Assembly (NCBI GenBank): GCA_019310965.1 | Contig: JAFDDG010000005.1 | Coordinates: 16,227 to 80,226, forward strand | Direction: 5' to 3' | Origin: Deltaproteobacteria bacterium | GTDB lineage: Bacteria; Myxococcota_A; UBA9160; SMWR01 | DNA length: 64,000 bases | Part shown: one piece after another, positions 1 through 64,000 of the stretch | How the letters are laid out: every line of letters begins with the position of its first letter | How positions within the stretch are numbered: position 1 is the stretch's first letter | Notes under the pieces: generated by a model | The model's database searches: none | What the model saw: only the letters and a program-made list of their open reading frames with translations | What the model was told of the DNA's origin: nothing | Program-made: the position numbers and the translations under genes

Positions 1-689
1 ATTCCGAGCGGGCCACCGGGCAGGCGGTGCAGACGAGCACCTTCGGCGAGACGCTGCGCTACCTGCTCTCCTGCCGCTCCTGGGTCCGTCTCGTGGTGGG
101 CGCGAGCTTCATCTCCCTGATGGGTTACGGCGTTCTCATGTGGGGCTTCGAGTTCTACGGACGCGTGCACGGCCTGTCGCCCATCGAAATTGGAAGCTGG
201 ATGGCGGTGATCGTCGGCATCGGCGGCAGCGCCGGTGCCTACCTGGGGGGTGCGCTGGCCGATCGACTCGGCCAGCGCGATCCGGCCTGGTACATGCGCT
301 TGCCAGCCATCGTCACCCTGATCGCGCTGCCCTTCGGGTTCGTCTTCCTGCTCGCCGACTCGAGTCGGGTTTCGATGCTCTTCTTCTTCGCCTTCTATCT
401 GCTCTCGAATGTCTACGTCCCGACCATCCACACGCTCAACCAGAACCTGTCCAAGCTGCGCATGCGCGCCACCGCCTCGGCGATCCTGCTCTTCATCATC
501 AATATCGTGGGAGCGGGAGCGGGCCCCTTCGTGGTCGGCTTCCTTAACGATCAGTACGCGGCCCACTTCGGCGGAGAGGCGATCCGCTACTCGCTGCTCA
601 CGCTCGCGACGACAGGTGTACTGGGAGCCTTCTTCTTCCATCGTGCGAGCCGCTCCCTGCCCGGAGATCTGGCACGGCACGAAGTGTGA
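1..689 (+). CDS. MFS transporter, C-terminal part (gene continues upstream of the window)
   Basis: Frame is open from nt 3. About 6 hydrophobic helices with G-rich loops (IVGIGGSAGAYLGGALADRLG, INIVGAGAGPFVVGFL). High GC3. Confidence 0.75.
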   Translation, partial: SERATGQAVQTSTFGETLRYLLSCRSWVRLVVGASFISLMGYGVLMWGFEFYGRVHGLSPIEIGSWMAVIVGIGGSAGAYLGGALADRLGQRDPAWYMRLPAIVTLIALPFGFVFLLADSSRVSMLFFFAFYLLSNVYVPTIHTLNQNLSKLRMRATASAILLFIINIVGAGAGPFVVGFLNDQYAAHFGGEAIRYSLLTLATTGVLGAFFFHRASRSLPGDLARHEV

Positions 690-742
690 GAGCGGCGATG
701 GTTTGACTTCGCGTCGGGCGAAGGATATGAACGAGGGCCAGG

Positions 743-1792
743 ATGCGTATCGAGGCGACGATCACCGACCCGCCCGATCTCCAGGAGCTGATTCGGCACG
801 GCCGGCGCCTGGACGAGATCGGCTTCGACACGATCCTCTTCACCGAGGCGGGTCACGATCCCTTCCTGCCCGCCATGGCTCTCGCCGAGCACACACAGCG
901 TGCCCAGCTCGGCACGGGGATCGCGATCGCCTTTCCGCGCAGCCCCTTCGTCACGGCCCAGATCGCGTGGGACCTCCAGCGCTACACCGGCGGCCGTTTC
1001 TTGCTCGGCCTCGGCACCCAGGTGAAGGGCCATAACGAGCGTCGCTACTCGACGCCGTGGCCCTCGCCGCCGGGGCCGCGCCTGCGCGAGTACATCCTCT
1101 GCCTGCGGGCGATCTTCGAGACGTTCCAGACCGGGGCTCGCCCCGAATTCAAAGGCGAGCACTACCAGTTCACCCTGAGCTCGCCGTTCTTCAACCCGGG
1201 GCCCAACCCCGACGGGGGCCGGGTTCCCCTCTACGTCTCCGCGGTCAACCGTTACAACTGCGGCCTGGCGGGCGAGCTGTGCGACGGGATTCGCATGCAT
1301 CCGCTCAACACGGCCCGCTACATCGAAGAAGTGATCCGGCCCGCAGCCGCGGAGGGAGCGAAGCGGGCGGGTCGCGATCTGTCGGAGATCGATTTCGCGG
1401 TCAACCCGTTCACCATCACCGGCGAGAACGAGGCCGAGCTCGCGCGCTCCCGGGAGCTGATCCGTCGCCACGTGTCGTTCTACGCCTCCACTCGCGCCTA
1501 CTTCGGCGTGATGGAGCTGCACGGCTGGAGCGACGTGGCCGAGCGGCTCTACCGGCTCTCCACCGAGGGTCGCTGGGACGACATGCCCGAGCTCGTCAGC
1601 GACGAAATGCTGGATGAGCTGGCCGTCGTCGGCACCCTGGAGGAGCTGCCTGCGAGGCTGGCGGAGCGCTTTGGCGGACTCGCCACCAGCATCAACCTGG
1701 TCTTCGGTCCCCCCTACGCAGAGCTGCAGGAGCGCCAGCGGAGCATGTTCGAGAGCCTCGGGCCGATCATGCCGGCGCTCAAGCGGATCTAG
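743..1792 (+). CDS. LLM-class (luciferase-like) oxidoreductase, probably F420-dependent
   Basis: 349 aa ORF. GFDTILFTEAGHDPFLP...FPRSPFVTAQIAWDLQ...LGLGTQVKGHNERRY is typical of the luciferase-like TIM-barrel family. Tandem paralogue follows. Confidence 0.85.
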   Translation: MRIEATITDPPDLQELIRHGRRLDEIGFDTILFTEAGHDPFLPAMALAEHTQRAQLGTGIAIAFPRSPFVTAQIAWDLQRYTGGRFLLGLGTQVKGHNERRYSTPWPSPPGPRLREYILCLRAIFETFQTGARPEFKGEHYQFTLSSPFFNPGPNPDGGRVPLYVSAVNRYNCGLAGELCDGIRMHPLNTARYIEEVIRPAAAEGAKRAGRDLSEIDFAVNPFTITGENEAELARSRELIRRHVSFYASTRAYFGVMELHGWSDVAERLYRLSTEGRWDDMPELVSDEMLDELAVVGTLEELPARLAERFGGLATSINLVFGPPYAELQERQRSMFESLGPIMPALKRI

Positions 1793-1811
1793 CTTGCGCG
1801 TCGGGATTGCG

Positions 1812-2852
1812 ATGATCGAGGGCTACCGCTTCACGCGGGAGGTCACCAGCCTCGGTTTCGAGGGGCTCGCCGCGACGGCCCGCAAGATCGAGGCGCTGGG
1901 CTTCGACGGCATCATCTCCTCCGAGACGGCGGGCCACGACCCCTTCTTTCCGCTGCTGATCGCCGCCGAGCACACCGAGCGTGTCGGCCTGATGACGGGC
2001 GTCGCCGTCTCCTTCCCGCGCAGCCCGATGGCCGTCGCGCAGATGGCTTGGGATCTGCAGCGACTCTCGGCCGGCCGTTTCGCGCTGGGGCTGGGCACCC
2101 AGGTCAAGGGCCACAACGAGCGGCGCTACGGGACCCCCTGGACGGGGCCCCCCGGACCCCGCATGCGCGAGTACATCCTGTGCCTGCAGGCGATCCTCCG
2201 CACCTTCCAGAATCGCGACGAGCCCAGCTTCTTCGAGGGAGAGCACTACCGGTTCACGATGCTGCCGCCGGTCTTCAGCCCCGAGCCCATCGAGCACCCG
2301 CGCATCCCCATCCACATCGCCGCGGTCAACACCTACATGGCCCGACTCGCCGGCGAGGTGTGCGACGGAGTCTTCGCGCACCCCGTCTGCACCGCCCGCT
2401 ACATGCGGGAAGTGATGTTGCCCAGCATCGAGGCCGGGGCACGCAAGGCGGGCCGCGATGTCTCGGAGATCGAGATCATCGGCGCTCCGATCATCGTCAC
2501 CGGAAGGAATGCAGAGGAGCTGCGGGAAGAGCGCGAGCTGCTGAAGCGGCGCGTGGCCTTCTACGCCTCGACCCGCACCTACGCCCGCGTGTTCGAAGTG
2601 CATGGCTGGCAGGAGCTGGGGCTCCGGCTCCATCGGCTGTCGCTCGAGAATCGCTGGGACGAGATGGTGAAGCTCATCCCCGACGAGATGGCGGAGGAGT
2701 TCGCCACCGTCGCCCCGCTCGACGAGATCGGGCCGAGGCTGAAGCAGCGCTGGGAGGGCATCCTCAGCACCATCAACTTCCCGACAGACTTCCCTCTGGC
2801 GACGCCGGACGATGAGAAGGGCGCCCGGGAGATCCTGAAGGCGCTTCGTTAG
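1812..2852 (+). CDS. LLM-class (luciferase-like) oxidoreductase, tandem paralogue
   Basis: ATG at 1812 (MIEGYRF...) is chosen over the 1614 start, which overlaps the upstream gene. Collinear with the 743..1792 product (GHDPFFP, FPRSPMAVAQMAWDLQ, LGLGTQVKGHNERRYGTPW). Confidence 0.85.
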   Translation: MIEGYRFTREVTSLGFEGLAATARKIEALGFDGIISSETAGHDPFFPLLIAAEHTERVGLMTGVAVSFPRSPMAVAQMAWDLQRLSAGRFALGLGTQVKGHNERRYGTPWTGPPGPRMREYILCLQAILRTFQNRDEPSFFEGEHYRFTMLPPVFSPEPIEHPRIPIHIAAVNTYMARLAGEVCDGVFAHPVCTARYMREVMLPSIEAGARKAGRDVSEIEIIGAPIIVTGRNAEELREERELLKRRVAFYASTRTYARVFEVHGWQELGLRLHRLSLENRWDEMVKLIPDEMAEEFATVAPLDEIGPRLKQRWEGILSTINFPTDFPLATPDDEKGAREILKALR

Positions 2853-2949
2853 GCGAGACCGAGAGCCGCAGACCGGCGCGGCCCGGCCGAGCCCCTCCCC
2901 AACCGGCCCTCCGGCCGGCCTCCGCGAGGAGGCAGGACGCACACCGTCC

Positions 2950-3744
2950 TCACTGACCCCAGCCCTCCTCGAGTTCCGGCGCGCCGAGGACCGCGCTCTG
3001 ACCGCAGTCCACGTTGAGGATCTGGCCGTTGATGCCCGAGGCCTCGTCCGACGCCAGGAAGAGCACGGCGTTTGCGATCTCGTGTGGCTGCGTCAGCCGG
3101 CCGGCCGGCATCAGCTTCTCGAGCGCGCGCCGCTGCGGCGTGCCCTCCGGATAGACTGCGAGGGTCCCCGCTGTGGCCACGGCTCCCGGCGCCACCGCGT
3201 TGACGCGAATGCCCGCCGCGGCGGCTTCCACCGCCGCGCTGCGAGTCAGGTTCTCCACTCCAGCCTTGGCAGCCCCGTAGCCGCCGAGCGAGGCCTGGCC
3301 GCCCTGCGCGGCGAGCGAGGAGATGTTGACGATCGCTCCGCCGCCACGGGAGCTCATGATGCGCAGCGCCGCGCGCAGGCCGAAGAAGGTGCCGTGAAGC
3401 GTGACTTCGAAGCAGCGACGCCAGTCTTCGGTCGACAGGCTCTCGAGCGGGCCGGCCACCATCGCGAAGGCGCAGTTGACCAGGACGTCGAGGCGCCCGT
3501 GTCGTCCGGCCAGCTCCTCGAGCAGCGCAGCGAAGGCGCGCTCGTCGCCGACGTCGACCACGGCGGCCTCGGCGCGGCCGCTCGCGTCGCGGATCTCGCG
3601 GGACACGGCCTCGGCCGCCTCTGCGTTGAGGTCGGCGATGACCACGCTGGCCCCTTCGCGAGCGAAGCGGCGGGCGGTCTCGGCGCCAATGCCCGAGGCC
3701 GCTCCGGTAATCACGGTCACTCTGTCTCGAAAGCGCTCCGGCAC
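2950..3744 (-). CDS. SDR-family oxidoreductase
   Basis: TGAASGIG dinucleotide motif and YGAAKAG (YxxxK). GTG start preceded by GGGAGGA. Confidence 0.9.
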   Translation of the reverse strand: MPERFRDRVTVITGAASGIGAETARRFAREGASVVIADLNAEAAEAVSREIRDASGRAEAAVVDVGDERAFAALLEELAGRHGRLDVLVNCAFAMVAGPLESLSTEDWRRCFEVTLHGTFFGLRAALRIMSSRGGGAIVNISSLAAQGGQASLGGYGAAKAGVENLTRSAAVEAAAAGIRVNAVAPGAVATAGTLAVYPEGTPQRRALEKLMPAGRLTQPHEIANAVLFLASDEASGINGQILNVDCGQSAVLGAPELEEGWGQ

Positions 3745-3956
3745 GATCGTTCCTCCCTTTCCTCATCATCTAGCACTGCCCACATCTCCATCGCTCCCAG
3801 GCTGCGAAGCGGTGAACCCCGGTTGTCGACTTCTCGTCGTCTGCGCCGTCACACCGGGTCTGTGAAGGGAGGCAGAAGACGTTGCATCGACCGCTTGAAC
3901 TTACCACCACGCACGCCGCCGCGGTTATACTGGCTCCCCATTCATCGGAGGCACCC

Positions 3957-5645
3957 ATGATCTACGACCTGATCATCCGCGGCGGTCGCATCGTCGACGG
4001 CACGGGCCTCAAGGCCTACTCGGCCGATCTCGCTGTGCGGGACGGTCGCATCGCGAAAATCGGACGCATTGACGAGAGCGCGGAACGCGTCTACGACGCG
4101 ACCGGGCTCATCGTCTCCCCCGGCTTCATCGACGTCCACACCCACTACGACGTGCAGCTCGACTGGGACCCGCTCGCGACGCCGTCGTCGTGGCACGGCG
4201 TCACCACCGTGATGGCCGGCAACTGCGGCTTCACGCTCGCGCCGGCGAAGCCGGAGGATGTCGAATGGCTCGCCAGGATGCTGAGCCGCGTCGAGGGCAT
4301 GTCGCCCGCCGCCCTCAGCGAGGGCCTGCGTTTCGAGGGCGGCGGCTTCGGCGACTTCTGGGGTCGCTTCGAGGGCAAAGTCGGTGTGAACGTCGGCGCC
4401 TACGTGGGACACTGTGCGGTACGCCGCTTCGTGATGGGCGACGACGCCTCGGAGCGCGAGGCGACCGCGCAAGAAATCGAAGCGATGCAGGAGCTGGTGC
4501 GCCAGGCGATGCGCGAGGGCGCCATCGGCTTCTCGACCTCTCAGCTCGACATTCACGTGGCCGAGGACGGCCGCGAGGTGCCCTCGAATCACGCCTCGCA
4601 AGAAGAAATCGTCGCGCTGTGCGCCGTGATCGCGGAGTTCGACCACGGAGCGGTCGAGATCATCCCTCACAGCTTCGCCGCCGGTTACGACGAGGCCGAC
4701 CGCAAGCTGCTGGTCGACATGTACTTTGCATCGGGCAAGCCGGTGGAGCTCAATCCAATGATTCCGAGCACCACGAATCCCATGGGCTGGAAAGCCACGC
4801 TCGACTTCGTCAGCGAGATGGCCGAGCAGGGTGTGCGACTACACCCGATGTGCTCGCTCAACAAGCTCGAAGCGCACATACGCCTGTTCGACACGTTCCT
4901 GCTCGATGAGAGCCTGCTGTGGCGCGACACGCTGTGCCTGCCCGAACCCGAGCGGATGAACGCGCTGCGCGATCCCGCCATGCGCGAGAAGCTCCGGGAA
5001 GCAAACGACGACCCGGAGGGCCGCGCGTTCATCCTCGACTTCGGGCGGCTCGTAGTCGAACAGGCGACCACCCAGGCGAACAAGGCCCTCGAGGGTCGTG
5101 AGGTCGGCGACATCGCGAAGGAGCGCGGAATCAGCCCGCTCGACTGCTTCCTCGATCTCGCGCTCTCGGAAGATCTCCACATGAGCTTCTACGCCGAGAT
5201 GGACGAGACCGCGAAGGAGTTCATCAAGCACATCAATCGGGAGGCCGTCGCGAACCCGATGGTGATGGCGGGCTCGAGCGATGGGGGCGCACACCTGGCG
5301 ACGTTCGTCGGCGCCGACTACACGACGCGGCTGCTCTCCGAGTACGTGCCGGATCCCCTGAGCCTCGAGCAGGCCATCTACCGCCTCACCGGCATGCCGG
5401 CCACGGTGCACGATCTGAAGGATCGGGGGACCCTGCGCGTGGGTGCCAAGGCCGACATCGTGTGCTTCGACGCGGCAAAGCTGCAGGCGGGCCGCGCCTA
5501 CCTCGTGGAAGACTTCCCGGCGAAATCGAGCCGTTACGTGGTCGACTCCGAGGGCTACAAGCTCACCGTCGTGAATGGACAGATCCTGATCGAGGACGGG
5601 AAGCATACGGGAGCACTGCCCGGCGAAGTGCTGCTCGGGGCGTGA
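3957..5645 (+). CDS. Amidohydrolase, N-acyl-D-amino-acid deacylase (D-aminoacylase) family
   Basis: MIYDLIIRGGRIVDGTG...SPGFIDVHTHYD metal-binding HxH motif. ATG at 3957 lies 6 nt after GGAGG. About 560 aa. Confidence 0.85.
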   Translation: MIYDLIIRGGRIVDGTGLKAYSADLAVRDGRIAKIGRIDESAERVYDATGLIVSPGFIDVHTHYDVQLDWDPLATPSSWHGVTTVMAGNCGFTLAPAKPEDVEWLARMLSRVEGMSPAALSEGLRFEGGGFGDFWGRFEGKVGVNVGAYVGHCAVRRFVMGDDASEREATAQEIEAMQELVRQAMREGAIGFSTSQLDIHVAEDGREVPSNHASQEEIVALCAVIAEFDHGAVEIIPHSFAAGYDEADRKLLVDMYFASGKPVELNPMIPSTTNPMGWKATLDFVSEMAEQGVRLHPMCSLNKLEAHIRLFDTFLLDESLLWRDTLCLPEPERMNALRDPAMREKLREANDDPEGRAFILDFGRLVVEQATTQANKALEGREVGDIAKERGISPLDCFLDLALSEDLHMSFYAEMDETAKEFIKHINREAVANPMVMAGSSDGGAHLATFVGADYTTRLLSEYVPDPLSLEQAIYRLTGMPATVHDLKDRGTLRVGAKADIVCFDAAKLQAGRAYLVEDFPAKSSRYVVDSEGYKLTVVNGQILIEDGKHTGALPGEVLLGA

Positions 5646-5852
5646 AGTGGCCAGTGTGGCCGTCACCGGGGTCGAAGCCGAGGACCTGCGCCAGAGTGAT
5701 GGCGCTGCTGGGCGACCGCGGTTCGACGCTCGACGAGGGTCGCTGGCAAGATGACCGGGCCCGTCTCGTAGCCTGGTGAATCGATCTCGTGGGTTGGCTA
5801 TTCGACCGATCGCGCCGGGGCGCACGGGGGGCCCGAACGGAGGCTGACCTGC

Positions 5853-6722
5853 ATGACCATCACCTCGGACGAGTTCCGGCAGCGGTACGGTCCCACCGCC
5901 CTCGTTACCGGTGCATCATCGGGTATCGGTGAGCAACTTGCGCGGGCGCTCGCCGAGCGGGGTCTGGGCCTCGTGCTCGTGGCGCGACGTCGGGAGCTCC
6001 TCGAGGGCCTCGCCGAGGCGCTGAGCCAGAGATACGGCATCGAGGCGGTCGCCGTCGCCGTCGACCTGGCACGGCCGGACTTCCTCGACGAGCTGCTTCC
6101 CGCTTGTGCCGGCATGGACATCGGGCTGGTCGTGAGCAACGCCGGTTTCGGCGTCAAGGGCCGCCTCCACGAAACGCCCCCCGAGCAGCTCGAAGGCATG
6201 CTCGATGTCAACTGCCGCGCGCCGCTGTTGCTGGCCCGCGCCTTTGCCCCGCGCTTGCTCGAGCGCGGTCGCGGCGGCTTCCTCGTGACGGCATCCATCG
6301 AAGGCTACCTGGGCTTCCCGCACTCGGCGGCCTATGCAGCCACCAAGGCCTTCGTGCGCTCGCTTGGCGAGGGGATCTGGCAGGAGTACCGGGAGCAGGG
6401 CCTCGACGTGCTGGTGCTGTCTCCGGGCGCCACCGACACCGAGGTGTTCGCCCGGCTGGGCATGGACCCGAAGGCGCTCCGCGCCATGGCGCCCGAGGTC
6501 GTGGCCCGCCAGGCGTTGGGACAGCTGGGGCGGGGCCCGGATTTCATCCCGGGCTTCAGCAATCGGCTCTTCGTCCGCGTGCTGCGCATCCTGCCCCGCA
6601 GGTTGGCCCTGCGCATAGCCGGAACCAATATGCGCAAGGCTCTCGACGCCGCCCGCCCCCCGGAGCCAGCCGACCCCGCCCCGGCGCAGGAATCGCAGCC
6701 ACCCCGCGGCGAGGAGCCCTGA
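5853..6722 (+). CDS. SDR-family oxidoreductase
   Basis: VTGASSGIG and YAATKAF (YxxxK). GGAGG upstream of the ATG. Confidence 0.85.
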   Translation: MTITSDEFRQRYGPTALVTGASSGIGEQLARALAERGLGLVLVARRRELLEGLAEALSQRYGIEAVAVAVDLARPDFLDELLPACAGMDIGLVVSNAGFGVKGRLHETPPEQLEGMLDVNCRAPLLLARAFAPRLLERGRGGFLVTASIEGYLGFPHSAAYAATKAFVRSLGEGIWQEYREQGLDVLVLSPGATDTEVFARLGMDPKALRAMAPEVVARQALGQLGRGPDFIPGFSNRLFVRVLRILPRRLALRIAGTNMRKALDAARPPEPADPAPAQESQPPRGEEP

Positions 6723-6952
6723 CCGCGAGGCAGACGGGAGATTCGAGCTGCCTTTCCCCACCGTCCGACAAGGAGATGGGTCAAGCAGGCGAGAGGCCCC
6801 GAGGGGGGCACCCGAGCGCCTCCGGTAGAGCCGGGGCGGTTCGCGTCGATGCGCACGATCCAAGCTGGGTTCAAGTGTGGGCCCCGGAATTCCGTGTAGA
6901 GGGGGGGGAAGTTCCAGCGCGGCTCGTGAGCGAGCCGGCCAGAGGCGATCAC

Positions 6953-8638
6953 GTGACGGCGGATTTCGAACTTCGCGAGCGAATCCAGGCCTTTTCGCAG
7001 CTGCGTGCGGCCCAGCGAGCCCTAGCCCGCTGCATGCATCCGGCGGTTCTGGCTCCGGTGAGGGAGCAGGGCCGACAGCTTCTCATCCAGCTCAAGGCCC
7101 TCGACGACCACGAGACCACTGGCGCCTTGGCTTCCGCGGAGGCCGATCTGGCCGAGGTCGACCGCCTGCTCTCCCACCAGATCGGGCAGACCCTCGAAGT
7201 CGTGGCTTCGCTCGACTTCGTGCAGGTGCGCTCGTCCGGCGCACTGCTGTGCAGCACCTACCGGGACGAGACGAGCGCGCTGATCGACCTGGTGCTGGAG
7301 GGCGACCTCAGAGCCAACCACTCGCTCCGCCTCATCGAGTTCCTCGTCACGATGCTCGCAACCGAGGAGTCGGACGGGAGGCGCAGGGCGGTGCACGAGC
7401 CCAGCGAGCTCACGCCGGGTCTCAGCAGGGTCGCGCAGGAGCGCGTCTCGGATCTCGGCCAGAGGTTTCGGGCGGGCTTGTCCACCCTCGAAAACGCGAC
7501 AGAGAGTCTCAACCGCGGAGTCGACCAACACGAGCTGCGGGACGAGCTCCGCGCCTGCAAGAAGCAGCTCGGCGTCGACATTCTGCATCCGCGCGTGCTG
7601 GCCACCGCGGTCGCCTACAACGTGGCCATGTGGAATCAGGTGGCAGCCCAGATCGACAGCACGCTGGCGATCGACGAGTTCGCGGACGACCTGCTCGCCG
7701 AATTCTCGGGCGCGCCTGAGGTGGCTCGTCGGGGCCAGCCCCAGGAGGACCAGACGGCGCGGGGGGCCTTCATCGGATCCACGGGATTTGCCCGCCTCGT
7801 CGCCGCGGTTCGCACGCACATCAGAGGGCAAGTGGCTTCGGACCCGGACGAGCTCGCACGACGAATCGTTGACGTGTTCAAGTTCGATGACCTGGTGCCG
7901 CGCGAGGTGGAAGCCCTTGAGACGGACGACGTCGACCCCATCAACGAGCTGATCTGCGCGTCGATCGTGCTCGGACGCACCATCCGGCACGGAGCGGAGG
8001 TGCAGGAGGATCTCCGCGAGCTGGGCGTCGATCCGGAAGCGCTTGCGACCCAGGGCCTGACCGCGCTCATGGAGGAGATGAGGGGGGCGGCTGGCAAGCT
8101 CTTTGCGGACAGCCGCTACGACGAGGCCTTCGAGCTTTCCCAAGTGAAAACCCGGAACCTGGCGACGCTAGCGGTTGCCGATCGCGCCTCGACCAGCGGA
8201 TCGGGCGAGGCGATCGGAAAACCAGCGTCGTCGGGAAGGCGATGGCGGCTCCCTTTCAACCTCGACCTCTCCCCCGGCCTGGCGGCGAAGATGGTGGCCA
8301 CCATTCTGGGTGTCGCGCTGGTGGCCGTCATGCTGTCGCGGCCCGGGGGAGATGCTCGCAGCCTGTCGCCGGGCGAGCTCGCCGAGGTCTCGCCCTTCCT
8401 CGTTTCGGGCCGCCAAGGAATCCAGGAGGGCGTGCGGGTCTTCATTGGCAAGCTCGACCCCACTTGGGAGTACCTCGGGACCAAGGAGCGGAGGGCTGTT
8501 GCCAACGAGATCGGCGAGCGGCTCCAGGAGTTCGAACTCCACACCGTGGTGCTGCGCGGCGTGGGGGCGCGGATGATGGCTCGCTGGGAGAACGGAGCCA
8601 TCACCTTGCTCGTGCCAAAGCCCGCGGTCGACCCGTAG
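6953..8638 (+). CDS. Hypothetical protein with one C-proximal transmembrane helix; no family recognised
   Basis: Long high-GC3 frame. GC3 is visibly lower upstream of about 6930, so GTG 6953 (AGAGG 7 nt upstream) is preferred to ATG 6776. One hydrophobic segment (MVATILGVALVAVML) is followed by about 100 aa. Start is uncertain. Confidence 0.6.
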   Translation: MTADFELRERIQAFSQLRAAQRALARCMHPAVLAPVREQGRQLLIQLKALDDHETTGALASAEADLAEVDRLLSHQIGQTLEVVASLDFVQVRSSGALLCSTYRDETSALIDLVLEGDLRANHSLRLIEFLVTMLATEESDGRRRAVHEPSELTPGLSRVAQERVSDLGQRFRAGLSTLENATESLNRGVDQHELRDELRACKKQLGVDILHPRVLATAVAYNVAMWNQVAAQIDSTLAIDEFADDLLAEFSGAPEVARRGQPQEDQTARGAFIGSTGFARLVAAVRTHIRGQVASDPDELARRIVDVFKFDDLVPREVEALETDDVDPINELICASIVLGRTIRHGAEVQEDLRELGVDPEALATQGLTALMEEMRGAAGKLFADSRYDEAFELSQVKTRNLATLAVADRASTSGSGEAIGKPASSGRRWRLPFNLDLSPGLAAKMVATILGVALVAVMLSRPGGDARSLSPGELAEVSPFLVSGRQGIQEGVRVFIGKLDPTWEYLGTKERRAVANEIGERLQEFELHTVVLRGVGARMMARWENGAITLLVPKPAVDP

Positions 8639-8709
8639 GCGGCAGAAGGCCGCGCTCGGAAGGACGAGAGCAAAGGCTCGCTCGGCGCCGCCCGGCAGCC
8701 GGCGAGCTC

Positions 8710-10869
8710 TCAGCGCGCGCCGGGCCTACCCCGAACGTGCGCCGCCAGCGTCGCGCCCAATAGCGCCACCACCAGGCCGAGCGCGCCGCCCGGCAGCAGG
8801 GGCACCTTGGGCACTGGGTCGTCGCGCAGCAACTTCAGCACCCACGCGTCGCGGTTGCCCGAGAGGCTCGCTTGGAATGGGCTCGAGTTCTGCACCGTGT
8901 CGCCCGGAAAGCCGGTCGAGCGTGTCTCGCCGGTGACGTAGGCGTTCCCGGCCGGATCGAGGTCGACTGCGTTTGCGACGTCGAAGAGGAGGCCGCCCCA
9001 GAAGGTCTCGAATTCTTGTTGCCCGTTGGCGTCGAGGTGTACGAAGGCGGCGTCCTGGTTGTCCGTGCCGACCGTGCTCGTGCGTTCGAGACCGTCGACC
9101 GCGATGTCGTAGCCCTCGGAGAAGCCGATCGCGCGCGACCAGAGCACGCTGGAGAGGGCGCCATCGAGCTTCGTGACGACCCCGTTGCCACCCGGTGGAC
9201 CGCCGATCGTGATGGGGTAGCTGGCGGACGCCGAGCGCCCCGTCAGGTACACGTCACCCGACGCATCGATCGCGATGCCGTTCGCGAAATCGTCGCCCGT
9301 GTCGCCGAAGTAGGTGCCGGCCTGGATTGCCGTGCCGGCCGCATTGGTGCGCATCAGGATGATGTCCTCGCCCATGAGCGGGTTCTTGCTGAACGTACCC
9401 GTGGTGGTCTTCAGGTTGATGTCGGCCGTGAAGCCCACCACCAGCGCGCGGTCGGACGCGTCGACTAGCAGCTCCTTCAAGAACACGAACTCGTCGCCGC
9501 CGAGGCCGACGCAGGCGGCGAGGCTCGCACCGTCCGCCGCGTAGCGCACGATGTAGGGCCCCGGCGAGGCGACGTTGCAACCGGCCACGGTCTGGAAGTC
9601 CGAGCTCGCCGTGACGACGCTCACCACGGCGCGTCCCTGGGAATCGACGTCGATCGAGGGCTTGTCGTTCTCCGTATCGCCCCGGTCGACGTCGTTGCCT
9701 CCCAGGTAGGTCGAGTAGACGAGGCTGGCGCCCGACGCATCGAGCTTCGTCACGACCATGTCGGAGACGCCGCCGAACGACGCCTGGGCCGCGCCCACCT
9801 GCGGATAGCTCTCGTCGACCCCGGCCGTGCCCAGGTCGTCGGTGGAATCGGTGTCGCCCACCACGTAGACGTCGAGCGACGCGTCGATGGCGATGCCGAA
9901 GAGCCGGTCGAGACCGCGCCCACTCAGGTAGGTGGCCCACTCGAGTGTCGTTCCGTCCGGCGAAAGCTTCGCTACGAATGCGTCGCCGGGGTCGGAGAAG
10001 CCGCCCACCCGTCCCACTTCGTCGAAGGCGCCCGTGGTCACGGGCAGATTCGTGGAGTTCGTCGTCCCCGTGAAGTAGGCGTAGCCTTGGTGATCGACGG
10101 CGATGTCCCAGCCGATTTCCGCGCTCGTGCCACCGTAGAAGGTCGAGTATTCGATGATCGGGTCGATCACGAGCGGGGCGCGCGGGTCGTGTGCGCCGAT
10201 CGCGAAGCCGACACGCTGCGCGCCGCGCAGCTCGTACGCACCGGCAACCGGGATCCGCGCGCCCGCGCGCTCCTGATACACCACGGGCCGCAACAGCCGC
10301 AGATGGCCGCCTCCCGTTTCGAGCGCGAGATTGCCCTCCGCGTCGATCGAGATCGCATCGGCGCCATCGAAGCGCAGCACCAACTCGCCCGGGTCGACCC
10401 CGGGCGCTACCACGAGATCGTGCTCGAGCCGCTTGGGCGTGCCGTAGAAGACCCAATCGACCCCGGGGCGAATCTCCGCATAGCGCACGCGCGCGAAGGT
10501 CGGAATGCCCGTGTGCCACCCCGATGGATCGCTGCCCCGGAAGTCGTTCACGACGCCCGGCAGCGGCAGCTCGGCGGTTGCGTGCAGATCCGTGCGCGCC
10601 CGTTCCAGGCTCATCCGAACCGGTGGGGCGAAGCGCGGCGAGTGTCTCCCGGCCGCGAGCCAGACGCCTCCCGGCCCGAGCCACACGGCGTAGCCGGGTC
10701 CGCGCGACACGAAATCGATTGTCTCGGGCACCTGGCCCCGATTGGCCTCGAAGTGGAGCGGCAGGCCGCGAGCGCCGGCTGCGGGTCGGGCAGCCGAGGC
10801 GGGGGTGCAGAGCAGGAGCACCGTGCAGCCGGCCAGCAGCGGGGGGAGAAGAGTCTGGGAGCGGAGCAT
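8710..10869 (-). CDS. Secreted beta-propeller-repeat (SBBP-like) protein with a PEP-CTERM-like C-terminal sorting tail
   Basis: Signal peptide MLRSQTLLPPLLAGCTVLLLCTPASA, with GGAGG 8 nt upstream of ATG 10869. Repeated Y/F-x-G-G...D-x-G-x-x-I-A-V/D-x-x-G-x-x-Y-V-x-G units. C-terminus is VPLLPGGALGLVVALLGATLAAHVRGR. Confidence 0.75.
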   Translation of the reverse strand: MLRSQTLLPPLLAGCTVLLLCTPASAARPAAGARGLPLHFEANRGQVPETIDFVSRGPGYAVWLGPGGVWLAAGRHSPRFAPPVRMSLERARTDLHATAELPLPGVVNDFRGSDPSGWHTGIPTFARVRYAEIRPGVDWVFYGTPKRLEHDLVVAPGVDPGELVLRFDGADAISIDAEGNLALETGGGHLRLLRPVVYQERAGARIPVAGAYELRGAQRVGFAIGAHDPRAPLVIDPIIEYSTFYGGTSAEIGWDIAVDHQGYAYFTGTTNSTNLPVTTGAFDEVGRVGGFSDPGDAFVAKLSPDGTTLEWATYLSGRGLDRLFGIAIDASLDVYVVGDTDSTDDLGTAGVDESYPQVGAAQASFGGVSDMVVTKLDASGASLVYSTYLGGNDVDRGDTENDKPSIDVDSQGRAVVSVVTASSDFQTVAGCNVASPGPYIVRYAADGASLAACVGLGGDEFVFLKELLVDASDRALVVGFTADINLKTTTGTFSKNPLMGEDIILMRTNAAGTAIQAGTYFGDTGDDFANGIAIDASGDVYLTGRSASASYPITIGGPPGGNGVVTKLDGALSSVLWSRAIGFSEGYDIAVDGLERTSTVGTDNQDAAFVHLDANGQQEFETFWGGLLFDVANAVDLDPAGNAYVTGETRSTGFPGDTVQNSSPFQASLSGNRDAWVLKLLRDDPVPKVPLLPGGALGLVVALLGATLAAHVRGRPGAR

Positions 10870-11063
10870 CGTGGAGGCCTCCCCGGCGATGAGCGTCACG
10901 GCCCATTCTACTCCGACAGGAGCGCGTCGTGGTGAGTGAGCACCGCGCCGAAGTGGATGCGCAGGTCCACGATGCGTCAGCCCGACGCCCCTGACCCAAC
11001 CACCCATCGAAGCGGGGGGGAGCCGTAGACCACGATCATCGAGCAGCGGCTCTTGCCCGAAGC

Positions 11064-12599
11064 TCAGCCCTTCTCACCGAACTGCTTGCGCAGCTCGCGC
11101 TTCAGGACCTTGCCGCTCGGGTTGCGAGGCAGTGCCTCCACGAACTCGATGCGCTCGGGGATCTTCTGCAGCATCAGCTCCTTGTCGCGCAGGTACTCGA
11201 CCAGCTCTGCGAGGGCGAGTGGCTCTGCAGCGTCGCGCGGCACCACCACGGCGCAGACCATCTCGCCCCGCACCTCGTCGGGCACGCCGATCACCGCGGC
11301 GTCGGCGAGCTTCGGATGCTCGCTCAGCAGGTCCTCGACCTCCTGGGCACTGATGTTCTCGCCCTTGCGGATGATCACGTCCTTGAGGCGACCGGAGATC
11401 GTGATGCAGCCCCGTTCGTCGATGAAGCCGAGATCCTCGGTGTGATAGAAACCCTCTTCATCGAAGGCCGCTGCATCCAGTGACTCGTCCACGTAGCCCA
11501 GGAAGAGCTGCGGGGCGCGGATGCGCAGCTCGCCCTCCTCGCCGACGCCGGCGAGCGAACCGTCGCTCTTGACGATCTTGAGCTCGCTCTCCGGGAGGTT
11601 GAGCCGCCCCTCGGTATCGGCGAGTTGTTCGTCGGGGTCGTCGATGCGGCCGAGGGCCAGGATCGGGCACTCCGTCATCCCGTAGACGGAGAGGATGCCC
11701 GCTCCGCACTCCTGCTTGAGCGCGTGGTGGAGCGGTGGCGGCTTTGGGGCTCCGCCTCCCTGGAAGACCCGGATTTCCGGAAAGATCGGCACCTCGCCCT
11801 GCTGGCGCTGGGCCTCCAGGTACACGCGGTGGAAGGCCGTCCCCGCTCCGGCGTGCGTCACCCCGTGCTTGCGGAGGAAGGGGATCGTCGTCGGGGGGTC
11901 GAATCTCTCGACGATGAGATGGCTCGCCCCCGTCGAGAGCGCGGCGACCAGCGAGTTCACACCCCCGAGGTGGGTCACCGGGAAGACCAGACCGACTCGG
12001 TCCGAGGGCGAGAGATCCATCGCGGCGGCCAGGCCGTAGGAGGCGGCCAGGAAACCCTTGTCGGTATGGCGGGCACCCTTCGGCTCTGACGTGGTGCCCG
12101 AGGTGTAGAAGACCCATCGCACCTTTTCGCCCGCGGTCGGCGCGGGCAGTAGCTTCGCAGTCGCCTGCGGCAGCTGACTCTCCCAGGGCTCGTTGGGGGC
12201 GACCAGCACATCGAGCTCCTCGATCTTGCCGGCCAGCTCGTTCGCCATGGCGGCGTAGTCGAAGCCCCGGAACTCGTCGATCACGATGAGCAGCTGAGCG
12301 CCCGTCTGACGCAGGCAGTGTGAGACCTCGCGGCCGCGATAGATCGGGAGGATGGGATTCTGCACGGCGCCCAGCCGCGAGAGTGCGGCCAGGAGTACGA
12401 GGGCGTTGAAGCTGGTGGGGAGGATCCAGCTGACCGCGCTGTCCTCTCTCACGCCCCGCGCGGCGAGCGCCGCCGCGAGGCGCTCCGCGGCATCCCGGTA
12501 TTGGGCAAAGGTCATCTGGCGATCGGACTCGTCGTGGCCGAAGAGACCCTCCGGGGTCGCCTCGGCGCGCGCTTCCACCAGTTCCCAGAGCGTGTCCAT
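11064..12599 (-). CDS. AMP-dependent acyl-CoA synthetase/ligase
   Basis: YTSGTTSEPKG AMP-binding motif, plus HTEDLG and SGKVLKREL at the C-terminus. Start taken at MDTLWELVE. Confidence 0.85.
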   Translation of the reverse strand: MDTLWELVEARAEATPEGLFGHDESDRQMTFAQYRDAAERLAAALAARGVREDSAVSWILPTSFNALVLLAALSRLGAVQNPILPIYRGREVSHCLRQTGAQLLIVIDEFRGFDYAAMANELAGKIEELDVLVAPNEPWESQLPQATAKLLPAPTAGEKVRWVFYTSGTTSEPKGARHTDKGFLAASYGLAAAMDLSPSDRVGLVFPVTHLGGVNSLVAALSTGASHLIVERFDPPTTIPFLRKHGVTHAGAGTAFHRVYLEAQRQQGEVPIFPEIRVFQGGGAPKPPPLHHALKQECGAGILSVYGMTECPILALGRIDDPDEQLADTEGRLNLPESELKIVKSDGSLAGVGEEGELRIRAPQLFLGYVDESLDAAAFDEEGFYHTEDLGFIDERGCITISGRLKDVIIRKGENISAQEVEDLLSEHPKLADAAVIGVPDEVRGEMVCAVVVPRDAAEPLALAELVEYLRDKELMLQKIPERIEFVEALPRNPSGKVLKRELRKQFGEKG

Positions 12600-12801
12600 C
12601 TTGATCAAATTCGTCACCGAGCAAATGCCTCCGGAGCAGAGTGCGAGCGGGAGTCCCGGCGTCGCAGAATCGCACATTATGGTGAATCCCCAGTCTTCTC
12701 GCCGGGCAACGGCTCGCCCCAGCGCGGGCCCGGCGCTGGGGCGCGGGTCGCGGTACACCTAGCTGCACCAATCGTTCCGAGACAGAGACGGCCCGCGGCT
12801 C

Positions 12802-13782
12802 GTGCCGGGAGCGGCCTGCTGCAGGGATGCCCCGAGCGAACGGGAAGGCAGAGGAGGCTGGGACGCGCCTGTGAGTGGATCGAGGGCCAAGGGGGTTGGC
12901 CACGACGACGGGAGCGCGCGAGATCGACAAGTCCAGCGAGTGATCCTGATCGAGGGATCGGCGAACGCCGCGATCATGCTGCTGAAGCTCTTCGTCGGCT
13001 TCGCGACCGGGTCGATGGTGATTCTCGGCGACGCGGTTCACTCGTTGACGGATCTCGCGAACAACGTCGTCGCATGGCTCGTGGTGCGCTGGTCGACGCG
13101 ACCGCCGGATGACGAACACCCCTATGGACATCGCAAGTACGAGACCGTGGCGGTCTTCCTCCTGGCGATGCTTCTCACCGTGACGGCCTTCGAGCTGGGG
13201 TTGAGGGCGCTGAGCCGCTCTCGGCCCGAGATCGTTCACGCCGATTGGGCCGTCGTCGCGATGCTGTGCGTGTTGCTGACCAACGTGGGGCTGGCGTCGT
13301 GGCAGGGCATGTGGGCGCGGAAGCTCGAGTCCGACATCCTGGGGGCGGATGCGCGGCACACGTTCGCGGACGTGCTGACGACGATCGTTGCCATCGCCGG
13401 CTGGCAGGCGGCAGTGCGCGGCTACCCGTGGGTCGACACGGTTTCGGCGCTGGGCGTTGCGCTCTTGATCCTATTTCTCGCCTATGGCTTGTTTCGCCGC
13501 TCGTTGCCGGTGCTGGTCGATGGGGTGTCCATCGATCCCGAGCGGTTGGAGCAGGCGGCGCTTCGAGTTTCCGGGGTGGTCGGTGTCCGGCGCGCACGCT
13601 CCCGCTCGTACGGTTACCGGGCCGTGGTCGATCTCGTCGTCCTCGTCGAACCGGATCTCAGCACCGTCGCCTCGCACGAGATCGCGACGATCGTGGAGCA
13701 GGTCATTCGTTCCGAATGGCCGGTCGATGCGGTGACGGTCCACATCGAGCCGGAGAGGCAGGAGACCGCGGCGCGGCGATAG
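12802..13782 (+). CDS. Cation diffusion facilitator (CDF) family metal efflux transporter
   Basis: GDAVHSLTD (TM2 H/D site), HPYGHRKYE, ADARHTFADV (TM5) and a C-terminal cytoplasmic domain. Start is uncertain; GTG 12871 is an in-frame alternative. Confidence 0.85.
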   Translation: MPGAACCRDAPSEREGRGGWDAPVSGSRAKGVGHDDGSARDRQVQRVILIEGSANAAIMLLKLFVGFATGSMVILGDAVHSLTDLANNVVAWLVVRWSTRPPDDEHPYGHRKYETVAVFLLAMLLTVTAFELGLRALSRSRPEIVHADWAVVAMLCVLLTNVGLASWQGMWARKLESDILGADARHTFADVLTTIVAIAGWQAAVRGYPWVDTVSALGVALLILFLAYGLFRRSLPVLVDGVSIDPERLEQAALRVSGVVGVRRARSRSYGYRAVVDLVVLVEPDLSTVASHEIATIVEQVIRSEWPVDAVTVHIEPERQETAARR

Positions 13783-14494
13783 GCTGGGCCGGCGCTCGGC
13801 CTCTCTGGGAAGCTTGCAGCAGCACCGGGCGCAGCACGCTCGTCCAGAGCGCGTAACCCGCCCCGCTCAGGTGCAGGCCGTCCCAGGCGAAGAGATCGCG
13901 GGAAGGCGTGCTCGCGGCGCCGAGCATCGGCGCCGCGATGTCCACGTACTCGACCCCGTCGTGGGTCTCTGCGATTATCGCGATTCGCTCGTTCGTCCGC
14001 TTCTGCTCGGGCCACTGGGAGCGGCGCAGGCGCGAGGGCTTGATCGAGACGAAGTGGATGCGGGTTTCGGGAAGAGCCCCGTGCACGATCTCGGCGAAGC
14101 GTTCGAAGTCCCTCACGATGGTGTCCGAGTCCTTGCCGGTCCACGCACCGAGATCGTTGTCGCCGCAGTAGAGCACCACGTCTGCGGGCTCATAGGGGAG
14201 CACGATGCGCGGCGCGAAGCGGCACATGTGGGCGAGGTGCGCGCCACCGAAGCCGCGGTTCAGGACGGGCAGCGGCGCCATGTCCACCTCGAGCGTCTTC
14301 CAGAACTTGATCGTCGAACTGCCGGTGAAGACGATACCGCCGCGCGGCGGCCGGTCGCGCTGGTCTGCCCGTTCGTAGCGGGCGATCTCATGCTCCCACA
14401 GGCGCGGCGAGTTGATGACGTCGCGCAGCTGGGCGGTGACGGTGTCGCGGGCCAATTCGAGGACGGCGAGCCCGGTTGCCAGTTGCTTCAACAT
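13703..14494 (-). CDS. SGNH/GDSL-type hydrolase
   Basis: IVFTGSSTI (block I Ser), NRGFGG (block II), GDND (block III), DGLHLS (block V D-x-x-H). The low-complexity tail overlaps the 3' end of the CDF gene. Confidence 0.75.
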   Translation of the reverse strand: MLKQLATGLAVLELARDTVTAQLRDVINSPRLWEHEIARYERADQRDRPPRGGIVFTGSSTIKFWKTLEVDMAPLPVLNRGFGGAHLAHMCRFAPRIVLPYEPADVVLYCGDNDLGAWTGKDSDTIVRDFERFAEIVHGALPETRIHFVSIKPSRLRRSQWPEQKRTNERIAIIAETHDGVEYVDIAAPMLGAASTPSRDLFAWDGLHLSGAGYALWTSVLRPVLLQASQRGRAPAQPIAAPRSPASPARCGPSPHRPAIRNE

Positions 14495-14743
14495 GCTACG
14501 TCTCGTGGGCTGAAGTGGAGGCAGGCAGTTTCGCAGGCCCGGCGTGTTCTCGCGAGAGCGGTCTCCGACCTACGATCAGAACACTGCGGCACAGCACCCC
14601 ATGACGCCCTCCAGTGTTGCGCTTCTCCCCAGGTCGTGACATTTCGCGTCCCAGTTCGCCGTGGGAGCGCCCGTTCGCAGGCACGCCCCGTGCATCGATT
14701 AGGCGAGAGAGTCCCGCCGGGCCGGGGAGATGTCGCCACGACG

Positions 14744-15502
14744 ATGCATGTCCAAGAGTGGGGGAGCGGTGACCCGGTGATCGCGCTGCACCCGTTGGCG
14801 CTCGAATCCACCGCCTTCGCGGGCGTGGCCCGAGGGCTGATCGCTCGAGGCCTGCGCACGCTGGCCGTCGATCTGCCGGGTTTCGGGCGCACGCCCGCGC
14901 CGGAGGAACCGCTTACCCCAGCGACGCTGGCCGCGCCGGTGATCGAGCTGGCTCGCTTCATCAACCCCCGGTTTGCCGAGAAGATCCCGCTCGAATACAT
15001 CTGGCCGCTTCTCAAGCGCGTGGCCGAGAGCATCGAAGCGCATGAGGATCTCGAGCACGACTGGCTTGCGCGCGCGAGCGTGCGGGTCATCTATTATTCG
15101 TCATGTGCCGCCACGCGCTCGGCGTTCGTGTCCGCTGCGCGGGAGCTGGCGCTCGACCCCGCCCTGGGCCCGGAGGGCACCTGGACGCGCATGCGCGGAC
15201 TCGCCGTGCCCGCGGCCTTTCTCTGGTGCGGCCGGGATGCGCTCATCCCGGCCGCGCACGCGGAGCTCGTCGCCCGGAAGCTGCCGCGAGCCCGGAGGCT
15301 CGAACTCGCCTGCTCGGGGCACTTCGTCCACGGCCGTCACTATCGCTGCTTCAACCGCGCCATCTCTGATACGGTCGGCACCATCGTCGGTGCGCCCGAA
15401 AGTGCGAGGCGGAGCGTGCGACGCGCGCCGATTCAGTGCGTGTGCCTTGCCGATGCGAACGGCAGCGAGGCGGCGGCAGTCGCGCGGACCGAGGAAGCAT
15501 GA
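14744..15502 (+). CDS. Alpha/beta-hydrolase-fold protein with no canonical GXSXG nucleophile elbow
   Basis: The N-terminal strand/oxyanion region (VIALHPLALES..., LAVDLPGFGRT) and C-terminal His region (CSGHFVH) are recognisable. The stop overlaps the next start (ATGA). Confidence 0.65.
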   Translation: MHVQEWGSGDPVIALHPLALESTAFAGVARGLIARGLRTLAVDLPGFGRTPAPEEPLTPATLAAPVIELARFINPRFAEKIPLEYIWPLLKRVAESIEAHEDLEHDWLARASVRVIYYSSCAATRSAFVSAARELALDPALGPEGTWTRMRGLAVPAAFLWCGRDALIPAAHAELVARKLPRARRLELACSGHFVHGRHYRCFNRAISDTVGTIVGAPESARRSVRRAPIQCVCLADANGSEAAAVARTEEA

Positions 15503-16911
15503 GACGCCTTACCGCTGCGGATGCGATGTTCCTCTACAACGAGCTGCCGAGCCAGCACATGCATACGCTCAAGCTCGCGACCTTCGACTACTCGGAGGTG
15601 CCCGGTGGCTACTCGTTCGAGTCGCAGAAGCAGAAGCTCGCGGCGCGGCTCGATTGCCTGCCGCCGCTGCGCTGGCGCATGGTGACGACGCCCCTCGGCC
15701 TCAACCACCCGCTCTGGATCGAGGAGCCGGACCTCGACCTCGACTATCACGTGAGGCGCGCGGCGATCCCGGCGCCCGGCGGCCCCCGCGAGCTCTGCTC
15801 GCTCGTCGAGGAGATCGCCAGCCGCCAACTCGACCGCAACCGCCCGCTGTGGGAGCTCTGGATGATCGAGGGCCTCGAGGGCGGGCAGGTGGCGGCCCTC
15901 ATGAAGCTGCACCACTCGTTGGCCGACGGTGTGGCGTCTGCCGAGATGCTGCGGCGAGTGCTGAGTCCGAGCTCCGAAGAGGAGACTGCCGATCCGAGCC
16001 CGCGTTGGGAGCCCGAGTTGGTGCCGACCAAGGGTGAGCGGCTGCGCCTGGCGCTGCGAGATCTGGCGGGTTTCCTGGCCAAGGCTGTGCCGCGAAGTTG
16101 GCGCAGCTTGCGGCGAAACCACCGCGTGCGCGGCGAGCGCAAGCGTCGGGGGGCGGTCGATCCGCCCAGGCCCTGGAATGCACCGCCGACCTTCTTGAAC
16201 CGCGAGCTTTCTCCCCAACGCCGCTTTGCGTACACGTCGGTCTCGTTAGATGATGCCAAGGCGATCCGCACGGCGTTCGGCTGCAGCATCAACGAGGTCC
16301 TGTTGGCGACGGTTGCGGGGGGGCTGCGCAGCTTCCTGTTCGCGAAGGGCGAGCTGCCGGGCGTTCCGCTCATCGTGTCGGTCCCCGTCTCGACGCGTCA
16401 GAAGACGCGAGCGTACGGCAACGGCACCGGTGTCTGGTACGTGCATCTGCCGACCCAGCTCGATGACCCGGTCGCCCGGGTGCGCGCGGTGCAGCGTGCC
16501 GTGCGGATCTCGCGCGAGGAGTTCGCCGATACGGCAGGGGCCCGGCTCACCGATTGGATGGAACTCGTCCCGCCGGTGCTGCTCAAGCAGTTCTTCACCC
16601 GGCTGCCGCTGTGGTTGCTCAAAGCCGGGCGCGCTCCCATGGCGAACTTCGTGGTGTCGAACGTGCGCGGACCGGCGCGCCCGCTGCTCTATGACGGGGC
16701 GCTGATGACCGGTTTCTACTCGGTGGGCCCGCTCCTCCATGGCGTGGCCCTGAACGTGACGTGCTGGAGCTACGCCGACCAGATGAACGTGAGCCTGCTC
16801 GGCTGTCGCAACGCGCTACCCGACCTCTGGGAGCTGACGGAGCAGATTGGTGTGGCTTTCGAGGCGCTGCTCAAGGCGAGTGCAACGCTGCCGGTGGAAC
16901 CAACCTCTTAG
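15499..16911 (+). CDS. Wax ester synthase/diacylglycerol acyltransferase (WS/DGAT) family
   Basis: MRRLTAADAMFLY N-terminus, HHSLADG (HHxxxDG) catalytic motif, NVRGP motif. 470 aa. Confidence 0.85.
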   Translation: MRRLTAADAMFLYNELPSQHMHTLKLATFDYSEVPGGYSFESQKQKLAARLDCLPPLRWRMVTTPLGLNHPLWIEEPDLDLDYHVRRAAIPAPGGPRELCSLVEEIASRQLDRNRPLWELWMIEGLEGGQVAALMKLHHSLADGVASAEMLRRVLSPSSEEETADPSPRWEPELVPTKGERLRLALRDLAGFLAKAVPRSWRSLRRNHRVRGERKRRGAVDPPRPWNAPPTFLNRELSPQRRFAYTSVSLDDAKAIRTAFGCSINEVLLATVAGGLRSFLFAKGELPGVPLIVSVPVSTRQKTRAYGNGTGVWYVHLPTQLDDPVARVRAVQRAVRISREEFADTAGARLTDWMELVPPVLLKQFFTRLPLWLLKAGRAPMANFVVSNVRGPARPLLYDGALMTGFYSVGPLLHGVALNVTCWSYADQMNVSLLGCRNALPDLWELTEQIGVAFEALLKASATLPVEPTS

Positions 16912-16965
16912 CGTTCGGCGGTGAGGGCGTCCGCCGTCTCCGCCAGGGTGTCTGCCGCGCGGAGC

Positions 16966-17448
16966 TCAGGCCTCTTTGGCGAGTAGCTCCACCAGGTCGC
17001 TGCTGCTTACGATGCCGCACAGCCGGTCGCCATCCACGATGAGCACGCGATGGATGCGGTTCTGGGTGAGGGCCTGGGCGATCTTGGGCACCGTTTCCGC
17101 GATATCGACGGACACGGGGTTCTCGGTCATGACATCTGCGGCCACCAGATCCCCGAAGTAGCCGTCGTTTCGGCTGGTGACGTCGGGGCTGTCGGCCGGC
17201 GAGAACTCGAGCATCTCGGCCAGGTACTCGACGGCCGCCGGCCGGGACTGCTGATCGTCGTTCTGTTCCGCGCCGCTGCGCACCAAATCCATGCTCGTCA
17301 CGATGCCCAGCACCACGCCGGTTTCGTCCACGACGGGTGCGCCGTGGATCTCTTCCTCGAAGAACATGCGTTGCACGGCCGCCAACGGTGTTGTCGGGGC
17401 GAGACTGAGGATCGACGTCTGCATGATGTCGCGTGCTGTGGTGGTCAT
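16966..17448 (-). CDS. CBS-domain pair protein
   Basis: Two CBS repeats (DIMQTS...VVDETGVVLGIVTSMDLV; DVMTENP...HRVLIVDGDRLCGIVSSSDLV). AAGGAGG lies upstream of ATG 17448. Confidence 0.85.
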   Translation of the reverse strand: MTTTARDIMQTSILSLAPTTPLAAVQRMFFEEEIHGAPVVDETGVVLGIVTSMDLVRSGAEQNDDQQSRPAAVEYLAEMLEFSPADSPDVTSRNDGYFGDLVAADVMTENPVSVDIAETVPKIAQALTQNRIHRVLIVDGDRLCGIVSSSDLVELLAKEA

Positions 17449-17468
17449 GGGTACCTCCTTCGGGTGAG

Positions 17469-17891
17469 CTAGGCGCGTCGCGGCTTGCGTCGCGTCGATG
17501 GTGTTGCCCCCTGCTTGCGGACGAAGCGGTGGTCTTCGACGAGGCTCAGCAGGTCGTAGGCGCTCAGCATGCCGACGACCTTCCCCTCGTGGGTGACCGT
17601 CAAGTGGTGGATGCGGTGGTTGCGCATGACGCGCGCCGCCACGTGCACATCCTCGTAGCGGGGTACGCTGAACACCTTGCGTGTCATGATCTGGCTGACG
17701 GGCTTCTCGTCGGGCAGCTCTTTCAGGAGATCCGAGGCGGAGACGACGCCGACGGCCTCTCCCTCCGGGCCGACGACCGGGAGGCTCGAGATATGGTGGT
17801 CGCGCATCAGCTGCTTGGCGTGGGCCACGCTCTTGTGTGGTGTGATTACGACGGGTCTGTCGATCATGATGTCGTCGACTTTTACGTTCAT
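17469..17891 (-). CDS. CBS-domain pair protein
   Basis: Two CBS repeats (DIMIDRP...LPVVGPEGEAVGVVSASDLL; QIMTRKV...HHLTVTHEGKVVGMLSAYDLL). The second ATG (17891) has GGGGAG 7 nt upstream. Confidence 0.85.
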   Translation of the reverse strand: MNVKVDDIMIDRPVVITPHKSVAHAKQLMRDHHISSLPVVGPEGEAVGVVSASDLLKELPDEKPVSQIMTRKVFSVPRYEDVHVAARVMRNHRIHHLTVTHEGKVVGMLSAYDLLSLVEDHRFVRKQGATPSTRRKPRRA

Positions 17892-18047
17892 CCGCGGGCT
17901 CCCCTGCATCGCATGGCATCTACTTTCGCAAGCAGCATGCCAACAGAGTCAACGCGCGTCCGCTACGGAGCGTAGCAATAGTGGCCTGGCGCCCCAGGTC
18001 GTTGCGCAGTGGGGCGCCAGGGGCCACCCGTCAGCGTCGGCACATCC

Positions 18048-18413
18048 CTAGAAGATCTCCCGCTCCTCTGTGAGGAAGACGCTCGAGTGCGAGAAGTCGA
18101 GGAACTCGGCTTCGTCCTCGTAGAGCTGGCGGGCCGCGTCGATGGCCGCCTGGCCGCCGCCGGCCCCCATGTCCGCGATGCTGTCGAACCACACCTCGGT
18201 GATTCCGTCGTAGGCCTCCTGGGTGCCGCGGCTCTCGCGAAGCGGGCCGTTCACGGCATCGCCAAGGGTGTGGCTCTGGACGTAGCGCTTCATCGTCGGC
18301 AGGTGTTCGCGCAGCTTTCGCACGAGCGGGCCGTGGACGTCTAGCCAGCGAGTCTGGAACTCCTCGCGGGTCATGCCTTCCTTGCGTCGACAGCAGAAGA
18401 CCAGTTTCACCAT
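18048..18413 (-). CDS. EthD-domain protein
   Basis: MVKLVFCCRRKEGMTREEFQTRW...YVQSH pattern typical of the EthD/dimeric alpha-beta barrel family. First gene upstream of the crotonase gene, on the same strand. Confidence 0.7.
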   Translation of the reverse strand: MVKLVFCCRRKEGMTREEFQTRWLDVHGPLVRKLREHLPTMKRYVQSHTLGDAVNGPLRESRGTQEAYDGITEVWFDSIADMGAGGGQAAIDAARQLYEDEAEFLDFSHSSVFLTEEREIF

Positions 18414-18531
18414 GCTGTTTCCTCTCTCCGGTTTTCGACCACTCACTCGGCTCCGACGGCCGGCCCGCCTTGTCGGACCCGCGGGGCTCGCCGGGAGCTG
18501 CTGGTTGGCGAGCGCGTCGTCGTCGTGCCCG

Positions 18532-19374
18532 CTACTCGGGCTTGCCGGTGTAGACCGGCTTGCGCTTCTCGACGAAGGCGCGCACGCCCTCCTTGGAGTC
18601 CGCGCTGGAGAATTGGGCGGCGTAGTAGACGTCCCGCATCGCCTGCATCAGGTGGTCCGGATGTTCGCGTCCGAGGATGGCGAGGCGTTTGGACATCTGG
18701 GCATGCAGCGGTGGCATGCTCGCAAAGTCGGCGACGATCCGCCGCGCTTCGGCCAGGACTTCGGACTTTGGCACCACCGCGTTGACGAAGCCCAGGCGAA
18801 GCGCCTCCTCGGATTCCATGATCCGACCCCGCAGCGCCATGTCCATGGCGATCCGCCAGGGCAGCGAGCGAACCACACCGCTCGCAAAGCTGCCCTGTCC
18901 CCAGCGCATCTCGACCAGACCGAAGCGTGTCTCCGGCGCGGCGACCACGTAGTCTGCATTGGCGTCGACCAGCAAGGTCCCAGCTCCGTAACAGGGGCCT
19001 GCGACTGCAAAGACCATCGGCTTGTAGATCTTCGAGCCGTCGAGTTCGAGCAGATGGGACCACGAGAAGACATCGTCAGATGGGGCGTCCGGTCGGAACA
19101 CCCGGTCGAAGCCGCTGGGCAATCGGTAGCCGCGATCGGCTTCTTCCTCGTTCCACACCTTGTCCATCGCCTTCAGGTGTCCGCCATAGGTGAAGGCGGT
19201 CCTGTCTTCGGGGGCATGCACCAGGGCGCACCAGGCCTCTGGATCGTCGCGGAATTCCCGGAACGTCTCGGCCAGGGGGATGTACACGTCGTCCGGGCTG
19301 AACAGGTTGTGTTCTCCGATCCCCTCGATTTCGATCTCGGCGACATGATCCGCGACCTTGTAGTGAATCGTCAT
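18532..19374 (-). CDS. Enoyl-CoA hydratase/isomerase (crotonase) family
   Basis: 280 aa. Crotonase-fold pattern (MVFAVAGPCYGAGTLL, ETRFGLVEMRWG, KEGVRAFVEKRKP). Confidence 0.85.
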   Translation of the reverse strand: MTIHYKVADHVAEIEIEGIGEHNLFSPDDVYIPLAETFREFRDDPEAWCALVHAPEDRTAFTYGGHLKAMDKVWNEEEADRGYRLPSGFDRVFRPDAPSDDVFSWSHLLELDGSKIYKPMVFAVAGPCYGAGTLLVDANADYVVAAPETRFGLVEMRWGQGSFASGVVRSLPWRIAMDMALRGRIMESEEALRLGFVNAVVPKSEVLAEARRIVADFASMPPLHAQMSKRLAILGREHPDHLMQAMRDVYYAAQFSSADSKEGVRAFVEKRKPVYTGKPE

Positions 19375-19396
19375 GGCAACCTCTCCTTTGAATGGC

Positions 19397-20581
19397 TCAC
19401 CCGATCACGCCCCGCTTCCTCAAGCCGGCGATGTCTTCCCATGTCACGTCACACGACTCGAGAAGAATCTCCTCCGAGTGCTCGCCGAACTCGCACGCGG
19501 GGCGTCGAATCGAACACTCGGATTCGCTGAAGGAGAAGGGAAAGCCGAGCGTTCGACTGGGTCCGAGCGTGGGGTGCTCGATATCGGTGACGTAGTCGTT
19601 CGCCGCGGCCTGAAGCAGCGACGTGGCCTCTTCCATGGTGTTCACGGGGCCGTAGGCGAACTTGCACGTCAGCTCTTCGAATCGAGTCAGCCAGCGGCTG
19701 CGCGGCTCGCAGGCGATGCGCGCCTCGATGAGTTCTCGCGCGGCGCCCTGGGCCAGGGCTTCGTCGGCCTCGTCTCGATCGAGCTCCAGCGCGGCGCAGA
19801 ATTCCGGCCAGTAACGATCGAGCTGTGGCTCGCAGAAGATGATCCACTGCGAATCCGCACAGCGGTAGTAGGCGAGAAGCGGGCCTCCGAAGGTATCCGT
19901 GAAGCGATCGATCGGCTTGCCGGTCCAGAGCGTCGTGTTGACGTTGAGTGCCTGGAGGTGGAGCGCGATGCCGAGTAGCGACGAGGTCACCTCCTGGCCA
20001 CCCGCACCGCGCTCGCGAGCGAAGAGCGCCGCCAGGACCGCGTAACCCAGGCTCATCCCGGACGCCATGTCGATCGGGCCGCCGGTCACCGTCGCCGGGG
20101 TCCCGGAGCGGGCGTCGCCGGTGCTCCACATCAACCCCGAGATGCCCTGCATCAGGACATCGTAGGCGCGGCGATCCGAATCGGGTCCCTTCGGCCCCCA
20201 ACCCGAGCCGCCATAGCCGTAGATGAGCTGGCCGTTGTGTTGCCGAAGCGTGGCGTAGTCGGCCGCCACGGCTCGAGTGAGCCGCCGGCTGTAGCTCGTC
20301 AGGAATACGTCGGCTCCCGAAACGAGACGGTGCAAGAGGCGCTGACCTTCGGGATCTCCGAGGTTGAGCGTCAGTCCCCGCTTGTTGCGATTCACCGTTT
20401 CGTAGGCGACGGTGCGACCGCCGGGCAGCCCACCGGATTGCATGCCGCGGACGGGATCTCCTCGGATCGGGTCCTCGATCTTCACCACGTCGGCTCCGAG
20501 ATCACCGAGCATGGAAGCGGTCGAAGGGACGCTCAGCCAGGACGCCCATTCGATGACGCGAATTCCGTCGAGTACGCCCAT
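19397..20581 (-). CDS. Family III CoA-transferase (CaiB/BaiF type)
   Basis: GIRVIEW...LGDLGADVVKIE N-terminal motif. 394 aa. Confidence 0.9.
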   Translation of the reverse strand: MGVLDGIRVIEWASWLSVPSTASMLGDLGADVVKIEDPIRGDPVRGMQSGGLPGGRTVAYETVNRNKRGLTLNLGDPEGQRLLHRLVSGADVFLTSYSRRLTRAVAADYATLRQHNGQLIYGYGGSGWGPKGPDSDRRAYDVLMQGISGLMWSTGDARSGTPATVTGGPIDMASGMSLGYAVLAALFARERGAGGQEVTSSLLGIALHLQALNVNTTLWTGKPIDRFTDTFGGPLLAYYRCADSQWIIFCEPQLDRYWPEFCAALELDRDEADEALAQGAARELIEARIACEPRSRWLTRFEELTCKFAYGPVNTMEEATSLLQAAANDYVTDIEHPTLGPSRTLGFPFSFSESECSIRRPACEFGEHSEEILLESCDVTWEDIAGLRKRGVIG

Positions 20582-20939
20582 CCACTTCTCCGTGAGCCGT
20601 GAGTGCCGCGGGTCTCCGTCGGTGCGCGGCTCCGTGCCACGGCATGGCGCTGTCCCGCGCGTGCGCCTATTCGGCGAGAAAGGGCGGCGAATCGTGTTCC
20701 CTCAGCCGATCGATGAACCTCACATCGCCGCGCGTGCGTCGTCGCATCGCAGATCGGGGGCATCCTATCACGCCGGTCCCGCTCCGTCTGCGGAGCGGCA
20801 GAAGCGGTGGCAAGCGGGCTTCCCGCGCCGCTGCTGTCGGCCAGTGGAGGCGGGGGATCACACTGCACGGCGACGCATGGAGCGCTTCGAAGCCAGCGCG
20901 TTGGGTTAGGATGTCGGCGATGCAAGGGAGGCAAGAGCC

Positions 20940-21689
20940 GTGAAAGGTCTGACATTCGATTTCTCCGGCTGCAGGGTGCTGGTGACCGGCGGCACGTCGG
21001 GCATCGGTCTCGGCGTTGCCGGCGGGTTCGCCGCTGCGGGCGCCGAGGTGTGGATCACCGGGCGGCGCGCGAAGGCGTCGGAGTACGACGTGGATCTCGC
21101 CCGGTTCACCTACCGACAGGCCGAGATGACCGATCCCGCCTCTCTCGAGCGACTCGTGGGCGAGCTCGATCGTCTCGACGTGTTGATCAACAACGCGGGC
21201 GGCAACTTGATGGCCCAGGACGAGTGGAAGCTCGAGGTCTTCACCCAGGCGGTGCAGATGCACCTGTTCAGCGCGTTTCAGCTGGCGGTGTCGTGCAAGC
21301 CGCTGCTGGTGAAGAGCGGGCTCGAGGGCGGGGGCAGCATCGTGAGCTGCGCCAGCATGTCGGCGTTTCGCGCTGTGCCCTTCGTGCCCGGCTACGGGGC
21401 AGGCAAGGCGGGCATCGTGCAGATGACGCTCAACATGGGCGTCGCGTGGGCGCGGGACAACGTGCGCGTCAACGCCGTCGCACCGGGGCTCATCGAGACG
21501 GGCATGACGTCGATCATGAAGACCGACGCCATGAAGGATGTGGAGGCGGCCGAGCTGGCGCGGGTGCCGATGGCACGCTGGGGGACGCCCGACGACGTGA
21601 TGCCGGCCTTTCTCTTCCTCGCGAGCCCGGCCGCTCGCTTCATCACCGGCCAGATGCTCTGCGTCGACGGTGGCTTCTCGGCGTTCTGA
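20940..21689 (+). CDS. SDR-family oxidoreductase
   Basis: VTGGTSGIG, NNAG, YGAGKAG. GTG start with GGGAGG upstream. Confidence 0.9.
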   Translation: MKGLTFDFSGCRVLVTGGTSGIGLGVAGGFAAAGAEVWITGRRAKASEYDVDLARFTYRQAEMTDPASLERLVGELDRLDVLINNAGGNLMAQDEWKLEVFTQAVQMHLFSAFQLAVSCKPLLVKSGLEGGGSIVSCASMSAFRAVPFVPGYGAGKAGIVQMTLNMGVAWARDNVRVNAVAPGLIETGMTSIMKTDAMKDVEAAELARVPMARWGTPDDVMPAFLFLASPAARFITGQMLCVDGGFSAF

Positions 21690-21769
21690 AAGCTGCGCCG
21701 GATCGCGTGCCGGGCCTGTTGGCTGTGCGGTCGCATTGATTAGGATGGGCGCCCAACTAGGAGACTGCC

Positions 21770-22996
21770 GTGGATTTTGCCTACGACGAGAAGACTCAGC
21801 TGGCGCTCTCGAAGCTCACCGCATTCATGCACGAGCACATCTATTCCAACGAGGAAGCTTTCTACCGCGGGCACGCCGAGCTGGGTGATCGTTGGCAGGT
21901 GCCGCCGATGCTCGAGGGGCTGAAGGCCCGGGCCCGGGAGGCGGGCCTCTGGAACCTCTTCCTGCCCGACAGCCAGCGCGGCGGCGGCTTCACGAATCTC
22001 CAATATGCGCCGCTCTGTGAGGTGATGGGACGGGTTGGCTTTGCGCCGGAGGTCTTCAACTGCAGCGCGCCGGATACCGGAAACATGGAGACCATCGAGC
22101 GCTACGGCAGCGAGGAGCAGAAGAAAGAGTGGCTGGACCCGCTGCTCGAGGGGCGCATTCGCTCCGCCTTCGCGATGACCGAGCCGGCGGTCGCGTCTTC
22201 GGATGCGACGAACATCCAGACCGAGATCCGCCGCGATGGCGACGAGTACGTGATCAATGGTCGCAAGTGGTGGACCTCGGGCAGCCACGACCCGCGCTGC
22301 GAGATTCTGATCGTGATGGGCCGCACCGACTCCAATGCTCCGACGCACGCACAGCAGAGCATGATCCTGGTGCCGCTCGCCACGCCGGGGATCCATCTCG
22401 AGCGCACTCTGCCCGTCTTCGGTTACGACGATGCGCCGCACGGCCACGGGGAGGTCGTGTTCGAGAATGTGCGGGTTCCGGCGAGCAACATCCTGCTGGG
22501 GGAGGGGCGCGGCTTCGAGATCGCCCAAGGTCGTCTCGGGCCGGGCCGCATCCACCACTGCATGCGCATCATCGGCATTGCCGAGCGGAGCCTCGAAAAG
22601 ATGTGCCAGCGCCTGATGACACGGGAGGCCTTCGGCAAGAAGATCTACGAGCATTCGGTCTGGGAAGAACGCATTGCCGACGCGCGCATCGACATCGAAT
22701 GTGCGCGGCTGCTCACACTCAAGGCCGCCTACATGATGGACACCGTCGGCAACAAGGTGGCCCGGGCCGAGATCGCGATGATCAAGGTGAAGGCGCCGCT
22801 GATGGCGCTCCGGGTCATCGACGACGCCATCCAGGCCCACGGAGGCGGTGGGGTGAGCGACGACTTCGGCCTCGCCCGTGCGTACGCGCAGATCCGCTCC
22901 CTGCGGCTCGCCGATGGCCCCGACGAGGTGCACCGGCGCACGGTCGCCAGGCTCGAACTCAAGCGCCAGGCCGAGCGGGCCGGCAGCGCGCGCTAG
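21770..22996 (+). CDS. Acyl-CoA dehydrogenase (FadE2/ACAD10-like subgroup)
   Basis: 408 aa. [26 protein letters not shown]-terminal DGPDEVH. GTG start. Confidence 0.9.
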
Positions 22997-23292
22997 CGCG
23001 GCGGCGCCCCCGGTGGCTGCGCCGTTGGGCGCCGCGCTGCGCCCGCCGACGCCGCTGGCACCCCGGCGTCCGCCACTGCCGAGTTGGCGCGTGGGCCCCT
23101 GAATCCCCCTGGGGACACCCCCAATCTGCGGCTCGCCGGCGGGTTGGAGCGCGGGAAATGACCCGCAGTTCTCTGTCTAAGTAGCCGAAAGCAGGGCTTT
23201 AGACGGGTTGAATTCCGGGCGGCCGGGCGTATCCTTTTCGTGGGGGGAGGGAGCAGAACAGCGTTCTAGAAAACTAGACACTGGAGGTCGCC

Positions 23293-23619
23293 ATGGCAGC
23301 ATCGCGCTGGCCCATCGTCCTTCTTGCAGTTCTTGCAGCCGCTCTTCTCGCGCAGCCCGCCAACGCAGAGCCCGATCAGGTCCCCCCCTCGGCACTCGCC
23401 CCCGTCCGCCTCGCGGAGATCCTGAAGAGCCTCGACCGCCCGCAGCCGGGTGAGAGCTGGCTCGCACATCACATGGCCCGGGTCGGCATCTCGGGCAAAC
23501 ACGGTCTCACCTACACCCGGCGCCTGGACCGCGGCGAGAAGGGCATGCGGTTGCGCTTCGGGGGGCCCGTGGTGGGGCGCAAGGCTCGGTTGGGGCTCTC
23601 CTTCGAGATTCGCTTCTAG
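23293..23619 (+). CDS. Small secreted hypothetical protein
   Basis: GGAGG 5 nt upstream of the ATG. Signal peptide with AxA site (LAQPANA/EP). C-terminus is LSFEIRF. Confidence 0.5.
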   Translation: MAASRWPIVLLAVLAAALLAQPANAEPDQVPPSALAPVRLAEILKSLDRPQPGESWLAHHMARVGISGKHGLTYTRRLDRGEKGMRLRFGGPVVGRKARLGLSFEIRF

Positions 23620-23757
23620 TCCGGCTGCGCGCGTCGCGCCGGTCTCTGGTGCCGTTGGAGCGGAGCCGCCAGCTGCTGCGGGGCGTTGGTCCCGAGGCCG
23701 ACGGCCTCGCGCCCACAACGGCGGCCCGGCGCGAAGCAGAATTGCTAGCGTCTCGGC

Positions 23758-24552
23758 GTGCAGGCGTACCTCGATCTGATGCGTCGCGTGCTCACGGACG
23801 GCACCGACAGAGGCGATCGAACCGGCACGGGAACCCGCAGTCTCTTCGGTCACCAGTTCCGCTTCGATCTCGCCGAGGGCTTCCCGCTAGTCACCACGAA
23901 GAAGCTGCACCTGCGCTCGATCATCCACGAGCTCCTGTGGTTCATGCGTGGAGAGACCAATGTGAAGCCGCTGCAGGAAGTGGGCGTGTCGATTTGGGAC
24001 GCCTGGGCGGACGCAGGAGGCGAGCTCGGGCCGGTGTACGGGCGTCAGTGGCGCTCCTGGCCCGCGCCGGAGGGGGGCGGCATCGACCAGCTGGGCCGGG
24101 TGGTCGAAGAGATTCGCAGCAATCCGGATTCGCGCAGGCTGCTGGTGAGTGCCTGGAACGTGGCCGATCTGCCGAAGATGGCGCTGGCTCCGTGCCATGT
24201 GATGTTCCAGTTCTACGTGGCGGATCGAAGGCTCTCCTGCCAGCTCTACCAGCGCAGCGCCGATCTCTTTCTCGGTGTGCCGTTCAACATCGCCTCCTAT
24301 GCGTTGCTCACCATGCTGGTGGCCCAGGTGTGTGAACTCGAGCTCGGCGATTTCGTGCACACCTTCGGTGACGTGCACCTCTACTCGAATCACCTGGATC
24401 AGGCGCGCCTCCAGCTCGAGCGCGAGCCGCGGGCGCTACCGCGCATGCAGCTCGATCCCTCGGTGAGGTTGCTGGACGACTTCCGCTACGAGCATTTCCG
24501 TCTCGTGGGTTACGACCCGCACCCGCACATCAGCGCGCCCGTCGCGGTATGA
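23758..24552 (+). CDS. thyA: Thymidylate synthase
   Basis: Full-length match to the ThyA pattern: DRTGTGT, HELLWF, catalytic [24 protein letters not shown]-terminal APVAV. Confidence 0.97.
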
Positions 24553-25061
24553 GCGACGAGCTGGGCCTGATCGCAGCCGTGGCGCGAAACGGCGTGATCG
24601 GGCGCGACGGCGGCCTGCCCTGGCGCCTGCCCGAAGACCTGAAGCACTTCCAGCGCACGACCCTCGGCAATTGTCTCATCATGGGACGCATGACCTGGGA
24701 GTCGTTGCCGGCTGCGCTGCCCGGCCGTCGCTGCGTCGTCGTTTCGCGAGATCGGGCATATCGCGCAGAAGGTGCGGAGGTGGTTGCGAACCTGGACGCG
24801 GCGCTCACCGCAGCGCACGCCGTGCCCGGTGAACGTGCGATCGTGGCCGGCGGCGCGCAGATCTACGCGCTGGCGCTGCCGCGGGCGCAGCGCATGTGGT
24901 TGACCCGCGTCGACGCCGAAGTCGAGGGCGATGTCCTCTTCCCCGCGTGGGGCGCAGCGGAGTGGGAGAGGGTGGCGGCCGTCGAATGCGCTGCCGATGC
25001 CAGGCACGCCCACGCGTTCTGCATCGAGGAGTGGGTGCGGATCTCTGCACTCACTCCGTGA
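24549..25061 (+). CDS. folA: Dihydrofolate reductase
   Basis: [24 protein letters not shown] and [10 protein letters not shown] motifs. The ATGA overlap with the thyA stop is the classic thyA-folA arrangement. Confidence 0.93.
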
Positions 25062-25073
25062 CGCACGTGCCGC

Positions 25074-26225
25074 TCACATCCGATCGAAGACGGCCAAGGT
25101 CTCGACGTGTTCGGTGAACGGCAGGAGAGCGAATGGCGTGAGCTCCCGCAGTCGCAGGCTCCCGCTGGCGAGCAGGGCGTGTGCGTCGGCCGTCAGGCCG
25201 TCGAGGTCGCAGCTCACGTAGACGAGCCTCTGCACCGCTGACCGCGGAAGCGCTTCGCGCAGGGCCGCGTCGAGGCCCTTGCGCGGCGGATCGACGATCG
25301 CCACGTCGCGTCCCGCGAGAGCGCCGATGTGTTGGCCGGCTTCTCCGGGCAGCCGTTCGGCGGCGGACCGGGCGGGCTGCGGCAAGGCGTCGAGGCCGAG
25401 CTCGAGCCCGCGCAGGCCGTGGGGATTGAGCTCGTTGAAGGCGATGGCCTGACCGCGCGCGAGCAGGCCGAGGCCGATGGCGCCGCTGCCGGCGTAGAAC
25501 TCGACGATCCGGCTCCTCCGCGGCACGCATTCGTGCACGCGCTGCACCAGTGCATCGGCGAGGTCGAGGTGGCTCTGCCCGAATGCGCCGGGTGGAAAGA
25601 AGACGTCTGCGCCGCCGATCGATTCGGAGACCGCTTCCGCTCCCAGGATGTGTTGCCAGTGCGTTCCCAGAATCACGTTGGTGCGTTCGGCGTTGCCATT
25701 CCACCAGAGGCTATGCAGCGTGTCGCCCGCCTCCTCGCGCAGCCGGTCGAGCAGCGCCGCCGCCGGTTCCGCGCTCTCGGAGTTCGTCACCACCACGACC
25801 TGCGCCTTCCCGCTCGCGCGCTCGACGACGATCTGCACGCTGCGTACGAGCCCGTGATGCCGTGCGTCCGCGTAGGGCTGGCTGTCGGTCGCGCGGATCG
25901 CGCGCTTCAGCGCCGCGGCAATCTGGTTCACGACCGGGTGGTGAACGAAGCAGTTCGGGATGTCGACGATGCGGTGGGACCTGGCCTGGAAGAGGCCGAT
26001 CTTCGGCGAGCGGGCGCGGCCGCGCACCATCAGCCGCGCTCGCCGACGCTGGCCGAGCGGGCTGCCTTCGACCGGCGCCGCCAGCGCGGCACCTGTCTCC
26101 GCGGCGAGAGCGCGCAGGCGCAGGCCTGCGGCGGCTGAGATTCCGGGCTCGGCGTAGCGCGGGCAGCCCGGGCAGGTGGGCCTGTGCGTGCACTCGGGAA
26201 CGGCCGAGTCAGGTTTCGCGCTCAC
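25074..26225 (-). CDS. SAM-dependent RNA (uracil-5-)-methyltransferase, RumA/TrmA family
   Basis: N-terminal Cx5Cx2C cluster (CTHRPTCPGC), SAM motif FYAGSGAIG, DPPRKGLD, catalytic-region VYVSCD. No TRAM domain is evident. Confidence 0.75.
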   Translation of the reverse strand: MSAKPDSAVPECTHRPTCPGCPRYAEPGISAAAGLRLRALAAETGAALAAPVEGSPLGQRRRARLMVRGRARSPKIGLFQARSHRIVDIPNCFVHHPVVNQIAAALKRAIRATDSQPYADARHHGLVRSVQIVVERASGKAQVVVVTNSESAEPAAALLDRLREEAGDTLHSLWWNGNAERTNVILGTHWQHILGAEAVSESIGGADVFFPPGAFGQSHLDLADALVQRVHECVPRRSRIVEFYAGSGAIGLGLLARGQAIAFNELNPHGLRGLELGLDALPQPARSAAERLPGEAGQHIGALAGRDVAIVDPPRKGLDAALREALPRSAVQRLVYVSCDLDGLTADAHALLASGSLRLRELTPFALLPFTEHVETLAVFDRM

Positions 26226-26234
26226 GCCCGCTCG

Positions 26235-26855
26235 TCAGGCCCAGATGTCGAGGATTTCCTGCGACGTGGTCAGGGTCGTGATGCGGGCCAGGCTGTTCGC
26301 GAGCACATCCTGCCCGTACTCCTGCGGATAGCCGGCCACGCAATCCGTCGGGATCACGACGTGGTAGCCGCGGTTGATCGCCTCGATCACCACGCCCAGG
26401 ATGCCGACGTTGAGCGAAACGCCCGTCGCGATCAGCGTCGAGACGCCCGCGCTGCGCAGCATCGGGTCGAGGGGGGTGCCGAAGAAAGGCGACATCCCGT
26501 GGTAGCGCGTCGTGTCGAGGTCCGTCTTCTCCGGGCCGAGCTCCGGCACCAGCTCGGCCTGCGGCGAGCCCTCCAGGACGTGGTCGGGATTCTCGAGCAA
26601 GCGATTCACCATCGGAACGTTGCGAAAAGAGCCGGCGCGGTCGTGGCGGAAGACGGCGCGGCAGTGGACCACCGGTGTGCCCTGGCGCCGCGCCACCGCG
26701 AGCAGTGCCGCGATCTTCGGGATGATGCCGAGCTCGGCCACCACGTCTGCCAGGGGCCGGATGGCGGCGAGGTCGCCCACCACCCCGCGCTGAACTTCCA
26801 TGGTCAGAAGGGCCGGGCGGGCCAGCTGGCCGACCAGCTGCTCGAGTATCGTCAC
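26235..26855 (-). CDS. Isochorismatase-family cysteine hydrolase
   Basis: 206 aa. Characteristic ...LIATGVSLNVGILGVVIEAINRGYHVVIPTDCVAG (catalytic Cys). GAGGAG upstream of the GTG start. Confidence 0.85.
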   Translation of the reverse strand: MTILEQLVGQLARPALLTMEVQRGVVGDLAAIRPLADVVAELGIIPKIAALLAVARRQGTPVVHCRAVFRHDRAGSFRNVPMVNRLLENPDHVLEGSPQAELVPELGPEKTDLDTTRYHGMSPFFGTPLDPMLRSAGVSTLIATGVSLNVGILGVVIEAINRGYHVVIPTDCVAGYPQEYGQDVLANSLARITTLTTSQEILDIWA

Positions 26856-26895
26856 GTCGAACTCCTCGTGCGCGGGCAGCCCATTCTAGCTGCGA

Positions 26896-28263
26896 TCAAG
26901 TCTGGCGGAAGCGCCGCTGGCTGTGCTCCTGGCGCACGCGAACTTGCTGCCGGCGCCCCTCGGGCGCGACGAGCGCGGTATCGGGCGGCAGGTGATCGCG
27001 GATCTCGGACAGCGCCACGACCTGGAACTTCAACTCGGGGAGTTCGTCGGGTACCTCGTGGTAGGCCCAGCGCTGGCTCAGCATGCCCTCGCGGTGACCG
27101 GTGGTGTCGAGCCAGTTGTTCACTCCGGGGTCGGCGTGGGCGACCACGTAGCGCACCTTGCCGTCCGCGTCTGCGCGGGCCTGGAGGTTGTTCAAGCTCG
27201 TCACGTAGTTCGCGTAGTCGAATGACTCGCCCCAGATGTTGCAGAGGTTGAAGCCGGTGTAGAGCGGCGTCACCGGGATCGTCTGCTCGATGATGAGCGC
27301 CTGGTCCTCCTCGAGCTGGTACAGGCCGCCGGCGTAGATGTTGGTCGCCTGTGCGGCGCCGACCGTCGCCGAAGGGGCACTCGGCTCGATGGACACGTTG
27401 TTCTCCGCGGGGAAGGCGTAGTCCGTGACGATCGGGCTGTTGCGATAGCCGTTGAGGATCGTGGCAAAGAAGTCGTTCCAGAAGCGCATCTGGTGGTTCA
27501 CGATCTCGCCGGTGCGCCGCAGCTTCGCGGCGGCGTCCTCCGGGGTGATGGGTGCGAGAGGGGCGCCGATCTTGTCGAGATTCACGATCTCGAGCTCCAC
27601 CGTTCGCTCGTTCTCCCAGTCGCAGAAGAGCTGCCGACAGATGAGATAGCGGCAGGTCTGCTCCTGGCCGCCGGGCGAGGTCGTCTTCGTCGCCAGGAAA
27701 TTTCCCGTGTATTCCGCCGGTCTCTCGGGAGCAACCAGGATCTCGAAGCTGCCGTCCGCTTCGAGCTGCAGATCCTGGGAGTCGAGCGAGCCGGCGTTGT
27801 TCGTCACCTCCGGCACCAGCTCCGCGATGCTCCCGCTATCGCCGGTGTAGTGGGTGACGCCGGTGAAGATCACGTACCACGGAGCGCACGGCGCGATAGG
27901 CGATCCTCCCCGCCAGTGACGCGTGTCCAGCGCCTTGCCCCGGATGCGGTAGCTCTGGTTGCCGTCGATCGGAGCGCTCAGGTAGAGATTGTCCGCGTTG
28001 TCCCAAGTCGATTTGGCGTGCGGTGGGATGGCGTGCTTGAAGTAGGGGAAGTCGGTGTCCTCGGCGAACGCCCGCTCTACCGCGCTGCATACGTACCCCA
28101 TCATGTAGCGGTAGCCCTCGGCCAGGTTGCGGTCTGTGGGCGGCGGGGGCTTGAGGTCGGGGTTGTCGATGGCGTCTCGCGCAGCAGCGATGCTCGCCAT
28201 CATCTCGTCGAAGGCGGCGCGCAGGTCGCCAACTGCCTTGCCAGGGTCGTCGCGTCGGGTCAT
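26896..28263 (-). CDS. DUF1214-like family protein, paralogue 1 of 3 (family assignment tentative)
   Basis: 455 aa from MTRRDDPG. Shares DN.YL.A.I....Y.I.G, FE/DILV...RP, DPGV.NWLDT.GH.EGML..RW blocks with 36368..37654, and more distantly with 31360..32574. Confidence 0.7.
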   Translation of the reverse strand: MTRRDDPGKAVGDLRAAFDEMMASIAAARDAIDNPDLKPPPPTDRNLAEGYRYMMGYVCSAVERAFAEDTDFPYFKHAIPPHAKSTWDNADNLYLSAPIDGNQSYRIRGKALDTRHWRGGSPIAPCAPWYVIFTGVTHYTGDSGSIAELVPEVTNNAGSLDSQDLQLEADGSFEILVAPERPAEYTGNFLATKTTSPGGQEQTCRYLICRQLFCDWENERTVELEIVNLDKIGAPLAPITPEDAAAKLRRTGEIVNHQMRFWNDFFATILNGYRNSPIVTDYAFPAENNVSIEPSAPSATVGAAQATNIYAGGLYQLEEDQALIIEQTIPVTPLYTGFNLCNIWGESFDYANYVTSLNNLQARADADGKVRYVVAHADPGVNNWLDTTGHREGMLSQRWAYHEVPDELPELKFQVVALSEIRDHLPPDTALVAPEGRRQQVRVRQEHSQRRFRQT

Positions 28264-28322
28264 CGTGCCAGTGTGTCCCACGGAACCCTGCTTCGTCACC
28301 AAGAAACCCACGAGGCCGTGCC

Positions 28323-29450
28323 GTGTTGAAATTCGCTGCGTTCGGAAAGGTGCAGCGGGCGATCTGGCGCAGCTCCGTCGGCTTCGGCCGCAAGCTGCTG
28401 CTTTCGGCGCTCTTCTGCTTCCTGCTCCTGTGGGGCGTGCTGAACGCGATCTGCCTGGGGCTCGATCACGTCCTCTTCCCCGGCTTTCGCAAGGTGAGGG
28501 TGAAACGCCCGGTCTTCATCATCGCCCATCCCCGCAGCGGCACCACGCTCACGCACCGCTTGATGCTGAAGGACCCGGGGCGCTACAGCTGCACGCGCGC
28601 CTACGAATGCCTCCTGCCGTCGATCCTGCAGAAGAAGCTCGTACGCGCGCTGGGGTGGGTCGATCGCAGGCTGCTCGGCGGGCTGCTGCACGATTTCGTG
28701 CGCTCGAAGGAAAGCTCCGCCCTCGGCGATCTCCAGGACATTCACCACTTCTCCTTGCTCGAGCCCGAGGAAGACGAGTTCTTCTACTTCATGACCTTCG
28801 GCTCTGGAGTGAGTCTCTCCCTGTTTCCCTACGTCGATGAATTCCGCGAAGTGATGGCGTACGACTGGATGCCGGAAGCGGCGCAGCGCGAGCACCTCGA
28901 GTACTACCACGGCTGTCTCCAGCGCCAAGTCTACCTGGACGGCGAGGCCAGGGTCTTCTGCAGCAAGAACACGACCACCTTCATTCCGAAGATCGAGCCG
29001 CTGGCCGAGCTGTACCCGGATGCTCGCTTCGTCCACATCGTCCGCAACCCGCTCGAGGTGGCGCCGAGCCTGCTGAGTCTGCTCGCTTCCACCTGGCGGC
29101 AGCTGGGATTTCCCGAGGACGACATCCAACGCGGCTGCGCCGTGATCCACCGCACCAATATGCGGGCCTACGAGCTGGCATTCGAAGCCTTCGATCGCAT
29201 GGATCCGGGCCGCTACTGCATCATCGAGTACAGGGATCTGGTGTCGGCGCCGAAGGCGACGATGCTGAAGGTGTACGAGACACTCGGGATCGAGATGCGT
29301 CCCGCCTACGCGGCGGTACTCGACGAGCTGCAGGAGAAGGCCCGCTCGCATCGCTCCGGGCACGAGTACGGGCTCGAAGAATACGACCTCACCGAGGCCG
29401 GCATCCGCGCCGAGTTGCCCACCGTCTTCGAACGCTACCAGTTCGACTGA
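28323..29450 (+). CDS. Sulfotransferase-family protein with an N-terminal membrane anchor
   Basis: PAPS 5'-phosphosulfate-binding loop HPRSGTT, a later RNPLEV region, and an N-terminal hydrophobic helix (LLLSALFCFLLLWGVL). GTG start. Confidence 0.8.
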   Translation: MLKFAAFGKVQRAIWRSSVGFGRKLLLSALFCFLLLWGVLNAICLGLDHVLFPGFRKVRVKRPVFIIAHPRSGTTLTHRLMLKDPGRYSCTRAYECLLPSILQKKLVRALGWVDRRLLGGLLHDFVRSKESSALGDLQDIHHFSLLEPEEDEFFYFMTFGSGVSLSLFPYVDEFREVMAYDWMPEAAQREHLEYYHGCLQRQVYLDGEARVFCSKNTTTFIPKIEPLAELYPDARFVHIVRNPLEVAPSLLSLLASTWRQLGFPEDDIQRGCAVIHRTNMRAYELAFEAFDRMDPGRYCIIEYRDLVSAPKATMLKVYETLGIEMRPAYAAVLDELQEKARSHRSGHEYGLEEYDLTEAGIRAELPTVFERYQFD

Positions 29451-29454
29451 GCAA

Positions 29455-29519
29455 GCGGGGACGGTGTTGCTTTTTTGCCTTTTTCGAAAAAAAAGGCAAA
29501 AAAGCAACACCGTCCCCGC
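29455..29519. repeat. Perfect 30-bp-stem palindrome (5-nt loop) with an AT-rich core; copy 1 of a repeat family
   Basis: 29455..29484 is the exact reverse complement of 29490..29519 (GCGGGGACGGTGTTGCTTTTTTGCCTTTTT / AAAAAGGCAAAAAAGCAACACCGTCCCCGC). It lies between convergent genes. Confidence 0.95.
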
Positions 29520-29536
29520 CATCCTGAGCGGCGGTT

Positions 29537-30295
29537 TCAGTCTTTCCGCAGAAGATAGAAGACGTAGCTGTAGCTACCCCGGCTGCCTTCGAAGATTTCG
29601 ATCTCGTGGTCCTGGTGTCCGATCGCTGCGAGGGCGCGCGGATCGTCGGCGTAACGCGGGCGCAGCTTCGCCGCGCGGGCCTCGATTGGGTCGTAGTAGG
29701 CGCGCCAGTCCGAGTGGGGGAGTGCGAAGTGGTCGAGAACGCGGTAACCCGCTCGCTCGGCGCGTTTGCAGTTCGCCTCGACGTCGGCCATCTCCGGGTA
29801 GTGACCTTGCCAGAATGCCAGGGTCTCGGTCGGCGGCTCGCCGATCCAGCTCAGCTCGGTCACCGCCGCCAGGCCGCCCGGACGCAGCAGCTCGCCCCAG
29901 CGCGCGAGCCCGGCTTCGAAGCCCACGTTGTAGACGGCCCCTTCGCTCCAGATCAGATCGAACGAGCTCGCGGCGAACGGTGGACGAGCCATGTCGCTCT
30001 GCACCAGCGCGATGCGATCGGCGAGCCCCGCGCCTTCGGCGCGCGTGCGCAGTCGCTTCAGGAACGGCGGCAGCAGGTCGAGTGCCGCGATGTGGCCACC
30101 GGTCGCGCGCGCAAGCGCCAGCGTCTGGCGCCCGGGCCCGCAGCCCATGTCGGCGATGCGCGGTGTGCTGGGCAGCTCGGCCAGTGTCTCGAGCGCGCGA
30201 AGTGTCGAGGCATCGCTACCGGGGCCCTGCTGATCGAGATCCCCATTGACCAGCCACCACGCGGGGTGGGCCATGGGGTGAGGCTCGTCAGGCAT
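29537..30295 (-). CDS. Class I SAM-dependent methyltransferase
   Basis: ADMGCGPGRQT (motif I), LIWSEGAVY, LRPGG. The 5' end overlaps the upstream LLM gene stop by 8 nt. Confidence 0.85.
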   Translation of the reverse strand: MPDEPHPMAHPAWWLVNGDLDQQGPGSDASTLRALETLAELPSTPRIADMGCGPGRQTLALARATGGHIAALDLLPPFLKRLRTRAEGAGLADRIALVQSDMARPPFAASSFDLIWSEGAVYNVGFEAGLARWGELLRPGGLAAVTELSWIGEPPTETLAFWQGHYPEMADVEANCKRAERAGYRVLDHFALPHSDWRAYYDPIEARAAKLRPRYADDPRALAAIGHQDHEIEIFEGSRGSYSYVFYLLRKD

Positions 30296-31334
30296 CCCGC
30301 GAGCCCACGAGGTCCGCCATCAGCTCGTAGGCCTCCTCTTGCCGCGCGCGAACCGTGACGCCGGTGTAGGGCATGCTCTCCCAATCGGAGCGCCAGCGCT
30401 CCTTGATGCGTTCCGGTGTGCCGAAGAGCCCGCCCTCGTCGACGTATTCGTCGGGAACCGCCGCGATCGCTTCGTCGCGCTTGCCGGCCTGGAAGAGCTC
30501 GAAGATGCGATCGGCGGCTTCGCCCCAGCCCTCGCGGTGCATGCGCTTCCTGTGAAAGTTGAGCTTCGGGTGACCCATGCCGCCGACATAGAGCGCGATC
30601 CAGGGCTTGCCGGCGGCCAGGGCCGACTTCACGTCGTCGGTGATCTCCACGCTGACGCCGCCCTGGATCTCGAAGTCGCGGAGGCTCTTCCCGCCACCGG
30701 CGCGGCGAAAGCCCTCGTCGAGCCAGCTCATGCATTGTTCGGCGTTTCGCTTGCGAAGCCCGAACGGCAGCCAGCCGTCGGCGATCTCGGCCGTCATGCT
30801 GACGAGCGGCCTGGCGCCGGTGCCGAGCCAGATCTTGGGTGCCCGCTCGTAGTGCAGGATCGATTTGAGGGGCTTGCCCATCTGCGACGAGTCGGGTCCC
30901 CGGTACGGCAGCTGCAGCTCCTTGCCGTCGTGGGTCACCGGGCCCTCGCGCGCGAAGATCTTCTTCATGATCAACGTGGTGTCGCGCAGGCGTTCCTTGG
31001 GGTCGCCCCACGGTACGCCGTACCAGCCCTCGACGATCTGCGGCCCGGATGCGCCGAGGCCGCCGATCACGCGTCCGCCGCCGGCCATCGCGTCGACCGT
31101 GCCGAGTTGCATCGCGGTCATGGTGGGTGTGCGGGCCGCCACCTGAATGACGCCCGTGCCGAGCCGAATGCGCTCGGTGTGGGCGGCGATGTAGGCAAGC
31201 GGTGTAATGGCGTCCGAGCCGTAGGCTTCCGCCGTCCACACCGAGTCGTAGCCGAGCGCTTCGCAGCGCTGGATGCGTTCGATGGGGAGGTCGAAATGCC
31301 GCCCGGAGTACTCGACGGCCAATCCCAACTTCAT
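30288..31334 (-). CDS. LLM-class (luciferase-like) oxidoreductase, probably F420-dependent
   Basis: 348 aa. YDSVWTAEAYGSDAITPLAYIAAHTERIRLGTGV and GLGASGPQIVEGWYGVPW, typical of this family. Confidence 0.85.
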   Translation of the reverse strand: MKLGLAVEYSGRHFDLPIERIQRCEALGYDSVWTAEAYGSDAITPLAYIAAHTERIRLGTGVIQVAARTPTMTAMQLGTVDAMAGGGRVIGGLGASGPQIVEGWYGVPWGDPKERLRDTTLIMKKIFAREGPVTHDGKELQLPYRGPDSSQMGKPLKSILHYERAPKIWLGTGARPLVSMTAEIADGWLPFGLRKRNAEQCMSWLDEGFRRAGGGKSLRDFEIQGGVSVEITDDVKSALAAGKPWIALYVGGMGHPKLNFHRKRMHREGWGEAADRIFELFQAGKRDEAIAAVPDEYVDEGGLFGTPERIKERWRSDWESMPYTGVTVRARQEEAYELMADLVGSRDA

Positions 31335-31359
31335 CGTGGCACTTCTCCGCGGTGCGACA

Positions 31360-32574
31360 TCAGGCGGTGACTTCCCCGCTCGAGATGGCTTCGCTGTCCT
31401 CGAGGCAGGCGAAGCCTTCGGTGCGCAGGCGCCCGAGCGGCACTCGATGGATCGTCACCGTCGGGCCTTCGGTCGGCTTGATCAGGCGCAGGCTGAAGAC
31501 GCCCGTGGTATGTGCGAACGAGTCGATCCAATTGCCGCCGATGCCCGGATCGGCGTCTGCGATCACGGCTCGGACCGAGCCGTCCGATTCGTAGCGAGCG
31601 TTGAACTTCGTGATGTAGCCCTGGCCATCCTCGTACACGTCGAGATTCTCGTGCCAGAGGTTGCAGATCTGAAGGATCCAGTATTCGCACTCCGGGGGAT
31701 TGAATTGCACCACCAGCGCATCCTCGGCGGGCTTCTTCCAGCGTCCGAAACCGTGCAAACGGTCGAGAACGCCGCCGTTGCTCAGATAGGTGCCTTCCGA
31801 GAAGACGATGCGGTTGGGCTCGTCGGGCAGCTTGTTTGCCCACCAGTCCCGTACCTGCTCCGCGTAGCCGAGCACGACCTGTCCCGCCTTGGCCAATCCC
31901 TGGCTCACGTCTTTCGGCCCCACCGGACGCGGCGCCGGTGCATCGAGCCGCTCGATGCGCATCGTGGGCGGAATCTCGGCGGCCCGGTCGTGATGCACGG
32001 TGCGCACCAGTACGCCCACCGAGTCGTCGCGCAGCGCCAACCAGTTGCCGTCTCGCGGCTGCCTGCTCACGATTACGTCGAAATCGCCGTTTGCATCGAA
32101 GTCGATGTCGTCGCTCATCAGAAAAGCGGTGGTGGTGAGATTCGTGGGGTCGAACTCGGCGAGGCCGGCGACGCCACGCTCCGCCCAGTTTCGCGCACCC
32201 AGGTCGTCGGGCTGTGGCGCACTCCAGGCGGCCATCACGAAGTAGGGCAGGGTGCCGCGGTTGCCGCGAATCCGGTATTCGTGCTCTCCGTTGATGAACT
32301 CGCAGAGCAGATGGTCTTGATCCGGGCACTGCACGTTGATGCTCTGACGCCATGGGGCGTCGCGCAGCCGCGGTCGCTCGGGCTCACAGTTCTCCACGAA
32401 GCGTTCGAAGCCGTTGCGTGCGAGGCGGGTGAGGTAGCGGTACCACTCGGCGCGGTCGAGATCCGATGTATCCGCGGGGAATTCTTCGACCATGCGTCCC
32501 GCGACCTTCAGCGTGTCGCAGAAGTCGTCCCAGGCTTTGCCGCTCAACAGGCGACTGGAGGCAGGTTCGGACAT
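31360..32574 (-). CDS. DUF1214-like family protein, paralogue 2 of 3 (most diverged)
   Basis: ATG 32574 (MSEPASS) is preceded by GGAG. The EYRIRGNRG, DFDVIVSRQPRDGNWL and DPGIGGNWID blocks are collinear with the other two paralogues. Confidence 0.7.
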   Translation of the reverse strand: MSEPASSRLLSGKAWDDFCDTLKVAGRMVEEFPADTSDLDRAEWYRYLTRLARNGFERFVENCEPERPRLRDAPWRQSINVQCPDQDHLLCEFINGEHEYRIRGNRGTLPYFVMAAWSAPQPDDLGARNWAERGVAGLAEFDPTNLTTTAFLMSDDIDFDANGDFDVIVSRQPRDGNWLALRDDSVGVLVRTVHHDRAAEIPPTMRIERLDAPAPRPVGPKDVSQGLAKAGQVVLGYAEQVRDWWANKLPDEPNRIVFSEGTYLSNGGVLDRLHGFGRWKKPAEDALVVQFNPPECEYWILQICNLWHENLDVYEDGQGYITKFNARYESDGSVRAVIADADPGIGGNWIDSFAHTTGVFSLRLIKPTEGPTVTIHRVPLGRLRTEGFACLEDSEAISSGEVTA

Positions 32575-32780
32575 GGAGGCTCCTGGCGTGTTGCTCGCCG
32601 GCGCGGGTGCACGCCGAGCGGGAAGGGACCAGTCTCGCACGAAGCGAGCCGGGGATGGCGTCCAGATTCTCCGCACCGTATCGAGACATGGAGCGGGGCT
32701 CGAGTGCGACCTCGCAGCATCTACCGCGCGGGCGAGGGGGTGGGGCCGCCCGTCGCGGTCCGCGAGCCTCAGCGGCCGGT

Positions 32781-34259
32781 TCAGCCAATTTCGAGACGCC
32801 CGCCACTTACCTTCGCCTCGCGCCCGCAGACGTCCTCGTCGGCGAGGAGGGCGTCCATCAGCTGCGGCTCGTCGGAGCTGGCCCAGACCCGGGAGCCGTC
32901 TTCGGTGAGCGTGCTGAAGGTGATGCGATGCGGCCCGGCAGGCAGCACATCGACGCTGTAGCTCTCGATGCGGACTCCGCCGGTGTACCCGGTCCGGTAC
33001 GGACGCGTGGGCATGGCCGCGCACGTCTTGCTCACGTCCTCCATCGCCGGGGCGGCCTGCGTGCCGGGATCGCTCGAATAGACGCCGAAGGCGAATTTGG
33101 TGAAGTTGCCGCCCAGCGATCCCACGAGGCCGAGGCTGCCCGGGTCAGCGCGCAATAGCTCGACCATGCGGGCCTTGGCCTGGATGACGTAGTTGCCGAA
33201 CGGTCCGCCGGAGAAGGTGAGCCCCCCGGTGACCGACAGCGGTCGCGTCTCGTCGAGTCCCAGCGAGGCGGCTCCAGCTTCCACGGCGAATGGGAAGCAG
33301 GAGTAGAGGTCGACGTGCGCCAGGTCGCTTGCGTCGGCGCCGGCGAGTTCGAGGACTCGCTGCCCGGCGACGTGCATGCCCGGGTGCTCGTAAAGGTGAC
33401 GGCGCTCGGACAGCAGGGTGGCGTGGTTCATCTGAGTGGCGGCGCGCAGGTAGACGAGCCGCTCCGGCGCGATGCCGAATCGCGTGGCGGTCTCTTCGGA
33501 GCACACGATCAGCGCCGCGCTCTGATCGACCGAGATGTTGGCCGTCATCAACTTCGTGTAGGGATAGGAGACCATGCGATTTGCGCGCGTTGGCGTCGCG
33601 ATCTCTTCGGCCGAGACGTGGCGCTGGATCCAGGCGTGGGGGTTCTTCGCGGCCACGGCGCTGAGCCGCGAGCTGAGTTCCGAGATGTGGCGCCGATGCT
33701 CGGCCGGCGTCGCTCCGCGCTCGGCTCGCAGTGCCGTCTCGCAGAGCGCGAAGCAGACGCTCGGTTTGTTGATGCCGATGTCGACCTCGGCCTGCGAGAA
33801 GGCACCCTCGTAGCTGCCGAAGCGTCGGTCGGGCTCGCCGGGAATCTCCTCGTTCCAGGTGGGCCAATCGCCGGTCTTCTGCAGCTGGCGCTTGCTGTTC
33901 TCGCTCTCGCCCCCGACGATGGCGACCACATCGCGTTGGCCGGCGGCGATCTCGGCGCAGGCCCAGTCGACGAGCACCTGCACGATGTGTCCGCTGACGA
34001 TCCCGATCCCGGTCTCGACGCTGCCGGCGCCGACTCGCTCGGCGAGCAGCGCTGCCGGGTCGCCGTAGTGCCAGGTGCCCTGGGGCACGAGGATCGTGTC
34101 GATCGCCTCGAGCAACCTGGGCGTTCCGGCGTCCGAGGCGGCGTCTCGCAGCGCCTGCTCCATCATTGCGATGGGCTCCCGGGCCTCGCGCGGGTCATCG
34201 ACCCGCTGTAGAAATTGGGCGGCGCCCGCGATGGCAGGGCGGCGAGGGATGGGGGACAT
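32781..34259 (-). CDS. Thiolase-like (SCP-x/acetyl-CoA acetyltransferase-like) protein with a C-terminal extension
   Basis: 492 aa. Thiolase-fold features (NKPSVCFALCE, DLYSCFP, GGPFGNY) but no clear acyl-Cys motif. About 90 aa of extra C-terminal sequence. Confidence 0.7.
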   Translation of the reverse strand: MSPIPRRPAIAGAAQFLQRVDDPREAREPIAMMEQALRDAASDAGTPRLLEAIDTILVPQGTWHYGDPAALLAERVGAGSVETGIGIVSGHIVQVLVDWACAEIAAGQRDVVAIVGGESENSKRQLQKTGDWPTWNEEIPGEPDRRFGSYEGAFSQAEVDIGINKPSVCFALCETALRAERGATPAEHRRHISELSSRLSAVAAKNPHAWIQRHVSAEEIATPTRANRMVSYPYTKLMTANISVDQSAALIVCSEETATRFGIAPERLVYLRAATQMNHATLLSERRHLYEHPGMHVAGQRVLELAGADASDLAHVDLYSCFPFAVEAGAASLGLDETRPLSVTGGLTFSGGPFGNYVIQAKARMVELLRADPGSLGLVGSLGGNFTKFAFGVYSSDPGTQAAPAMEDVSKTCAAMPTRPYRTGYTGGVRIESYSVDVLPAGPHRITFSTLTEDGSRVWASSDEPQLMDALLADEDVCGREAKVSGGRLEIG

Positions 34260-34528
34260 GGCTTCTCCGGTGAAATTGCTGGGGCCGGCAGTTCATAGCA
34301 TCCGCCGCGTCGGTCGGCGCCGCCCGCTGCGGGCTGGGGAACCTCTGCACAAGCGTCCCCGGCGCCCGGTGGATCCGCGCAAAGCGGAGGAACGACGGAT
34401 TGCGCTCCCAGACCCATGCCCTCTCGGTGTTGGAAGTGGGTGGTTCTTTCTTCCATGCCACCGACGGGGCCACCTTCAATTCGGGCCTTTCACCCCGGAG
34501 AAAGATTTCGCTTCAGGGCACGGAGGCG

Positions 34529-36069
34529 TCACGCCTTTGTGCGCAAGCCGGGTACTACGCGAAGGGTGGCCAGGAACGCCCAGGTCGCGACCAGGGCGAA
34601 CGCAACCAGGTGGAACGCACTCGGATTCAGATAGCCACGGTCCGCGATCATCAGAAAGGCCGGAAGGCTCGTCGGCGTATAGAAGAGCAGGAGCTTGACC
34701 TCCTCCCAGCGTCGCAACGCGAGCAAGGAGCCGAGCAATGGCAGAGCGATCCACGCGGTGAACGGAATCTTCAAATAGCTCGAGCCGAATGCAAGGCGAA
34801 CAGGAGTGGTGTGGTTGAAGATCCGCTGGCTGCGCTTCATCAGGATGCTCAAGTACCAGCCCGGCGATTCGCGAATGTCGCCGAGGATCTTGTCCCGCAG
34901 TACCAGCTGATACTCGGGCAGGGTCTCGGGCTTGGTGACATGACCGGTCTTGCCTTCGTTCTTGAAGAACCAGCCGTCGAGTTTGTACTTCGTTCCGTAC
35001 CTCGCGTTGAGGATTGGGATCGCGAATCTATAGGCGGCCTGGTCGGTGTGCTGGTAGCCCTTGTCCTGGCCGAAATCTCCGAGCCCGAACCAGATCGAGT
35101 GCCAGAGCGAGTGATGCAGGTTCCAGCTGCCTTTGTGCGCGCGTCCGCCGGCTGCTTCGACGACTTCTACGGCAGTGTCGATCTTGGCATTCCAGTAGGC
35201 GGACCAGATCTGTCCGGTCGCGAAGGCGACAGACAGGAGCAGCACGACGAGGCCGGCGCGCCGGCGCCACGTGCCCGGCGCCCAAAGACATGCGAGCACG
35301 ACCGACGCGATCAGCAGCGCCGGTTCAGTGCGAACCTCGCGAAAGCTGGCGAGGAAGACTCCCGCGACGCAGGGGATGGCGAAATGCCAGATGCGTGGTC
35401 CTCGGCCCAACAGCAGCGGGGCGCACAGTGCCAGCATCAAGCCGGCGACTTGGATCGGGTACGACCAGACATTGGTCTCGATGTGGATGTGGTAGAGCTG
35501 GAAGGGGTTGGAACCCAGCACCGCGATGAGCGGCAGGGCCAGCACCTTGCGGTGGTTCACGCTCAGCGACACAAAGAGTGCGAGCGACGTGGCGATAGCG
35601 AGCCAGCGATTGAAAGTGAGGGCAGTGGCCCGGGCAGCGCGGCCATCTTCCCAATAGTCGGGATAGAGCAGGAAGAGCTGCCGAAATCGCCTTTGCGCAG
35701 CATCGTGTTGACCCCGCCCACGAGCAGCGGGCGCGGTATCTCCCGCGGCTCGATCAACGCCCGGGCGATGCGGGGGTCATCGACCAACGCATCCTTCGCG
35801 CCCAGAAAGGAAATCGGGAAGTGTCCGGTGTAGTGGTAGAAATAGAACAAGGGCTTGATGGCGTCGATCAACACGCCCACGCCGCCGGGCCTCGCCTTGA
35901 AAGAATGGTCGAGCCGCGCCGCGTCGCGCTCGAAGGCCGTGTGCCAGCCCACGATCAGCGCGCAGCCGGCGACGAGGTAGAGCAGCGTCGCCACGCGACC
36001 GAGATCGAGACAGGCGGGATCGCGGGTCGAGAGCCAGTTCGCGAGTTGTTTGCGATGCCCGGCACTCAT
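34529..36069 (-). pseudogene. Polytopic membrane protein apparently split by a frameshift near 35650..35690 (or two adjacent genes)
   Basis: The N-terminal ORF (ATG 36069 to TGA 35563) and the ORF 34529..35572 overlap. The downstream frame stays open and coding-like for at least 45 codons upstream of its first start codon (FRQLFLLYPDYWEDGRAARATALTFNRWLAIATSLALFV). Confidence 0.5.
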
Positions 36070-36367
36070 CACGGCGATTGCGATGAACACGTCTTGGGAG
36101 AAATGCAAGCCGCGGTCACGACCACCAGACCTACGCGAACCGCCACGCGGCGGTCGTGGAAGCCACGGTTGCGGTGTGCGCCGTCGTCGCCCGGTGCATC
36201 GTGGCTGCTCCTGAGCTGCATGGACTTCCCCCGGAATCGTGGCCGCCCGGGAGGCTGGAAAGGACTTCCCCCGCACGGAGCTTCTCGTTCGTGCACACGA
36301 TAGGAAGATCGCTCTTGACGCGGGCTCGATCGAGCCTTGCACCCCGGAGAGACACTCTGTTTCAGGG

Positions 36368-37654
36368 CTAGGTCACGGGCTCCCTTCGAGCCAGATGGCG
36401 ATGCCGCACCGCCAGGGCCTCGCGGCGCTGCGCGGAGCTGTACTCCGGCGTGTCGGCCGGCAGCGCGTCGCGGATCTCCGAGAATGGCACGACCCGCACG
36501 CGCGGGTGGGGCCGGCTCTGCGTCCAGATCCAGCGGTACTGGAGCATGCCCTCGGGATGGCCCGAAGTGTCGAGCCAGTTCTGCACGCCCGGGTCGCGGT
36601 GCGCTACGACGCAGCGCAACATGCCGTCGCTGTCGATGCGCGCCTGGGCCGCGTTGAGGCCGCTCTGCCGCGTGGCGTAGTCCATCGTGCGAAACCACAC
36701 GTCGCAGAGCTGCACCTGCCAGTAACGAGCGTCGGGTAGCTCGGACTCGACGATCATGGCCTCGTCGGGGTCGAGCGACCACCAGTCGTTTCCGTAGACG
36801 ATGTCCTTGGCGCCGCCGACGAAGGGGCGCGGTTCGCGCAGGCTGCCCTTCACGTGATCGCGGCGCAGCTGATCGATCCACTCCATCCAGAACTTTGCCG
36901 TCTGCAGTGTCCACAGGCCCGCCTCGTCGAGCAGGCCCGCCATGCGCGCCGGGGTGATCGGCGGTGGCGCCTCGCCCTCGCCGCCGACGCGATAGATCTC
37001 GAAGCGGGCCGGGCGCTCTGCCGCCCAGTCGACGAAGTACTGGCGGACCGTGAAGTAGCGCGCGTCGGGACACAGCGGCATCCAGTTGCCGCTGTGTCCG
37101 GCCGGGCGCTCGGCCGAGAGAAGGATCTCGAAGTCCCCACCGCTCTCGGTCTCCAGCTCGCTCAGGAGCAGCGTTTCGAAGACCTGGTCGTCCCCGAGCT
37201 GCATGTATCCGTCCTTGATCTCGAGCAGTGCCTCGAACGCGTTGCTGCGGTTGCCTTCGATCCGATAGGCGGCATCCGGGCGGATGCGCGCCCACAGATA
37301 CTGGTTGTCGACGTTCTCGGCGCCCCACTTGGCCTCGGAGTCCGGGTTGCGCACGAGGCGGGGGCGCTCCGGATCCGACAGCTGGAGCGCCTGCAAGATC
37401 CCCGAGTTCACCAGGCCCAACAGATACTGAAAGCCTTCGCTGCGCAGCTGGCCGGGGACGTCGGTCTCCGCGGTCGGGAATGCGAGGACGTGCTCTCCGG
37501 CGGCTTCCAAGGCGCGGCAGAACTCGCGCCAGGCCGTGCCGTCGAGCAGGCGCCGCGCGTTCTCTGCTTCGTCGCGCTTCTCTGGGTGCAGCTCGGCCTT
37601 GAGGGCGGCGCCGCTCTTGCCGCTGCCGCCGATGGCAGGCTCTTCGTCGCTCAT
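36368..37654 (-). CDS. DUF1214-like family protein, paralogue 3 of 3
   Basis: The ATG at 37654 overlaps the TGA of the upstream dioxygenase gene (TGATG). 428 aa. DNQYLWARIRPDAAYRIEGN, DFEILLSAERPAGHSGNWMP, DPGVQNWLDTSGHPEGMLQYRW. Confidence 0.7.
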   Translation of the reverse strand: MSDEEPAIGGSGKSGAALKAELHPEKRDEAENARRLLDGTAWREFCRALEAAGEHVLAFPTAETDVPGQLRSEGFQYLLGLVNSGILQALQLSDPERPRLVRNPDSEAKWGAENVDNQYLWARIRPDAAYRIEGNRSNAFEALLEIKDGYMQLGDDQVFETLLLSELETESGGDFEILLSAERPAGHSGNWMPLCPDARYFTVRQYFVDWAAERPARFEIYRVGGEGEAPPPITPARMAGLLDEAGLWTLQTAKFWMEWIDQLRRDHVKGSLREPRPFVGGAKDIVYGNDWWSLDPDEAMIVESELPDARYWQVQLCDVWFRTMDYATRQSGLNAAQARIDSDGMLRCVVAHRDPGVQNWLDTSGHPEGMLQYRWIWTQSRPHPRVRVVPFSEIRDALPADTPEYSSAQRREALAVRHRHLARREPVT

Positions 37655-38505
37655 CAGAGGCGCCCATCGGCCAGCAGGTCTGCCGGGGCCACCAGATCGA
37701 CGGTGCCCAGGTAGCCCCCACCCAGCATCAGCGCGTCGTGCGCCGCGTAGCCCAACAGCTCCTGGGAGCGACGGGGCAGAGTGCGTGCGATGTCTGGCGG
37801 CGCGACCAGACACTGGTTCTCCTCGGTGCGCAGCCAGCCGACGGTGTAGCTGATGTGCATGCCGCGCCTCCAGGTGTCTTCCGTCGAGTTCGGACCGCCG
37901 GCGTGGATCGTGGAGCCGAGGTACAGCACCGCCGAGCCCGCCGGCATTTCGGCGACCGCGATCTCGTCGGGCTGCGCCTCGCGTTCCGTCGGCCACTCGT
38001 GGCTGCCGGGTACCAGGAGTGTGGCGCCGATTTCGGCCTCGAAGTCGACGAGTGCGACGATCGAGGCGACCTGGATCTCCGGATGCGGGCGCGGCAGGTG
38101 CACCCAGACCAGCTCGTCGCGGTGCAAGATCTGCTGCTCGGCGCCCGGGCCGCGATCGAGGACGTGCGCGATGTTGAGCTGATAGCTCGCGCAGAAGGGG
38201 CCTAGCACCGCGTCGCAGACGCCCATGCTGATCGGGTGCGGCAGGATCTCTTCGGCGAAGACCCGCGACTGCGCGGCCATCCCCGTCAGATGCCGGGTCT
38301 TGTCGCCAAAGAAGAACTCCACAGCCGGGTTCACGAAGGAGCGCCTGGGGCTCGTGGCCTCCAGCAGCGGGTCGAGCTCCGCGTTGAAGCGCGCCAGGGT
38401 GTCGTCGTCGAGGAAGCCCTCGACGATGACGGCACCGTGATCCTGCAGCTCGCGGGTGATCTTGTCGTGCGGCGTACCGGAGTCGACGTGGGGAACGAAG
38501 GGCAT
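37654..38505 (-). CDS. Phytanoyl-CoA dioxygenase (PhyH) family Fe(II)/2-oxoglutarate oxygenase
   Basis: HRDELVW (HxD), GATLLVPGSH and TIHAGGPN (distal His) pattern. AGGAAGGAAACC precedes ATG 38505. Confidence 0.8.
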   Translation of the reverse strand: MPFVPHVDSGTPHDKITRELQDHGAVIVEGFLDDDTLARFNAELDPLLEATSPRRSFVNPAVEFFFGDKTRHLTGMAAQSRVFAEEILPHPISMGVCDAVLGPFCASYQLNIAHVLDRGPGAEQQILHRDELVWVHLPRPHPEIQVASIVALVDFEAEIGATLLVPGSHEWPTEREAQPDEIAVAEMPAGSAVLYLGSTIHAGGPNSTEDTWRRGMHISYTVGWLRTEENQCLVAPPDIARTLPRRSQELLGYAAHDALMLGGGYLGTVDLVAPADLLADGRL

Positions 38506-38626
38506 GGTTTCCTTCCTGCTGGTGGGTGGCGGCATTGTCACCCCCCGCATGGCAGCTGCGCCAGAAGAATGTTGCGCGCCGCGTTGAGGGGTGCCTGGAG
38601 CCCCCCTCCAAGGCGAGGCGGCCGCC

Positions 38627-39586
38627 TCAGGAGCTGCGCAGATCGGAGAAGAAGAATTTCGCGACTTCGTTCAACACGTCTGCGCGTTCCCATTGGATGA
38701 AATGGCCGCACTCGGGGACGCTGAGCGGTCCCACCCGGTTGCTGAAGGCGATTTCGCAGCGCTTGGGGAAATCCGCCGGAACCACCTGGTCGTCGGGTCC
38801 GTACAGGATCAGCGTGGGGGTCTCGACTTTCTGCGCCACCAGCGGAGGCTCGCTCATCGGTCGTCCGTACTGGAGCTGGTAGGGCGCCCAGGCTGCAGAC
38901 AGCCGTCGGATGTCCGCGAAGGGCTCCGTCATGAAGTCGAAATCGCGCTCTTCGAACGAGCCCCGCGAGGCGAGCAGTCGATGCTCGTAGAAATCGCGCA
39001 CCCACTGGCGGCAGCGTGCCGGCGTGTCGAGCTCCGCGGCGAGCTGCTCGAAGTCGCGTCCCTGCCGGATCTGGTAGTCGCCGGCGGGGCCGTGCTCGAG
39101 GGGGACCATCGGCAGATTGTGGGCCGCGTACCACTCGGCGGCCTCGGGAACGATGGGAGCGATGGTGTTGAAGTAGATCATGCGATCGACGAAGCCGGGA
39201 AAGCGATTCGCCATGTCGACGATCACCGGGCCGCCCACGTCGCCGGCGATGAGGCCGCAGCGCGCGTGGCCCAATACGTCGTGCACCAGCGCGTGCAGGT
39301 CGCGGGAGTAGTAGACGAGATCGTACTCATTCTTCTCGGATAGATCCGAGTCACCGTAGCCGCGCAGGTCCGGGACGATCACCTCGTAGCCGGCCGCGAC
39401 CAGCGGCTCGATGTTGCGCCAGTAGATCCGCTTGGTTTCGGGGTAGCCGTGGACGAGCAGGAGCGGGTAGCCGCCGATGCCTTCTCGCACGTAGGCGAGA
39501 GTCATTGCATCGGTCACCTGCGAGCGGTGGATGCGAAATGCGTCGGCCGTGGGGGTCTCGGGCTGGGGCGGTCGGGGGAGCGGCAC
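38627..39586 (-). CDS. Alpha/beta hydrolase, epoxide hydrolase/haloalkane dehalogenase-like (Asp nucleophile)
   Basis: HGYPET oxyanion motif, AGDVGG elbow with Asp, C-terminal GHFIQWE. GTG 39586 lies 5 nt after AAGGAG. Confidence 0.8.
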   Translation of the reverse strand: MPLPRPPQPETPTADAFRIHRSQVTDAMTLAYVREGIGGYPLLLVHGYPETKRIYWRNIEPLVAAGYEVIVPDLRGYGDSDLSEKNEYDLVYYSRDLHALVHDVLGHARCGLIAGDVGGPVIVDMANRFPGFVDRMIYFNTIAPIVPEAAEWYAAHNLPMVPLEHGPAGDYQIRQGRDFEQLAAELDTPARCRQWVRDFYEHRLLASRGSFEERDFDFMTEPFADIRRLSAAWAPYQLQYGRPMSEPPLVAQKVETPTLILYGPDDQVVPADFPKRCEIAFSNRVGPLSVPECGHFIQWERADVLNEVAKFFFSDLRSS

Positions 39587-39721
39587 GGGGTCTCCTTGTG
39601 AACTGTGGCGGCGGAGCCGATGCGTTCGCGCTCGAGCATCCGGAAGTGGCGTCGCACCCACGAGGCAGCAGCGCATTGCTGGCTTCTTGCCGGCTCATCG
39701 ATGGCGCTCTCACCGTGTGGC

Positions 39722-40246
39722 TCAGTACTTCGGGATGAATTGGAAGGAGGGGTCGGACTCGTCGCGGCTGCCCTGGGGCGGGGTCTGCTGCTCCTTGCCC
39801 AGCACGCTGAATGTCTGGGCGTCCGAGACGTGCGTCCGGTGGTCGATGGCCCAGCGCCCATTGCGGCGCGACCAGCGATCCAGGTAGCGGCCTCGCCCCA
39901 CGATCTCGGTGCGTTCGCCGGATTCGTCCGCGTACATCCACAGCAGCACGGTCACGTAGGACTCGCTCGTGGCGCGCTCGCCGTCGACTTCGATCAACGT
40001 GTTCGTGATCTGGTGCGAGTGGCACTCCATGGGCTCGTGGGCCTGCCACACCCAGTCGACGAAGCCGCGCCCGGTGCCTTCGAAGATGTCGATGTAGTGA
40101 GCCGTGCCGTCTTCGTGCCAGGTGGCGTAGGCCATATCCTTGTCCATGCGGTCGAGTCCGCGGCAGTAGCGGGAGAGCACGTCCCGGATGGCGCTCTTGG
40201 CGATGACGTCGTCGAGGCTGGGGTCCGGCACGCCGCTCCCTCCCAT
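39722..40246 (-). CDS. SnoaL-like/NTF2-fold protein
   Basis: 174 aa. IRDVLSRYCRGLDRMD...GRYLDRWSRRNGRWAIDHR pattern. The ATG overlaps the upstream TGA (TGATG). Confidence 0.7.
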   Translation of the reverse strand: MGGSGVPDPSLDDVIAKSAIRDVLSRYCRGLDRMDKDMAYATWHEDGTAHYIDIFEGTGRGFVDWVWQAHEPMECHSHQITNTLIEVDGERATSESYVTVLLWMYADESGERTEIVGRGRYLDRWSRRNGRWAIDHRTHVSDAQTFSVLGKEQQTPPQGSRDESDPSFQFIPKY

Positions 40247-40707
40247 CAATTCGAAGCGGGTTCGCAGACGAAGAGCGGGATGTCTCGATCCGTGCGGGCC
40301 TGGTAGTCCGCGTACGCGGGGTAGTGCTCCACGGCCGTCGGCCACAGCCGTTCCTTCTCTTCGGGGCCGGCCAGCCGCGCTCGCAGCTTGCGCTTCTCGC
40401 CCTTGTGCTGGATCTCGACGTCCGGGTTTGCGAGCAGGTTCTTGACCCAGAGCGGGCTCTTCGGTGCGCCGCCCAGCGACCCGATGACCAGCACGTCCTG
40501 GCCCGAAGGCACGTACATCACCGGCCGCGTGATGCGTTTGCCCGACTTCGCGCCGGTCATGGTGACGAGGCACACGTCTTTCCCGAAGAGGGTGCCGCAG
40601 AGTCTTCCCCGGGTGAGCTTGTAGATGGGTGTCTGCAGCCGGGTGAGCACGCGCACTCCGCGCTTGAGCATCGAGTATTCCCTGGCAGTCATCGGATTCT
40701 CGGCCAT
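40246..40707 (-). CDS. Deazaflavin (F420H2)-dependent nitroreductase/quinone reductase family (DDN type)
   Basis: LTMTGAKSGKRITRPVMY, GGAPKSPLWVKNLLANP, AYADYQARTDRDIPLFV. CAGGAG upstream of ATG 40707. Confidence 0.8.
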   Translation of the reverse strand: MAENPMTAREYSMLKRGVRVLTRLQTPIYKLTRGRLCGTLFGKDVCLVTMTGAKSGKRITRPVMYVPSGQDVLVIGSLGGAPKSPLWVKNLLANPDVEIQHKGEKRKLRARLAGPEEKERLWPTAVEHYPAYADYQARTDRDIPLFVCEPASN

Positions 40708-40872
40708 CTCGTCTCCTGGTGGGTGCCGCTGGTGTCCTGCACCGCCGCCTCGTCTCGCCCATGCCGGGTGCGTGGGATGAGGCGCCGCTGTTGCTCGCGT
40801 GTCCGATTGGAGCAGCATTCTACCTCGAAGTGGCGCATCGCGATCTCAGCGTCCCCGGGGTACCTTACCGCC

Positions 40873-42051
40873 ATGGTCCCGCAAGCCCGGAGGCCGCGCG
40901 GGTCCTTGCGCTGGGCGATTCCGGCCGCGCTGATGCTGGCCGGCGTCGTCCTTCGTTACACCGTCTTCGCGCCGGATGCCCTCGAAGTACGGGTAACCCC
41001 GGTCGAGCGGGGAGTGGTCGAGTCCACGGTCACCAACTCGAAGGCGGGAACCGTCAAGGCCCGTCGGCGTTCGCGCATCGCGGCGGAGATCGGGGGCCGC
41101 GTCGTCGCCATCGTGCACCGCGAGGGGGCGCGGGTCGAGGACGGCGAGGTGATCGTGCGTTTGAACGACACGACCCAGGTCGCTCAGCTCGAGCTGGCGC
41201 GGGAGGGGATGGCCGTCGCCCGAGCGCGGCGGCAGGAGGCGTGTCTGCGCCGCGATCGCGCGCAGCGCGAGCTCGAGCGAAATCGCAAGCTTGCCGAGAG
41301 CAACGTGCTCTCCGAGGATCGCCTCGATGCGCTCGAGTACAGCTACGACTCGGCGCGCGTCACGTGCGACGGAGCGAGGGCCGAGCTGGCGCAGGCGGCA
41401 GCACAAGTGAGATCGGCAGAGGCCGAGCTGGCCAAGACCCTCATCCATGCGCCCTTCGCTGGGGTGGTGGCCGAACTCAACGTCGAGGTGGGCGAGTGGG
41501 TGACGCCGTCTCCGCCCCTGCTGACCTCACCGGCGGTGGTCGATCTCATCGATCCCGAGTCGATCTACGTGGCGGCACCCATGGACGAGGTCGATTCGGG
41601 TGCGATCCGCGTGGGGCTTCCGGTCAAGCTCACGGTGGATTCGCGGCCGGACGAGGTCTTCGCCGGCCGCGTGTCGCGGGTGGCGCCGTATGTGCTCGAC
41701 ATCGAGGCGCAGAACCGCACCCTCGAAATCGAGGTGGAGATCGCCGGCCGCGTGTCGGGCGAGGCGCTGCTGCCCGGCACGTCGGCGGACGTCGAGGTGG
41801 TGCTGGAGACTCGGGAGGAGGTGCTGCGGGTTCCCACCTCGGCACTGCTGCAGAACCAGCGCGTGCTGGTGCTGGCCAACGGCAAGCTCGAGGAGCGATC
41901 CATCGATTTGGGCCTGCGCAACTGGCGCTATGCCGAGGTGCGCGCCGGCGTCGCAGAGGGGGAAGCCGTCGTGGTCTCGCTCGACGACGTCGGCATCGAG
42001 GCCGGCGCGCGCGCAGTGGTCGCGCCCGATGACTCGGATGCGATTCCGTGA
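40873..42051 (+). CDS. Efflux periplasmic adaptor (HlyD/MacA family)
   Basis: N-terminal anchor helix, lipoyl-like segments flanking a coiled-coil hairpin, IHAPFAGVV, beta-barrel region. GTGA overlap with the next gene. Confidence 0.85.
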   Translation: MVPQARRPRGSLRWAIPAALMLAGVVLRYTVFAPDALEVRVTPVERGVVESTVTNSKAGTVKARRRSRIAAEIGGRVVAIVHREGARVEDGEVIVRLNDTTQVAQLELAREGMAVARARRQEACLRRDRAQRELERNRKLAESNVLSEDRLDALEYSYDSARVTCDGARAELAQAAAQVRSAEAELAKTLIHAPFAGVVAELNVEVGEWVTPSPPLLTSPAVVDLIDPESIYVAAPMDEVDSGAIRVGLPVKLTVDSRPDEVFAGRVSRVAPYVLDIEAQNRTLEIEVEIAGRVSGEALLPGTSADVEVVLETREEVLRVPTSALLQNQRVLVLANGKLEERSIDLGLRNWRYAEVRAGVAEGEAVVVSLDDVGIEAGARAVVAPDDSDAIP

Positions 42052-42773
42052 TCCAGCTGGAAGACCTGTGGCGCACCTACGTGATGGGCGAGCAGGAGCT
42101 TCACGCCCTGTGCAGCGTCAACGAGACGATCGAGGCCGGCGAGCACGTGGCCATCATGGGGCCCTCGGGCTCGGGCAAGAGCACGCTGCTCAACATCGTC
42201 GGCTGTCTCGACTCTCCGACTCGTGGCAAGTACCTGCTCGACGGCAGCGACGTCGCGGGTCTCGAAGAGGATGCTCTGGCCGATGTGCGTCTGCGGCGCA
42301 TCGGATTCATATTCCAGTCGTTCCATCTGGTGCCGCGCCTGACGGCGGTGGAGAACGTCGAAATGCCGATGATCTTCGCCGGCGTCGAGCCGGGTGAACG
42401 GCGCGAGCGCGCGCAGGGGGCGCTCGCGGCCGTGGGGCTCTCGGAGCGCCGCGGCCACAAGCCCAGTGAGCTCTCCGGCGGAGAGAAGCAGCGCATCGCC
42501 ATCGCGCGGGCGACCATCATGGGGCCGGATCTGCTGCTGGCGGACGAGCCCACAGGCAACCTCGACTCGCGCTCCGGTGGGCAGGTACTCGATCTGCTGG
42601 GGCAGCTCCACCGGGAAGGGCGCACGTTGCTGGTCGTCACGCACGATCCCGGCGTGGCGCGCCGGGCCGACCGCGTGCTCGTCATGCAGGACGGCCAGAT
42701 CGTGAAGCGCGTGGCCGGCTCGAAGGTCACGAACCTGGCGAGCCTGTTCGAGGAAGGGGAGGCCGCCGAATGA
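42048..42773 (+). CDS. ABC transporter ATP-binding protein (MacB/LolD type)
   Basis: Walker A GPSGSGKST, signature LSGGEKQR, Walker B LLLADEPT, H-loop THD. Confidence 0.93.
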   Translation: MIQLEDLWRTYVMGEQELHALCSVNETIEAGEHVAIMGPSGSGKSTLLNIVGCLDSPTRGKYLLDGSDVAGLEEDALADVRLRRIGFIFQSFHLVPRLTAVENVEMPMIFAGVEPGERRERAQGALAAVGLSERRGHKPSELSGGEKQRIAIARATIMGPDLLLADEPTGNLDSRSGGQVLDLLGQLHREGRTLLVVTHDPGVARRADRVLVMQDGQIVKRVAGSKVTNLASLFEEGEAAE

Positions 42774-43975
42774 CATCGGCCGATTTCGTGCGTTTCGCCT
42801 CCCGCGCGCTGTATCAGAATCGCCGGCGCAGCGCCTTGTCTCTGGTCGGCGTGGTGATCGGTGTGATCGCGGTCGTCTCGCTGACGGCGATCGGTGAGGG
42901 CGCGCTGCGCTACGTGAACGACCAGTTCGCGAGCCTCGGCAATGGCATCGTGATGGTCGTGCCGGGCAAGAACGATACGACCGGCGACATGCCCCTGGGC
43001 ATGGGCGGCGTCCCCAACGATCTGACCGTCGATGATGCCATCGCCATCCAACGCCGCGTTCTCGACATCCGCACGGCCGTGCCGATGACCGTGACCACGG
43101 CCGCCGTCTCGCACCGGCAGCGCAGCCGCCAGGTCACCATCGTCGGCGCCACGTCCGAGTTCGCGCGCCTGCAGCGGCTCGAGCTCGCGCTGGGAAGCTT
43201 CCTGCCCGAGGGCGACCTGGATCGTGGCGCTTCGGTTGCAGTGCTGGGCCACACCGTGGCGCGCGAGCTCTTCGGGCACGAGAATCCGCTGGGGTCGACG
43301 GTCCGCGTGGGTGAGTGGCGCGTGCGGGTGATCGGCGTGACGGCGCGGCGCGGCACGCAGCTCGGGCTGGAGGTCGACGAGACCGTCTTCATTCCGACTG
43401 CCACCGGCATGCGCATGGCGAACAAGAGCTCGCTCACCCGCATCATGTTGCAGCTTCAGCCGCTGGCCGATCCCGATGTCGCCATTCGTCGCGTGGTCGC
43501 GCTGTTGACCGAACGCCACGACGAGGAGGACGTCACCTGCATCAGCCAGGATGCCGTAGTCGACTCGCTGGGCTCGATCCTTCGGGTCTTGAGCCTGGCC
43601 GTGGCGGGCATCGCGGCGGTGAGCCTGGCCGTGGCCGGCATCGGCATCATGAACGTGATGCTGGTGACGGTGTCGGAGCGCCGGGAGGAGGTGGGGCTGC
43701 TCAAGGCCCTGGGGGCGACCCGACGTCAGATCCTGCTGATCTTCCTGCTCGAGGCGGCCCTGCTCTCGCTCGCCGGCGGCCTGCTGGGCCTCGGTCTCGG
43801 CACGGGCGCCGTCGCCATCGGCGATGCCTTGGTTCCCGCCGTCAGCATCGAGGCGCCGGCCTGGGCGGCCGGCGCGGTCGTGACGCTCGCCCTCGTGACG
43901 GGTGTCGTCTTCGGGGTGCTCCCGGCCTGGCGTGCCTCCGAGCTCGATCCGGTGGCGGCGCTGCAAGGCCACTGA
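42770..43975 (+). CDS. ABC transporter permease, FtsX/MacB-type (4 TM plus periplasmic domain)
   Basis: ATGA overlap with the ATPase gene. N-terminal TM, large periplasmic domain, C-terminal FtsX-like 3 TM (ERREEVGLLKALGATRRQI). Confidence 0.88.
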   Translation: MTSADFVRFASRALYQNRRRSALSLVGVVIGVIAVVSLTAIGEGALRYVNDQFASLGNGIVMVVPGKNDTTGDMPLGMGGVPNDLTVDDAIAIQRRVLDIRTAVPMTVTTAAVSHRQRSRQVTIVGATSEFARLQRLELALGSFLPEGDLDRGASVAVLGHTVARELFGHENPLGSTVRVGEWRVRVIGVTARRGTQLGLEVDETVFIPTATGMRMANKSSLTRIMLQLQPLADPDVAIRRVVALLTERHDEEDVTCISQDAVVDSLGSILRVLSLAVAGIAAVSLAVAGIGIMNVMLVTVSERREEVGLLKALGATRRQILLIFLLEAALLSLAGGLLGLGLGTGAVAIGDALVPAVSIEAPAWAAGAVVTLALVTGVVFGVLPAWRASELDPVAALQGH

Positions 43976-43987
43976 GCGGAGGGCCGT

Positions 43988-45199
43988 ATGGCGAGAATGG
44001 ATCCGGCCGATGTGCTGCGCATGAGCACCGGAGCCATGCGCGGGCATCCGCTGCGCTCGGGGCTCTCGATGCTGGGAATCGCGATCGGTGTGGCGGCCGT
44101 CATCCTGCTCACGTCGCTGGGTGAGGGTGCGCGGCGCTTCATGGTGGCCGAGTTCTCCCAGTTCGGGACCAATGTGCTGGCCATCAATCCGGGCAAGTCG
44201 GAGACGGTGGGCATTCCCGGCGCCTTCGGCGGCACGACCCAGAAGCTCACGATCGACGATGCGGAGGCGCTCACGCGGCTGCCGCTCGTCGAGCAGGTGG
44301 TGCCGCTGGCCATGGGCCAGGCTCGCGTGGAGGGCAATGGGCGGGGTCGCAGCGTATTGATCTACGGCTCGACCTCGGGGCTCACGGAAGTGCTGAAGTT
44401 CGGCATCGGCCAGGGCAGCTTCCTGCCTCCGGGTGACCCGCGGCGCGGCGGCTTCGTCGCAGTTCTCGGTCCGACGCTCAAGCGCGAGCTCTTCGGTGCC
44501 AAGAACGCGCTGGGTGAGTTCGTGCGCATCGCCGGCACCCGCCACCGGGTGATCGGTGTGATGACGCCGAAGGGCAAGATTCTCGGCATGGACATCGACG
44601 ATGCCGCCTACGTGCCGGTGGCCACGGCCATGCAGCTCTTCAACCTCGACGAGCTGCAGGAGATCGACGTGCTCTTCGCCCACGAACGGGTGACGGAGGA
44701 GGTGGTCGAAACGGTGCGCGCCACGTTGATCGAACGGCATCGCGGCGAGGAGGACTTCACCGTCATCAGCCAGTCGGAGATGCTGAAGGTCTTCGGTCAG
44801 GTGATGGACGTCGTCACGCTCGGCGTGGCGCTCATCGCCGGCATCTCGTTGCTGGTCGGTGCGGTGGGCATCCTCACCATGATGTGGATCTCGGTGGGCG
44901 AGCGGGTGCCGGAGATCGGGCTGATGCGGGCGTTGGGCGCGACGGCGGCGCAGGTGCACGCGCTCTTCCTATGCGAAGCGGTCTTGCTCACGCTGTGCGG
45001 CGGCCTGGCCGGGCTGGCGTTTGGCTTCAGCGTCACCACGGCAATTCGCCTGGTGGTGCCGGGCTTCCCGGTGGGAGCGCCCATCGAGTACGTGGTCGCC
45101 GCCCTGCTGGTGAGCGCTGCCGCCGGGCTGCTCTCGGGAGTGGGGCCGGCGCGGCGCGCTGCCGAGCTCGAGCCCGTGGCGGCGCTGCGAACCGAGTAG
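43988..45199 (+). CDS. ABC transporter permease, FtsX/MacB-type, paralogue
   Basis: Same architecture as 42770..43975 (ERVPEIGLMRALGATAAQV). Confidence 0.88.
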   Translation: MARMDPADVLRMSTGAMRGHPLRSGLSMLGIAIGVAAVILLTSLGEGARRFMVAEFSQFGTNVLAINPGKSETVGIPGAFGGTTQKLTIDDAEALTRLPLVEQVVPLAMGQARVEGNGRGRSVLIYGSTSGLTEVLKFGIGQGSFLPPGDPRRGGFVAVLGPTLKRELFGAKNALGEFVRIAGTRHRVIGVMTPKGKILGMDIDDAAYVPVATAMQLFNLDELQEIDVLFAHERVTEEVVETVRATLIERHRGEEDFTVISQSEMLKVFGQVMDVVTLGVALIAGISLLVGAVGILTMMWISVGERVPEIGLMRALGATAAQVHALFLCEAVLLTLCGGLAGLAFGFSVTTAIRLVVPGFPVGAPIEYVVAALLVSAAAGLLSGVGPARRAAELEPVAALRTE

Positions 45200-45230
45200 T
45201 CTCGTCGCTGCCATCGAAGAGAAGGAGTGC

Positions 45231-45827
45231 GTGATGCCGAGAGTCGAACCGTTGACGCGTGGGGAGCTGGCCGAGTTCGAGCCCTTCTTTGCCGGGATCG
45301 AGCAGGCGCTGGGATTCGTGCCCAATAGCCTCTTGACCCTGGGGCGCTCTCCGGCGCTCTTGCGCGCGTTTGCCGGCCTGTCGGGCGCGGTGCTGATGCA
45401 GGGTCAGATCGATCGGGAGCTGAAGCAGCTGGTCGCATTCGTTTCCAGCAATGCCGCCGGCTGTCGTTACTGTCAAGCGCATACCAGCCACTCGGCGGAA
45501 CGCCTCGGCGTCCCCCTCGAGAAGCTCCAGGCCGCATTCGAGTTCGAGACCAGCCCGCTCTTCAGTGCCGCCGAGCGCGCGGCGCTGCAGCTGGCCCAGG
45601 CCGCCGGGCTCGTGCCCAACGCCAGCCGTGACGATCACTTCGTCGAGCTGCGGCGTCACTTCGACGAGACTCAGATCGTCGAGATCGTGTCGGTCATCGC
45701 GCTCTTCGGCTGGCTCAACCGCTGGAACGACACCATGGCGACGGAGCTGGAGAGCGGCCCGCTCGCCTTCGCCGAAGCGAATCTCGCACGCCACGGCTGG
45801 AAGTCGGGGCGGCACGCGGCCGGGTAA
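45231..45827 (+). CDS. AhpD-like/carboxymuconolactone decarboxylase family, peroxidase-related protein
   Basis: CxxC-H motif GCRYCQAH in the expected helix. AAGGAG upstream; ATG 45234 is an equally possible start. Confidence 0.85.
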   Translation: MMPRVEPLTRGELAEFEPFFAGIEQALGFVPNSLLTLGRSPALLRAFAGLSGAVLMQGQIDRELKQLVAFVSSNAAGCRYCQAHTSHSAERLGVPLEKLQAAFEFETSPLFSAAERAALQLAQAAGLVPNASRDDHFVELRRHFDETQIVEIVSVIALFGWLNRWNDTMATELESGPLAFAEANLARHGWKSGRHAAG

Positions 45828-45829
45828 AG

Positions 45830-45918
45830 GGGGACGGTGTTGCCTTCTTGCCTTTTTCCGGACCTGCTCGCTGACACCACCGCTCAGCCGAAAAAGGCAA
45901 GAAGGCAACACCGTCCCC
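45830..45918. repeat. Palindromic repeat copy 2: perfect 29-bp stem, 31-nt loop
   Basis: 45830..45858 is the exact reverse complement of 45890..45918. The arms match copy 1 except for two T-to-C changes that are mirrored in the opposite arm. It lies between convergent genes. Confidence 0.95.
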
Positions 45919-45933
45919 GCTTGCTGCCAACCG

Positions 45934-46272
45934 CTAGTCGAACACCTTCTCGAAGCTCTCTTCGTTGAAGCCGACGAGGAGGGTCTTGCCCCGTCGAATC
46001 GTCGGGGCTCGCAGGTTTCCGGTGGGGCCGAGCATGGCCTCGACCAGATCCTTGCCCGCCTTGCCGCCGGGGAATTCCTTCACCTTCTTGCCCTTGGCGA
46101 CGATCACCTTCGACGCCGCCTTGGCGAGCGCAGCTGCGTCTGCCCTGGCGAGCTTACGGCTCGCCGGGACGACCTCCTTGGCCTCGATGCCTCTGGCGTC
46201 CAGGAACCTGGACGCTCGGGTGCAAGACGTTCAGCCCTTGCGCTCGTAGTACCAGTCGATCGTCTTCGCCAT
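45934..46272 (-). CDS. ArsC/Spx-fold thiol-redox protein with in-frame UGA (probable selenocysteine, U-T-S-C motif)
   Basis: My reverse-complement translation: MAKTIDWYYERKG-[TGA 46231..46233]-TSCTRASRFLDARGIEAKEVV...GNLRAPTIRRGKTLLVGFNEESFEKVFD*. High GC3 continues across the TGA. AGGGGA lies about 7 nt upstream of the ATG. The TGA sits where this family has the first Cys of CxxC. Confidence 0.8.
46196..46215 (-). other. SECIS-like hairpin 15 nt downstream of the in-frame UGA
   Basis: The minus-strand RNA GCGUCCAG-GUUC-CUGGACGC forms a perfect 8-9 bp stem whose apical loop contains GU, comparable to the E. coli fdhF apical GGUC loop. Confidence 0.7.
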
Positions 46273-46315
46273 CGGCAATCCCCTTTGCTTCCGAAGCCCA
46301 ATCTACCCCACTGCG

Positions 46316-46337
46316 AAGAAGGCAACACCGTCCCCGC
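46316..46337. repeat. Solo right-arm copy of the palindromic repeat
   Basis: AAGAAGGCAACACCGTCCCCGC is identical to 45899..45920. No left-arm partner is nearby. Confidence 0.9.
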
Positions 46338-46410
46338 GGCTGCCACGTTGGCGCCTGCCACGCCCGAAAGGGTTTGGCCGCGGTGCGCAAGCGTGCGAAG
46401 CTCGGCCGCC

Positions 46411-47640
46411 GTGAGCACACGACCCTTTCTCGGCTGGCGCGTCGTTGCGGCAGCCTTTACGGCACAGCTGCTCTCGAACGGCTGCACGTTCGCCGTCTTT
46501 GGCGTCTTCGTGGTGCCGCTCAGCCAGGCATTCGATGTGAGTGAGGGGCGCTTCGGCCTAGGCCTCTCGTTCACCTTCCTGGTCATGGGGGCGATGGGGC
46601 CCCTGGTGGGTCGTTGGATCGACCGCGGCCTCGCGCGCCCGCTCATGCTCGCCGGAGTGGTCGCCACCGGCTGCGGCATGCTCGCACTCTCCCGCGCCGC
46701 CGAGCTCTGGCAGCTCGCCTTTGCCTTCTGTGGGATCGTCGGGGTCGGTACGGCGTGCTTCGGCCCGACGCCTTCGATGGGACTGGTGGCCAACTGGTTC
46801 GTGCGCCGCCGTGGCCTGGCGCTCGGCCTTACGGTGGCCGGGGCGACCGTCGCCACCTGGATCGCACCGCCGGTGGCGGCATATCTCATCGACAGCGTCG
46901 GCTGGCGCGCTGCGCTGGCGTGGTTTGGTGCTGGCGCCCTGACGATCGGCATTCCCGTGTTCTGGTTCTGCGTGGTGGGTCGGCCGGAATCCGTCGGGCA
47001 ACGGCCCGATGGCGATGCGCCGCTGGCCGAGGCCGTCGCTTCGCCACCCGCGGAAGAGGTTGCGACCGGCAGCCTGCTGCGCGATGCGAGACTCTGGCTG
47101 CTCTCCGTCGGCTTCGGGCTGGTGTTCACGTCGCCGATCGTCATCGTCCTGGTGCTGGTCCCCTTCGGCGAGCAGCTGGGCTTCTCGCGCCAGAACGCCG
47201 CCTTCTTCTTCTCGGCGATGGCGCCCTTCTCCCTGCTGGGGAAAGTCGTCTTCGGAGCCCTGGCCGATCGCGTGCCCGCGCACCTCGGCATCTGGATCGT
47301 GGTCCTCGGCAGTGCACTCGTCTGGGGGCTGCTCTACGCCAACCCGAGCTACGGCCTCTTCCTTGGTATCGGTGCGCTCTACGGTGTGGCAATCGGGGCG
47401 GCGGGGCCGTTGCAGGGTGTGATCATCGGACGTTGCTTCGGGCGTGCAGCGTTCGGGCGGGTTTACGGCATCGGCGGCCTGGCAACCGTGCCTATCATTG
47501 CCGCGGCGCCGGCGATTGCCGGCGTGTTGCGGGATGCCACGGGCAGCTACAACGCCGTGTTCCTGTTTCAGATCGTCGTCTTGTTGCTGGGCGGGGCGCT
47601 GCTGGCGATGGTGCGCATTCCGAAACATGCCGAGAGCTGA
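46411..47640 (+). CDS. MFS transporter (oxalate/formate antiporter-like subgroup)
   Basis: 12 predicted TM helices. Only the 3' part of the 729-aa track ORF is coding-like. The GTG start at 46411 (or 46393) is uncertain. Confidence 0.8.
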   Translation: MSTRPFLGWRVVAAAFTAQLLSNGCTFAVFGVFVVPLSQAFDVSEGRFGLGLSFTFLVMGAMGPLVGRWIDRGLARPLMLAGVVATGCGMLALSRAAELWQLAFAFCGIVGVGTACFGPTPSMGLVANWFVRRRGLALGLTVAGATVATWIAPPVAAYLIDSVGWRAALAWFGAGALTIGIPVFWFCVVGRPESVGQRPDGDAPLAEAVASPPAEEVATGSLLRDARLWLLSVGFGLVFTSPIVIVLVLVPFGEQLGFSRQNAAFFFSAMAPFSLLGKVVFGALADRVPAHLGIWIVVLGSALVWGLLYANPSYGLFLGIGALYGVAIGAAGPLQGVIIGRCFGRAAFGRVYGIGGLATVPIIAAAPAIAGVLRDATGSYNAVFLFQIVVLLLGGALLAMVRIPKHAES

Positions 47641-47705
47641 TCTGGTGGCAGCGTCGAGCTCGCCGCTTTTCCTCTCCGATCCCACCGGCTAGACTGCCGC
47701 GCTGC

Positions 47706-48728
47706 ATGCGAGTTCTGGTCACCGGCGCGACCGGGTTCATCGGCTTTCATGCGGCCGCCCGCCTGCGCGCCGACGGGCACGACGTGCGTGCGTTGGTGCG
47801 CAGCCGCGAGAAGGGCGAAGGCCTGCTGGCGCCCCTCGGTGTGGCCTCCCACGACCTCGTCGTCGGCGACATGACCGATCGCCCTGCGATCGAGCAGGCG
47901 CTGGAGGGCTGCGATGCGGTGATCCATGCGGCGGCGGGGGTGTCGGTCACCACTCGAAAGCCTGATTTCAGCGCGAATCTGCGTGGCACGCAGGCGGTTG
48001 TCGGGGCCGCCTGCGAGCGCGGCTGCGAGACACTGTACGTCTCGAGCCTCGCGGCGCTGTTCGATCCGAAGCGCAGGATTGGGGACGACTCGCCGCTCGT
48101 GCAGAGCAGAACGGAGTACGGCCGTTCGAAGGCTGCTTCCGACGCCTGGGTGCGCACGCTGCAGGACGCAGGCGCGCGGCTTGGCATCGTGTATCCCCCC
48201 GGCGTCGTCGGGCCAGACGATCCGGGTTTCAGCGAATCCGTGAAGGCCTACCGCTCGTTCCTGCGCAGCACGCTCAAGAGCAGCGGCGGTATCCAACTCG
48301 TCGACGTGCGCGACCTTGCGCTGTTGCTCGAGCGCATGCTCGAGCGCAGGGCGCGGGGACGTGTCGTCGCTGCGGGTCATTTCTTCGATTGGGATGGCTT
48401 CACGGCGCTGCTGGAGCGGGTTACCGGCACTCGCATCTCGCGCGTCGCCGCGCCCGGGTGGCTGCTGCGTGTTGCGGCGCGTGGCTTCGATGTCGTCGGA
48501 AAGCTGACCGGACGGCCCATGCCGATGTCCGGTGAGGGCGTCGAGATCGCGACGCGCTGGCCGGACATCGCCGACTCGCCGCGTGTGGCTGAGCTCGGCG
48601 TGAGCTGGCGCCCTGCCGATGAGACCCTCGCCGATCTGTTCCGCTGGTTCGTCGCGGTCGGCAGGTTGCCCGCGTCGGCGGTGCCGGCGCTCGGCGGCGG
48701 CAGTGCGGGGCAGGACGCTCGAGGTTGA
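47706..48728 (+). CDS. NAD-dependent epimerase/dehydratase (extended SDR)
   Basis: MRVLVTGATGFIG Rossmann motif and YGRSK (YxxxK). Confidence 0.85.
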   Translation: MRVLVTGATGFIGFHAAARLRADGHDVRALVRSREKGEGLLAPLGVASHDLVVGDMTDRPAIEQALEGCDAVIHAAAGVSVTTRKPDFSANLRGTQAVVGAACERGCETLYVSSLAALFDPKRRIGDDSPLVQSRTEYGRSKAASDAWVRTLQDAGARLGIVYPPGVVGPDDPGFSESVKAYRSFLRSTLKSSGGIQLVDVRDLALLLERMLERRARGRVVAAGHFFDWDGFTALLERVTGTRISRVAAPGWLLRVAARGFDVVGKLTGRPMPMSGEGVEIATRWPDIADSPRVAELGVSWRPADETLADLFRWFVAVGRLPASAVPALGGGSAGQDARG

Positions 48729-48781
48729 TGCGACGCGGTCATCCGGGCGCCCCGCACCGCGCCCGAGCGGCGGGCGCAGAA

Positions 48782-50071
48782 TCAGGGCGCGGGCGCTTCG
48801 TCGGTCGCCAAGCGACCCCCGCGCGCCGACCAACCGAAGCGCGCCAGTGCAGCGCACAGCAGCAGCGCCGCCATCACGAACGGGGCACCGGGAAAGTACA
48901 CCGGCGCGGCGTCGGACGTGAAGAAGCCGAAGAGCTCGGTCATCGTCCACGGCGCGACGATCGCCGTCACACTCGCGAGACTCGCGATTGCGCCCTGCAG
49001 CTCGCCCTGAGCGTTGCTGGGCACGCGGTTCGCGAGGATGCTGCGCAGGGCGGGAATCGAGAGCCCCGACAGGCTGAAGGGCAACAGGAAGACGTAGATC
49101 ATCCAGCCTTCACTGGAGAAGCCGAAGCCGAGAAAGCCCACCGTCATGGCGCAAATGCCAATGACGACCGCGCGCACTTCACCGACGCGCGGAATGACGG
49201 CGCGGATCAGCAACCCCTGGACGAGCGCGGAGAGCACGCCCACCGCCGCGAGCGACATGCCGACCTCTCCCGGTGACCACTCGAACTTCAGCATCGTGTA
49301 GTAGCTCCACACGCTGGGGTTGGCGTCGTGAGCGAATTGGTAGAAGAAGAGCACGACGAAGAGTCCGATCGCGAGGGGATAGGTGCGGACCCGCGCGAGC
49401 ATTCCGATCGGATTCGCGCGGCTCAGGCTGAACGGCCGCCGCTCTTCCGCCGGCAGGGATTCGGGTAGCGTGAAGTAGCCGAATAGGCTGTTCGCGAACG
49501 CGAGCCCGGCGGCGGCGAAGAACGGCAGCCGAGAGTCGTATTCGCCGAGCAGGCCGCCGGTGGCCGGGCCCAGGATGAAGCCCAGGCCGAATGCCGCACC
49601 GATCAGCCCGAAATTCTTGGTGCGATCGCCGGGTGCGCTGATGTCCGCGATGTAGGCGTTGGCGGTGGTGTGACTGGCGCCGGAAATGCCGGCGAGCACG
49701 CGGCCCACGAACAGCCATCCCAGGCTGGGGGCAAAGCCCATGATCGTGTAGTTGATGCCGTAGGTGACGAGGGAGGCCAGCAGCACCGGCCGCCGGCCGA
49801 AGCGGTCGCCCAGGCTGCCGATGACCGGTGCGAAGAAGAATTGCATCACTGCATACACCACGAGCAGGCGCCCGCCCCAGATGGCGGCCGGGCCGAAGCT
49901 GGAGTCGGTCACCTCCATGATCAGCGTCGGCATCACCGGGATGAGGATTCCGAAGCCGATCATGTCGATCAGCACGGTGACGAAGATGAAGCTGAGTGCG
50001 CTGCGAGAGGCCACGTTACGCTTTCTCGCGGAGGCCTCTTCCGCCTCGCGTCCGGGCGCCGAGCATGGCAC
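48782..50071 (-). CDS. MFS transporter, TetA-like drug/H+ antiporter subgroup
   Basis: LIDMIGFGILIPVMP, GSLGDRFGRRP (motif A), 12 TM. The start is GTG 50071 or GTG 50014. Confidence 0.85.
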   Translation of the reverse strand: MPCSAPGREAEEASARKRNVASRSALSFIFVTVLIDMIGFGILIPVMPTLIMEVTDSSFGPAAIWGGRLLVVYAVMQFFFAPVIGSLGDRFGRRPVLLASLVTYGINYTIMGFAPSLGWLFVGRVLAGISGASHTTANAYIADISAPGDRTKNFGLIGAAFGLGFILGPATGGLLGEYDSRLPFFAAAGLAFANSLFGYFTLPESLPAEERRPFSLSRANPIGMLARVRTYPLAIGLFVVLFFYQFAHDANPSVWSYYTMLKFEWSPGEVGMSLAAVGVLSALVQGLLIRAVIPRVGEVRAVVIGICAMTVGFLGFGFSSEGWMIYVFLLPFSLSGLSIPALRSILANRVPSNAQGELQGAIASLASVTAIVAPWTMTELFGFFTSDAAPVYFPGAPFVMAALLLCAALARFGWSARGGRLATDEAPAP

Positions 50072-50165
50072 GGGCGACCGCTGGCTGCACGGTGCGGTGC
50101 GGCGCCGATCGCCGCCCGCGACGGAGGCTCAGCGTGTAGAATTGTGCGCCCCAGCCGAGGACACC

Positions 50166-51314
50166 ATGCCCAACGAAGCCCCTACGCCGTTCGCGATTGC
50201 CATTCCCGATGCAGAGCTGGACGACCTGCGCCGGCGCCTGCGCGCAACGCGCTGGCCGGACGCCGAGCCGGTGGACGATTGGTCCCAGGGCATTCCGCTG
50301 GCCTATCTGCAGGAAGTCTGCACCTACTGGGCGGATGGCTACGACTGGCGCAAGCGCGAGGCGCTGCTGAACCGCCACGCCCAGTTCACGATGCCCGTCG
50401 ACGGCATCGACATCCACTTCGTCCACGTGCGCTCGAGGCATGCCGGCGCGCGGCCGCTGGTGCTCACCCACGGTTGGCCGGGCTCGATCGTCGAGTTCCA
50501 GAAGGTGATCGAGGCGCTCACGGATCCCACTGCGCACAGTGGCGGCGAGGAGGATGCCTTCCACGTCGTGTGTCCGTCGCTGCCTGGCTACGGCTTTTCC
50601 GGCAAGCCCCGCGAGCCCGGCTGGGGTGTCGAGCGCATCGCCGATGCCTGGAGCCAGCTGATGCAGCGCCTCGGTTATTCGCGCTACCTGGCCCAGGGGG
50701 GCGATTGGGGCGCCATGGTCACCACGAATATCGGCATCCGCGATCCGCAACACTGCGCGGCGATCCACCTCAATATGCCGCTCGTGACTCCCGATCCCGA
50801 GACGATGAACGACCTGACCGAGCGCGAGCAGTCGGCGCTGGCGGGCATCCAGCACTACATGGACAAGGATTCGGGGTATTCCAAGCAGCAGAGCACGCGC
50901 CCCCAGAGTCTGGGCTATGGCCTGACGGATTCGCCGGCGGGGCAGGCGGCCTGGATTCTCGAGAAGTTCTGGAGCTGGACCGATTGCGACGGCCATCCGG
51001 AGAACGTGCTCAGCCGCGACGAGCTGCTCGACAATGTCATGCTCTACTGGCTGCCGGGCAACGCCGCCTCGTCGGCACGCTTGTACTGGGAGAGCTTCGG
51101 CAGCCCGACGCTCGAAGCTCCGAAGGTGCCGGTGGGCTGCAGCATCTTCCCCAAGGAGATCTTCCGCTGCTCGCGCCGCTGGGCAGAGAAGCACTTTGGC
51201 GAGCTCCTGCATTTCAATGAGCTCGACAAGGGCGGCCACTTCGCCGCCTTCGAGTGTCCGGAGGTATTCGTCGACGAAGTGCGCAGCTGCTTCCGGTCGC
51301 TCCAGTCGCTCTAG
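50166..51314 (+). CDS. Epoxide hydrolase (microsomal-EH-like, with EH N-terminal domain)
   Basis: IPDAELDDLRRRL...RWP N-domain, HGWPGS oxyanion motif, GGDWG Asp nucleophile, C-terminal GGHFAAFE. Confidence 0.88.
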   Translation: MPNEAPTPFAIAIPDAELDDLRRRLRATRWPDAEPVDDWSQGIPLAYLQEVCTYWADGYDWRKREALLNRHAQFTMPVDGIDIHFVHVRSRHAGARPLVLTHGWPGSIVEFQKVIEALTDPTAHSGGEEDAFHVVCPSLPGYGFSGKPREPGWGVERIADAWSQLMQRLGYSRYLAQGGDWGAMVTTNIGIRDPQHCAAIHLNMPLVTPDPETMNDLTEREQSALAGIQHYMDKDSGYSKQQSTRPQSLGYGLTDSPAGQAAWILEKFWSWTDCDGHPENVLSRDELLDNVMLYWLPGNAASSARLYWESFGSPTLEAPKVPVGCSIFPKEIFRCSRRWAEKHFGELLHFNELDKGGHFAAFECPEVFVDEVRSCFRSLQSL

Positions 51315-51372
51315 CCGAACACCGCAGCACGGACCGAGGTGCGAGCCCCGCGTTGCGGGTAGACTCGCGCCC

Positions 51373-52839
51373 GTGCGAGTCACCGCCCGAAATGTGCTCG
51401 CGATCGCCACCCTGCTGATCGCCTGTGCCCCCGATGCCGACATGCGCCGGGTGGCGCGCTGTGCCGATTGCAATCTCGTGCTGGTTTCGCTCGATACGCT
51501 GCGCGCCGATCACCTGGGCTCCTACGGTTACCCCCGCGATACGTCGCCGGAGCTCGATGCCTTCGCCGCCAAGGCGCTGCGGTTCTCACAGGCGTTCAGC
51601 ACCGCTCGCAAGACGGCTCCCTCCCATGCGTCGATGTTCACCTCGCTGTATCCGACCGTGCACGGCGTCTTCATGAACGATGTGACGCAGGGCGGCGAGG
51701 GCTCCCACTACCGCCTCGCCCCGGAGGTTCCGAATCTCCCGGAGTTGCTCGCCGAAGCGGGGTTCTTGACGGTCGCCTGGCACGGTGGCGGCAACATGTC
51801 TGCCAGCTATGGCTTTTCTCGCGGATTCTCTCGTTATGTGAAATTCCAGAGCTATCGCGAGCGCGGAAATGTCGCGCCCGTGTCGTACCGCGAGCGCGAA
51901 TGGCGGCCGGCATTTCGTTGGCTCGAGGCCAACGCCGATGAGCGTTTCTTCTTATTCCTCCACACCTACGCGGTCCACGACCCGTATCAACCGCCAGAGC
52001 CGTACTACTCGATGTTCACCGGAGACTATCGGGGGCGGATTCGCGCGGTGCCGAACGACAAGCGGCGTGCCGAACGCTACTGGGCCGCCGTCGACCGCGA
52101 CGACCCCGGCGACATGGCGCACCTGATCGACCTGTACGACGGCGGCATCCGCCATGCCGACGCGCACCTCGTGGGTCCGCTGCTGCGGCAGCTGGAGCGC
52201 CTCGAATTGCTGGATTCCACGATCGTGGTGTTCGTGTCGGACCACGGCGAAGAGTTCATGGAGCACGGATTCATCAGGCACAACCAGCTCTACGACGAGA
52301 TCGTGCGGGTGCCGCTTCTCGTGTATCTGCCACCGCGGGCGACGGGCGGCGTGCCGGTCACTGGAGTGCGGGACGCGCGCGTCAGCCTGCTCGATCTGAC
52401 CCCGACGCTCCTCGAGCTGCTCGGTGTCGATCACGATGCGAGCGTTTTTCAGGGGCGCTCGCTGGCGCCCGTGATCGTTGGGACGGAAGGGGAGGATCGC
52501 TTGGTCTACGCCGAGGGCTTGATGGCCAAGTGGGGCGCTCAGGCGTTGACGGACGACGATCGGGTGCAGAGTGTGCTGCGCGTCGGCGACTACAAGATCT
52601 ACCGCCGTGAGCTGAAGGAGCGCGATCTCTTCGAACTGTTCGACGTCGTGGAGGATCCCGGTGAGCGCACGAACCTGTCGCGGGCGGAACCGGAGGCCCA
52701 GGCCGAAATGCAGGCCCGGATCGAGGCCCTGCAGCGCGAGATCGGGGAGTTCCGCGCGGCCCGTGGCTACCAGGCCGGGGCGCACGCTCACGACGACGCG
52801 TTGGTCGACGAGCTGCGAGCGCTCGGGTACGTCGAATGA
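51373..52839 (+). CDS. Sulfatase-like hydrolase/transferase lipoprotein (alkaline phosphatase superfamily)
   Basis: Lipobox LLIAC after GTG 51373. SLDTLRADH metal site. T-A-P-S-H occupies the position of the sulfatase C/S-x-P-x-R motif. DHGEEF.EHG. Confidence 0.8.
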   Translation: MRVTARNVLAIATLLIACAPDADMRRVARCADCNLVLVSLDTLRADHLGSYGYPRDTSPELDAFAAKALRFSQAFSTARKTAPSHASMFTSLYPTVHGVFMNDVTQGGEGSHYRLAPEVPNLPELLAEAGFLTVAWHGGGNMSASYGFSRGFSRYVKFQSYRERGNVAPVSYREREWRPAFRWLEANADERFFLFLHTYAVHDPYQPPEPYYSMFTGDYRGRIRAVPNDKRRAERYWAAVDRDDPGDMAHLIDLYDGGIRHADAHLVGPLLRQLERLELLDSTIVVFVSDHGEEFMEHGFIRHNQLYDEIVRVPLLVYLPPRATGGVPVTGVRDARVSLLDLTPTLLELLGVDHDASVFQGRSLAPVIVGTEGEDRLVYAEGLMAKWGAQALTDDDRVQSVLRVGDYKIYRRELKERDLFELFDVVEDPGERTNLSRAEPEAQAEMQARIEALQREIGEFRAARGYQAGAHAHDDALVDELRALGYVE

Positions 52840-52988
52840 AGAGGCGGGTCCGCCACACCTCGATGCCCTTGCCGCGCGCGGTGTGCTCTTCGGCTATCTG
52901 GGTGCCGGCGACGAGTAGCGCCGTCGCCTCGGGCGCAGGGTAGCCGCGGGCCGCGCGCCGAGTTCGCGAGTCCTCGCCGACAGGCGAC

Positions 52989-54164
52989 TCAGCTCCGGCG
53001 CAGCAGCGTCCCGGTGCCGAGGCCGCCGCCGCAGCACATGGTGACGAGTGCGTGCTCCTGGTCGCTGCGCCGCAGCTCGTGGACGGCCTTGGTGAGCAGG
53101 ATGACGCCGGTGCCGCCCAGCGGATGGCCGACGGCGATGGCGCCGCCGTTCGGGTTCACCGTCGCCATGTCGGGCTTGAGCTCGCGTTCCCAGGCCAGCA
53201 CCACCGAAGCGAAGGCCTCGTTGATCTCCACCACGTCGATGTCGCTCATCTGCAGGCTGTTGTCCGCGAGCAGCTTCTGGGTGGCGCCGATCGGGCCCGT
53301 CAGCATCAGCGCCGGGTCCGAGCCCACCAGGCAGGTGTCGACGATCGTGGCGAGCGGGGTGAGCCCCAGTGTCTGCGCCTTCTCCCGGGTCATCAGCAGC
53401 ACGGCGCCCGCGCCGTCGCTGATCTGGGAGGAGCTGCCCGCCGTGTGCACCCCATCCGGCAGGTTGGTCTTGAGGGCGGCCAGGCCCTCGAGAGTGGTCT
53501 CGCGCAGCCCCTCGTCGCGCTCGATGCGGCGGATCTCGTCGCTGGGCTTGCCGTCTTCGTCGGGCACCGGCGCGTCGATGGGGAGCAGCTGACTCGCGAA
53601 GCGGGCGTCCGCCCACGCCGCCGCCGCGCGGTCCTGGGAGAGCTTTCCGAATGCGTCCGTCGCCTCACGCGTGATGCCCCACTGCCTGGCGATGCGTTCG
53701 GCAGCCTCGAACTGCGAGGTCCACTCGTGATGCTTCCAGTAGCTCTTCGTCACCGGCTTGCCGACGAATCGGTCCTTGGGGATCGTGGCGCCCATCGGCA
53801 CCTGGCTCATGGATTCGACGCCGCAGCCCACGGCCGCGTCGACGACGCCGGAGGCGACCAGCGCGTAGGCCAGGTTCGCGGCCTGTTGCGAGGAGCCGCA
53901 CTGGGCGTCGACGGTGGTGGCCGCCACGCCGATGGGCAGCCCCGCCGAGAGCCAAGCGTTGCGCGTCACGTTCATTGCCTGCATGCCCGCCTGGCCGACG
54001 CAGCCGCCGACCACCTGCCCGATCTCGAGCGGATCGATGCCACTGCGCTCGATCAGCGCGGCTTGCACGCTGGCCAGCAGGTTCATCGAGTGCATGGCGG
54101 AGAGGCCGCCCCTGCGCTTGCCGAGGGGGCTGCGGACGGCTTCGACGATCACGACATCGGGCAT
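52989..54164 (-). CDS. Acetyl-CoA C-acyltransferase (thiolase)
   Basis: Acyl-Cys VDAQCGSSQQA, NEAFA, GHPLGGTG, catalytic C-terminal CCGGGLG. Confidence 0.92.
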   Translation of the reverse strand: MPDVVIVEAVRSPLGKRRGGLSAMHSMNLLASVQAALIERSGIDPLEIGQVVGGCVGQAGMQAMNVTRNAWLSAGLPIGVAATTVDAQCGSSQQAANLAYALVASGVVDAAVGCGVESMSQVPMGATIPKDRFVGKPVTKSYWKHHEWTSQFEAAERIARQWGITREATDAFGKLSQDRAAAAWADARFASQLLPIDAPVPDEDGKPSDEIRRIERDEGLRETTLEGLAALKTNLPDGVHTAGSSSQISDGAGAVLLMTREKAQTLGLTPLATIVDTCLVGSDPALMLTGPIGATQKLLADNSLQMSDIDVVEINEAFASVVLAWERELKPDMATVNPNGGAIAVGHPLGGTGVILLTKAVHELRRSDQEHALVTMCCGGGLGTGTLLRRS

Positions 54165-54269
54165 GGCGGACTCCTCCCCGCTCGGGGGTGGGTGGTGGTG
54201 TCGGGCTCTCCAAAAGCGTGCGGCATCCTATCCCATGACTGGAGGCACGGGCAGCCATCGGAGGCGGGG

Positions 54270-55184
54270 TCAGGCCAGCGCTTCGGGGTGGCGCGCCTCC
54301 AGCATGCGGCGCAGGCCCTCGCGCCACGGCACCTTGCAGGGGCCCGCCAGCTCGATGCGCCGGGTCGGATCGAGTCGGTACTGATGGATGCCGTCGTCCG
54401 ACTCGACGAAGCTGACCTTTCTGCCCACCAGCTCGCCGATGCAGCGGCATAGCTCGGCCATGTCGACCGGCTCGTCGCCGCCCCAGTTCGTGATCGTGGC
54501 GGGAACCGCAGCGGCGGCCAGCAGGCCCGGGGTGTGGTCGAAGATGTCGTCCTCGTGAATCGGGCAGGCGATCGAGTGGCCCGGCAGCAGCGGGATCGGG
54601 TGTTCGGCCAGAATCGCCGGAACCAGCATGGCGGGCAGCCCGCCGTTGTCGCCGTAGGCCGCATTCATGCGCGCGATCGTGGTGGGCAGGCCGAACTCGG
54701 TGGCTGCGAAGCGCGCCACGGCCTCCTGTCCGATCTTCGAGATGCAGTAGGTCGGCGCGTACGGCTGGTGACTGCCACCGAGCGGGTCGTTCTCGAGCAC
54801 CGCGCGGCTGCCGTCCGCCGGCGATGCGTAGACTCCGCAGGTCGACATCATCAGGCACGCCTTGGCGTCGCGAAAGCGGCTCATCACGCGGCCGGTGCCT
54901 TCCGCATTGATGCGCAGGCTCGTGTCGTAGTCGTGGCCCGGGACGATCACCGCTGCGAGATGCAGCAGGTAGTCGAAGTCGTCCGGCAGGTCGCCCCAGC
55001 TCGGCTCCGCCAGGTCGACGACGCGTGTCTGGATTCCGGCCTTTTCACAGCGCTCGCGCCCCTCGGCGTCGCTGAAGCGCGCGATGCCCCAGACCTCGTT
55101 GTGCTTCGCCAGTCGAGCGGCGAGCGGGAACGCGATCTGCCCGGCGGGCCCGGTGACGAGAATCTTCTGGTCCTGGAGCTGCAT
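54270..55184 (-). CDS. NAD-dependent epimerase/dehydratase family protein
   Basis: ILVTGPAGQIA Rossmann-like N-terminus and YCISK (YxxxK). 304 aa. Confidence 0.8.
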   Translation of the reverse strand: MQLQDQKILVTGPAGQIAFPLAARLAKHNEVWGIARFSDAEGRERCEKAGIQTRVVDLAEPSWGDLPDDFDYLLHLAAVIVPGHDYDTSLRINAEGTGRVMSRFRDAKACLMMSTCGVYASPADGSRAVLENDPLGGSHQPYAPTYCISKIGQEAVARFAATEFGLPTTIARMNAAYGDNGGLPAMLVPAILAEHPIPLLPGHSIACPIHEDDIFDHTPGLLAAAAVPATITNWGGDEPVDMAELCRCIGELVGRKVSFVESDDGIHQYRLDPTRRIELAGPCKVPWREGLRRMLEARHPEALA

Positions 55185-55254
55185 CGCTTGCCTCGCTTCT
55201 TCCCCTTCGTGAGGAATTCACCATGGTGGGGGGCAGGCATCGTATCATCTCGGC

Positions 55255-56424
55255 ATGGATGGACTGTCTCTCGATCCTCGAGCCCTGCTGCAGGAGGCCA
55301 CGAAGCAGACCGGCCTCGACGATTTCGGCGACGAGGGTTTTCGCGAGCCCTTCGAACGCACCTGTGCGGCGCTCGACGGCGAGGCGGGTCTCAACGCGGC
55401 GGGGCGCGGCGCGCAGCGCCAGCGCGTGATCGAACTGCTCACTACTCGCGCCCGGGCGGAGCATTGGTTCGCGAAGCATCCCGAGATTCTCGAGGAGAGC
55501 ATCGTCGCGCCGCTGGTGATCGTGGGTCTTCCCCGCACGGGCACGACGATGCTCCACCGCGTCATCGCCTCGGATCCTAGTTTTGACTGTGCACTCTGGT
55601 ACGAGACCCGCTTTCCCGTGCCTCCGCTCGACTGGGACTGGGCGTCGCCGGACCCGCGCATCGAGCAGGGCAAGCAGGAGGTTGCCCAGACCCTGGAGTT
55701 CGTGCCTGAACTGGCGTCCGTGCACCCCTGGGATGCCTGCCAGCCAGATGAAGAGCTCATGCTGATGGAGCAGTCGTTCCTCACGCAGATGGCCGAGTCC
55801 TATGTCGACATCCCGAAGTTTGGCGCATGGCGGCTCCAGCAGAGTCAACGTCCCTCCTACGCCGTGCTCAAGCGCATGCTGCAGCTCCTCCAATGGCAGC
55901 ACCGCAGGCTCGGCCGCGCCCGGGAGCGTTGGGTGTTGAAAGCGCCGGCGCACATGAAGGACATGGAGCTTCTCTTCGAGACGTTCCCGGATGTGAGCGT
56001 CGTGCAGACCCACCGCGACCCGGTGCAGTCGATCCCCTCGATCTGCAGCATGGTTCACTATGTGTGGCAGCTGGGTGCGGACGCTCCGGATGCGCGGTCC
56101 GCTGGCGAGCAGTGGTCCCGCATCTTCTGCGACAGTGTGAACGCCTGCATGGCGTTCCGCGAGGCGGGCCACGACGATCGTTTTCTCGACATCCAATTCC
56201 TCGATTCTCTGAAGGACCCGATCGGCGCGGTGAATCGCATCTACGCCTTCCTCGGAAAGTCGTTGACGCCGTTTGCGGAAGACCAGATGCGCCAGTGGAC
56301 CGAGGAAAATGCCCGCGAAAAACGACCGCCTCATGACTACACGCTCGCGAAGTTCGGGCTGAGTGAAGAGGGCATCGAGCGAGATTTTGGTTCCTATCGG
56401 GAGCGCTACGTCACGCCGCGCTGA
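55255..56424 (+). CDS. Sulfotransferase-family protein
   Basis: PAPS-binding loop GLPRTGTT, later THRDP region. 389 aa. Sits 34 nt upstream of the WS/DGAT gene on the same strand. Confidence 0.8.
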   Translation: MDGLSLDPRALLQEATKQTGLDDFGDEGFREPFERTCAALDGEAGLNAAGRGAQRQRVIELLTTRARAEHWFAKHPEILEESIVAPLVIVGLPRTGTTMLHRVIASDPSFDCALWYETRFPVPPLDWDWASPDPRIEQGKQEVAQTLEFVPELASVHPWDACQPDEELMLMEQSFLTQMAESYVDIPKFGAWRLQQSQRPSYAVLKRMLQLLQWQHRRLGRARERWVLKAPAHMKDMELLFETFPDVSVVQTHRDPVQSIPSICSMVHYVWQLGADAPDARSAGEQWSRIFCDSVNACMAFREAGHDDRFLDIQFLDSLKDPIGAVNRIYAFLGKSLTPFAEDQMRQWTEENAREKRPPHDYTLAKFGLSEEGIERDFGSYRERYVTPR

Positions 56425-56458
56425 GCGCGGTGACGATGGGAGCAGACGAGGAGACTCG

Positions 56459-57877
56459 GTGCAGCAGCTCGGCGGACTCGATGCGACGTTCCTGAACCTG
56501 GAGACCGGGAGCGCGCCGCTGCACATTGGCAATCTCGCGATCTACGATCAGTCGTCTGCGCCGAATGCGCACGTCACGTTCAAGGGCATCCTGCAGAACC
56601 TGGAATCGCGCCTCCACCTCGCGCGCTGCTTTCGACAACGCCTGGTGGAGGTGCCGTTCGGCCTCGACCATCCGTACTGGATCGAGGACTCCGACTTCGA
56701 CCTCGAGTTCCACGTGCGCCACATCGCCCTGCCGAAGCCCGGCGACTGGCGTCAGCTCTGCATCCAGGCCGCGCGGATCCACGCGCGCCCGCTGGATCTC
56801 GCCAAGCCGCTGTGGGAGATGTACGTGATCGAGGGGCTCGACGGGGTCGAGGGGTTGCCAGAGGGCAGCTTCTCGATCCTGACGAAGATCCACCACGCCG
56901 CCATCGACGGAGTTTCCGGGATCGAGATCGCGGCGGCCATCCACGACCTCGACCCCGCTGCGGTTCCGGCGCCCGCACAAGAAGAGTGGGTGCCGGAGAG
57001 CGCACCGTCGTGGCTCGAGCTGGCTGCGCGAACCACCCTGAACAGCGTGCGTCAGCCCCTGCGCTTTGCACAGGCTCTCGGCGACGTGGCGCCGCCGGCC
57101 CTGCGCAAGCTCTTCGTTTCTCCTCCCGCGTCCGAAGAGCCGGCCGAAGGCGGCGTGCCGCGCACGCGCTTCAACGACAAGGTCACCCCCCATCGCGTCG
57201 TGGAGGGCCGCGCCTTCTCGCTCGCTCAGGTCAAGGCCATTCGCAAGCAGGTGCCGGGCGCCACGGTCAACGACGTGGTGCTCGCGGTGGTGAGTGGTGC
57301 GCTGCGGCACTACCTCGACGCCCACGGCGAGCTGCCGCGCGAGTCGTTGAAAGCCTTCGCGCCGATCTCGGTGCGCACGGAGGCGGAGAAGGGGACGGGC
57401 GGCAACCAGGTGTCGGGCATGTTCGTCGCTCTCCACACCGAGATCGAAGACCCCCTCGAGCGGCTCGCCGCCATCCACAAAGCCACGCGGAGCTCGAAGG
57501 AAACCAGCAACGCAATCGGCGCTCGTTCGCTCACGGATGTCACGCAGTTCCTGCCCGGCGCGCTCGCCGGTGCGGCCGGTCGCCTGGTGGCGAGCACCAG
57601 CCTGATGCACGTGCTGAACCCCGTCGCCAACTGCGTCGTCACCAACATTCCGGGGCCGCAGGTGCCGCTCTACATGACCCAGGCGCGCCTGGTCGCGAAC
57701 TACGGGCTGGGCCTTCCCCTGGACGGCCTCGGGCTCTTTCACGTGGTGTTGAGCTATGCCGGGACGCTGACCGTCACGCTGACCGCCTGCCGCAAGCAGC
57801 TTCCCGACCCGGCGTTCTACGCGGAGTGTCTGGAGCGCTCCTTCGCCGTCTTGCGGCAGGCGGCAGGAGTTGCGTGA
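56459..57877 (+). CDS. WS/DGAT-family acyltransferase, second copy
   Basis: GTG 56459 lies 5 nt after GAGGAG. LDATFL N-terminus, HHAAIDG (HHxxxDG), NIPGP. Confidence 0.85.
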   Translation: MQQLGGLDATFLNLETGSAPLHIGNLAIYDQSSAPNAHVTFKGILQNLESRLHLARCFRQRLVEVPFGLDHPYWIEDSDFDLEFHVRHIALPKPGDWRQLCIQAARIHARPLDLAKPLWEMYVIEGLDGVEGLPEGSFSILTKIHHAAIDGVSGIEIAAAIHDLDPAAVPAPAQEEWVPESAPSWLELAARTTLNSVRQPLRFAQALGDVAPPALRKLFVSPPASEEPAEGGVPRTRFNDKVTPHRVVEGRAFSLAQVKAIRKQVPGATVNDVVLAVVSGALRHYLDAHGELPRESLKAFAPISVRTEAEKGTGGNQVSGMFVALHTEIEDPLERLAAIHKATRSSKETSNAIGARSLTDVTQFLPGALAGAAGRLVASTSLMHVLNPVANCVVTNIPGPQVPLYMTQARLVANYGLGLPLDGLGLFHVVLSYAGTLTVTLTACRKQLPDPAFYAECLERSFAVLRQAAGVA

Positions 57878-57920
57878 AGCATGAGAGGCTGGCTCGCAAT
57901 TCTCGCCGTGCCGAAATTTC

Positions 57921-57990
57921 TGGCGCCCCCGGGAGGACTCGAACCTCCGACGCACGGTTCAGGAAGGCGCACCCTTGCCAGTTAGGCCGC
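57921..57990 (-). other. tRNA-derived fragment or pseudo-tRNA: intact T-arm, 3' acceptor strand and CCA, but no matching 5' acceptor strand
   Basis: Minus strand reads ...GCGCC-TTCCTGA-ACCGT-GCGTC-GGAGG-TTCGAGT-CCTCC-CGGGGGC-G-CCA. The T-arm is canonical and the anticodon-loop-like heptamer would read CCU (Arg). Only 3 of 5 anticodon-stem pairs form, and the 5' seven nt (AAGCCAG) cannot pair with CGGGGGC. Confidence 0.55.
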
Positions 57991-58179
57991 TGGCTTGCGC
58001 TTGTTGCACTGCCACAGCCGGTCAGGAGCGGCCAGGATGGGACACGTTGCCGGCGCACCGGCGCAAAACCGGCGCAACAAGCCCAAGCCGAAGAAGCGAA
58101 GTCCGCGGTGCGGGATTTCACTGCGAACGCGCGTCGGAACTCTGGCCGCTTCTTCGATGGCTCGCGAACTTGCGGTCCC

Positions 58180-59601
58180 CTAGGGCTGCACCCATAGCTG
58201 CTGTTCGATGCGGTCTAGCAGCTCCGTCATCTCGGATTCGGGCTCGAGGAACGGATACAGTGCGATCTGCTTCTCTGCGCCGATGAGGGCCTCGAGAAAA
58301 TCGTAATTGGAATCGGCGACCGCCTGGTTCGCGGACAATAGCTGGGCCTGAGCGTCGAGAAGGCCGAGGATCGACGCCATGCCCAACACGTAGGATTCGT
58401 TCACGAGTTCGAAGTTGCGGAGCGCCGCGGCCTCCTGACGACGCGTGAAGGCGAGGTTCTCGTAGGTGCCGCTCGCGGCCGCGAGGGCGGCGCGGATGCC
58501 CTGATCGATGCTTTGCGCGGTCGACCGCCGCTGGATTCGCAGGCTCGAGAGGATCTCTCGCGTCTGGTGCAGCTGGATGAACTTCGCGCCTCCCGCGATG
58601 AGCGGAAACGTGAGATCTGCGGCGACGGTCCACTCGGTATCGTCGAAGTCGACGTCCGAACTGCCGGAGTCCACGTACGCGAGATGGTCGACGGCCGCGC
58701 CCACGCTCAACGACGGAACCCAGAAGGCGCGCTGGTTCGCGGCGAGCTGCCGCTCCGCTGCGCCGATGGCCGCGTCGGTCGCCGCCAGCTCGGGCGAGCG
58801 GCCGAGCCCCACGCGGACCAGGAGGTCCCGCAACCTGCGATCGCCCTCGGGCTGCGCGATGGCGTCGGCGATCCGCTTGCGCGCGTACACGAACCCGTAC
58901 TCCTCGACGCCCGCCGGGATCGCCGCGATCGGTTCCTCCGCCGACCGGTTTCGCACGCGGTTGAGCTCGAAGGTGCTCACGATCACCTGCGTGCGGGCCG
59001 CCACCACATCGGTGTCGTTCGACGCGAGCTGGCTCTGCCAGCGCAGCACCTCGCGCTCGCTGGACCAGCCCGCCGCGATGCGCGCGCGCGACGTCTCGAG
59101 GTTTCGAGCCGTGAGGTCGCGGTTCCGCTGCTGGATGTCGAGGTGGGCCCGGGCCCGGTTCAGCGCGAGGAACGTGTTGGCGGTGTCCTCGACCACTCCG
59201 AGCCGGAACGACTCGAACTGCGCCGTCTGCTCGTCGTGGGTGTGCTTCTGGATCTGGAAGTCGGCCCAGTTGGTCTCGTCATAGATCACCTGGGTGACGC
59301 CAGCTGCCACGAGAATCGACTCCTTGGTGGTGCCGTCGGCGCGATGGTCCTCGAGGATCTGCGCCCGGCTGCCGAGGTTGACCTGTGGCAGCAGGGTCGA
59401 CCGCGCGATCCCGATCTGCTCGCGATCGGCCGCCAGGGCCCGGCGCCGGGCCGCGAGGTCGAGATTGGCCTCGAGGGCCTGGCGGGCCGCCTGGGCGAGG
59501 CCGAGCTTTGGATCGGCGCCGCCGGCAACGGCCGGGATCGATGCCGCCAGGAGCCAGAGGGCAGCGCTGGATCGCAGGGTTCGTAGGGTTCGCATGGACA
59601 C
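58180..59601 (-). CDS. TolC-family outer membrane efflux protein
   Basis: Signal peptide (AALWLLAASIPAVAGG) and two tandem OEP repeats with the characteristic L..A...A...N.DL and coiled-coil segments. Confidence 0.85.
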   Translation of the reverse strand: MSMRTLRTLRSSAALWLLAASIPAVAGGADPKLGLAQAARQALEANLDLAARRRALAADREQIGIARSTLLPQVNLGSRAQILEDHRADGTTKESILVAAGVTQVIYDETNWADFQIQKHTHDEQTAQFESFRLGVVEDTANTFLALNRARAHLDIQQRNRDLTARNLETSRARIAAGWSSEREVLRWQSQLASNDTDVVAARTQVIVSTFELNRVRNRSAEEPIAAIPAGVEEYGFVYARKRIADAIAQPEGDRRLRDLLVRVGLGRSPELAATDAAIGAAERQLAANQRAFWVPSLSVGAAVDHLAYVDSGSSDVDFDDTEWTVAADLTFPLIAGGAKFIQLHQTREILSSLRIQRRSTAQSIDQGIRAALAAASGTYENLAFTRRQEAAALRNFELVNESYVLGMASILGLLDAQAQLLSANQAVADSNYDFLEALIGAEKQIALYPFLEPESEMTELLDRIEQQLWVQP

Positions 59602-59802
59602 CTCCTGGCGCAGATTAGGCTCCTGCTGCGGGCTCCGGCGCGGTACTCAGACTGATACGATGGCAACCACCGTACGCGAACGATCGCGTGCCTGGAAGGA
59701 GGGAGAGTGCTGTCGGAGCGAGCGGCACATCCGGCATATCGAGCAGTCGGGACGACCTCCGGCTCATTGGGCCTGGCGACCGCGCTCGGGTGCGCCCCCA
59801 CC

Positions 59803-59997
59803 GTGAACGTGCTCGGAGTCTACTTTCCGGGCTGGCTGATTTCGGCCATCGTCGGCCTCGTGGCCGCCTATTCTTTCGTCTGGTGGCTGGGGCGTCGACC
59901 CGGACAGCGCGAGTTAGCACAGTCGGGACTCCTCTTCTGCAGCCTCACCGTGGTGGTGGGCCTGCTGATCTGGTGGATCTCGTTCAGCGGCTTCTAG
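59803..59997 (+). CDS. DUF1656/AaeX-like small membrane protein
   Basis: 64 aa from GTG 59803 (VNVLGVYFPGWLISAIVG...), two TM helices, immediately upstream of the HlyD/FUSC pair as in aaeXAB. Start is uncertain (the track ORF starts at 59707). Confidence 0.65.
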   Translation: MNVLGVYFPGWLISAIVGLVAAYSFVWWLGRRPGQRELAQSGLLFCSLTVVVGLLIWWISFSGF

Positions 59998-60006
59998 GGA
60001 GGTCCT

Positions 60007-61047
60007 GTGAACCGAGCCCGGCGCATTGGAATCATCGCCGTCACAATGGCAGTGGCGGCGATCCTGGTGGCCCTCTACCACCGCCACTCCGAGCGCTATC
60101 CGAGCACCGACGATGCCTACGTGGACGCCGACGTCGTGGGAATCGTCGCCCAGGTGGCCGGCCCCATCGTGAACCTCCCCATCGAGGACAACCAGGCCGT
60201 CGGGGCCGGTGATCTGCTCTTCGAGATCGACCCGCGACCCTTCGTCATCGCGGTCGAGAAGGCCCGAGCGGAGCTCGACAAGACCGGCCAGAACGTGAGC
60301 GCGCTGGCCGACCAGGTGGCCAGCGCTGAGGCCCAGGTCCAGGAAGCCACGGCGAGACTGCGGCTCGCCCAGACGCAATGGAGACGCGTCGAGCCGCTTG
60401 CGAAGGTCGGTGCCATTCCGTTCCAGGACCGGGACAAGGCCCGGGCCGGGCTGGACGACGCGCGCGCGGGTCTGGCGGACGCCCGCGCGCAGCTCACCAA
60501 GGCCCAGCACCAGCTCGGCGAGTCGGGCGAGGACAACGCGGACGTGCGAGCCGCCCTGGCGCAGCTCCAGGGCGCCGAGCTCCAGCTCAGCTACACGCGC
60601 GTCGTCGCCCCGGTGAACGGGTACGTCACCGATCTCGCCCTGAGCCCCGGAAGCTACGCCAACGTCGGTAGCCCCATCCTCTCCCTCGTGAACACGGACT
60701 CCTGGCGCATCGTGGCGTATTTGAAGGAGACCCAGCTTCGCGAGATCCGAACCGGTCAGTCGACACGCGTCTATCTTCCGGCCTACTCGAGAGTCCGCTT
60801 CGACGGACTCGTCCAGGGAATCGGCTGGGGCGTGGAGCAGCCGGATAGTGAAGGGGAGGTGGGCCCGGACGGCGTTCCCAGCGTGAGTCCGACGGTGGAC
60901 TGGGTGCGCATGGCGCAGCGCTTCCCCGTGCGCATCACCTTCGTGAACCGCGATCCCAACCATCTGCTCCGCAAAGGGATGCGCGCCGCGGTGCGTATCG
61001 ACGCGACCGGGGACGTGGACTCGAAGGACGAGGGCCGCGGAAGTTGA
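60007..61047 (+). CDS. HlyD-family efflux adaptor (AaeA-like)
   Basis: N-terminal TM, STDDAYV, coiled-coil hairpin, SYTRVVAPVNGYV, C-terminal beta-barrel. Confidence 0.88.
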   Translation: MNRARRIGIIAVTMAVAAILVALYHRHSERYPSTDDAYVDADVVGIVAQVAGPIVNLPIEDNQAVGAGDLLFEIDPRPFVIAVEKARAELDKTGQNVSALADQVASAEAQVQEATARLRLAQTQWRRVEPLAKVGAIPFQDRDKARAGLDDARAGLADARAQLTKAQHQLGESGEDNADVRAALAQLQGAELQLSYTRVVAPVNGYVTDLALSPGSYANVGSPILSLVNTDSWRIVAYLKETQLREIRTGQSTRVYLPAYSRVRFDGLVQGIGWGVEQPDSEGEVGPDGVPSVSPTVDWVRMAQRFPVRITFVNRDPNHLLRKGMRAAVRIDATGDVDSKDEGRGS

Positions 61048-61068
61048 CCGCGACCTTCGCGTAGACAG

Positions 61069-63279
61069 ATGGCCCAGGCTGTCCAGCACTCTCCGCTGTT
61101 CGGCAGCACCTTCGCGCGAGTCGCGCGCGTCTCGCCCGCCACCGCGTTCGCCCTTCGCTATGCCACCGCCGTTTCCGCGGCCATCTGGATCGGGCACGCC
61201 CCGGGCCTCGTCACCAACCAGTCGCAGTGGATCCTGATCACCGTGTTGATGGTGATGCAGCCCATGGCGGGCGGGTCACTCTTCAAGGGGTTCCTGCGGG
61301 CGGTCGGTACGTCGGCGGCGTTCTTCACCGCGATTCTCCTCTTCGGCCTCTACGCCCAGGACCCGCCGCTGCTGCTGGCCAGCCTCTTCCTCGTCCAGGC
61401 CGTGGCCGCCTACGGCTGGACGGGCTCCCGCTACCAGTACGCCTGGTTCGTCTGGGCCTTCACCACCGCGATCGTCCTCGGAGACGCCATGGCCGGAGCG
61501 GACGATGTGGAAACCCTCGCGTTCGAGCGGGCGTCGATGGTGGGGATCGGCATTCTCATCGTATGCACGGTGGACTCGCTGCTCTGGTCCCCGCGTTCGG
61601 AGCCGAGCTTGCGACACAGCCTGGCCGAGAGCGCCCGGCAGCTGGCGGGAGCACTGCGGCGGGCCGTCGAGGCGCCATCGGGCGTGCACACCAAAGGTGA
61701 GAAGTCAGCATCGAGTCCGCTCGTCGCGCAGCTGGGAATGATCGACTCCGTGCGCACGGAGGTCGGCGTCTCGCAAGCGCGCGTGACGACCCTCACGCAG
61801 ATCGCCCTGTTGCTGGAGGCCGCGGCGTCTCGCATGCGGATCCTGCGGCTACCACTGGATGTCGAGGCCGGCTCGATCCCCACTCCCATCGCGGCAGCGC
61901 TCTCGGAGCTCGGCCGTTGTGTGGAGTCTGCCCTCGACGAGGTCGCCGACGCCCTTGCCACCAACCGCTCGCCGTCACCCTTCGCGGCCGGCGTCGAGCA
62001 CGCGGTCTTGGCGGTCGAGGCCGAGAGCGAACGCCTCCGCGAGCGAGCGGGGGCTCGCTCATCGTTCGAGGGTCGGGCGGCTGGGCTGCGCGACCTCGTA
62101 GCGCCGCTGCGCACACTCGAGGAGGACCTCGTGCGGCTGCAATTGGAGACTTCGCGGGACCTTGCGTTGGTCCGTCCGCCGGCACCGGCCGCGCACGGCT
62201 TCCGAATGGATCCGTTTCGGGTCCAGATCGCCCTGCGCACCGCCATCGCGGTCTGTGGCGCTTTCGTCGTGCCAATGGTCCTTGGCTGGGAGATCAATAC
62301 GATGGTCGCTCCCATGGCTTTCATGGTGGCCGCGATGCCCACGCGGGGCGGCGTGACGCAGAGCGTGGGCCTCCTCGCCGGGATCGTGCTTTTCGGCTGG
62401 CTCCTGTCCGATCTTGCCCTCGTGTTCGTCATTCCCCACGCGGGTCGCCTACCGCTGGGTCTCGTGTATCCCGCCGCGATTGCGGGCGTCTTCGCCTACG
62501 TCGCCGCGGTCCATCCACAGCTCGCCATGCTGCCGAGCATCGGGGGGCTGGTGGCGATCCTTCCGATCTTCAGCGGGCTCGCCGCGCCAACCGACGTCTA
62601 CGGTACCTACAACACGATCTCTTACATCGCGGTTGGGCTCGGGGTGGGGTGGCTCGCGACGCGGCTGCTCTGGCCCGCGACCGCGACGAGGCTCTTTCGC
62701 GAGCGCGTCGCCGTGCAGCTCGAAGGCTGCCGAGGGGCCCTTCGGGAGCGGGATACCGCCGCGGTCCCGGTGGAGCGGCGGCAGCTGGCTGCAGCCTTCC
62801 TTGCTGACTACGCAAGGCAGCTCGCGCAGCTCGGCTCCCTTCACAACCAGGCCCGCCACGAACCGGTCGAGCACGCGCTCGATGACGAGCGCCGCGGTGA
62901 GCTGCTCGCCCTCGCCCAGGATCTCTTCGACGTCGTCCTTGCTGCTCACGTCCGGGCTCCGAACCAGACGCCGGCGCTCCTGGCACGAGGCGGAGAGGAG
63001 TTCGCGGACCTGCGCGAGGCGCTGGCACGCCTCGACGACGCGCTTCTCGCGAGCCTGGAGACCGCTGCCGAGAGCCTGCGGGTTGATGCCGCTCCGCCGG
63101 GCCCTGATCTCGCGGAGGCGCGCGATGCGGTCGAAGAGCGTCTCGATGAGATTCGAGCAGGACCCGAGCTACGGCTCTCGCTCGACGCCCAGGAGCGCGA
63201 GGCGTTTCTCGTCCATCTCGATTCGCGTCGCCAACTGGCGACGCGACAGCTCGCCATCGAGCGGTGGCTGGCTGGCTGA
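61069..63279 (+). CDS. FUSC-family (fusaric acid resistance/AaeB-like) inner membrane efflux protein
   Basis: 736 aa. Duplicated architecture of two membrane bundles, each followed by a long cytoplasmic helical region. Confidence 0.85.
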   Translation: MAQAVQHSPLFGSTFARVARVSPATAFALRYATAVSAAIWIGHAPGLVTNQSQWILITVLMVMQPMAGGSLFKGFLRAVGTSAAFFTAILLFGLYAQDPPLLLASLFLVQAVAAYGWTGSRYQYAWFVWAFTTAIVLGDAMAGADDVETLAFERASMVGIGILIVCTVDSLLWSPRSEPSLRHSLAESARQLAGALRRAVEAPSGVHTKGEKSASSPLVAQLGMIDSVRTEVGVSQARVTTLTQIALLLEAAASRMRILRLPLDVEAGSIPTPIAAALSELGRCVESALDEVADALATNRSPSPFAAGVEHAVLAVEAESERLRERAGARSSFEGRAAGLRDLVAPLRTLEEDLVRLQLETSRDLALVRPPAPAAHGFRMDPFRVQIALRTAIAVCGAFVVPMVLGWEINTMVAPMAFMVAAMPTRGGVTQSVGLLAGIVLFGWLLSDLALVFVIPHAGRLPLGLVYPAAIAGVFAYVAAVHPQLAMLPSIGGLVAILPIFSGLAAPTDVYGTYNTISYIAVGLGVGWLATRLLWPATATRLFRERVAVQLEGCRGALRERDTAAVPVERRQLAAAFLADYARQLAQLGSLHNQARHEPVEHALDDERRGELLALAQDLFDVVLAAHVRAPNQTPALLARGGEEFADLREALARLDDALLASLETAAESLRVDAAPPGPDLAEARDAVEERLDEIRAGPELRLSLDAQEREAFLVHLDSRRQLATRQLAIERWLAG

Positions 63280-63363
63280 TGTGCGGCCGTCGCTGCCGAA
63301 CCCAGGTCTGTGCTCCTGCGCGCGCAGGCCGAAGCAAGACCTCAGAAGTTGGGAGGTGAATTC

Positions 63364-63798
63364 GTGCTCGTGCAAGTCGCGTTTGGATCCGTTCTCATTC
63401 TCATCACGACGGCGATCCACGCCTGGTTCACGGCTGTGGTATTCCGGGTGCTCCGGATGACACACGCGAGCACGTGGGGGGGGCGATCACCGGTTACGAG
63501 GGTGTCTCTGATCTCGGCGGTGGTGCTGATGATGTTCATTGCCGCGCTGCTGGAGACCGGTACGTGGGCTGCCGTCTACCTGGCGGTCGGAGCGATTCCG
63601 GACCTGGAGACGGCCCTCTATTTCTCCACCGTCACCTTCACGACGCTGGGGTATGGCGACATCACGCTGGATCGCGGGTGGCGCCTGCTCGCCTCCTTTC
63701 AAGCCGCGAATGGCACGATCATGTTCGGCTGGACCACGGCAATCGTGATGACCGTCATCCACCGCATGGCGGCCGAGCGCGAGGCGCCAGCCGCATAG
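63364..63798 (+). CDS. Minimal two-TM potassium channel subunit
   Basis: Selectivity filter TVTFTTLGYGD between two hydrophobic helices. GTG 63364 lies 8 nt after GGAGG (the track start 63310 is less likely). No RCK/ligand domain. Confidence 0.8.
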   Translation: MLVQVAFGSVLILITTAIHAWFTAVVFRVLRMTHASTWGGRSPVTRVSLISAVVLMMFIAALLETGTWAAVYLAVGAIPDLETALYFSTVTFTTLGYGDITLDRGWRLLASFQAANGTIMFGWTTAIVMTVIHRMAAEREAPAA

Positions 63799-63858
63799 GA
63801 GGCCGCGGGTCCCCTCTCGATGCGAACTGTGCAATCGTCCCGGTAGCAGGGGAGCCAG

Positions 63859-64000
63859 ATGTACTTGACCCTCGCAGTCCTCTCGGCGTTCGCCTTCGTC
63901 TACGGCGTGGTCGCGACTCGCGTCGAGAGAACTCCGGTCAACGGGCCCGTGATCTTCCTGGCCTTCGGCATCCTGGCGGGCCCGCATGTCCTGGGTCTGC
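63859..64000 (+). CDS. Cation/proton antiporter (CPA1-like), N-terminal fragment running off the window
   Basis: ATG 63859 follows GGGGAG. MYLTLAVLSAFAFVYGVVATRVERTPVNGPVIFLAFGILAGPHVLGL resembles the first two TM helices of Na+/H+ exchangers. Not in the ORF track because the window end truncates it. Confidence 0.55.
   Translation, partial: MYLTLAVLSAFAFVYGVVATRVERTPVNGPVIFLAFGILAGPHVLGL

What the first reader, a model, noticed from the sequence alone, without database searches (positions are those of the whole stretch)
45830..46337. Second palindrome copy with compensatory arm changes, and right-arm direct repeats bracketing the selenoprotein gene
45830..45858 pairs perfectly (29 bp) with 45890..45918 around a 31-nt loop. 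Relative to copy 1, the left arm has two T-to-C changes (GC-TTTTTT-GCC becomes GC-CTTCTT-GCC). Both are mirrored by A-to-G changes in the right arm, so the pairing, not just the sequence, is maintained.

A solo right arm (AAGAAGGCAACACCGTCCCCGC, 46316..46337) is identical to 45899..45920 and in the same orientation. The two copies flank the 339-nt selenoprotein gene like cassette boundaries. This suggests the gene was inserted, or is mobilised, by recombination at these hairpins, or that the hairpin family marks a hotspot.
Basis: seen in the sequence. Interest (0 to 1): 0.65.

Follow-up and report, generated by a model that had tools for sequence, protein, structure and literature searches.

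The report
Mobile hairpin repeat, not a gene cassette
The palindrome and the lone half-copy beside the small selenoprotein gene are copies of a dispersed mobile hairpin repeat whose relatives flank an IS200-like tyrosine transposase gene; they arrived after the gene was already there, so this is an ordinary though little-studied kind of bacterial repeat.

Summary
There is a perfect 29-bp inverted repeat at 45830-45858/45890-45918. Its differences from copy 1 (29455-29519) are mirrored in both arms. A 22-nt solo arm at 46316-46337 is identical to 45899-45920.

The cassette reading is not supported. Two colinear relatives (about 80-84% nucleotide identity) have the same MacB/FtsX, CMD and ArsC-like gene order with no repeat. 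Their similarity to the window breaks exactly at the palindrome edge. More distant relatives have the CMD and ArsC-like genes abutting.

The repeat is a dispersed family. About 45 metagenome loci and 3 MAG loci share the consensus AGCGGGGACGGTGTTGCCTTTTGCCTTTTC-spacer-inverse. In seven fetched loci of five RAYT-like proteins, a Y1/HUH transposase gene with a DnaA-domain-IV-like C-terminus has an arm just upstream; six also have an inverted arm just downstream. The arm sequence changes along with the protein.

This matches the published TIRYT/TIRtron and REPIN-RAYT kind. The palindromes are head-to-head arm dimers, and the solo arm is a truncated single.

Arms stay symmetric: 24 of 29 elements, against 9 expected. 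Elements sit just after stop codons: 47 of 60 nearby gene ends are 3' ends.

This is a new member of a known kind, of low to moderate interest.

The parts
45828..45921 (.). Copy 2 of the repeat, a head-to-head dimer of the family arm. Left arm 45830-45858, spacer 45859-45889, right arm 45890-45918. It fills most of the spacer between the convergent CMD (+) and ArsC-like (-) genes.
   Evidence: Perfect 29-bp inverted repeat. Fold z -9.2 as RNA and -11.3 as DNA. Absent from the orthologous site in L093 and L094, with the alignment breaking at 45829/45936.
46316..46337 (.). Solo, truncated arm. It has 22 of about 31 nt, with the inner GCCTTTTTC part missing. It has the same orientation and the same CTTCTT variant as the right arm of copy 2. 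It lies 44-65 nt upstream of the ArsC-like start codon, in the divergent spacer shared with the MFS gene.
   Evidence: Identical to 45899-45920 (D6). Profile hit E=1.6e-6. Does not fold on its own (z -0.4). Single arms are common in the family: L054, L073 and L033, and L086:1020 and L087.
29455..29519 (.). Copy 1, a dimer with a very short spacer and the TTTTTT arm variant. It lies between a convergent sulfotransferase gene (+, stop at 29448-29450) and a methyltransferase gene (-, stop at 29537-29539).
   Evidence: Fold z -11.
45934..46272 (-). ArsC/glutaredoxin-like selenoprotein gene, with TGA at 46231-46233 in a UxxC motif. It is bracketed by the repeat copies but was at this locus before them.
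   Evidence: Translation. Weak ArsC and Glutaredoxin Pfam hits, both below the curated cut-off. More than 4300 homologues, mostly called as 89-98 aa fragments that start after the TGA. Same position next to the CMD gene in repeat-free relatives.
46196..46215 (-). Candidate SECIS stem-loop of the ArsC-like mRNA (GCGUCCAG-GUUC-CUGGACGC), starting 15 nt after the UGA.
   Evidence: Predicted 8-bp stem in the window. The equivalent stem is predicted in L094 and L082.
45234..45827 (+). CMD/AhpD-like gene (197 aa), the conserved convergent partner of the ArsC-like gene. Its stop codon TAA is at 45825-45827, 2 nt before the repeat.
   Evidence: Pfam CMD E=4.7e-13. An identical protein is on JGI contig Ga0366820_1000325. 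The CMD/ArsC-like pair is conserved in L082-L085, L093 and L094.
46411..47640 (+). MFS transporter gene, divergent from the ArsC-like gene. The solo arm lies 73 nt upstream of its start.
   Evidence: Pfam MFS_1 E=7.9e-39.

Best explanation
The two palindromes in the window are non-autonomous, REPIN-like elements. Each is a head-to-head dimer of a roughly 30-nt arm (consensus AGCGGGGACGGTGTTGCCTTTTGCCTTTTC) separated by a variable spacer.

The same arm, in inverted orientation, flanks the gene of a RAYT-like Y1/HUH tyrosine transposase. That protein carries a DnaA-domain-IV-like DNA-binding C-terminus, the type published as TIRYT/TIRtron, subclass 2.1.

Shown here:
- The family is dispersed across many unrelated loci.
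- The transposase gene sits between matching inverted arms.
- Arm sequence co-varies with transposase sequence.
- There is no target-site duplication.
- Both arms of a copy carry the same variant.
- Copies lie immediately after stop codons.
- Copy 2 is absent from the orthologous site of two colinear relatives.

Inferred:
- The dimers are copied or moved in trans by the transposase through a single-stranded DNA hairpin. This would explain why only copies with matching arms persist and spread.
- The solo arm at 46316-46337 is a truncated, decaying single arm left by an earlier insertion.
- Copies tolerated at 3' ends may also act as RNA 3'-end stem-loops.

The ArsC-like selenoprotein gene is an old resident of the locus, paired with the CMD gene. 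It is not cargo of the repeats.
For: Dispersed family:
- Three loci in two 'uncultured delta proteobacterium' MAGs.
- 71 metagenome loci matched the arm pattern, of which about 45 are clear family members with unrelated flanks.

Transposase link:
- In L023 a 326-aa ORF lies between inverted arms. Pfam Y1_Tnp E=3.5e-9. NCBIfam REP-associated tyrosine transposase E=1.9e-18.
- In seven fetched loci of four homologous proteins (L086-L092) an arm lies about 100-150 nt upstream of the gene, and in all but L086 an inverted arm lies about 15-50 nt downstream.
- Proteins 79-83% identical have GGGGACGGTGTTGCCTTCTTGCC, the window's copy-2 variant.
- The 62% homologue has GGGGACGGAGTTGCCTTTTGCC on both sides. 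The 59% homologue has GGGGACGGGGTTGACTATTGAC on both sides.
- H61, H63 (the HUH motif) and Y120, N124, P125 are invariant, and H122 is conserved in at least 90%, of 27 homologues.
- The C-terminus matches DnaA domain IV (PDB 2z4r, E=1e-4).

Other features:
- No target-site duplication. Conservation ends at AGC/GCT.
- Arm symmetry in 24 of 29 elements, against 9.0 expected.
- 47 of 60 adjacent gene ends are 3' ends, at a median of about 4 nt.
- Empty orthologous sites and abutting genes in L082-L085.

Literature:
- TIRYT genes flanked by TIRs with the motif GGGGWSAS, with TIRs occurring as singles, dimers and groups (PMC3733652).
- Subclass 2.1 with Bac_DnaA_C/HTH C-termini holds 20 of 26 TIRYTs (PMC6006769).
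- REP singlets are described as decaying remnants of REPINs (PMC3337134).
Against: - No transposase gene lies in the 64-kb window, and the source genome could not be searched. A cognate enzyme in this organism is therefore assumed, not shown.
- Copy number per genome is unknown. The window has 5 arms in 64 kb, but one MAG with at least 0.84 Mb of contigs gave only 2 exact dimers.
- The NCBIfam score (66.8 bits) is below the curated cut-off of 80. The match to the solved E. coli TnpA-REP structure is only E=0.07.
- Mobility is inferred from presence or absence between relatives that are about 80% identical. Loss in those relatives, rather than gain here, is not formally excluded.
- No enzymology exists for this subclass.
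- The solo-arm site has no comparison sequence.
Confidence: 0.82

Rival explanations
1. Cassette boundaries: the direct right-arm copies are recombination sites, like integron attC sites, through which the selenoprotein gene was inserted or is mobilised.
For: Two identical 22-nt arms in direct orientation bracket a single small gene (D6). In L086, small toxin-antitoxin genes also lie between same-orientation arms.
Against: - The ArsC-like gene sits in the same place next to the CMD gene in L093 and L094, with no arm.
- It abuts the CMD gene in L082-L085.
- The arms contain no attC core (RYYYAAC/GTTRRRY), by inspection of the sequence.
- The ArsC-like gene occurs in many unrelated contexts without arms.
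- Most family copies flank no small gene. They sit after stop codons of unrelated genes.
Confidence: 0.04
2. A bidirectional transcription terminator or mRNA-stabilising stem-loop that evolved in place for the convergent gene pair, with sequence similarity between copies due to common functional constraints.
For: - Both full copies lie between convergent genes, within 2-17 nt of the stop codons.
- The stems are very stable.
- The family as a whole sits at 3' ends.
Against: - About 30 nt of arm sequence is shared among dozens of unrelated loci and several genomes. That points to common descent, not convergence.
- The copy is absent from the orthologous site in relatives.
- No T-run follows the stems, and the terminator scan did not call either side of the palindrome.
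- Some copies lie in divergent promoter regions: L002 and the solo arm.
- A secondary, exapted role at RNA 3' ends remains possible and is compatible with the main explanation.
Confidence: 0.05
3. A conventional MITE, meaning a deletion derivative of a DDE-transposase insertion sequence with terminal inverted repeats.
For: Terminal inverted repeats of about 30 bp, small size (65-100 bp) and a variable interior.
Against: - No target-site duplication of any length at 29 elements.
- The only gene found between the arms, in L023 and in six of the seven other fetched loci, is a Y1/HUH transposase whose divergence tracks arm divergence.
Confidence: 0.04
4. The solo arm is not an independent insertion remnant. 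It is a local copy of the right arm of copy 2 together with some of its flank, made by duplication or gene conversion.
For: - The solo arm carries exactly the copy-2 variant (CTTCTT).
- Both copies are followed, after 1-2 nt, by GCTGCC (45923-45928 and 46339-46344).
- GCTGCC also occurs in the repeat-free spacer of L094.
Against: - A 6-mer match at a loose offset in a 68% G+C genome is weak evidence.
- CTTCTT-variant arms occur at many other loci (L012, L039, L050 and L054; L086 and L087). An independent insertion of the same subfamily is therefore equally likely.
- Nothing between the two copies other than the gene is duplicated.
Confidence: 0.15

Closest known systems
[quoted passage not shown] 2013, PMC3733652), equal to TnpA-REP subclass 2.1 of Quentin et al. 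2018 (PMC6006769)
   Same: - A RAYT-like Y1/HUH transposase gene flanked by long terminal inverted repeats that are not themselves hairpins.
- The repeat begins GGGGAC, close to the published GGGGWSAS motif.
- The protein is longer than a RAYT, with a C-terminal DnaA-like helix-turn-helix domain.
- The flanking repeat also occurs elsewhere as singles, dimers and groups.
   Different: - The arm reads GGGGACGG, matching 7 of 8 motif positions.
- The hosts are uncultured, high-G+C 'deltaproteobacterial' lineages from marine sediment, not the published species.
- Here the dimers dominate, are near-perfect, have recognisable spacer subtypes, and show a strong preference for sites just after stop codons. 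None of this was found in the passages of those two papers that were read.
REPIN-RAYT systems (Bertels and Rainey 2011; PMC3116915, PMC3337134)
   Same: - Two inverted repeat units around a poorly conserved spacer form a hairpin of about 89 bp.
- Elements are extragenic and have no target duplication.
- The cognate single-locus Y1 transposase is flanked by the same repeats.
- Repeat and transposase co-diverge.
- Singlets are regarded as decaying remnants.
   Different: - The unit here is not a REP. A single arm has no internal palindrome (z +0.6) and no GTAG tag.
- The transposase is about 325 aa with an extra DNA-binding domain, against about 150-170 aa for a RAYT.
- Copy number per genome is unknown and may be modest.
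IS200/IS605 insertion sequences (for example IS608)
   Same: A Y1/HUH transposase fold (Pfam Y1_Tnp). No target duplication. A probable single-stranded DNA hairpin substrate.
   Different: IS200/IS605 ends carry different subterminal hairpins in direct orientation, not long terminal inverted repeats. The whole IS is multi-copy. Here the short dimers are dispersed, and the transposase locus looks fixed, with the same neighbours in three samples (L088-L090).

Membership tests
TIRtron/TIRYT repeat family | A Y1 transposase gene with the HUH motif and a catalytic Tyr (YxHxNP) lies between the repeats | tested here: met
   Pfam Y1_Tnp E=3.5e-9. NCBIfam REP_Tyr_transpos E=1.9e-18, but 66.8 bits is below the cut-off of 80. 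H61, H63, Y120, N124 and P125 are invariant, and H122 is conserved in at least 90%, of 27 homologues.
TIRtron/TIRYT repeat family | The gene is flanked by terminal inverted repeats that are not self-complementary hairpins | tested here: met
   Inverted arms flank the gene in L023 and L087-L092. In L086 only the upstream arm was found. A single arm folds no better than shuffles (z +0.6).
TIRtron/TIRYT repeat family | The TIR carries the motif GGGGWSAS | tested here: inconclusive
   The arms begin GGGGACGG, matching 7 of 8 positions, with G instead of A at position 7.
TIRtron/TIRYT repeat family | C-terminal helix-turn-helix or Bac_DnaA_C domain (subclass 2.1) | tested here: met
   A profile of 27 homologues hits DnaA domain IV (2z4r E=1e-4; 2hcb and 1l8q E=4e-4). 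PF08299 is precomputed for many homologues. Literature.
TIRtron/TIRYT repeat family | The TIR sequence is also dispersed as singles, dimers or groups | tested here: met
   Dimers and singles in about 45 loci. Tandem arms in L087. The window has 2 dimers and 1 single.
REPIN-RAYT | Two inverted units and a spacer form a hairpin, and the elements are extragenic | tested here: met
   A crude gene caller put 4 of about 60 elements inside a called ORF.
REPIN-RAYT | Each unit is a REP, meaning a short imperfect palindrome, usually with a GTAG tag | tested here: not met
   A single arm does not self-fold, and the arm has no GTAG. This is therefore not a canonical REP/REPIN, although it works like one.
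REPIN-RAYT | High copy number within one genome (tens to hundreds) | not testable with these tools
   Only 64 kb of the source genome is available, holding 5 arms. The source genome is not in genome contigs. One related MAG shows only 2 exact dimers.
REPIN-RAYT | Presence or absence polymorphism at orthologous sites (mobility) | tested here: met
   L093 and L094 lack copy 2, and the alignment breaks at its edges.
Integron gene cassette / attC | The gene is present only together with its recombination site, and an attC core RYYYAAC...GTTRRRY is present | tested here: not met
   The gene is present at the same locus without any arm. No attC core is visible in the arm sequence. The window was not scanned for an integrase.
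Intrinsic terminator | A G+C-rich stem followed directly by a T/U run | tested here: not met
   The scan calls no terminator at the palindrome. The stems are followed by GCTTGCTG on the + strand and CTTTACCC on the - strand.
DDE-type MITE | Target-site duplication flanking the inverted repeats | tested here: not met
   No direct repeat at the flanks of 29 elements. Conservation ends at AGC...GCT.

The most novel reading that the evidence does not exclude
The arrangement 'solo arm - selenoprotein gene - full dimer' may be functional rather than debris. Two readings are possible.

(a) The two same-orientation arms could let the Y1 transposase excise the 0.4-kb segment carrying the Sec gene as a single-stranded circle, as IS200/IS605 ends do for their cargo.

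(b) On the ArsC-like mRNA, the 5'-leader copy of the arm is perfectly complementary over 20 nt (I3) to one arm of the 3' hairpin. It could compete with that hairpin and so link 5' and 3' ends in regulating a selenoprotein transcript.

The synteny data exclude the repeats having delivered the gene. They do not exclude either present-day effect.
Probability: 0.05. Interest if true: 0.6.

Novelty: new member of a known kind. Interest (0 to 1): 0.25.

Why it matters
It removes an attractive but wrong reading, namely a selenoprotein gene cassette. It also assigns the window's palindromes to a concrete mechanism class.

TIRYT-type elements have been described only from comparative genomics, and I found no enzymology for them. 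This family offers unusually clean material for such work:
- near-perfect dimers;
- arm and transposase co-variation across four divergence levels;
- a precise empty site;
- a strong bias for positions just after stop codons.

The family would be a good substrate set for testing how a Y1 transposase with a DnaA-like DNA-binding domain recognises long inverted repeats.

For annotation, these hairpins explain spurious short ORFs and contig breaks in MAGs from marine sediment.

Tried and rejected
- Rfam at gathering thresholds and a tRNA/tmRNA scan of the whole window found nothing.
- The promoter and terminator scan found nothing at the repeat.
- Column-wise covariation on a MAFFT alignment of 29 elements (A1) was abandoned. 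Length differences in the T-runs put the two arms out of register. I replaced it with a per-element comparison of the two arms against shuffled partners.
- I considered a TA target duplication of the IS630/Tc1 type, because many flanks read TAG|CGGGG. Position -5 is T in only 16 of 58 arms and nothing is duplicated, so I rejected it.
- Population evidence for excision was sought by laying contigs of four metagenome runs on 45200-46900. Only short, 85-95% similar fragments from mixed relatives were found, which is uninformative.
- No RNA run holds the region.
- phmmer of the transposase against PDB gave nothing. Only a profile reached DnaA domain IV, and TnpA-REP weakly.
- The first look-up of the CMD protein with the GTG start failed. 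The ATG start worked.
- The solo-arm side could not be compared.

Full report
**1. The observation**

- 45830-45858 and 45890-45918 form a perfect 29-bp inverted repeat around 31 nt (I1).
- The stem-loop is far more stable than dinucleotide shuffles. As RNA it is -70 kcal/mol, z -9.2. As DNA it is -41.4 kcal/mol, z -11.3.
- A first copy lies at 29455-29519. Both of its arms read ...GTTGCTTTTTTGCC and both arms of copy 2 read ...GTTGCCTTCTTGCC. The two differences are therefore mirrored.
- A 22-nt solo arm at 46316-46337 is identical to 45899-45920 and has the same orientation (D6).
- A profile built from family arms finds exactly these five arms in the 64-kb window and nothing else.

**2. The genes around it**

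- 45234-45827 (+) encodes a 197-aa CMD/AhpD-like protein.
- 45934-46272 (-) encodes a 112-residue ArsC/glutaredoxin-like protein with an in-frame TGA in a UxxC motif.
- 46411-47640 (+) encodes an MFS transporter.

Copy 2 fills most of the 106-nt spacer between the convergent CMD and ArsC-like genes. The solo arm lies in the divergent ArsC-like/MFS spacer, 44-65 nt upstream of the ArsC-like start codon. Copy 1 lies between a convergent sulfotransferase gene and a methyltransferase gene, 4 nt and 17 nt from their stop codons.

**3. The repeat is a dispersed family**

A scan of species-representative genomes for the two outer arm halves found three loci in two 'uncultured delta proteobacterium' MAGs. 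A scan of metagenome contigs for GCGGGGACGGTGTTGCYTT found 71 loci. About 45 of these are clear family members with unrelated flanks. The rest are chance matches inside coding sequence.

The consensus is AGCGGGGACGGTGTTGCCTTTTGCCTTTTC, then a spacer of about 5-45 nt, then the inverse of the arm.
- Several spacer types recur, but spacers are much less conserved than arms.
- Conservation stops at AGC...GCT, and there is no target-site duplication.
- Single arms without a partner occur repeatedly: L033, L054, L073 and L071, and L086:1020.

**4. The transposase link**

In L023 the two arms are 1.1 kb apart, in inverted orientation, and enclose one ORF.
- The ORF has an IS200-like Y1 transposase domain (Pfam E=3.5e-9).
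- Its best NCBIfam match is 'REP-associated tyrosine transposase' (E=1.9e-18; the score of 66.8 bits is below the curated cut-off of 80).
- Homologues are numerous, and JGI often names them RayT.

I fetched seven further loci for four homologous proteins. In each an arm lies about 100-150 nt upstream of the gene. In all but L086 an inverted arm also lies about 15-50 nt downstream.

The arm sequence tracks protein divergence:

| Protein identity to L023 | Arm sequence on both sides |
|---|---|
| 79-83% | GGGGACGGTGTTGCCTTCTTGCC (the variant of window copy 2 and the solo arm); in L086 (79%) only the upstream arm was found |
| 62% | GGGGACGGAGTTGCCTTTTGCC |
| 59% | GGGGACGGGGTTGACTATTGAC |

Further features of the protein:
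- The HUH histidines and Y120, N124 and P125 of the YxHxNP tyrosine motif are invariant in 27 homologues, and its H122 is conserved in at least 90%.
- The C-terminal third matches DnaA domain IV, the double-stranded DNA-binding helix-turn-helix (2z4r E=1e-4).
- The solved E. coli TnpA-REP structure (4er8) is reached only at E=0.07.
- No such gene lies in the window.

**5. Pairing is maintained**

Among 29 non-redundant dimers, the 13 nt following the invariant core are identical on both arms in 24. When partners are shuffled, the mean is 9.0 and the maximum is 16 in 5000 trials.

At least seven symmetric variants exist, some differing by insertions. Of 15 dimers with a non-majority variant, 10 carry it on both arms.

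A single arm does not fold on its own (z about +0.6). The hairpin exists only in the dimer.

**6. Where copies sit**

A crude G+C-third-position gene caller was used for this. Of 60 gene ends within 150 nt of an element, 47 are 3' ends, at a median distance of about 4 nt. Several stop codons overlap the terminal AG of the element.

The association with gene boundaries is real. However, it is with stop codons in general, not with small redox or selenoprotein genes.

**7. The cassette idea fails its own test**

The closest CMD homologues on record are L093 (86% amino-acid identity) and L094 (84%). Both are colinear with the window through MacB/FtsX, CMD and the ArsC-like gene.
- blastn similarity (80-84%) runs up to window position 45829 in L094 and 45822 in L093, and resumes at 45936 in both. 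Only the stretch that holds the palindrome is unmatched.
- Their spacers are 31 and 56 nt of unrelated sequence with no arm.
- In more distant relatives (L082-L085; CMD 72% and ArsC-like 79% identical) the two genes are convergent and abut, again without arms.
- The ArsC-like family is large, with more than 4300 hits. Most are called as fragments starting after the TGA. It occurs in several other contexts without arms.

The gene pair therefore predates the repeat, and copy 2 is a discrete insertion in the window's lineage. Less likely, it was deleted precisely in both relatives.

The solo-arm site could not be compared.

**8. What it is and how it probably works**

The evidence fits a non-autonomous hairpin element copied by a Y1/HUH transposase.
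- Shown: a dispersed family, the transposase between matching arms, co-variation, no target duplication, symmetric arms, an empty orthologous site.
- Inferred: mobilisation in trans through a single-stranded DNA hairpin. This would select for copies whose arms match.
- Inferred: the solo arm is a truncated single copy. It lacks the inner 9 nt and the partner arm. This parallels the REP singlets that Bertels and Rainey regard as decaying remnants.

A secondary role of the tolerated copies as RNA 3'-end stem-loops is plausible from their position but untested. There is no T-run after the stems.

**9. Comparison with what is known**

The closest description is the TIRtron/TIRYT class. These are RAYT-like genes flanked by terminal inverted repeats rather than REP hairpins. 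Many of the TIRs share the motif GGGGWSAS, and TIRs occur as singles, dimers and groups.

Quentin et al. place 20 of 26 TIRYTs in TnpA-REP subclass 2.1, whose members carry Bac_DnaA_C or HTH C-termini.

The present family meets these features, except that its arm starts GGGGACGG, which matches 7 of 8 motif positions.

It works like a REPIN-RAYT system but is not a canonical REP, because a single arm is not a palindrome and has no GTAG tag. Copy number per genome could not be determined.

**10. Verdict**

- The structural inference, that pairing is maintained, is supported.
- The cassette or mobilisation inference is refuted by repeat-free orthologous loci.
- The feature is a new member of a known but little-studied kind.
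- Interest is low to moderate.

The main value is a clean natural data set for TIRYT biology, and the removal of a misleading link to the selenoprotein gene.

Noticed in passing
window 46196-46215 (- strand), with TGA at 46231-46233: The ArsC-like mRNA has a stem-loop GCGUCCAG-GUUC-CUGGACGC starting 15 nt after the in-frame UGA. An equivalent stem is predicted in L094 and L082. This looks like a bacterial SECIS and supports a genuine UxxC selenoprotein. Most database homologues are called as 89-98 aa fragments that start after the TGA.
   Followed up: partly
window 45234-46272; L082:5932-6864; L093; L094: The 197-aa CMD/AhpD-like gene (CxxC motif 'CRYC') and the ArsC-like Sec gene form a conserved convergent pair down to 72% and 79% protein identity, while all other neighbours change. 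This suggests a functional redox couple.
   Followed up: partly
L006, L017, L022, L031, L034, L037, L038, L041, L047, L048, L062, L066 (dimers with the 'type A' spacer): Twelve dimers share a recognisable spacer (about CGCGCGGGGnGGnCTCGAAACCnnCATCGAGATGAGnCG), which gives the otherwise symmetric element an orientation. In 10 of the 12 a gene ends at the spacer's 5' side. Only 1 has a gene end solely at the other side. Seven of those 10 stop codons are TAG, which I would expect to be a minority stop codon in DNA this G+C-rich (my expectation; stop-codon usage was not counted here). This hints at strand-specific insertion next to a TAG-containing target. The sample is small.
   Followed up: partly
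L086:300-2600: A cluster of toxin-antitoxin genes (Unstab_antitox, ParE, HicA, PIN) lies directly upstream of the transposase gene. Family arms of the same orientation sit between the modules, at 312, 1020 and 2557.
   Followed up: no
L044:4280 and L055:3621: A variant dimer keeps the outer GGGGACGGTG...CACCGTCCCC but has an unrelated, again self-complementary, inner arm (TTGTACTTCTCG...CGAGAAGTACAA). This is a more extreme case of both arms changing together.
   Followed up: no
window 45923-45928 and 46339-46344; L094:1054-1059: GCTGCC follows both the right arm of copy 2 and the solo arm, 1-2 nt after the arm. It also occurs in the repeat-free spacer of L094. It could be chance, a target preference, or a sign that the solo arm was copied together with some flank.
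   Followed up: no
L015 and L067: These two contigs share the same left flank and identical arms but carry the spacer in opposite orientations. This suggests that the spacer of a dimer inverts, or an assembly artefact at a perfect palindrome.
   Followed up: no

Follow-up and report, generated by a model that had tools for sequence, protein, structure and literature searches.

The locus that we analysed lies on the minus strand of the window, by which we mean the whole 64-kb stretch of DNA under study, between an AhpD-like gene and an MFS gene. The reverse complement of 46272..45934 begins ATG GCG AAG, runs through AAG GGC TGA ACG TCT TGC and ends TTC GAC TAG. It translates as MAKTIDWYYERKG, a stop, and then TSCTRASRFLDARGIEAKEVVPASRKL...GNLRAPTIRRGKTLLVGFNEESFEKVFD (TSCTRASRFLD...EKVFD) before the terminal stop. 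There are 112 sense positions in this frame; its sole internal stop is the TGA at codon 14, and the terminal TAG occupies 45936..45934. The features of the locus are as follows.

46272..45934, minus strand: predicted complete coding sequence of an ArsC/Spx-like selenoprotein of 112 residues with Sec14 and Cys17, identified from the frame, a match to the family model NF041106 and 80 related loci that are alike
46233..46231, minus strand: in-frame UGA, predicted to be read as selenocysteine at the first position of a U-T-S-C redox motif; this column is TGA in 80/80 related loci
46272..46270, minus strand: start codon ATG, read from the sequence
46284..46279, minus strand: Shine-Dalgarno-like AGGGGA, 6 nt 5' of the ATG, read from the sequence
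46215..46196, minus strand: candidate bacterial SECIS hairpin, with stem arms 46215..46208 (GCGUCCAG) and 46203..46196 (CUGGACGC) and apical loop GUUC at 46207..46204
45830..45918, no strand assigned: REP-like palindrome with 29-bp perfect arms, directly downstream of the gene and between convergent genes
46316..46337, minus strand: half copy of the REP-like repeat that matches 45899..45920 exactly over 22 nt as a direct repeat and lies 44-66 nt upstream of the ATG

With U written for the UGA codon, G-U-T-S-C makes up residues 13-17 of the window protein. The initial annotation had described a 112-codon minus-strand frame, broken by one TGA and preceded by the Shine-Dalgarno-like AGGGGA, and each of these elements was re-read as stated. 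It had also noted that G/C-rich third positions continue past the TGA, and this too was borne out, GC3 being 1.00 over the 13 codons 5' of the TGA and 0.86 on its 3' side. When the whole window was scanned for in-frame TGAs flanked on either side by coding-like GC3, two sites were returned, 46233..46231 and 43973. The TGA at 43973 was considered as a second recoded site and rejected, being an ordinary stop between two ABC permease genes, and GC3 continuity pointed to no recoded TGA in the window besides that of the selenoprotein frame.

A protein search with the window sequence, run with U written as C, recovered 4302 homologues, and the best matches were of three kinds: full-length proteins with Cys at the Sec column, full-length proteins with Trp there, and calls of 78-98 residues that start past the column. 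The shorter calls form the large majority of these best matches; they start just past the Sec column, many of them with MSCTRAS. Cys was found at the column in P0001, P0013, P0026, P0041 and P0053, and true Cys codons, TGT and TGC, are present in the DNA of the related loci L081 and L082. In a 50%-identity representative library 346 clusters matched at E <= 1e-10; among the best 150 of these the Sec column was CxxC in 43, 'W' in 11 (TGA where checked, in L083) and another motif in two (S-x-x-C, C-x-x-S), while 94 proteins start past the column, and in 26 of these the start is the very next residue.

Relatives are encoded at 594 loci in a scan of one genome per species, and the 80 best of these were retrieved for comparison. 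They come from metagenome-assembled genomes of Myxococcota ('Deltaproteobacteria'), Acidobacteriota, Binatia, Gammaproteobacteria, Pseudomonadales and others; the top identity to any retrieved species representative was 80-81%, so that the window's own species is absent from the set. It can be seen that TGA occupies the identical column in all 80 retrieved loci, where it is preceded by a conserved (I/V)-D-W-Y-Y-H-R-K-G and followed by T-S-C-T-R-A-S-K-F-L-D. Two checks had been proposed at the outset, namely whether homologues carry Cys or Sec in the TGA column and whether sequence downstream of the TGA is conserved in related genomes. The first returned Cys or TGA (CxxC in 43/150 clusters, TGA at 80/80 loci), and in the second the motif past the TGA was found to be kept. 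On these alignments, we conclude that the alternation of Sec and Cys in one column amid conserved coding sequence is the classical signature of a selenoprotein. One Marinacidobacterales chromosome (OZ253507.1) carries two copies of the gene, L020 and L030, at ~9.97 Mb and ~0.37 Mb, which are identical to one another in protein, SECIS region and displayed upstream sequence.

The hairpin has a perfect 8-bp stem, with 15 nt separating the UGA from the stem and 23 nt separating it from the loop. Bacterial SECIS elements, as defined by a published consensus (PMC13188914, Fig. 2 legend), have an apical loop of 3-9 nt, a stem of 4-16 bp, a folding energy <= -7.5 kcal/mol, a G in the first two loop positions that is usually followed by G or U, and a UGA-to-loop distance of 16-37 nt. 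The window hairpin, with its 4-nt loop starting GU, its 8-bp stem, its distance of 23 nt and an energy of -13.8 kcal/mol when folded in isolation, passes on every count, and the energy limit is passed by 72 of the 81 homologues. Tested against shuffled sequences, the 71-nt context of the hairpin in the window sequence alone gave z = -1.36, which is not statistically unusual, and an Rfam scan of 45700..46500 at E <= 10 matched no SECIS family. The sole Rfam matches were plant miRNA models falling on the palindrome at 45825..45925, and we regarded these as spurious. Judged by folding, the hairpin signal is weak from the window alone, and it rises above chance only through other genomes.

We aligned 81 sequences from the TGA to +60 nt; in this alignment columns 19-26 pair with columns 31-38. 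The helix is paired in 90.9% of cells, as against 24-43% in controls that shift the 3' arm by 1-3 columns, and compensatory changes are present at three of the eight stem pairs: pair 19-38 changes from GC to UA in four sequences, pair 21-36 from GC to CG, AU or UG, and at pair 26-31 there are 27 sequences with AU and 10 with GC. The loop GUU is invariant. Much of the hairpin is likewise invariant rather than covarying, and as it overlaps conserved codons, part of its conservation is at the level of protein. The third codon positions are informative in this respect, since they are frozen within the hairpin but free in a control motif, LGPTGNLRAP, which is the best conserved of the protein and has invariant amino acids: third-position entropy is 0 bits at hairpin codons +7, +8 and +10, but 1.2-1.9 bits at the four- and six-fold degenerate sites of the control. 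The Ser at +7 is TCC in 74/74 sequences, whereas AGC, TCT or TCG occurs in the other conserved Ser columns; the Lys at +8 is always AAG, every Leu or Met codon at +10 is xTG, and for the Arg at +5 CGA, a codon otherwise rare, is used in 53/68 sequences. The constraint on the hairpin therefore acts on RNA. The element that the initial annotation had pointed to, a hairpin 15 nt past the TGA with GU in its apical loop, is present and is kept among the homologues with compensatory changes.

The hairpins of the two loci with true Cys codons were also inspected. L081 (154-492) keeps the 8-bp stem and has the otherwise invariant loop G changed to A; in L082 (601-942) a D-to-N change breaks the stem, and the folding energy is -4.0 kcal/mol. 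From their sequences these look like recent Sec-to-Cys conversions accompanied by decay of the SECIS element, an anecdotal observation with n=2 that nevertheless goes in the direction expected.

When the window protein was compared with family models, again with U written as C, residues 5-107 matched positions 1-107 of the 107-position NCBIfam model NF041106, 'ArsC family (seleno)protein', with 115 bits against a cutoff of 85 (E = 2.3e-33). It resembles members of this family in having a UxxC motif, a single Sec, ~110 residues, Sec/Cys alternation at the same column and a SECIS element directly downstream, and differs from them in nothing material; the window gene is one more member. The Pfam ArsC family, PF03960, aligned from one end to the other, residues 9-109 against model positions 1-78 of 79, with 18.9 bits, below the gathering threshold of 24 (E = 0.002), so that by Pfam's own measure the sequence is that of a divergent ArsC relative. 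Pfam Glutaredoxin likewise scored 17.7 bits, below its threshold of 22.9, and TIGR01617 (Spx/MgsR) 28.2 bits, below its cutoff of 75, while TIGR00014 (ArsC proper) gave no match to the window protein at E <= 1.

Among proteins of solved structure the nearest relative is Spx. The family profile, searched against PDB sequences, had Spx 1z3e_A as its top match (E = 7e-6), with the U column falling on Cys10 of the Spx C10-T-S-C13 switch, so that Spx C-T-S-C aligns with U-T-S-C in the window protein, and with G-x-L-R-x-P falling on G-L-L-R-R-P. Besides this G-x-L-R-x-P the two have V-G-(F/Y)-N-E-(D/E) in common. The structure that we modelled was that of the 73%-identical Cys homologue P0001, and the AlphaFold model (pLDDT 92.5, pTM 0.85) shows the order beta-alpha-beta, helix plus beta-hairpin, alpha-beta-beta-alpha. 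The top PDB matches of this model in Foldseek were Spx 6gho_A (E = 4.7e-4, TM 0.56), 3gkx, YffB 1rw1 and ArsC 3f0i (TM 0.58), the TM scores for Spx, ArsC-related, YffB and ArsC structures being moderate (0.5-0.58); glutaredoxins and NrdH followed. In the P0001 model, residues 43-80 separate the halves of the thioredoxin-like core and consist of a helix, a beta-hairpin (55-60 and 63-68) and then another, short helix. The TM scores of around 0.55 are probably modest because a beta-hairpin insert is being compared with the all-helical subdomain of Spx and ArsC. By this model the window protein is a compact, divergent member of the ArsC/Spx/YffB thioredoxin-like superfamily. The initial proposal of an ArsC/Spx thioredoxin-fold selenoprotein with Sec at the first position of UxxC is thus supported by the 80/80 loci, the Cys homologues, the covariation in the hairpin and the NF041106 match.

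The known systems that come closest differ from it in several respects. Spx/MgsR proteins (TIGR01617; PDB 1z3e, 6gho), regulators that sense redox state and bind RNA polymerase, have the same thioredoxin-like core, but the window protein is ~20 residues shorter and, scoring below the cutoff, is not a member; in place of the helical subdomain of Spx the window family has a predicted helix and beta-hairpin insert, and whereas Spx is found in Firmicutes, the window family occurs in Myxococcota, Acidobacteriota and Gammaproteobacteria. ArsC of the R773 type (TIGR00014), which is coupled to glutaredoxin, has the superfamily fold and an N-terminal catalytic residue in the same position, and Sec forms of it exist. 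Its motif, however, is CxxS or UxxS with a single Cys or Sec (the UxxS form being 'Arsenate reductase 1' in the GOS (Global Ocean Sampling) survey), whereas that of the window protein is UxxC, and nothing in the neighbourhood of the gene points to arsenic resistance genes. The glutaredoxin-like UXX-star selenoproteins (NF041212, NF041114) are also small thioredoxin-fold proteins with an N-terminal Sec and have weak similarity over beta1-alpha1 (E = 3e-4), but the window protein scores only 21 bits against their cutoff of 66, and they stop shortly past the motif region, with no C-terminal half of the ArsC type.

From the evidence above we put at about 0.93 the probability that the frame 46272..45934 truly is a gene that decodes Sec and belongs to NF041106. 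What doubt there is about Sec decoding arises mainly because any Sec machinery of the host would lie outside the 64-kb window: Pfam scans of ~50 of its ORFs found no SelA, SelB or SelD, and ARAGORN found no tRNA gene in it, tRNA-Sec (selC) included. Among the 60 of the 80 related loci that were scanned there was again no tRNA-Sec and just one tRNA-Arg, which is uninformative. The absences from the window would fit a relic, that is, a genuine NF041106 gene left non-functional by the stop at codon 14 in a host that has lost its Sec machinery, and both losses and Sec-to-Cys conversions of ArsC-like selenoproteins are documented (PMC1794560, Table 4). A window of 64 kb nevertheless makes up only ~1% of the genome that is typical here, and the absence of sel genes from it accordingly says little. 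The gene is intact and free of frameshifts, having its ATG, Shine-Dalgarno sequence, perfect 8-bp SECIS stem and invariant loop G. In the Cys-converted relatives L081 and L082, unlike in the window gene, decay of the hairpin has already set in. A relic is therefore very unlikely, and we infer that Sec is actually inserted at this codon in the organism.

Gene callers take the TGA as a stop. The ORF list gives a 57-aa ORF with a GTG start (45934..46107) instead of the full frame, and the nearest relative at NCBI, the metagenome-assembled L084 (GCA_044240405.1, 1099-1436), which is 91% identical over the 81 called residues, is annotated as an 81-aa ORF though its TGA, N-terminus and Shine-Dalgarno sequence are intact. 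Full query coverage is likewise lacking in 109 of the 120 best database homologues, and all 13 that were inspected start past the Sec column. Such calls, like the 78-98-aa homologues in the database, are what would be expected if the TGA were an ordinary stop preceded by an untranslated leader of 13 codons, with the real start downstream, such as the GTG that opens the 57-aa ORF. Those codons are nevertheless conserved as protein across the 80 loci: their Trp, Tyr, Arg and Gly are invariant while third positions vary synonymously, and the column 13 codons 5' of the TGA is a start codon (ATG, GTG or TTG) in 72/79 distinct homologues. Furthermore, the predicted thioredoxin fold needs strand beta1 (residues 5-10) and the first redox residue, and full-length Cys homologues exist. 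An ordinary stop is thus extremely improbable. We conclude that predictions for the family in public protein sets are mostly N-truncated or mistranslated. The initial description of a hidden gene that standard callers would leave unannotated is right in that callers do miss the family, but NCBI maintains the NF041106 model for it.

It is equally far-fetched that a reassigned code or near-cognate read-through leads to the UGA being decoded as Trp, Gly or Cys. At least six database entries do have Trp at the Sec column (P0003, P0006, P0043, P0046, P0090 and P0106), but in P0003, the sole Trp entry for which the DNA was fetched and checked (L083, 169-507), this Trp stands for a TGA that was translated with code 4 or 25, and the homologues with a true sense codon have Cys there, never Trp or Gly. 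Within the window (67% GC) TGA is the normal stop of 28 of the 41 Pfam-supported genes, so the code is standard and reassignment is excluded. A nonsense mutation or sequencing error in a Cys codon is excluded by the TGA in 80/80 independent assemblies together with the conserved hairpin.

For the gene as a Sec-decoding member of NF041106, the course of expression would be as follows. Translation would start at the AUG at 46272, and when the ribosome reached the UGA at 46233..46231, a complex of SelB, GTP and Sec-tRNA(Sec) bound to the hairpin at 46215..46196, 15 nt downstream, would deliver selenocysteine in place of termination. The product would be a compact thioredoxin-fold protein in which Sec14-Thr-Ser-Cys17 spans the region from just before helix 1 into its start, and it would act as a small redox protein that cycles between the selenol/thiol and selenenylsulfide forms. 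By analogy with CxxC and UxxC redoxins, such cycling and an oxidoreductase activity are most likely. In the literature that we searched we found no report of experimental selenium incorporation or activity for any member of the family.

The AhpD-like neighbour, a CMD family gene at 45231..45827, is encoded on the opposite strand to the selenoprotein gene, in convergent orientation; it lies 32 nt past two MacB-type ABC permease genes, on the same strand as these, and if it belongs with anything it belongs to the ABC permease operon. The MFS gene is divergent from the selenoprotein gene. In a tblastn search with nine window neighbours, no AhpD-like or MFS homologue was found within 6 kb of the gene at any of the 80 related loci, and the only hits were five incidental weak matches to other neighbours. 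The clustering of 1004 neighbouring ORFs gave as its largest cluster a generic short-chain dehydrogenase, present at 8/80 loci. We conclude that the selenoprotein gene is a stand-alone unit without a conserved neighbourhood, and genomic context will accordingly not reveal the substrate or role of the family. A thiol/selenol redox module with the AhpD-like neighbour, as had been suggested, does not hold up, as that gene is convergent, adjoins the ABC genes and accompanies the selenoprotein gene at 0/80 loci.

A scan of 45700..46600 for promoter and terminator consensus sequences found nothing. The palindrome at 45830..45918 was not flagged in a simple scan for intrinsic terminators, and that it might act as one is a guess. 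The half copy upstream of the selenoprotein gene leaves this 339-nt gene flanked by exact 22-nt direct repeats at a spacing of 417 nt. The REP-like family has the consensus GCGGGGACGGTGTTGC(C/T)TT(C/T)TTGCCTTTTTC and is genome-specific; there are five matches in the window, where none is expected by chance, and a REP-like 14-mer searched for in the related loci was absent from all of them. The full palindromes, at 45830-45918 and 29457-29517, each lie between a convergent gene pair.

The Pfam content of the window comprises luciferase-like monooxygenases, wax-ester synthases, sulfotransferases, a sulfatase, acyl-CoA enzymes and efflux systems. It is rich in lipid and sulfur-ester metabolism, with three luciferase-like monooxygenases, two WS/DGAT wax-ester synthases, two sulfotransferases and one sulfatase, and it has two HlyD-type efflux systems, one with the MacB ABC transporter and the other with a FUSC (fusaric acid resistance family) protein; these lipid/sulfur-ester and efflux genes lie at 731-2852, 15370-16911, 28155-29450, 30288-31454, 50926-52839 and 55213-57877. 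Three long ORFs with high GC3, at 25074-26234, 32781-34292 and 34529-35776, all on the minus strand, matched no Pfam family at E <= 1e-5.

A broader proposal can be made for the family, although we think it rather unlikely. The NF041106 proteins might be stand-alone selenol redox proteins of distinct function, neither arsenate reductases nor Spx-like regulators, with a helix and beta-hairpin insert of their own, encoded by a gene that travels singly and with a SECIS element that is nearly the same across several phyla; the direct REP-like copies found here could then hint at cassette-like mobility.

The family itself has been recorded before. A 2006 list of selenoproteins from bacterial genomes includes 'ArsC-like' ones (PMC1794560), and the 2008 GOS marine metagenome survey contains 'Arsenate reductase 2, cd03032, UxxC', for which it gives 42 sequences with Sec and 238 homologues with Cys (PMC2398784), in agreement with the earlier remark that ArsC-like selenoproteins had been reported from metagenomes. 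A 2026 review equates this GOS UxxC family with NF041106, 'Arsenate reductase-like protein, UxxC, 1 Sec', and describes the functions of such selenoprotein families as largely uncharacterised (PMC13188914). As the window gene scores above the NF041106 cutoff and the family was reported in 2008, the finding is correct but already known, and it offers the biology nothing new in kind, the family having been known since that survey and its model being curated at NCBI. For annotation it means that a selenoprotein of 112 residues should be called, with a translation exception at codon 14, rather than a fragment of 57-98 residues or a blank. For the organism, the gene marks the host as a probable user of selenocysteine.
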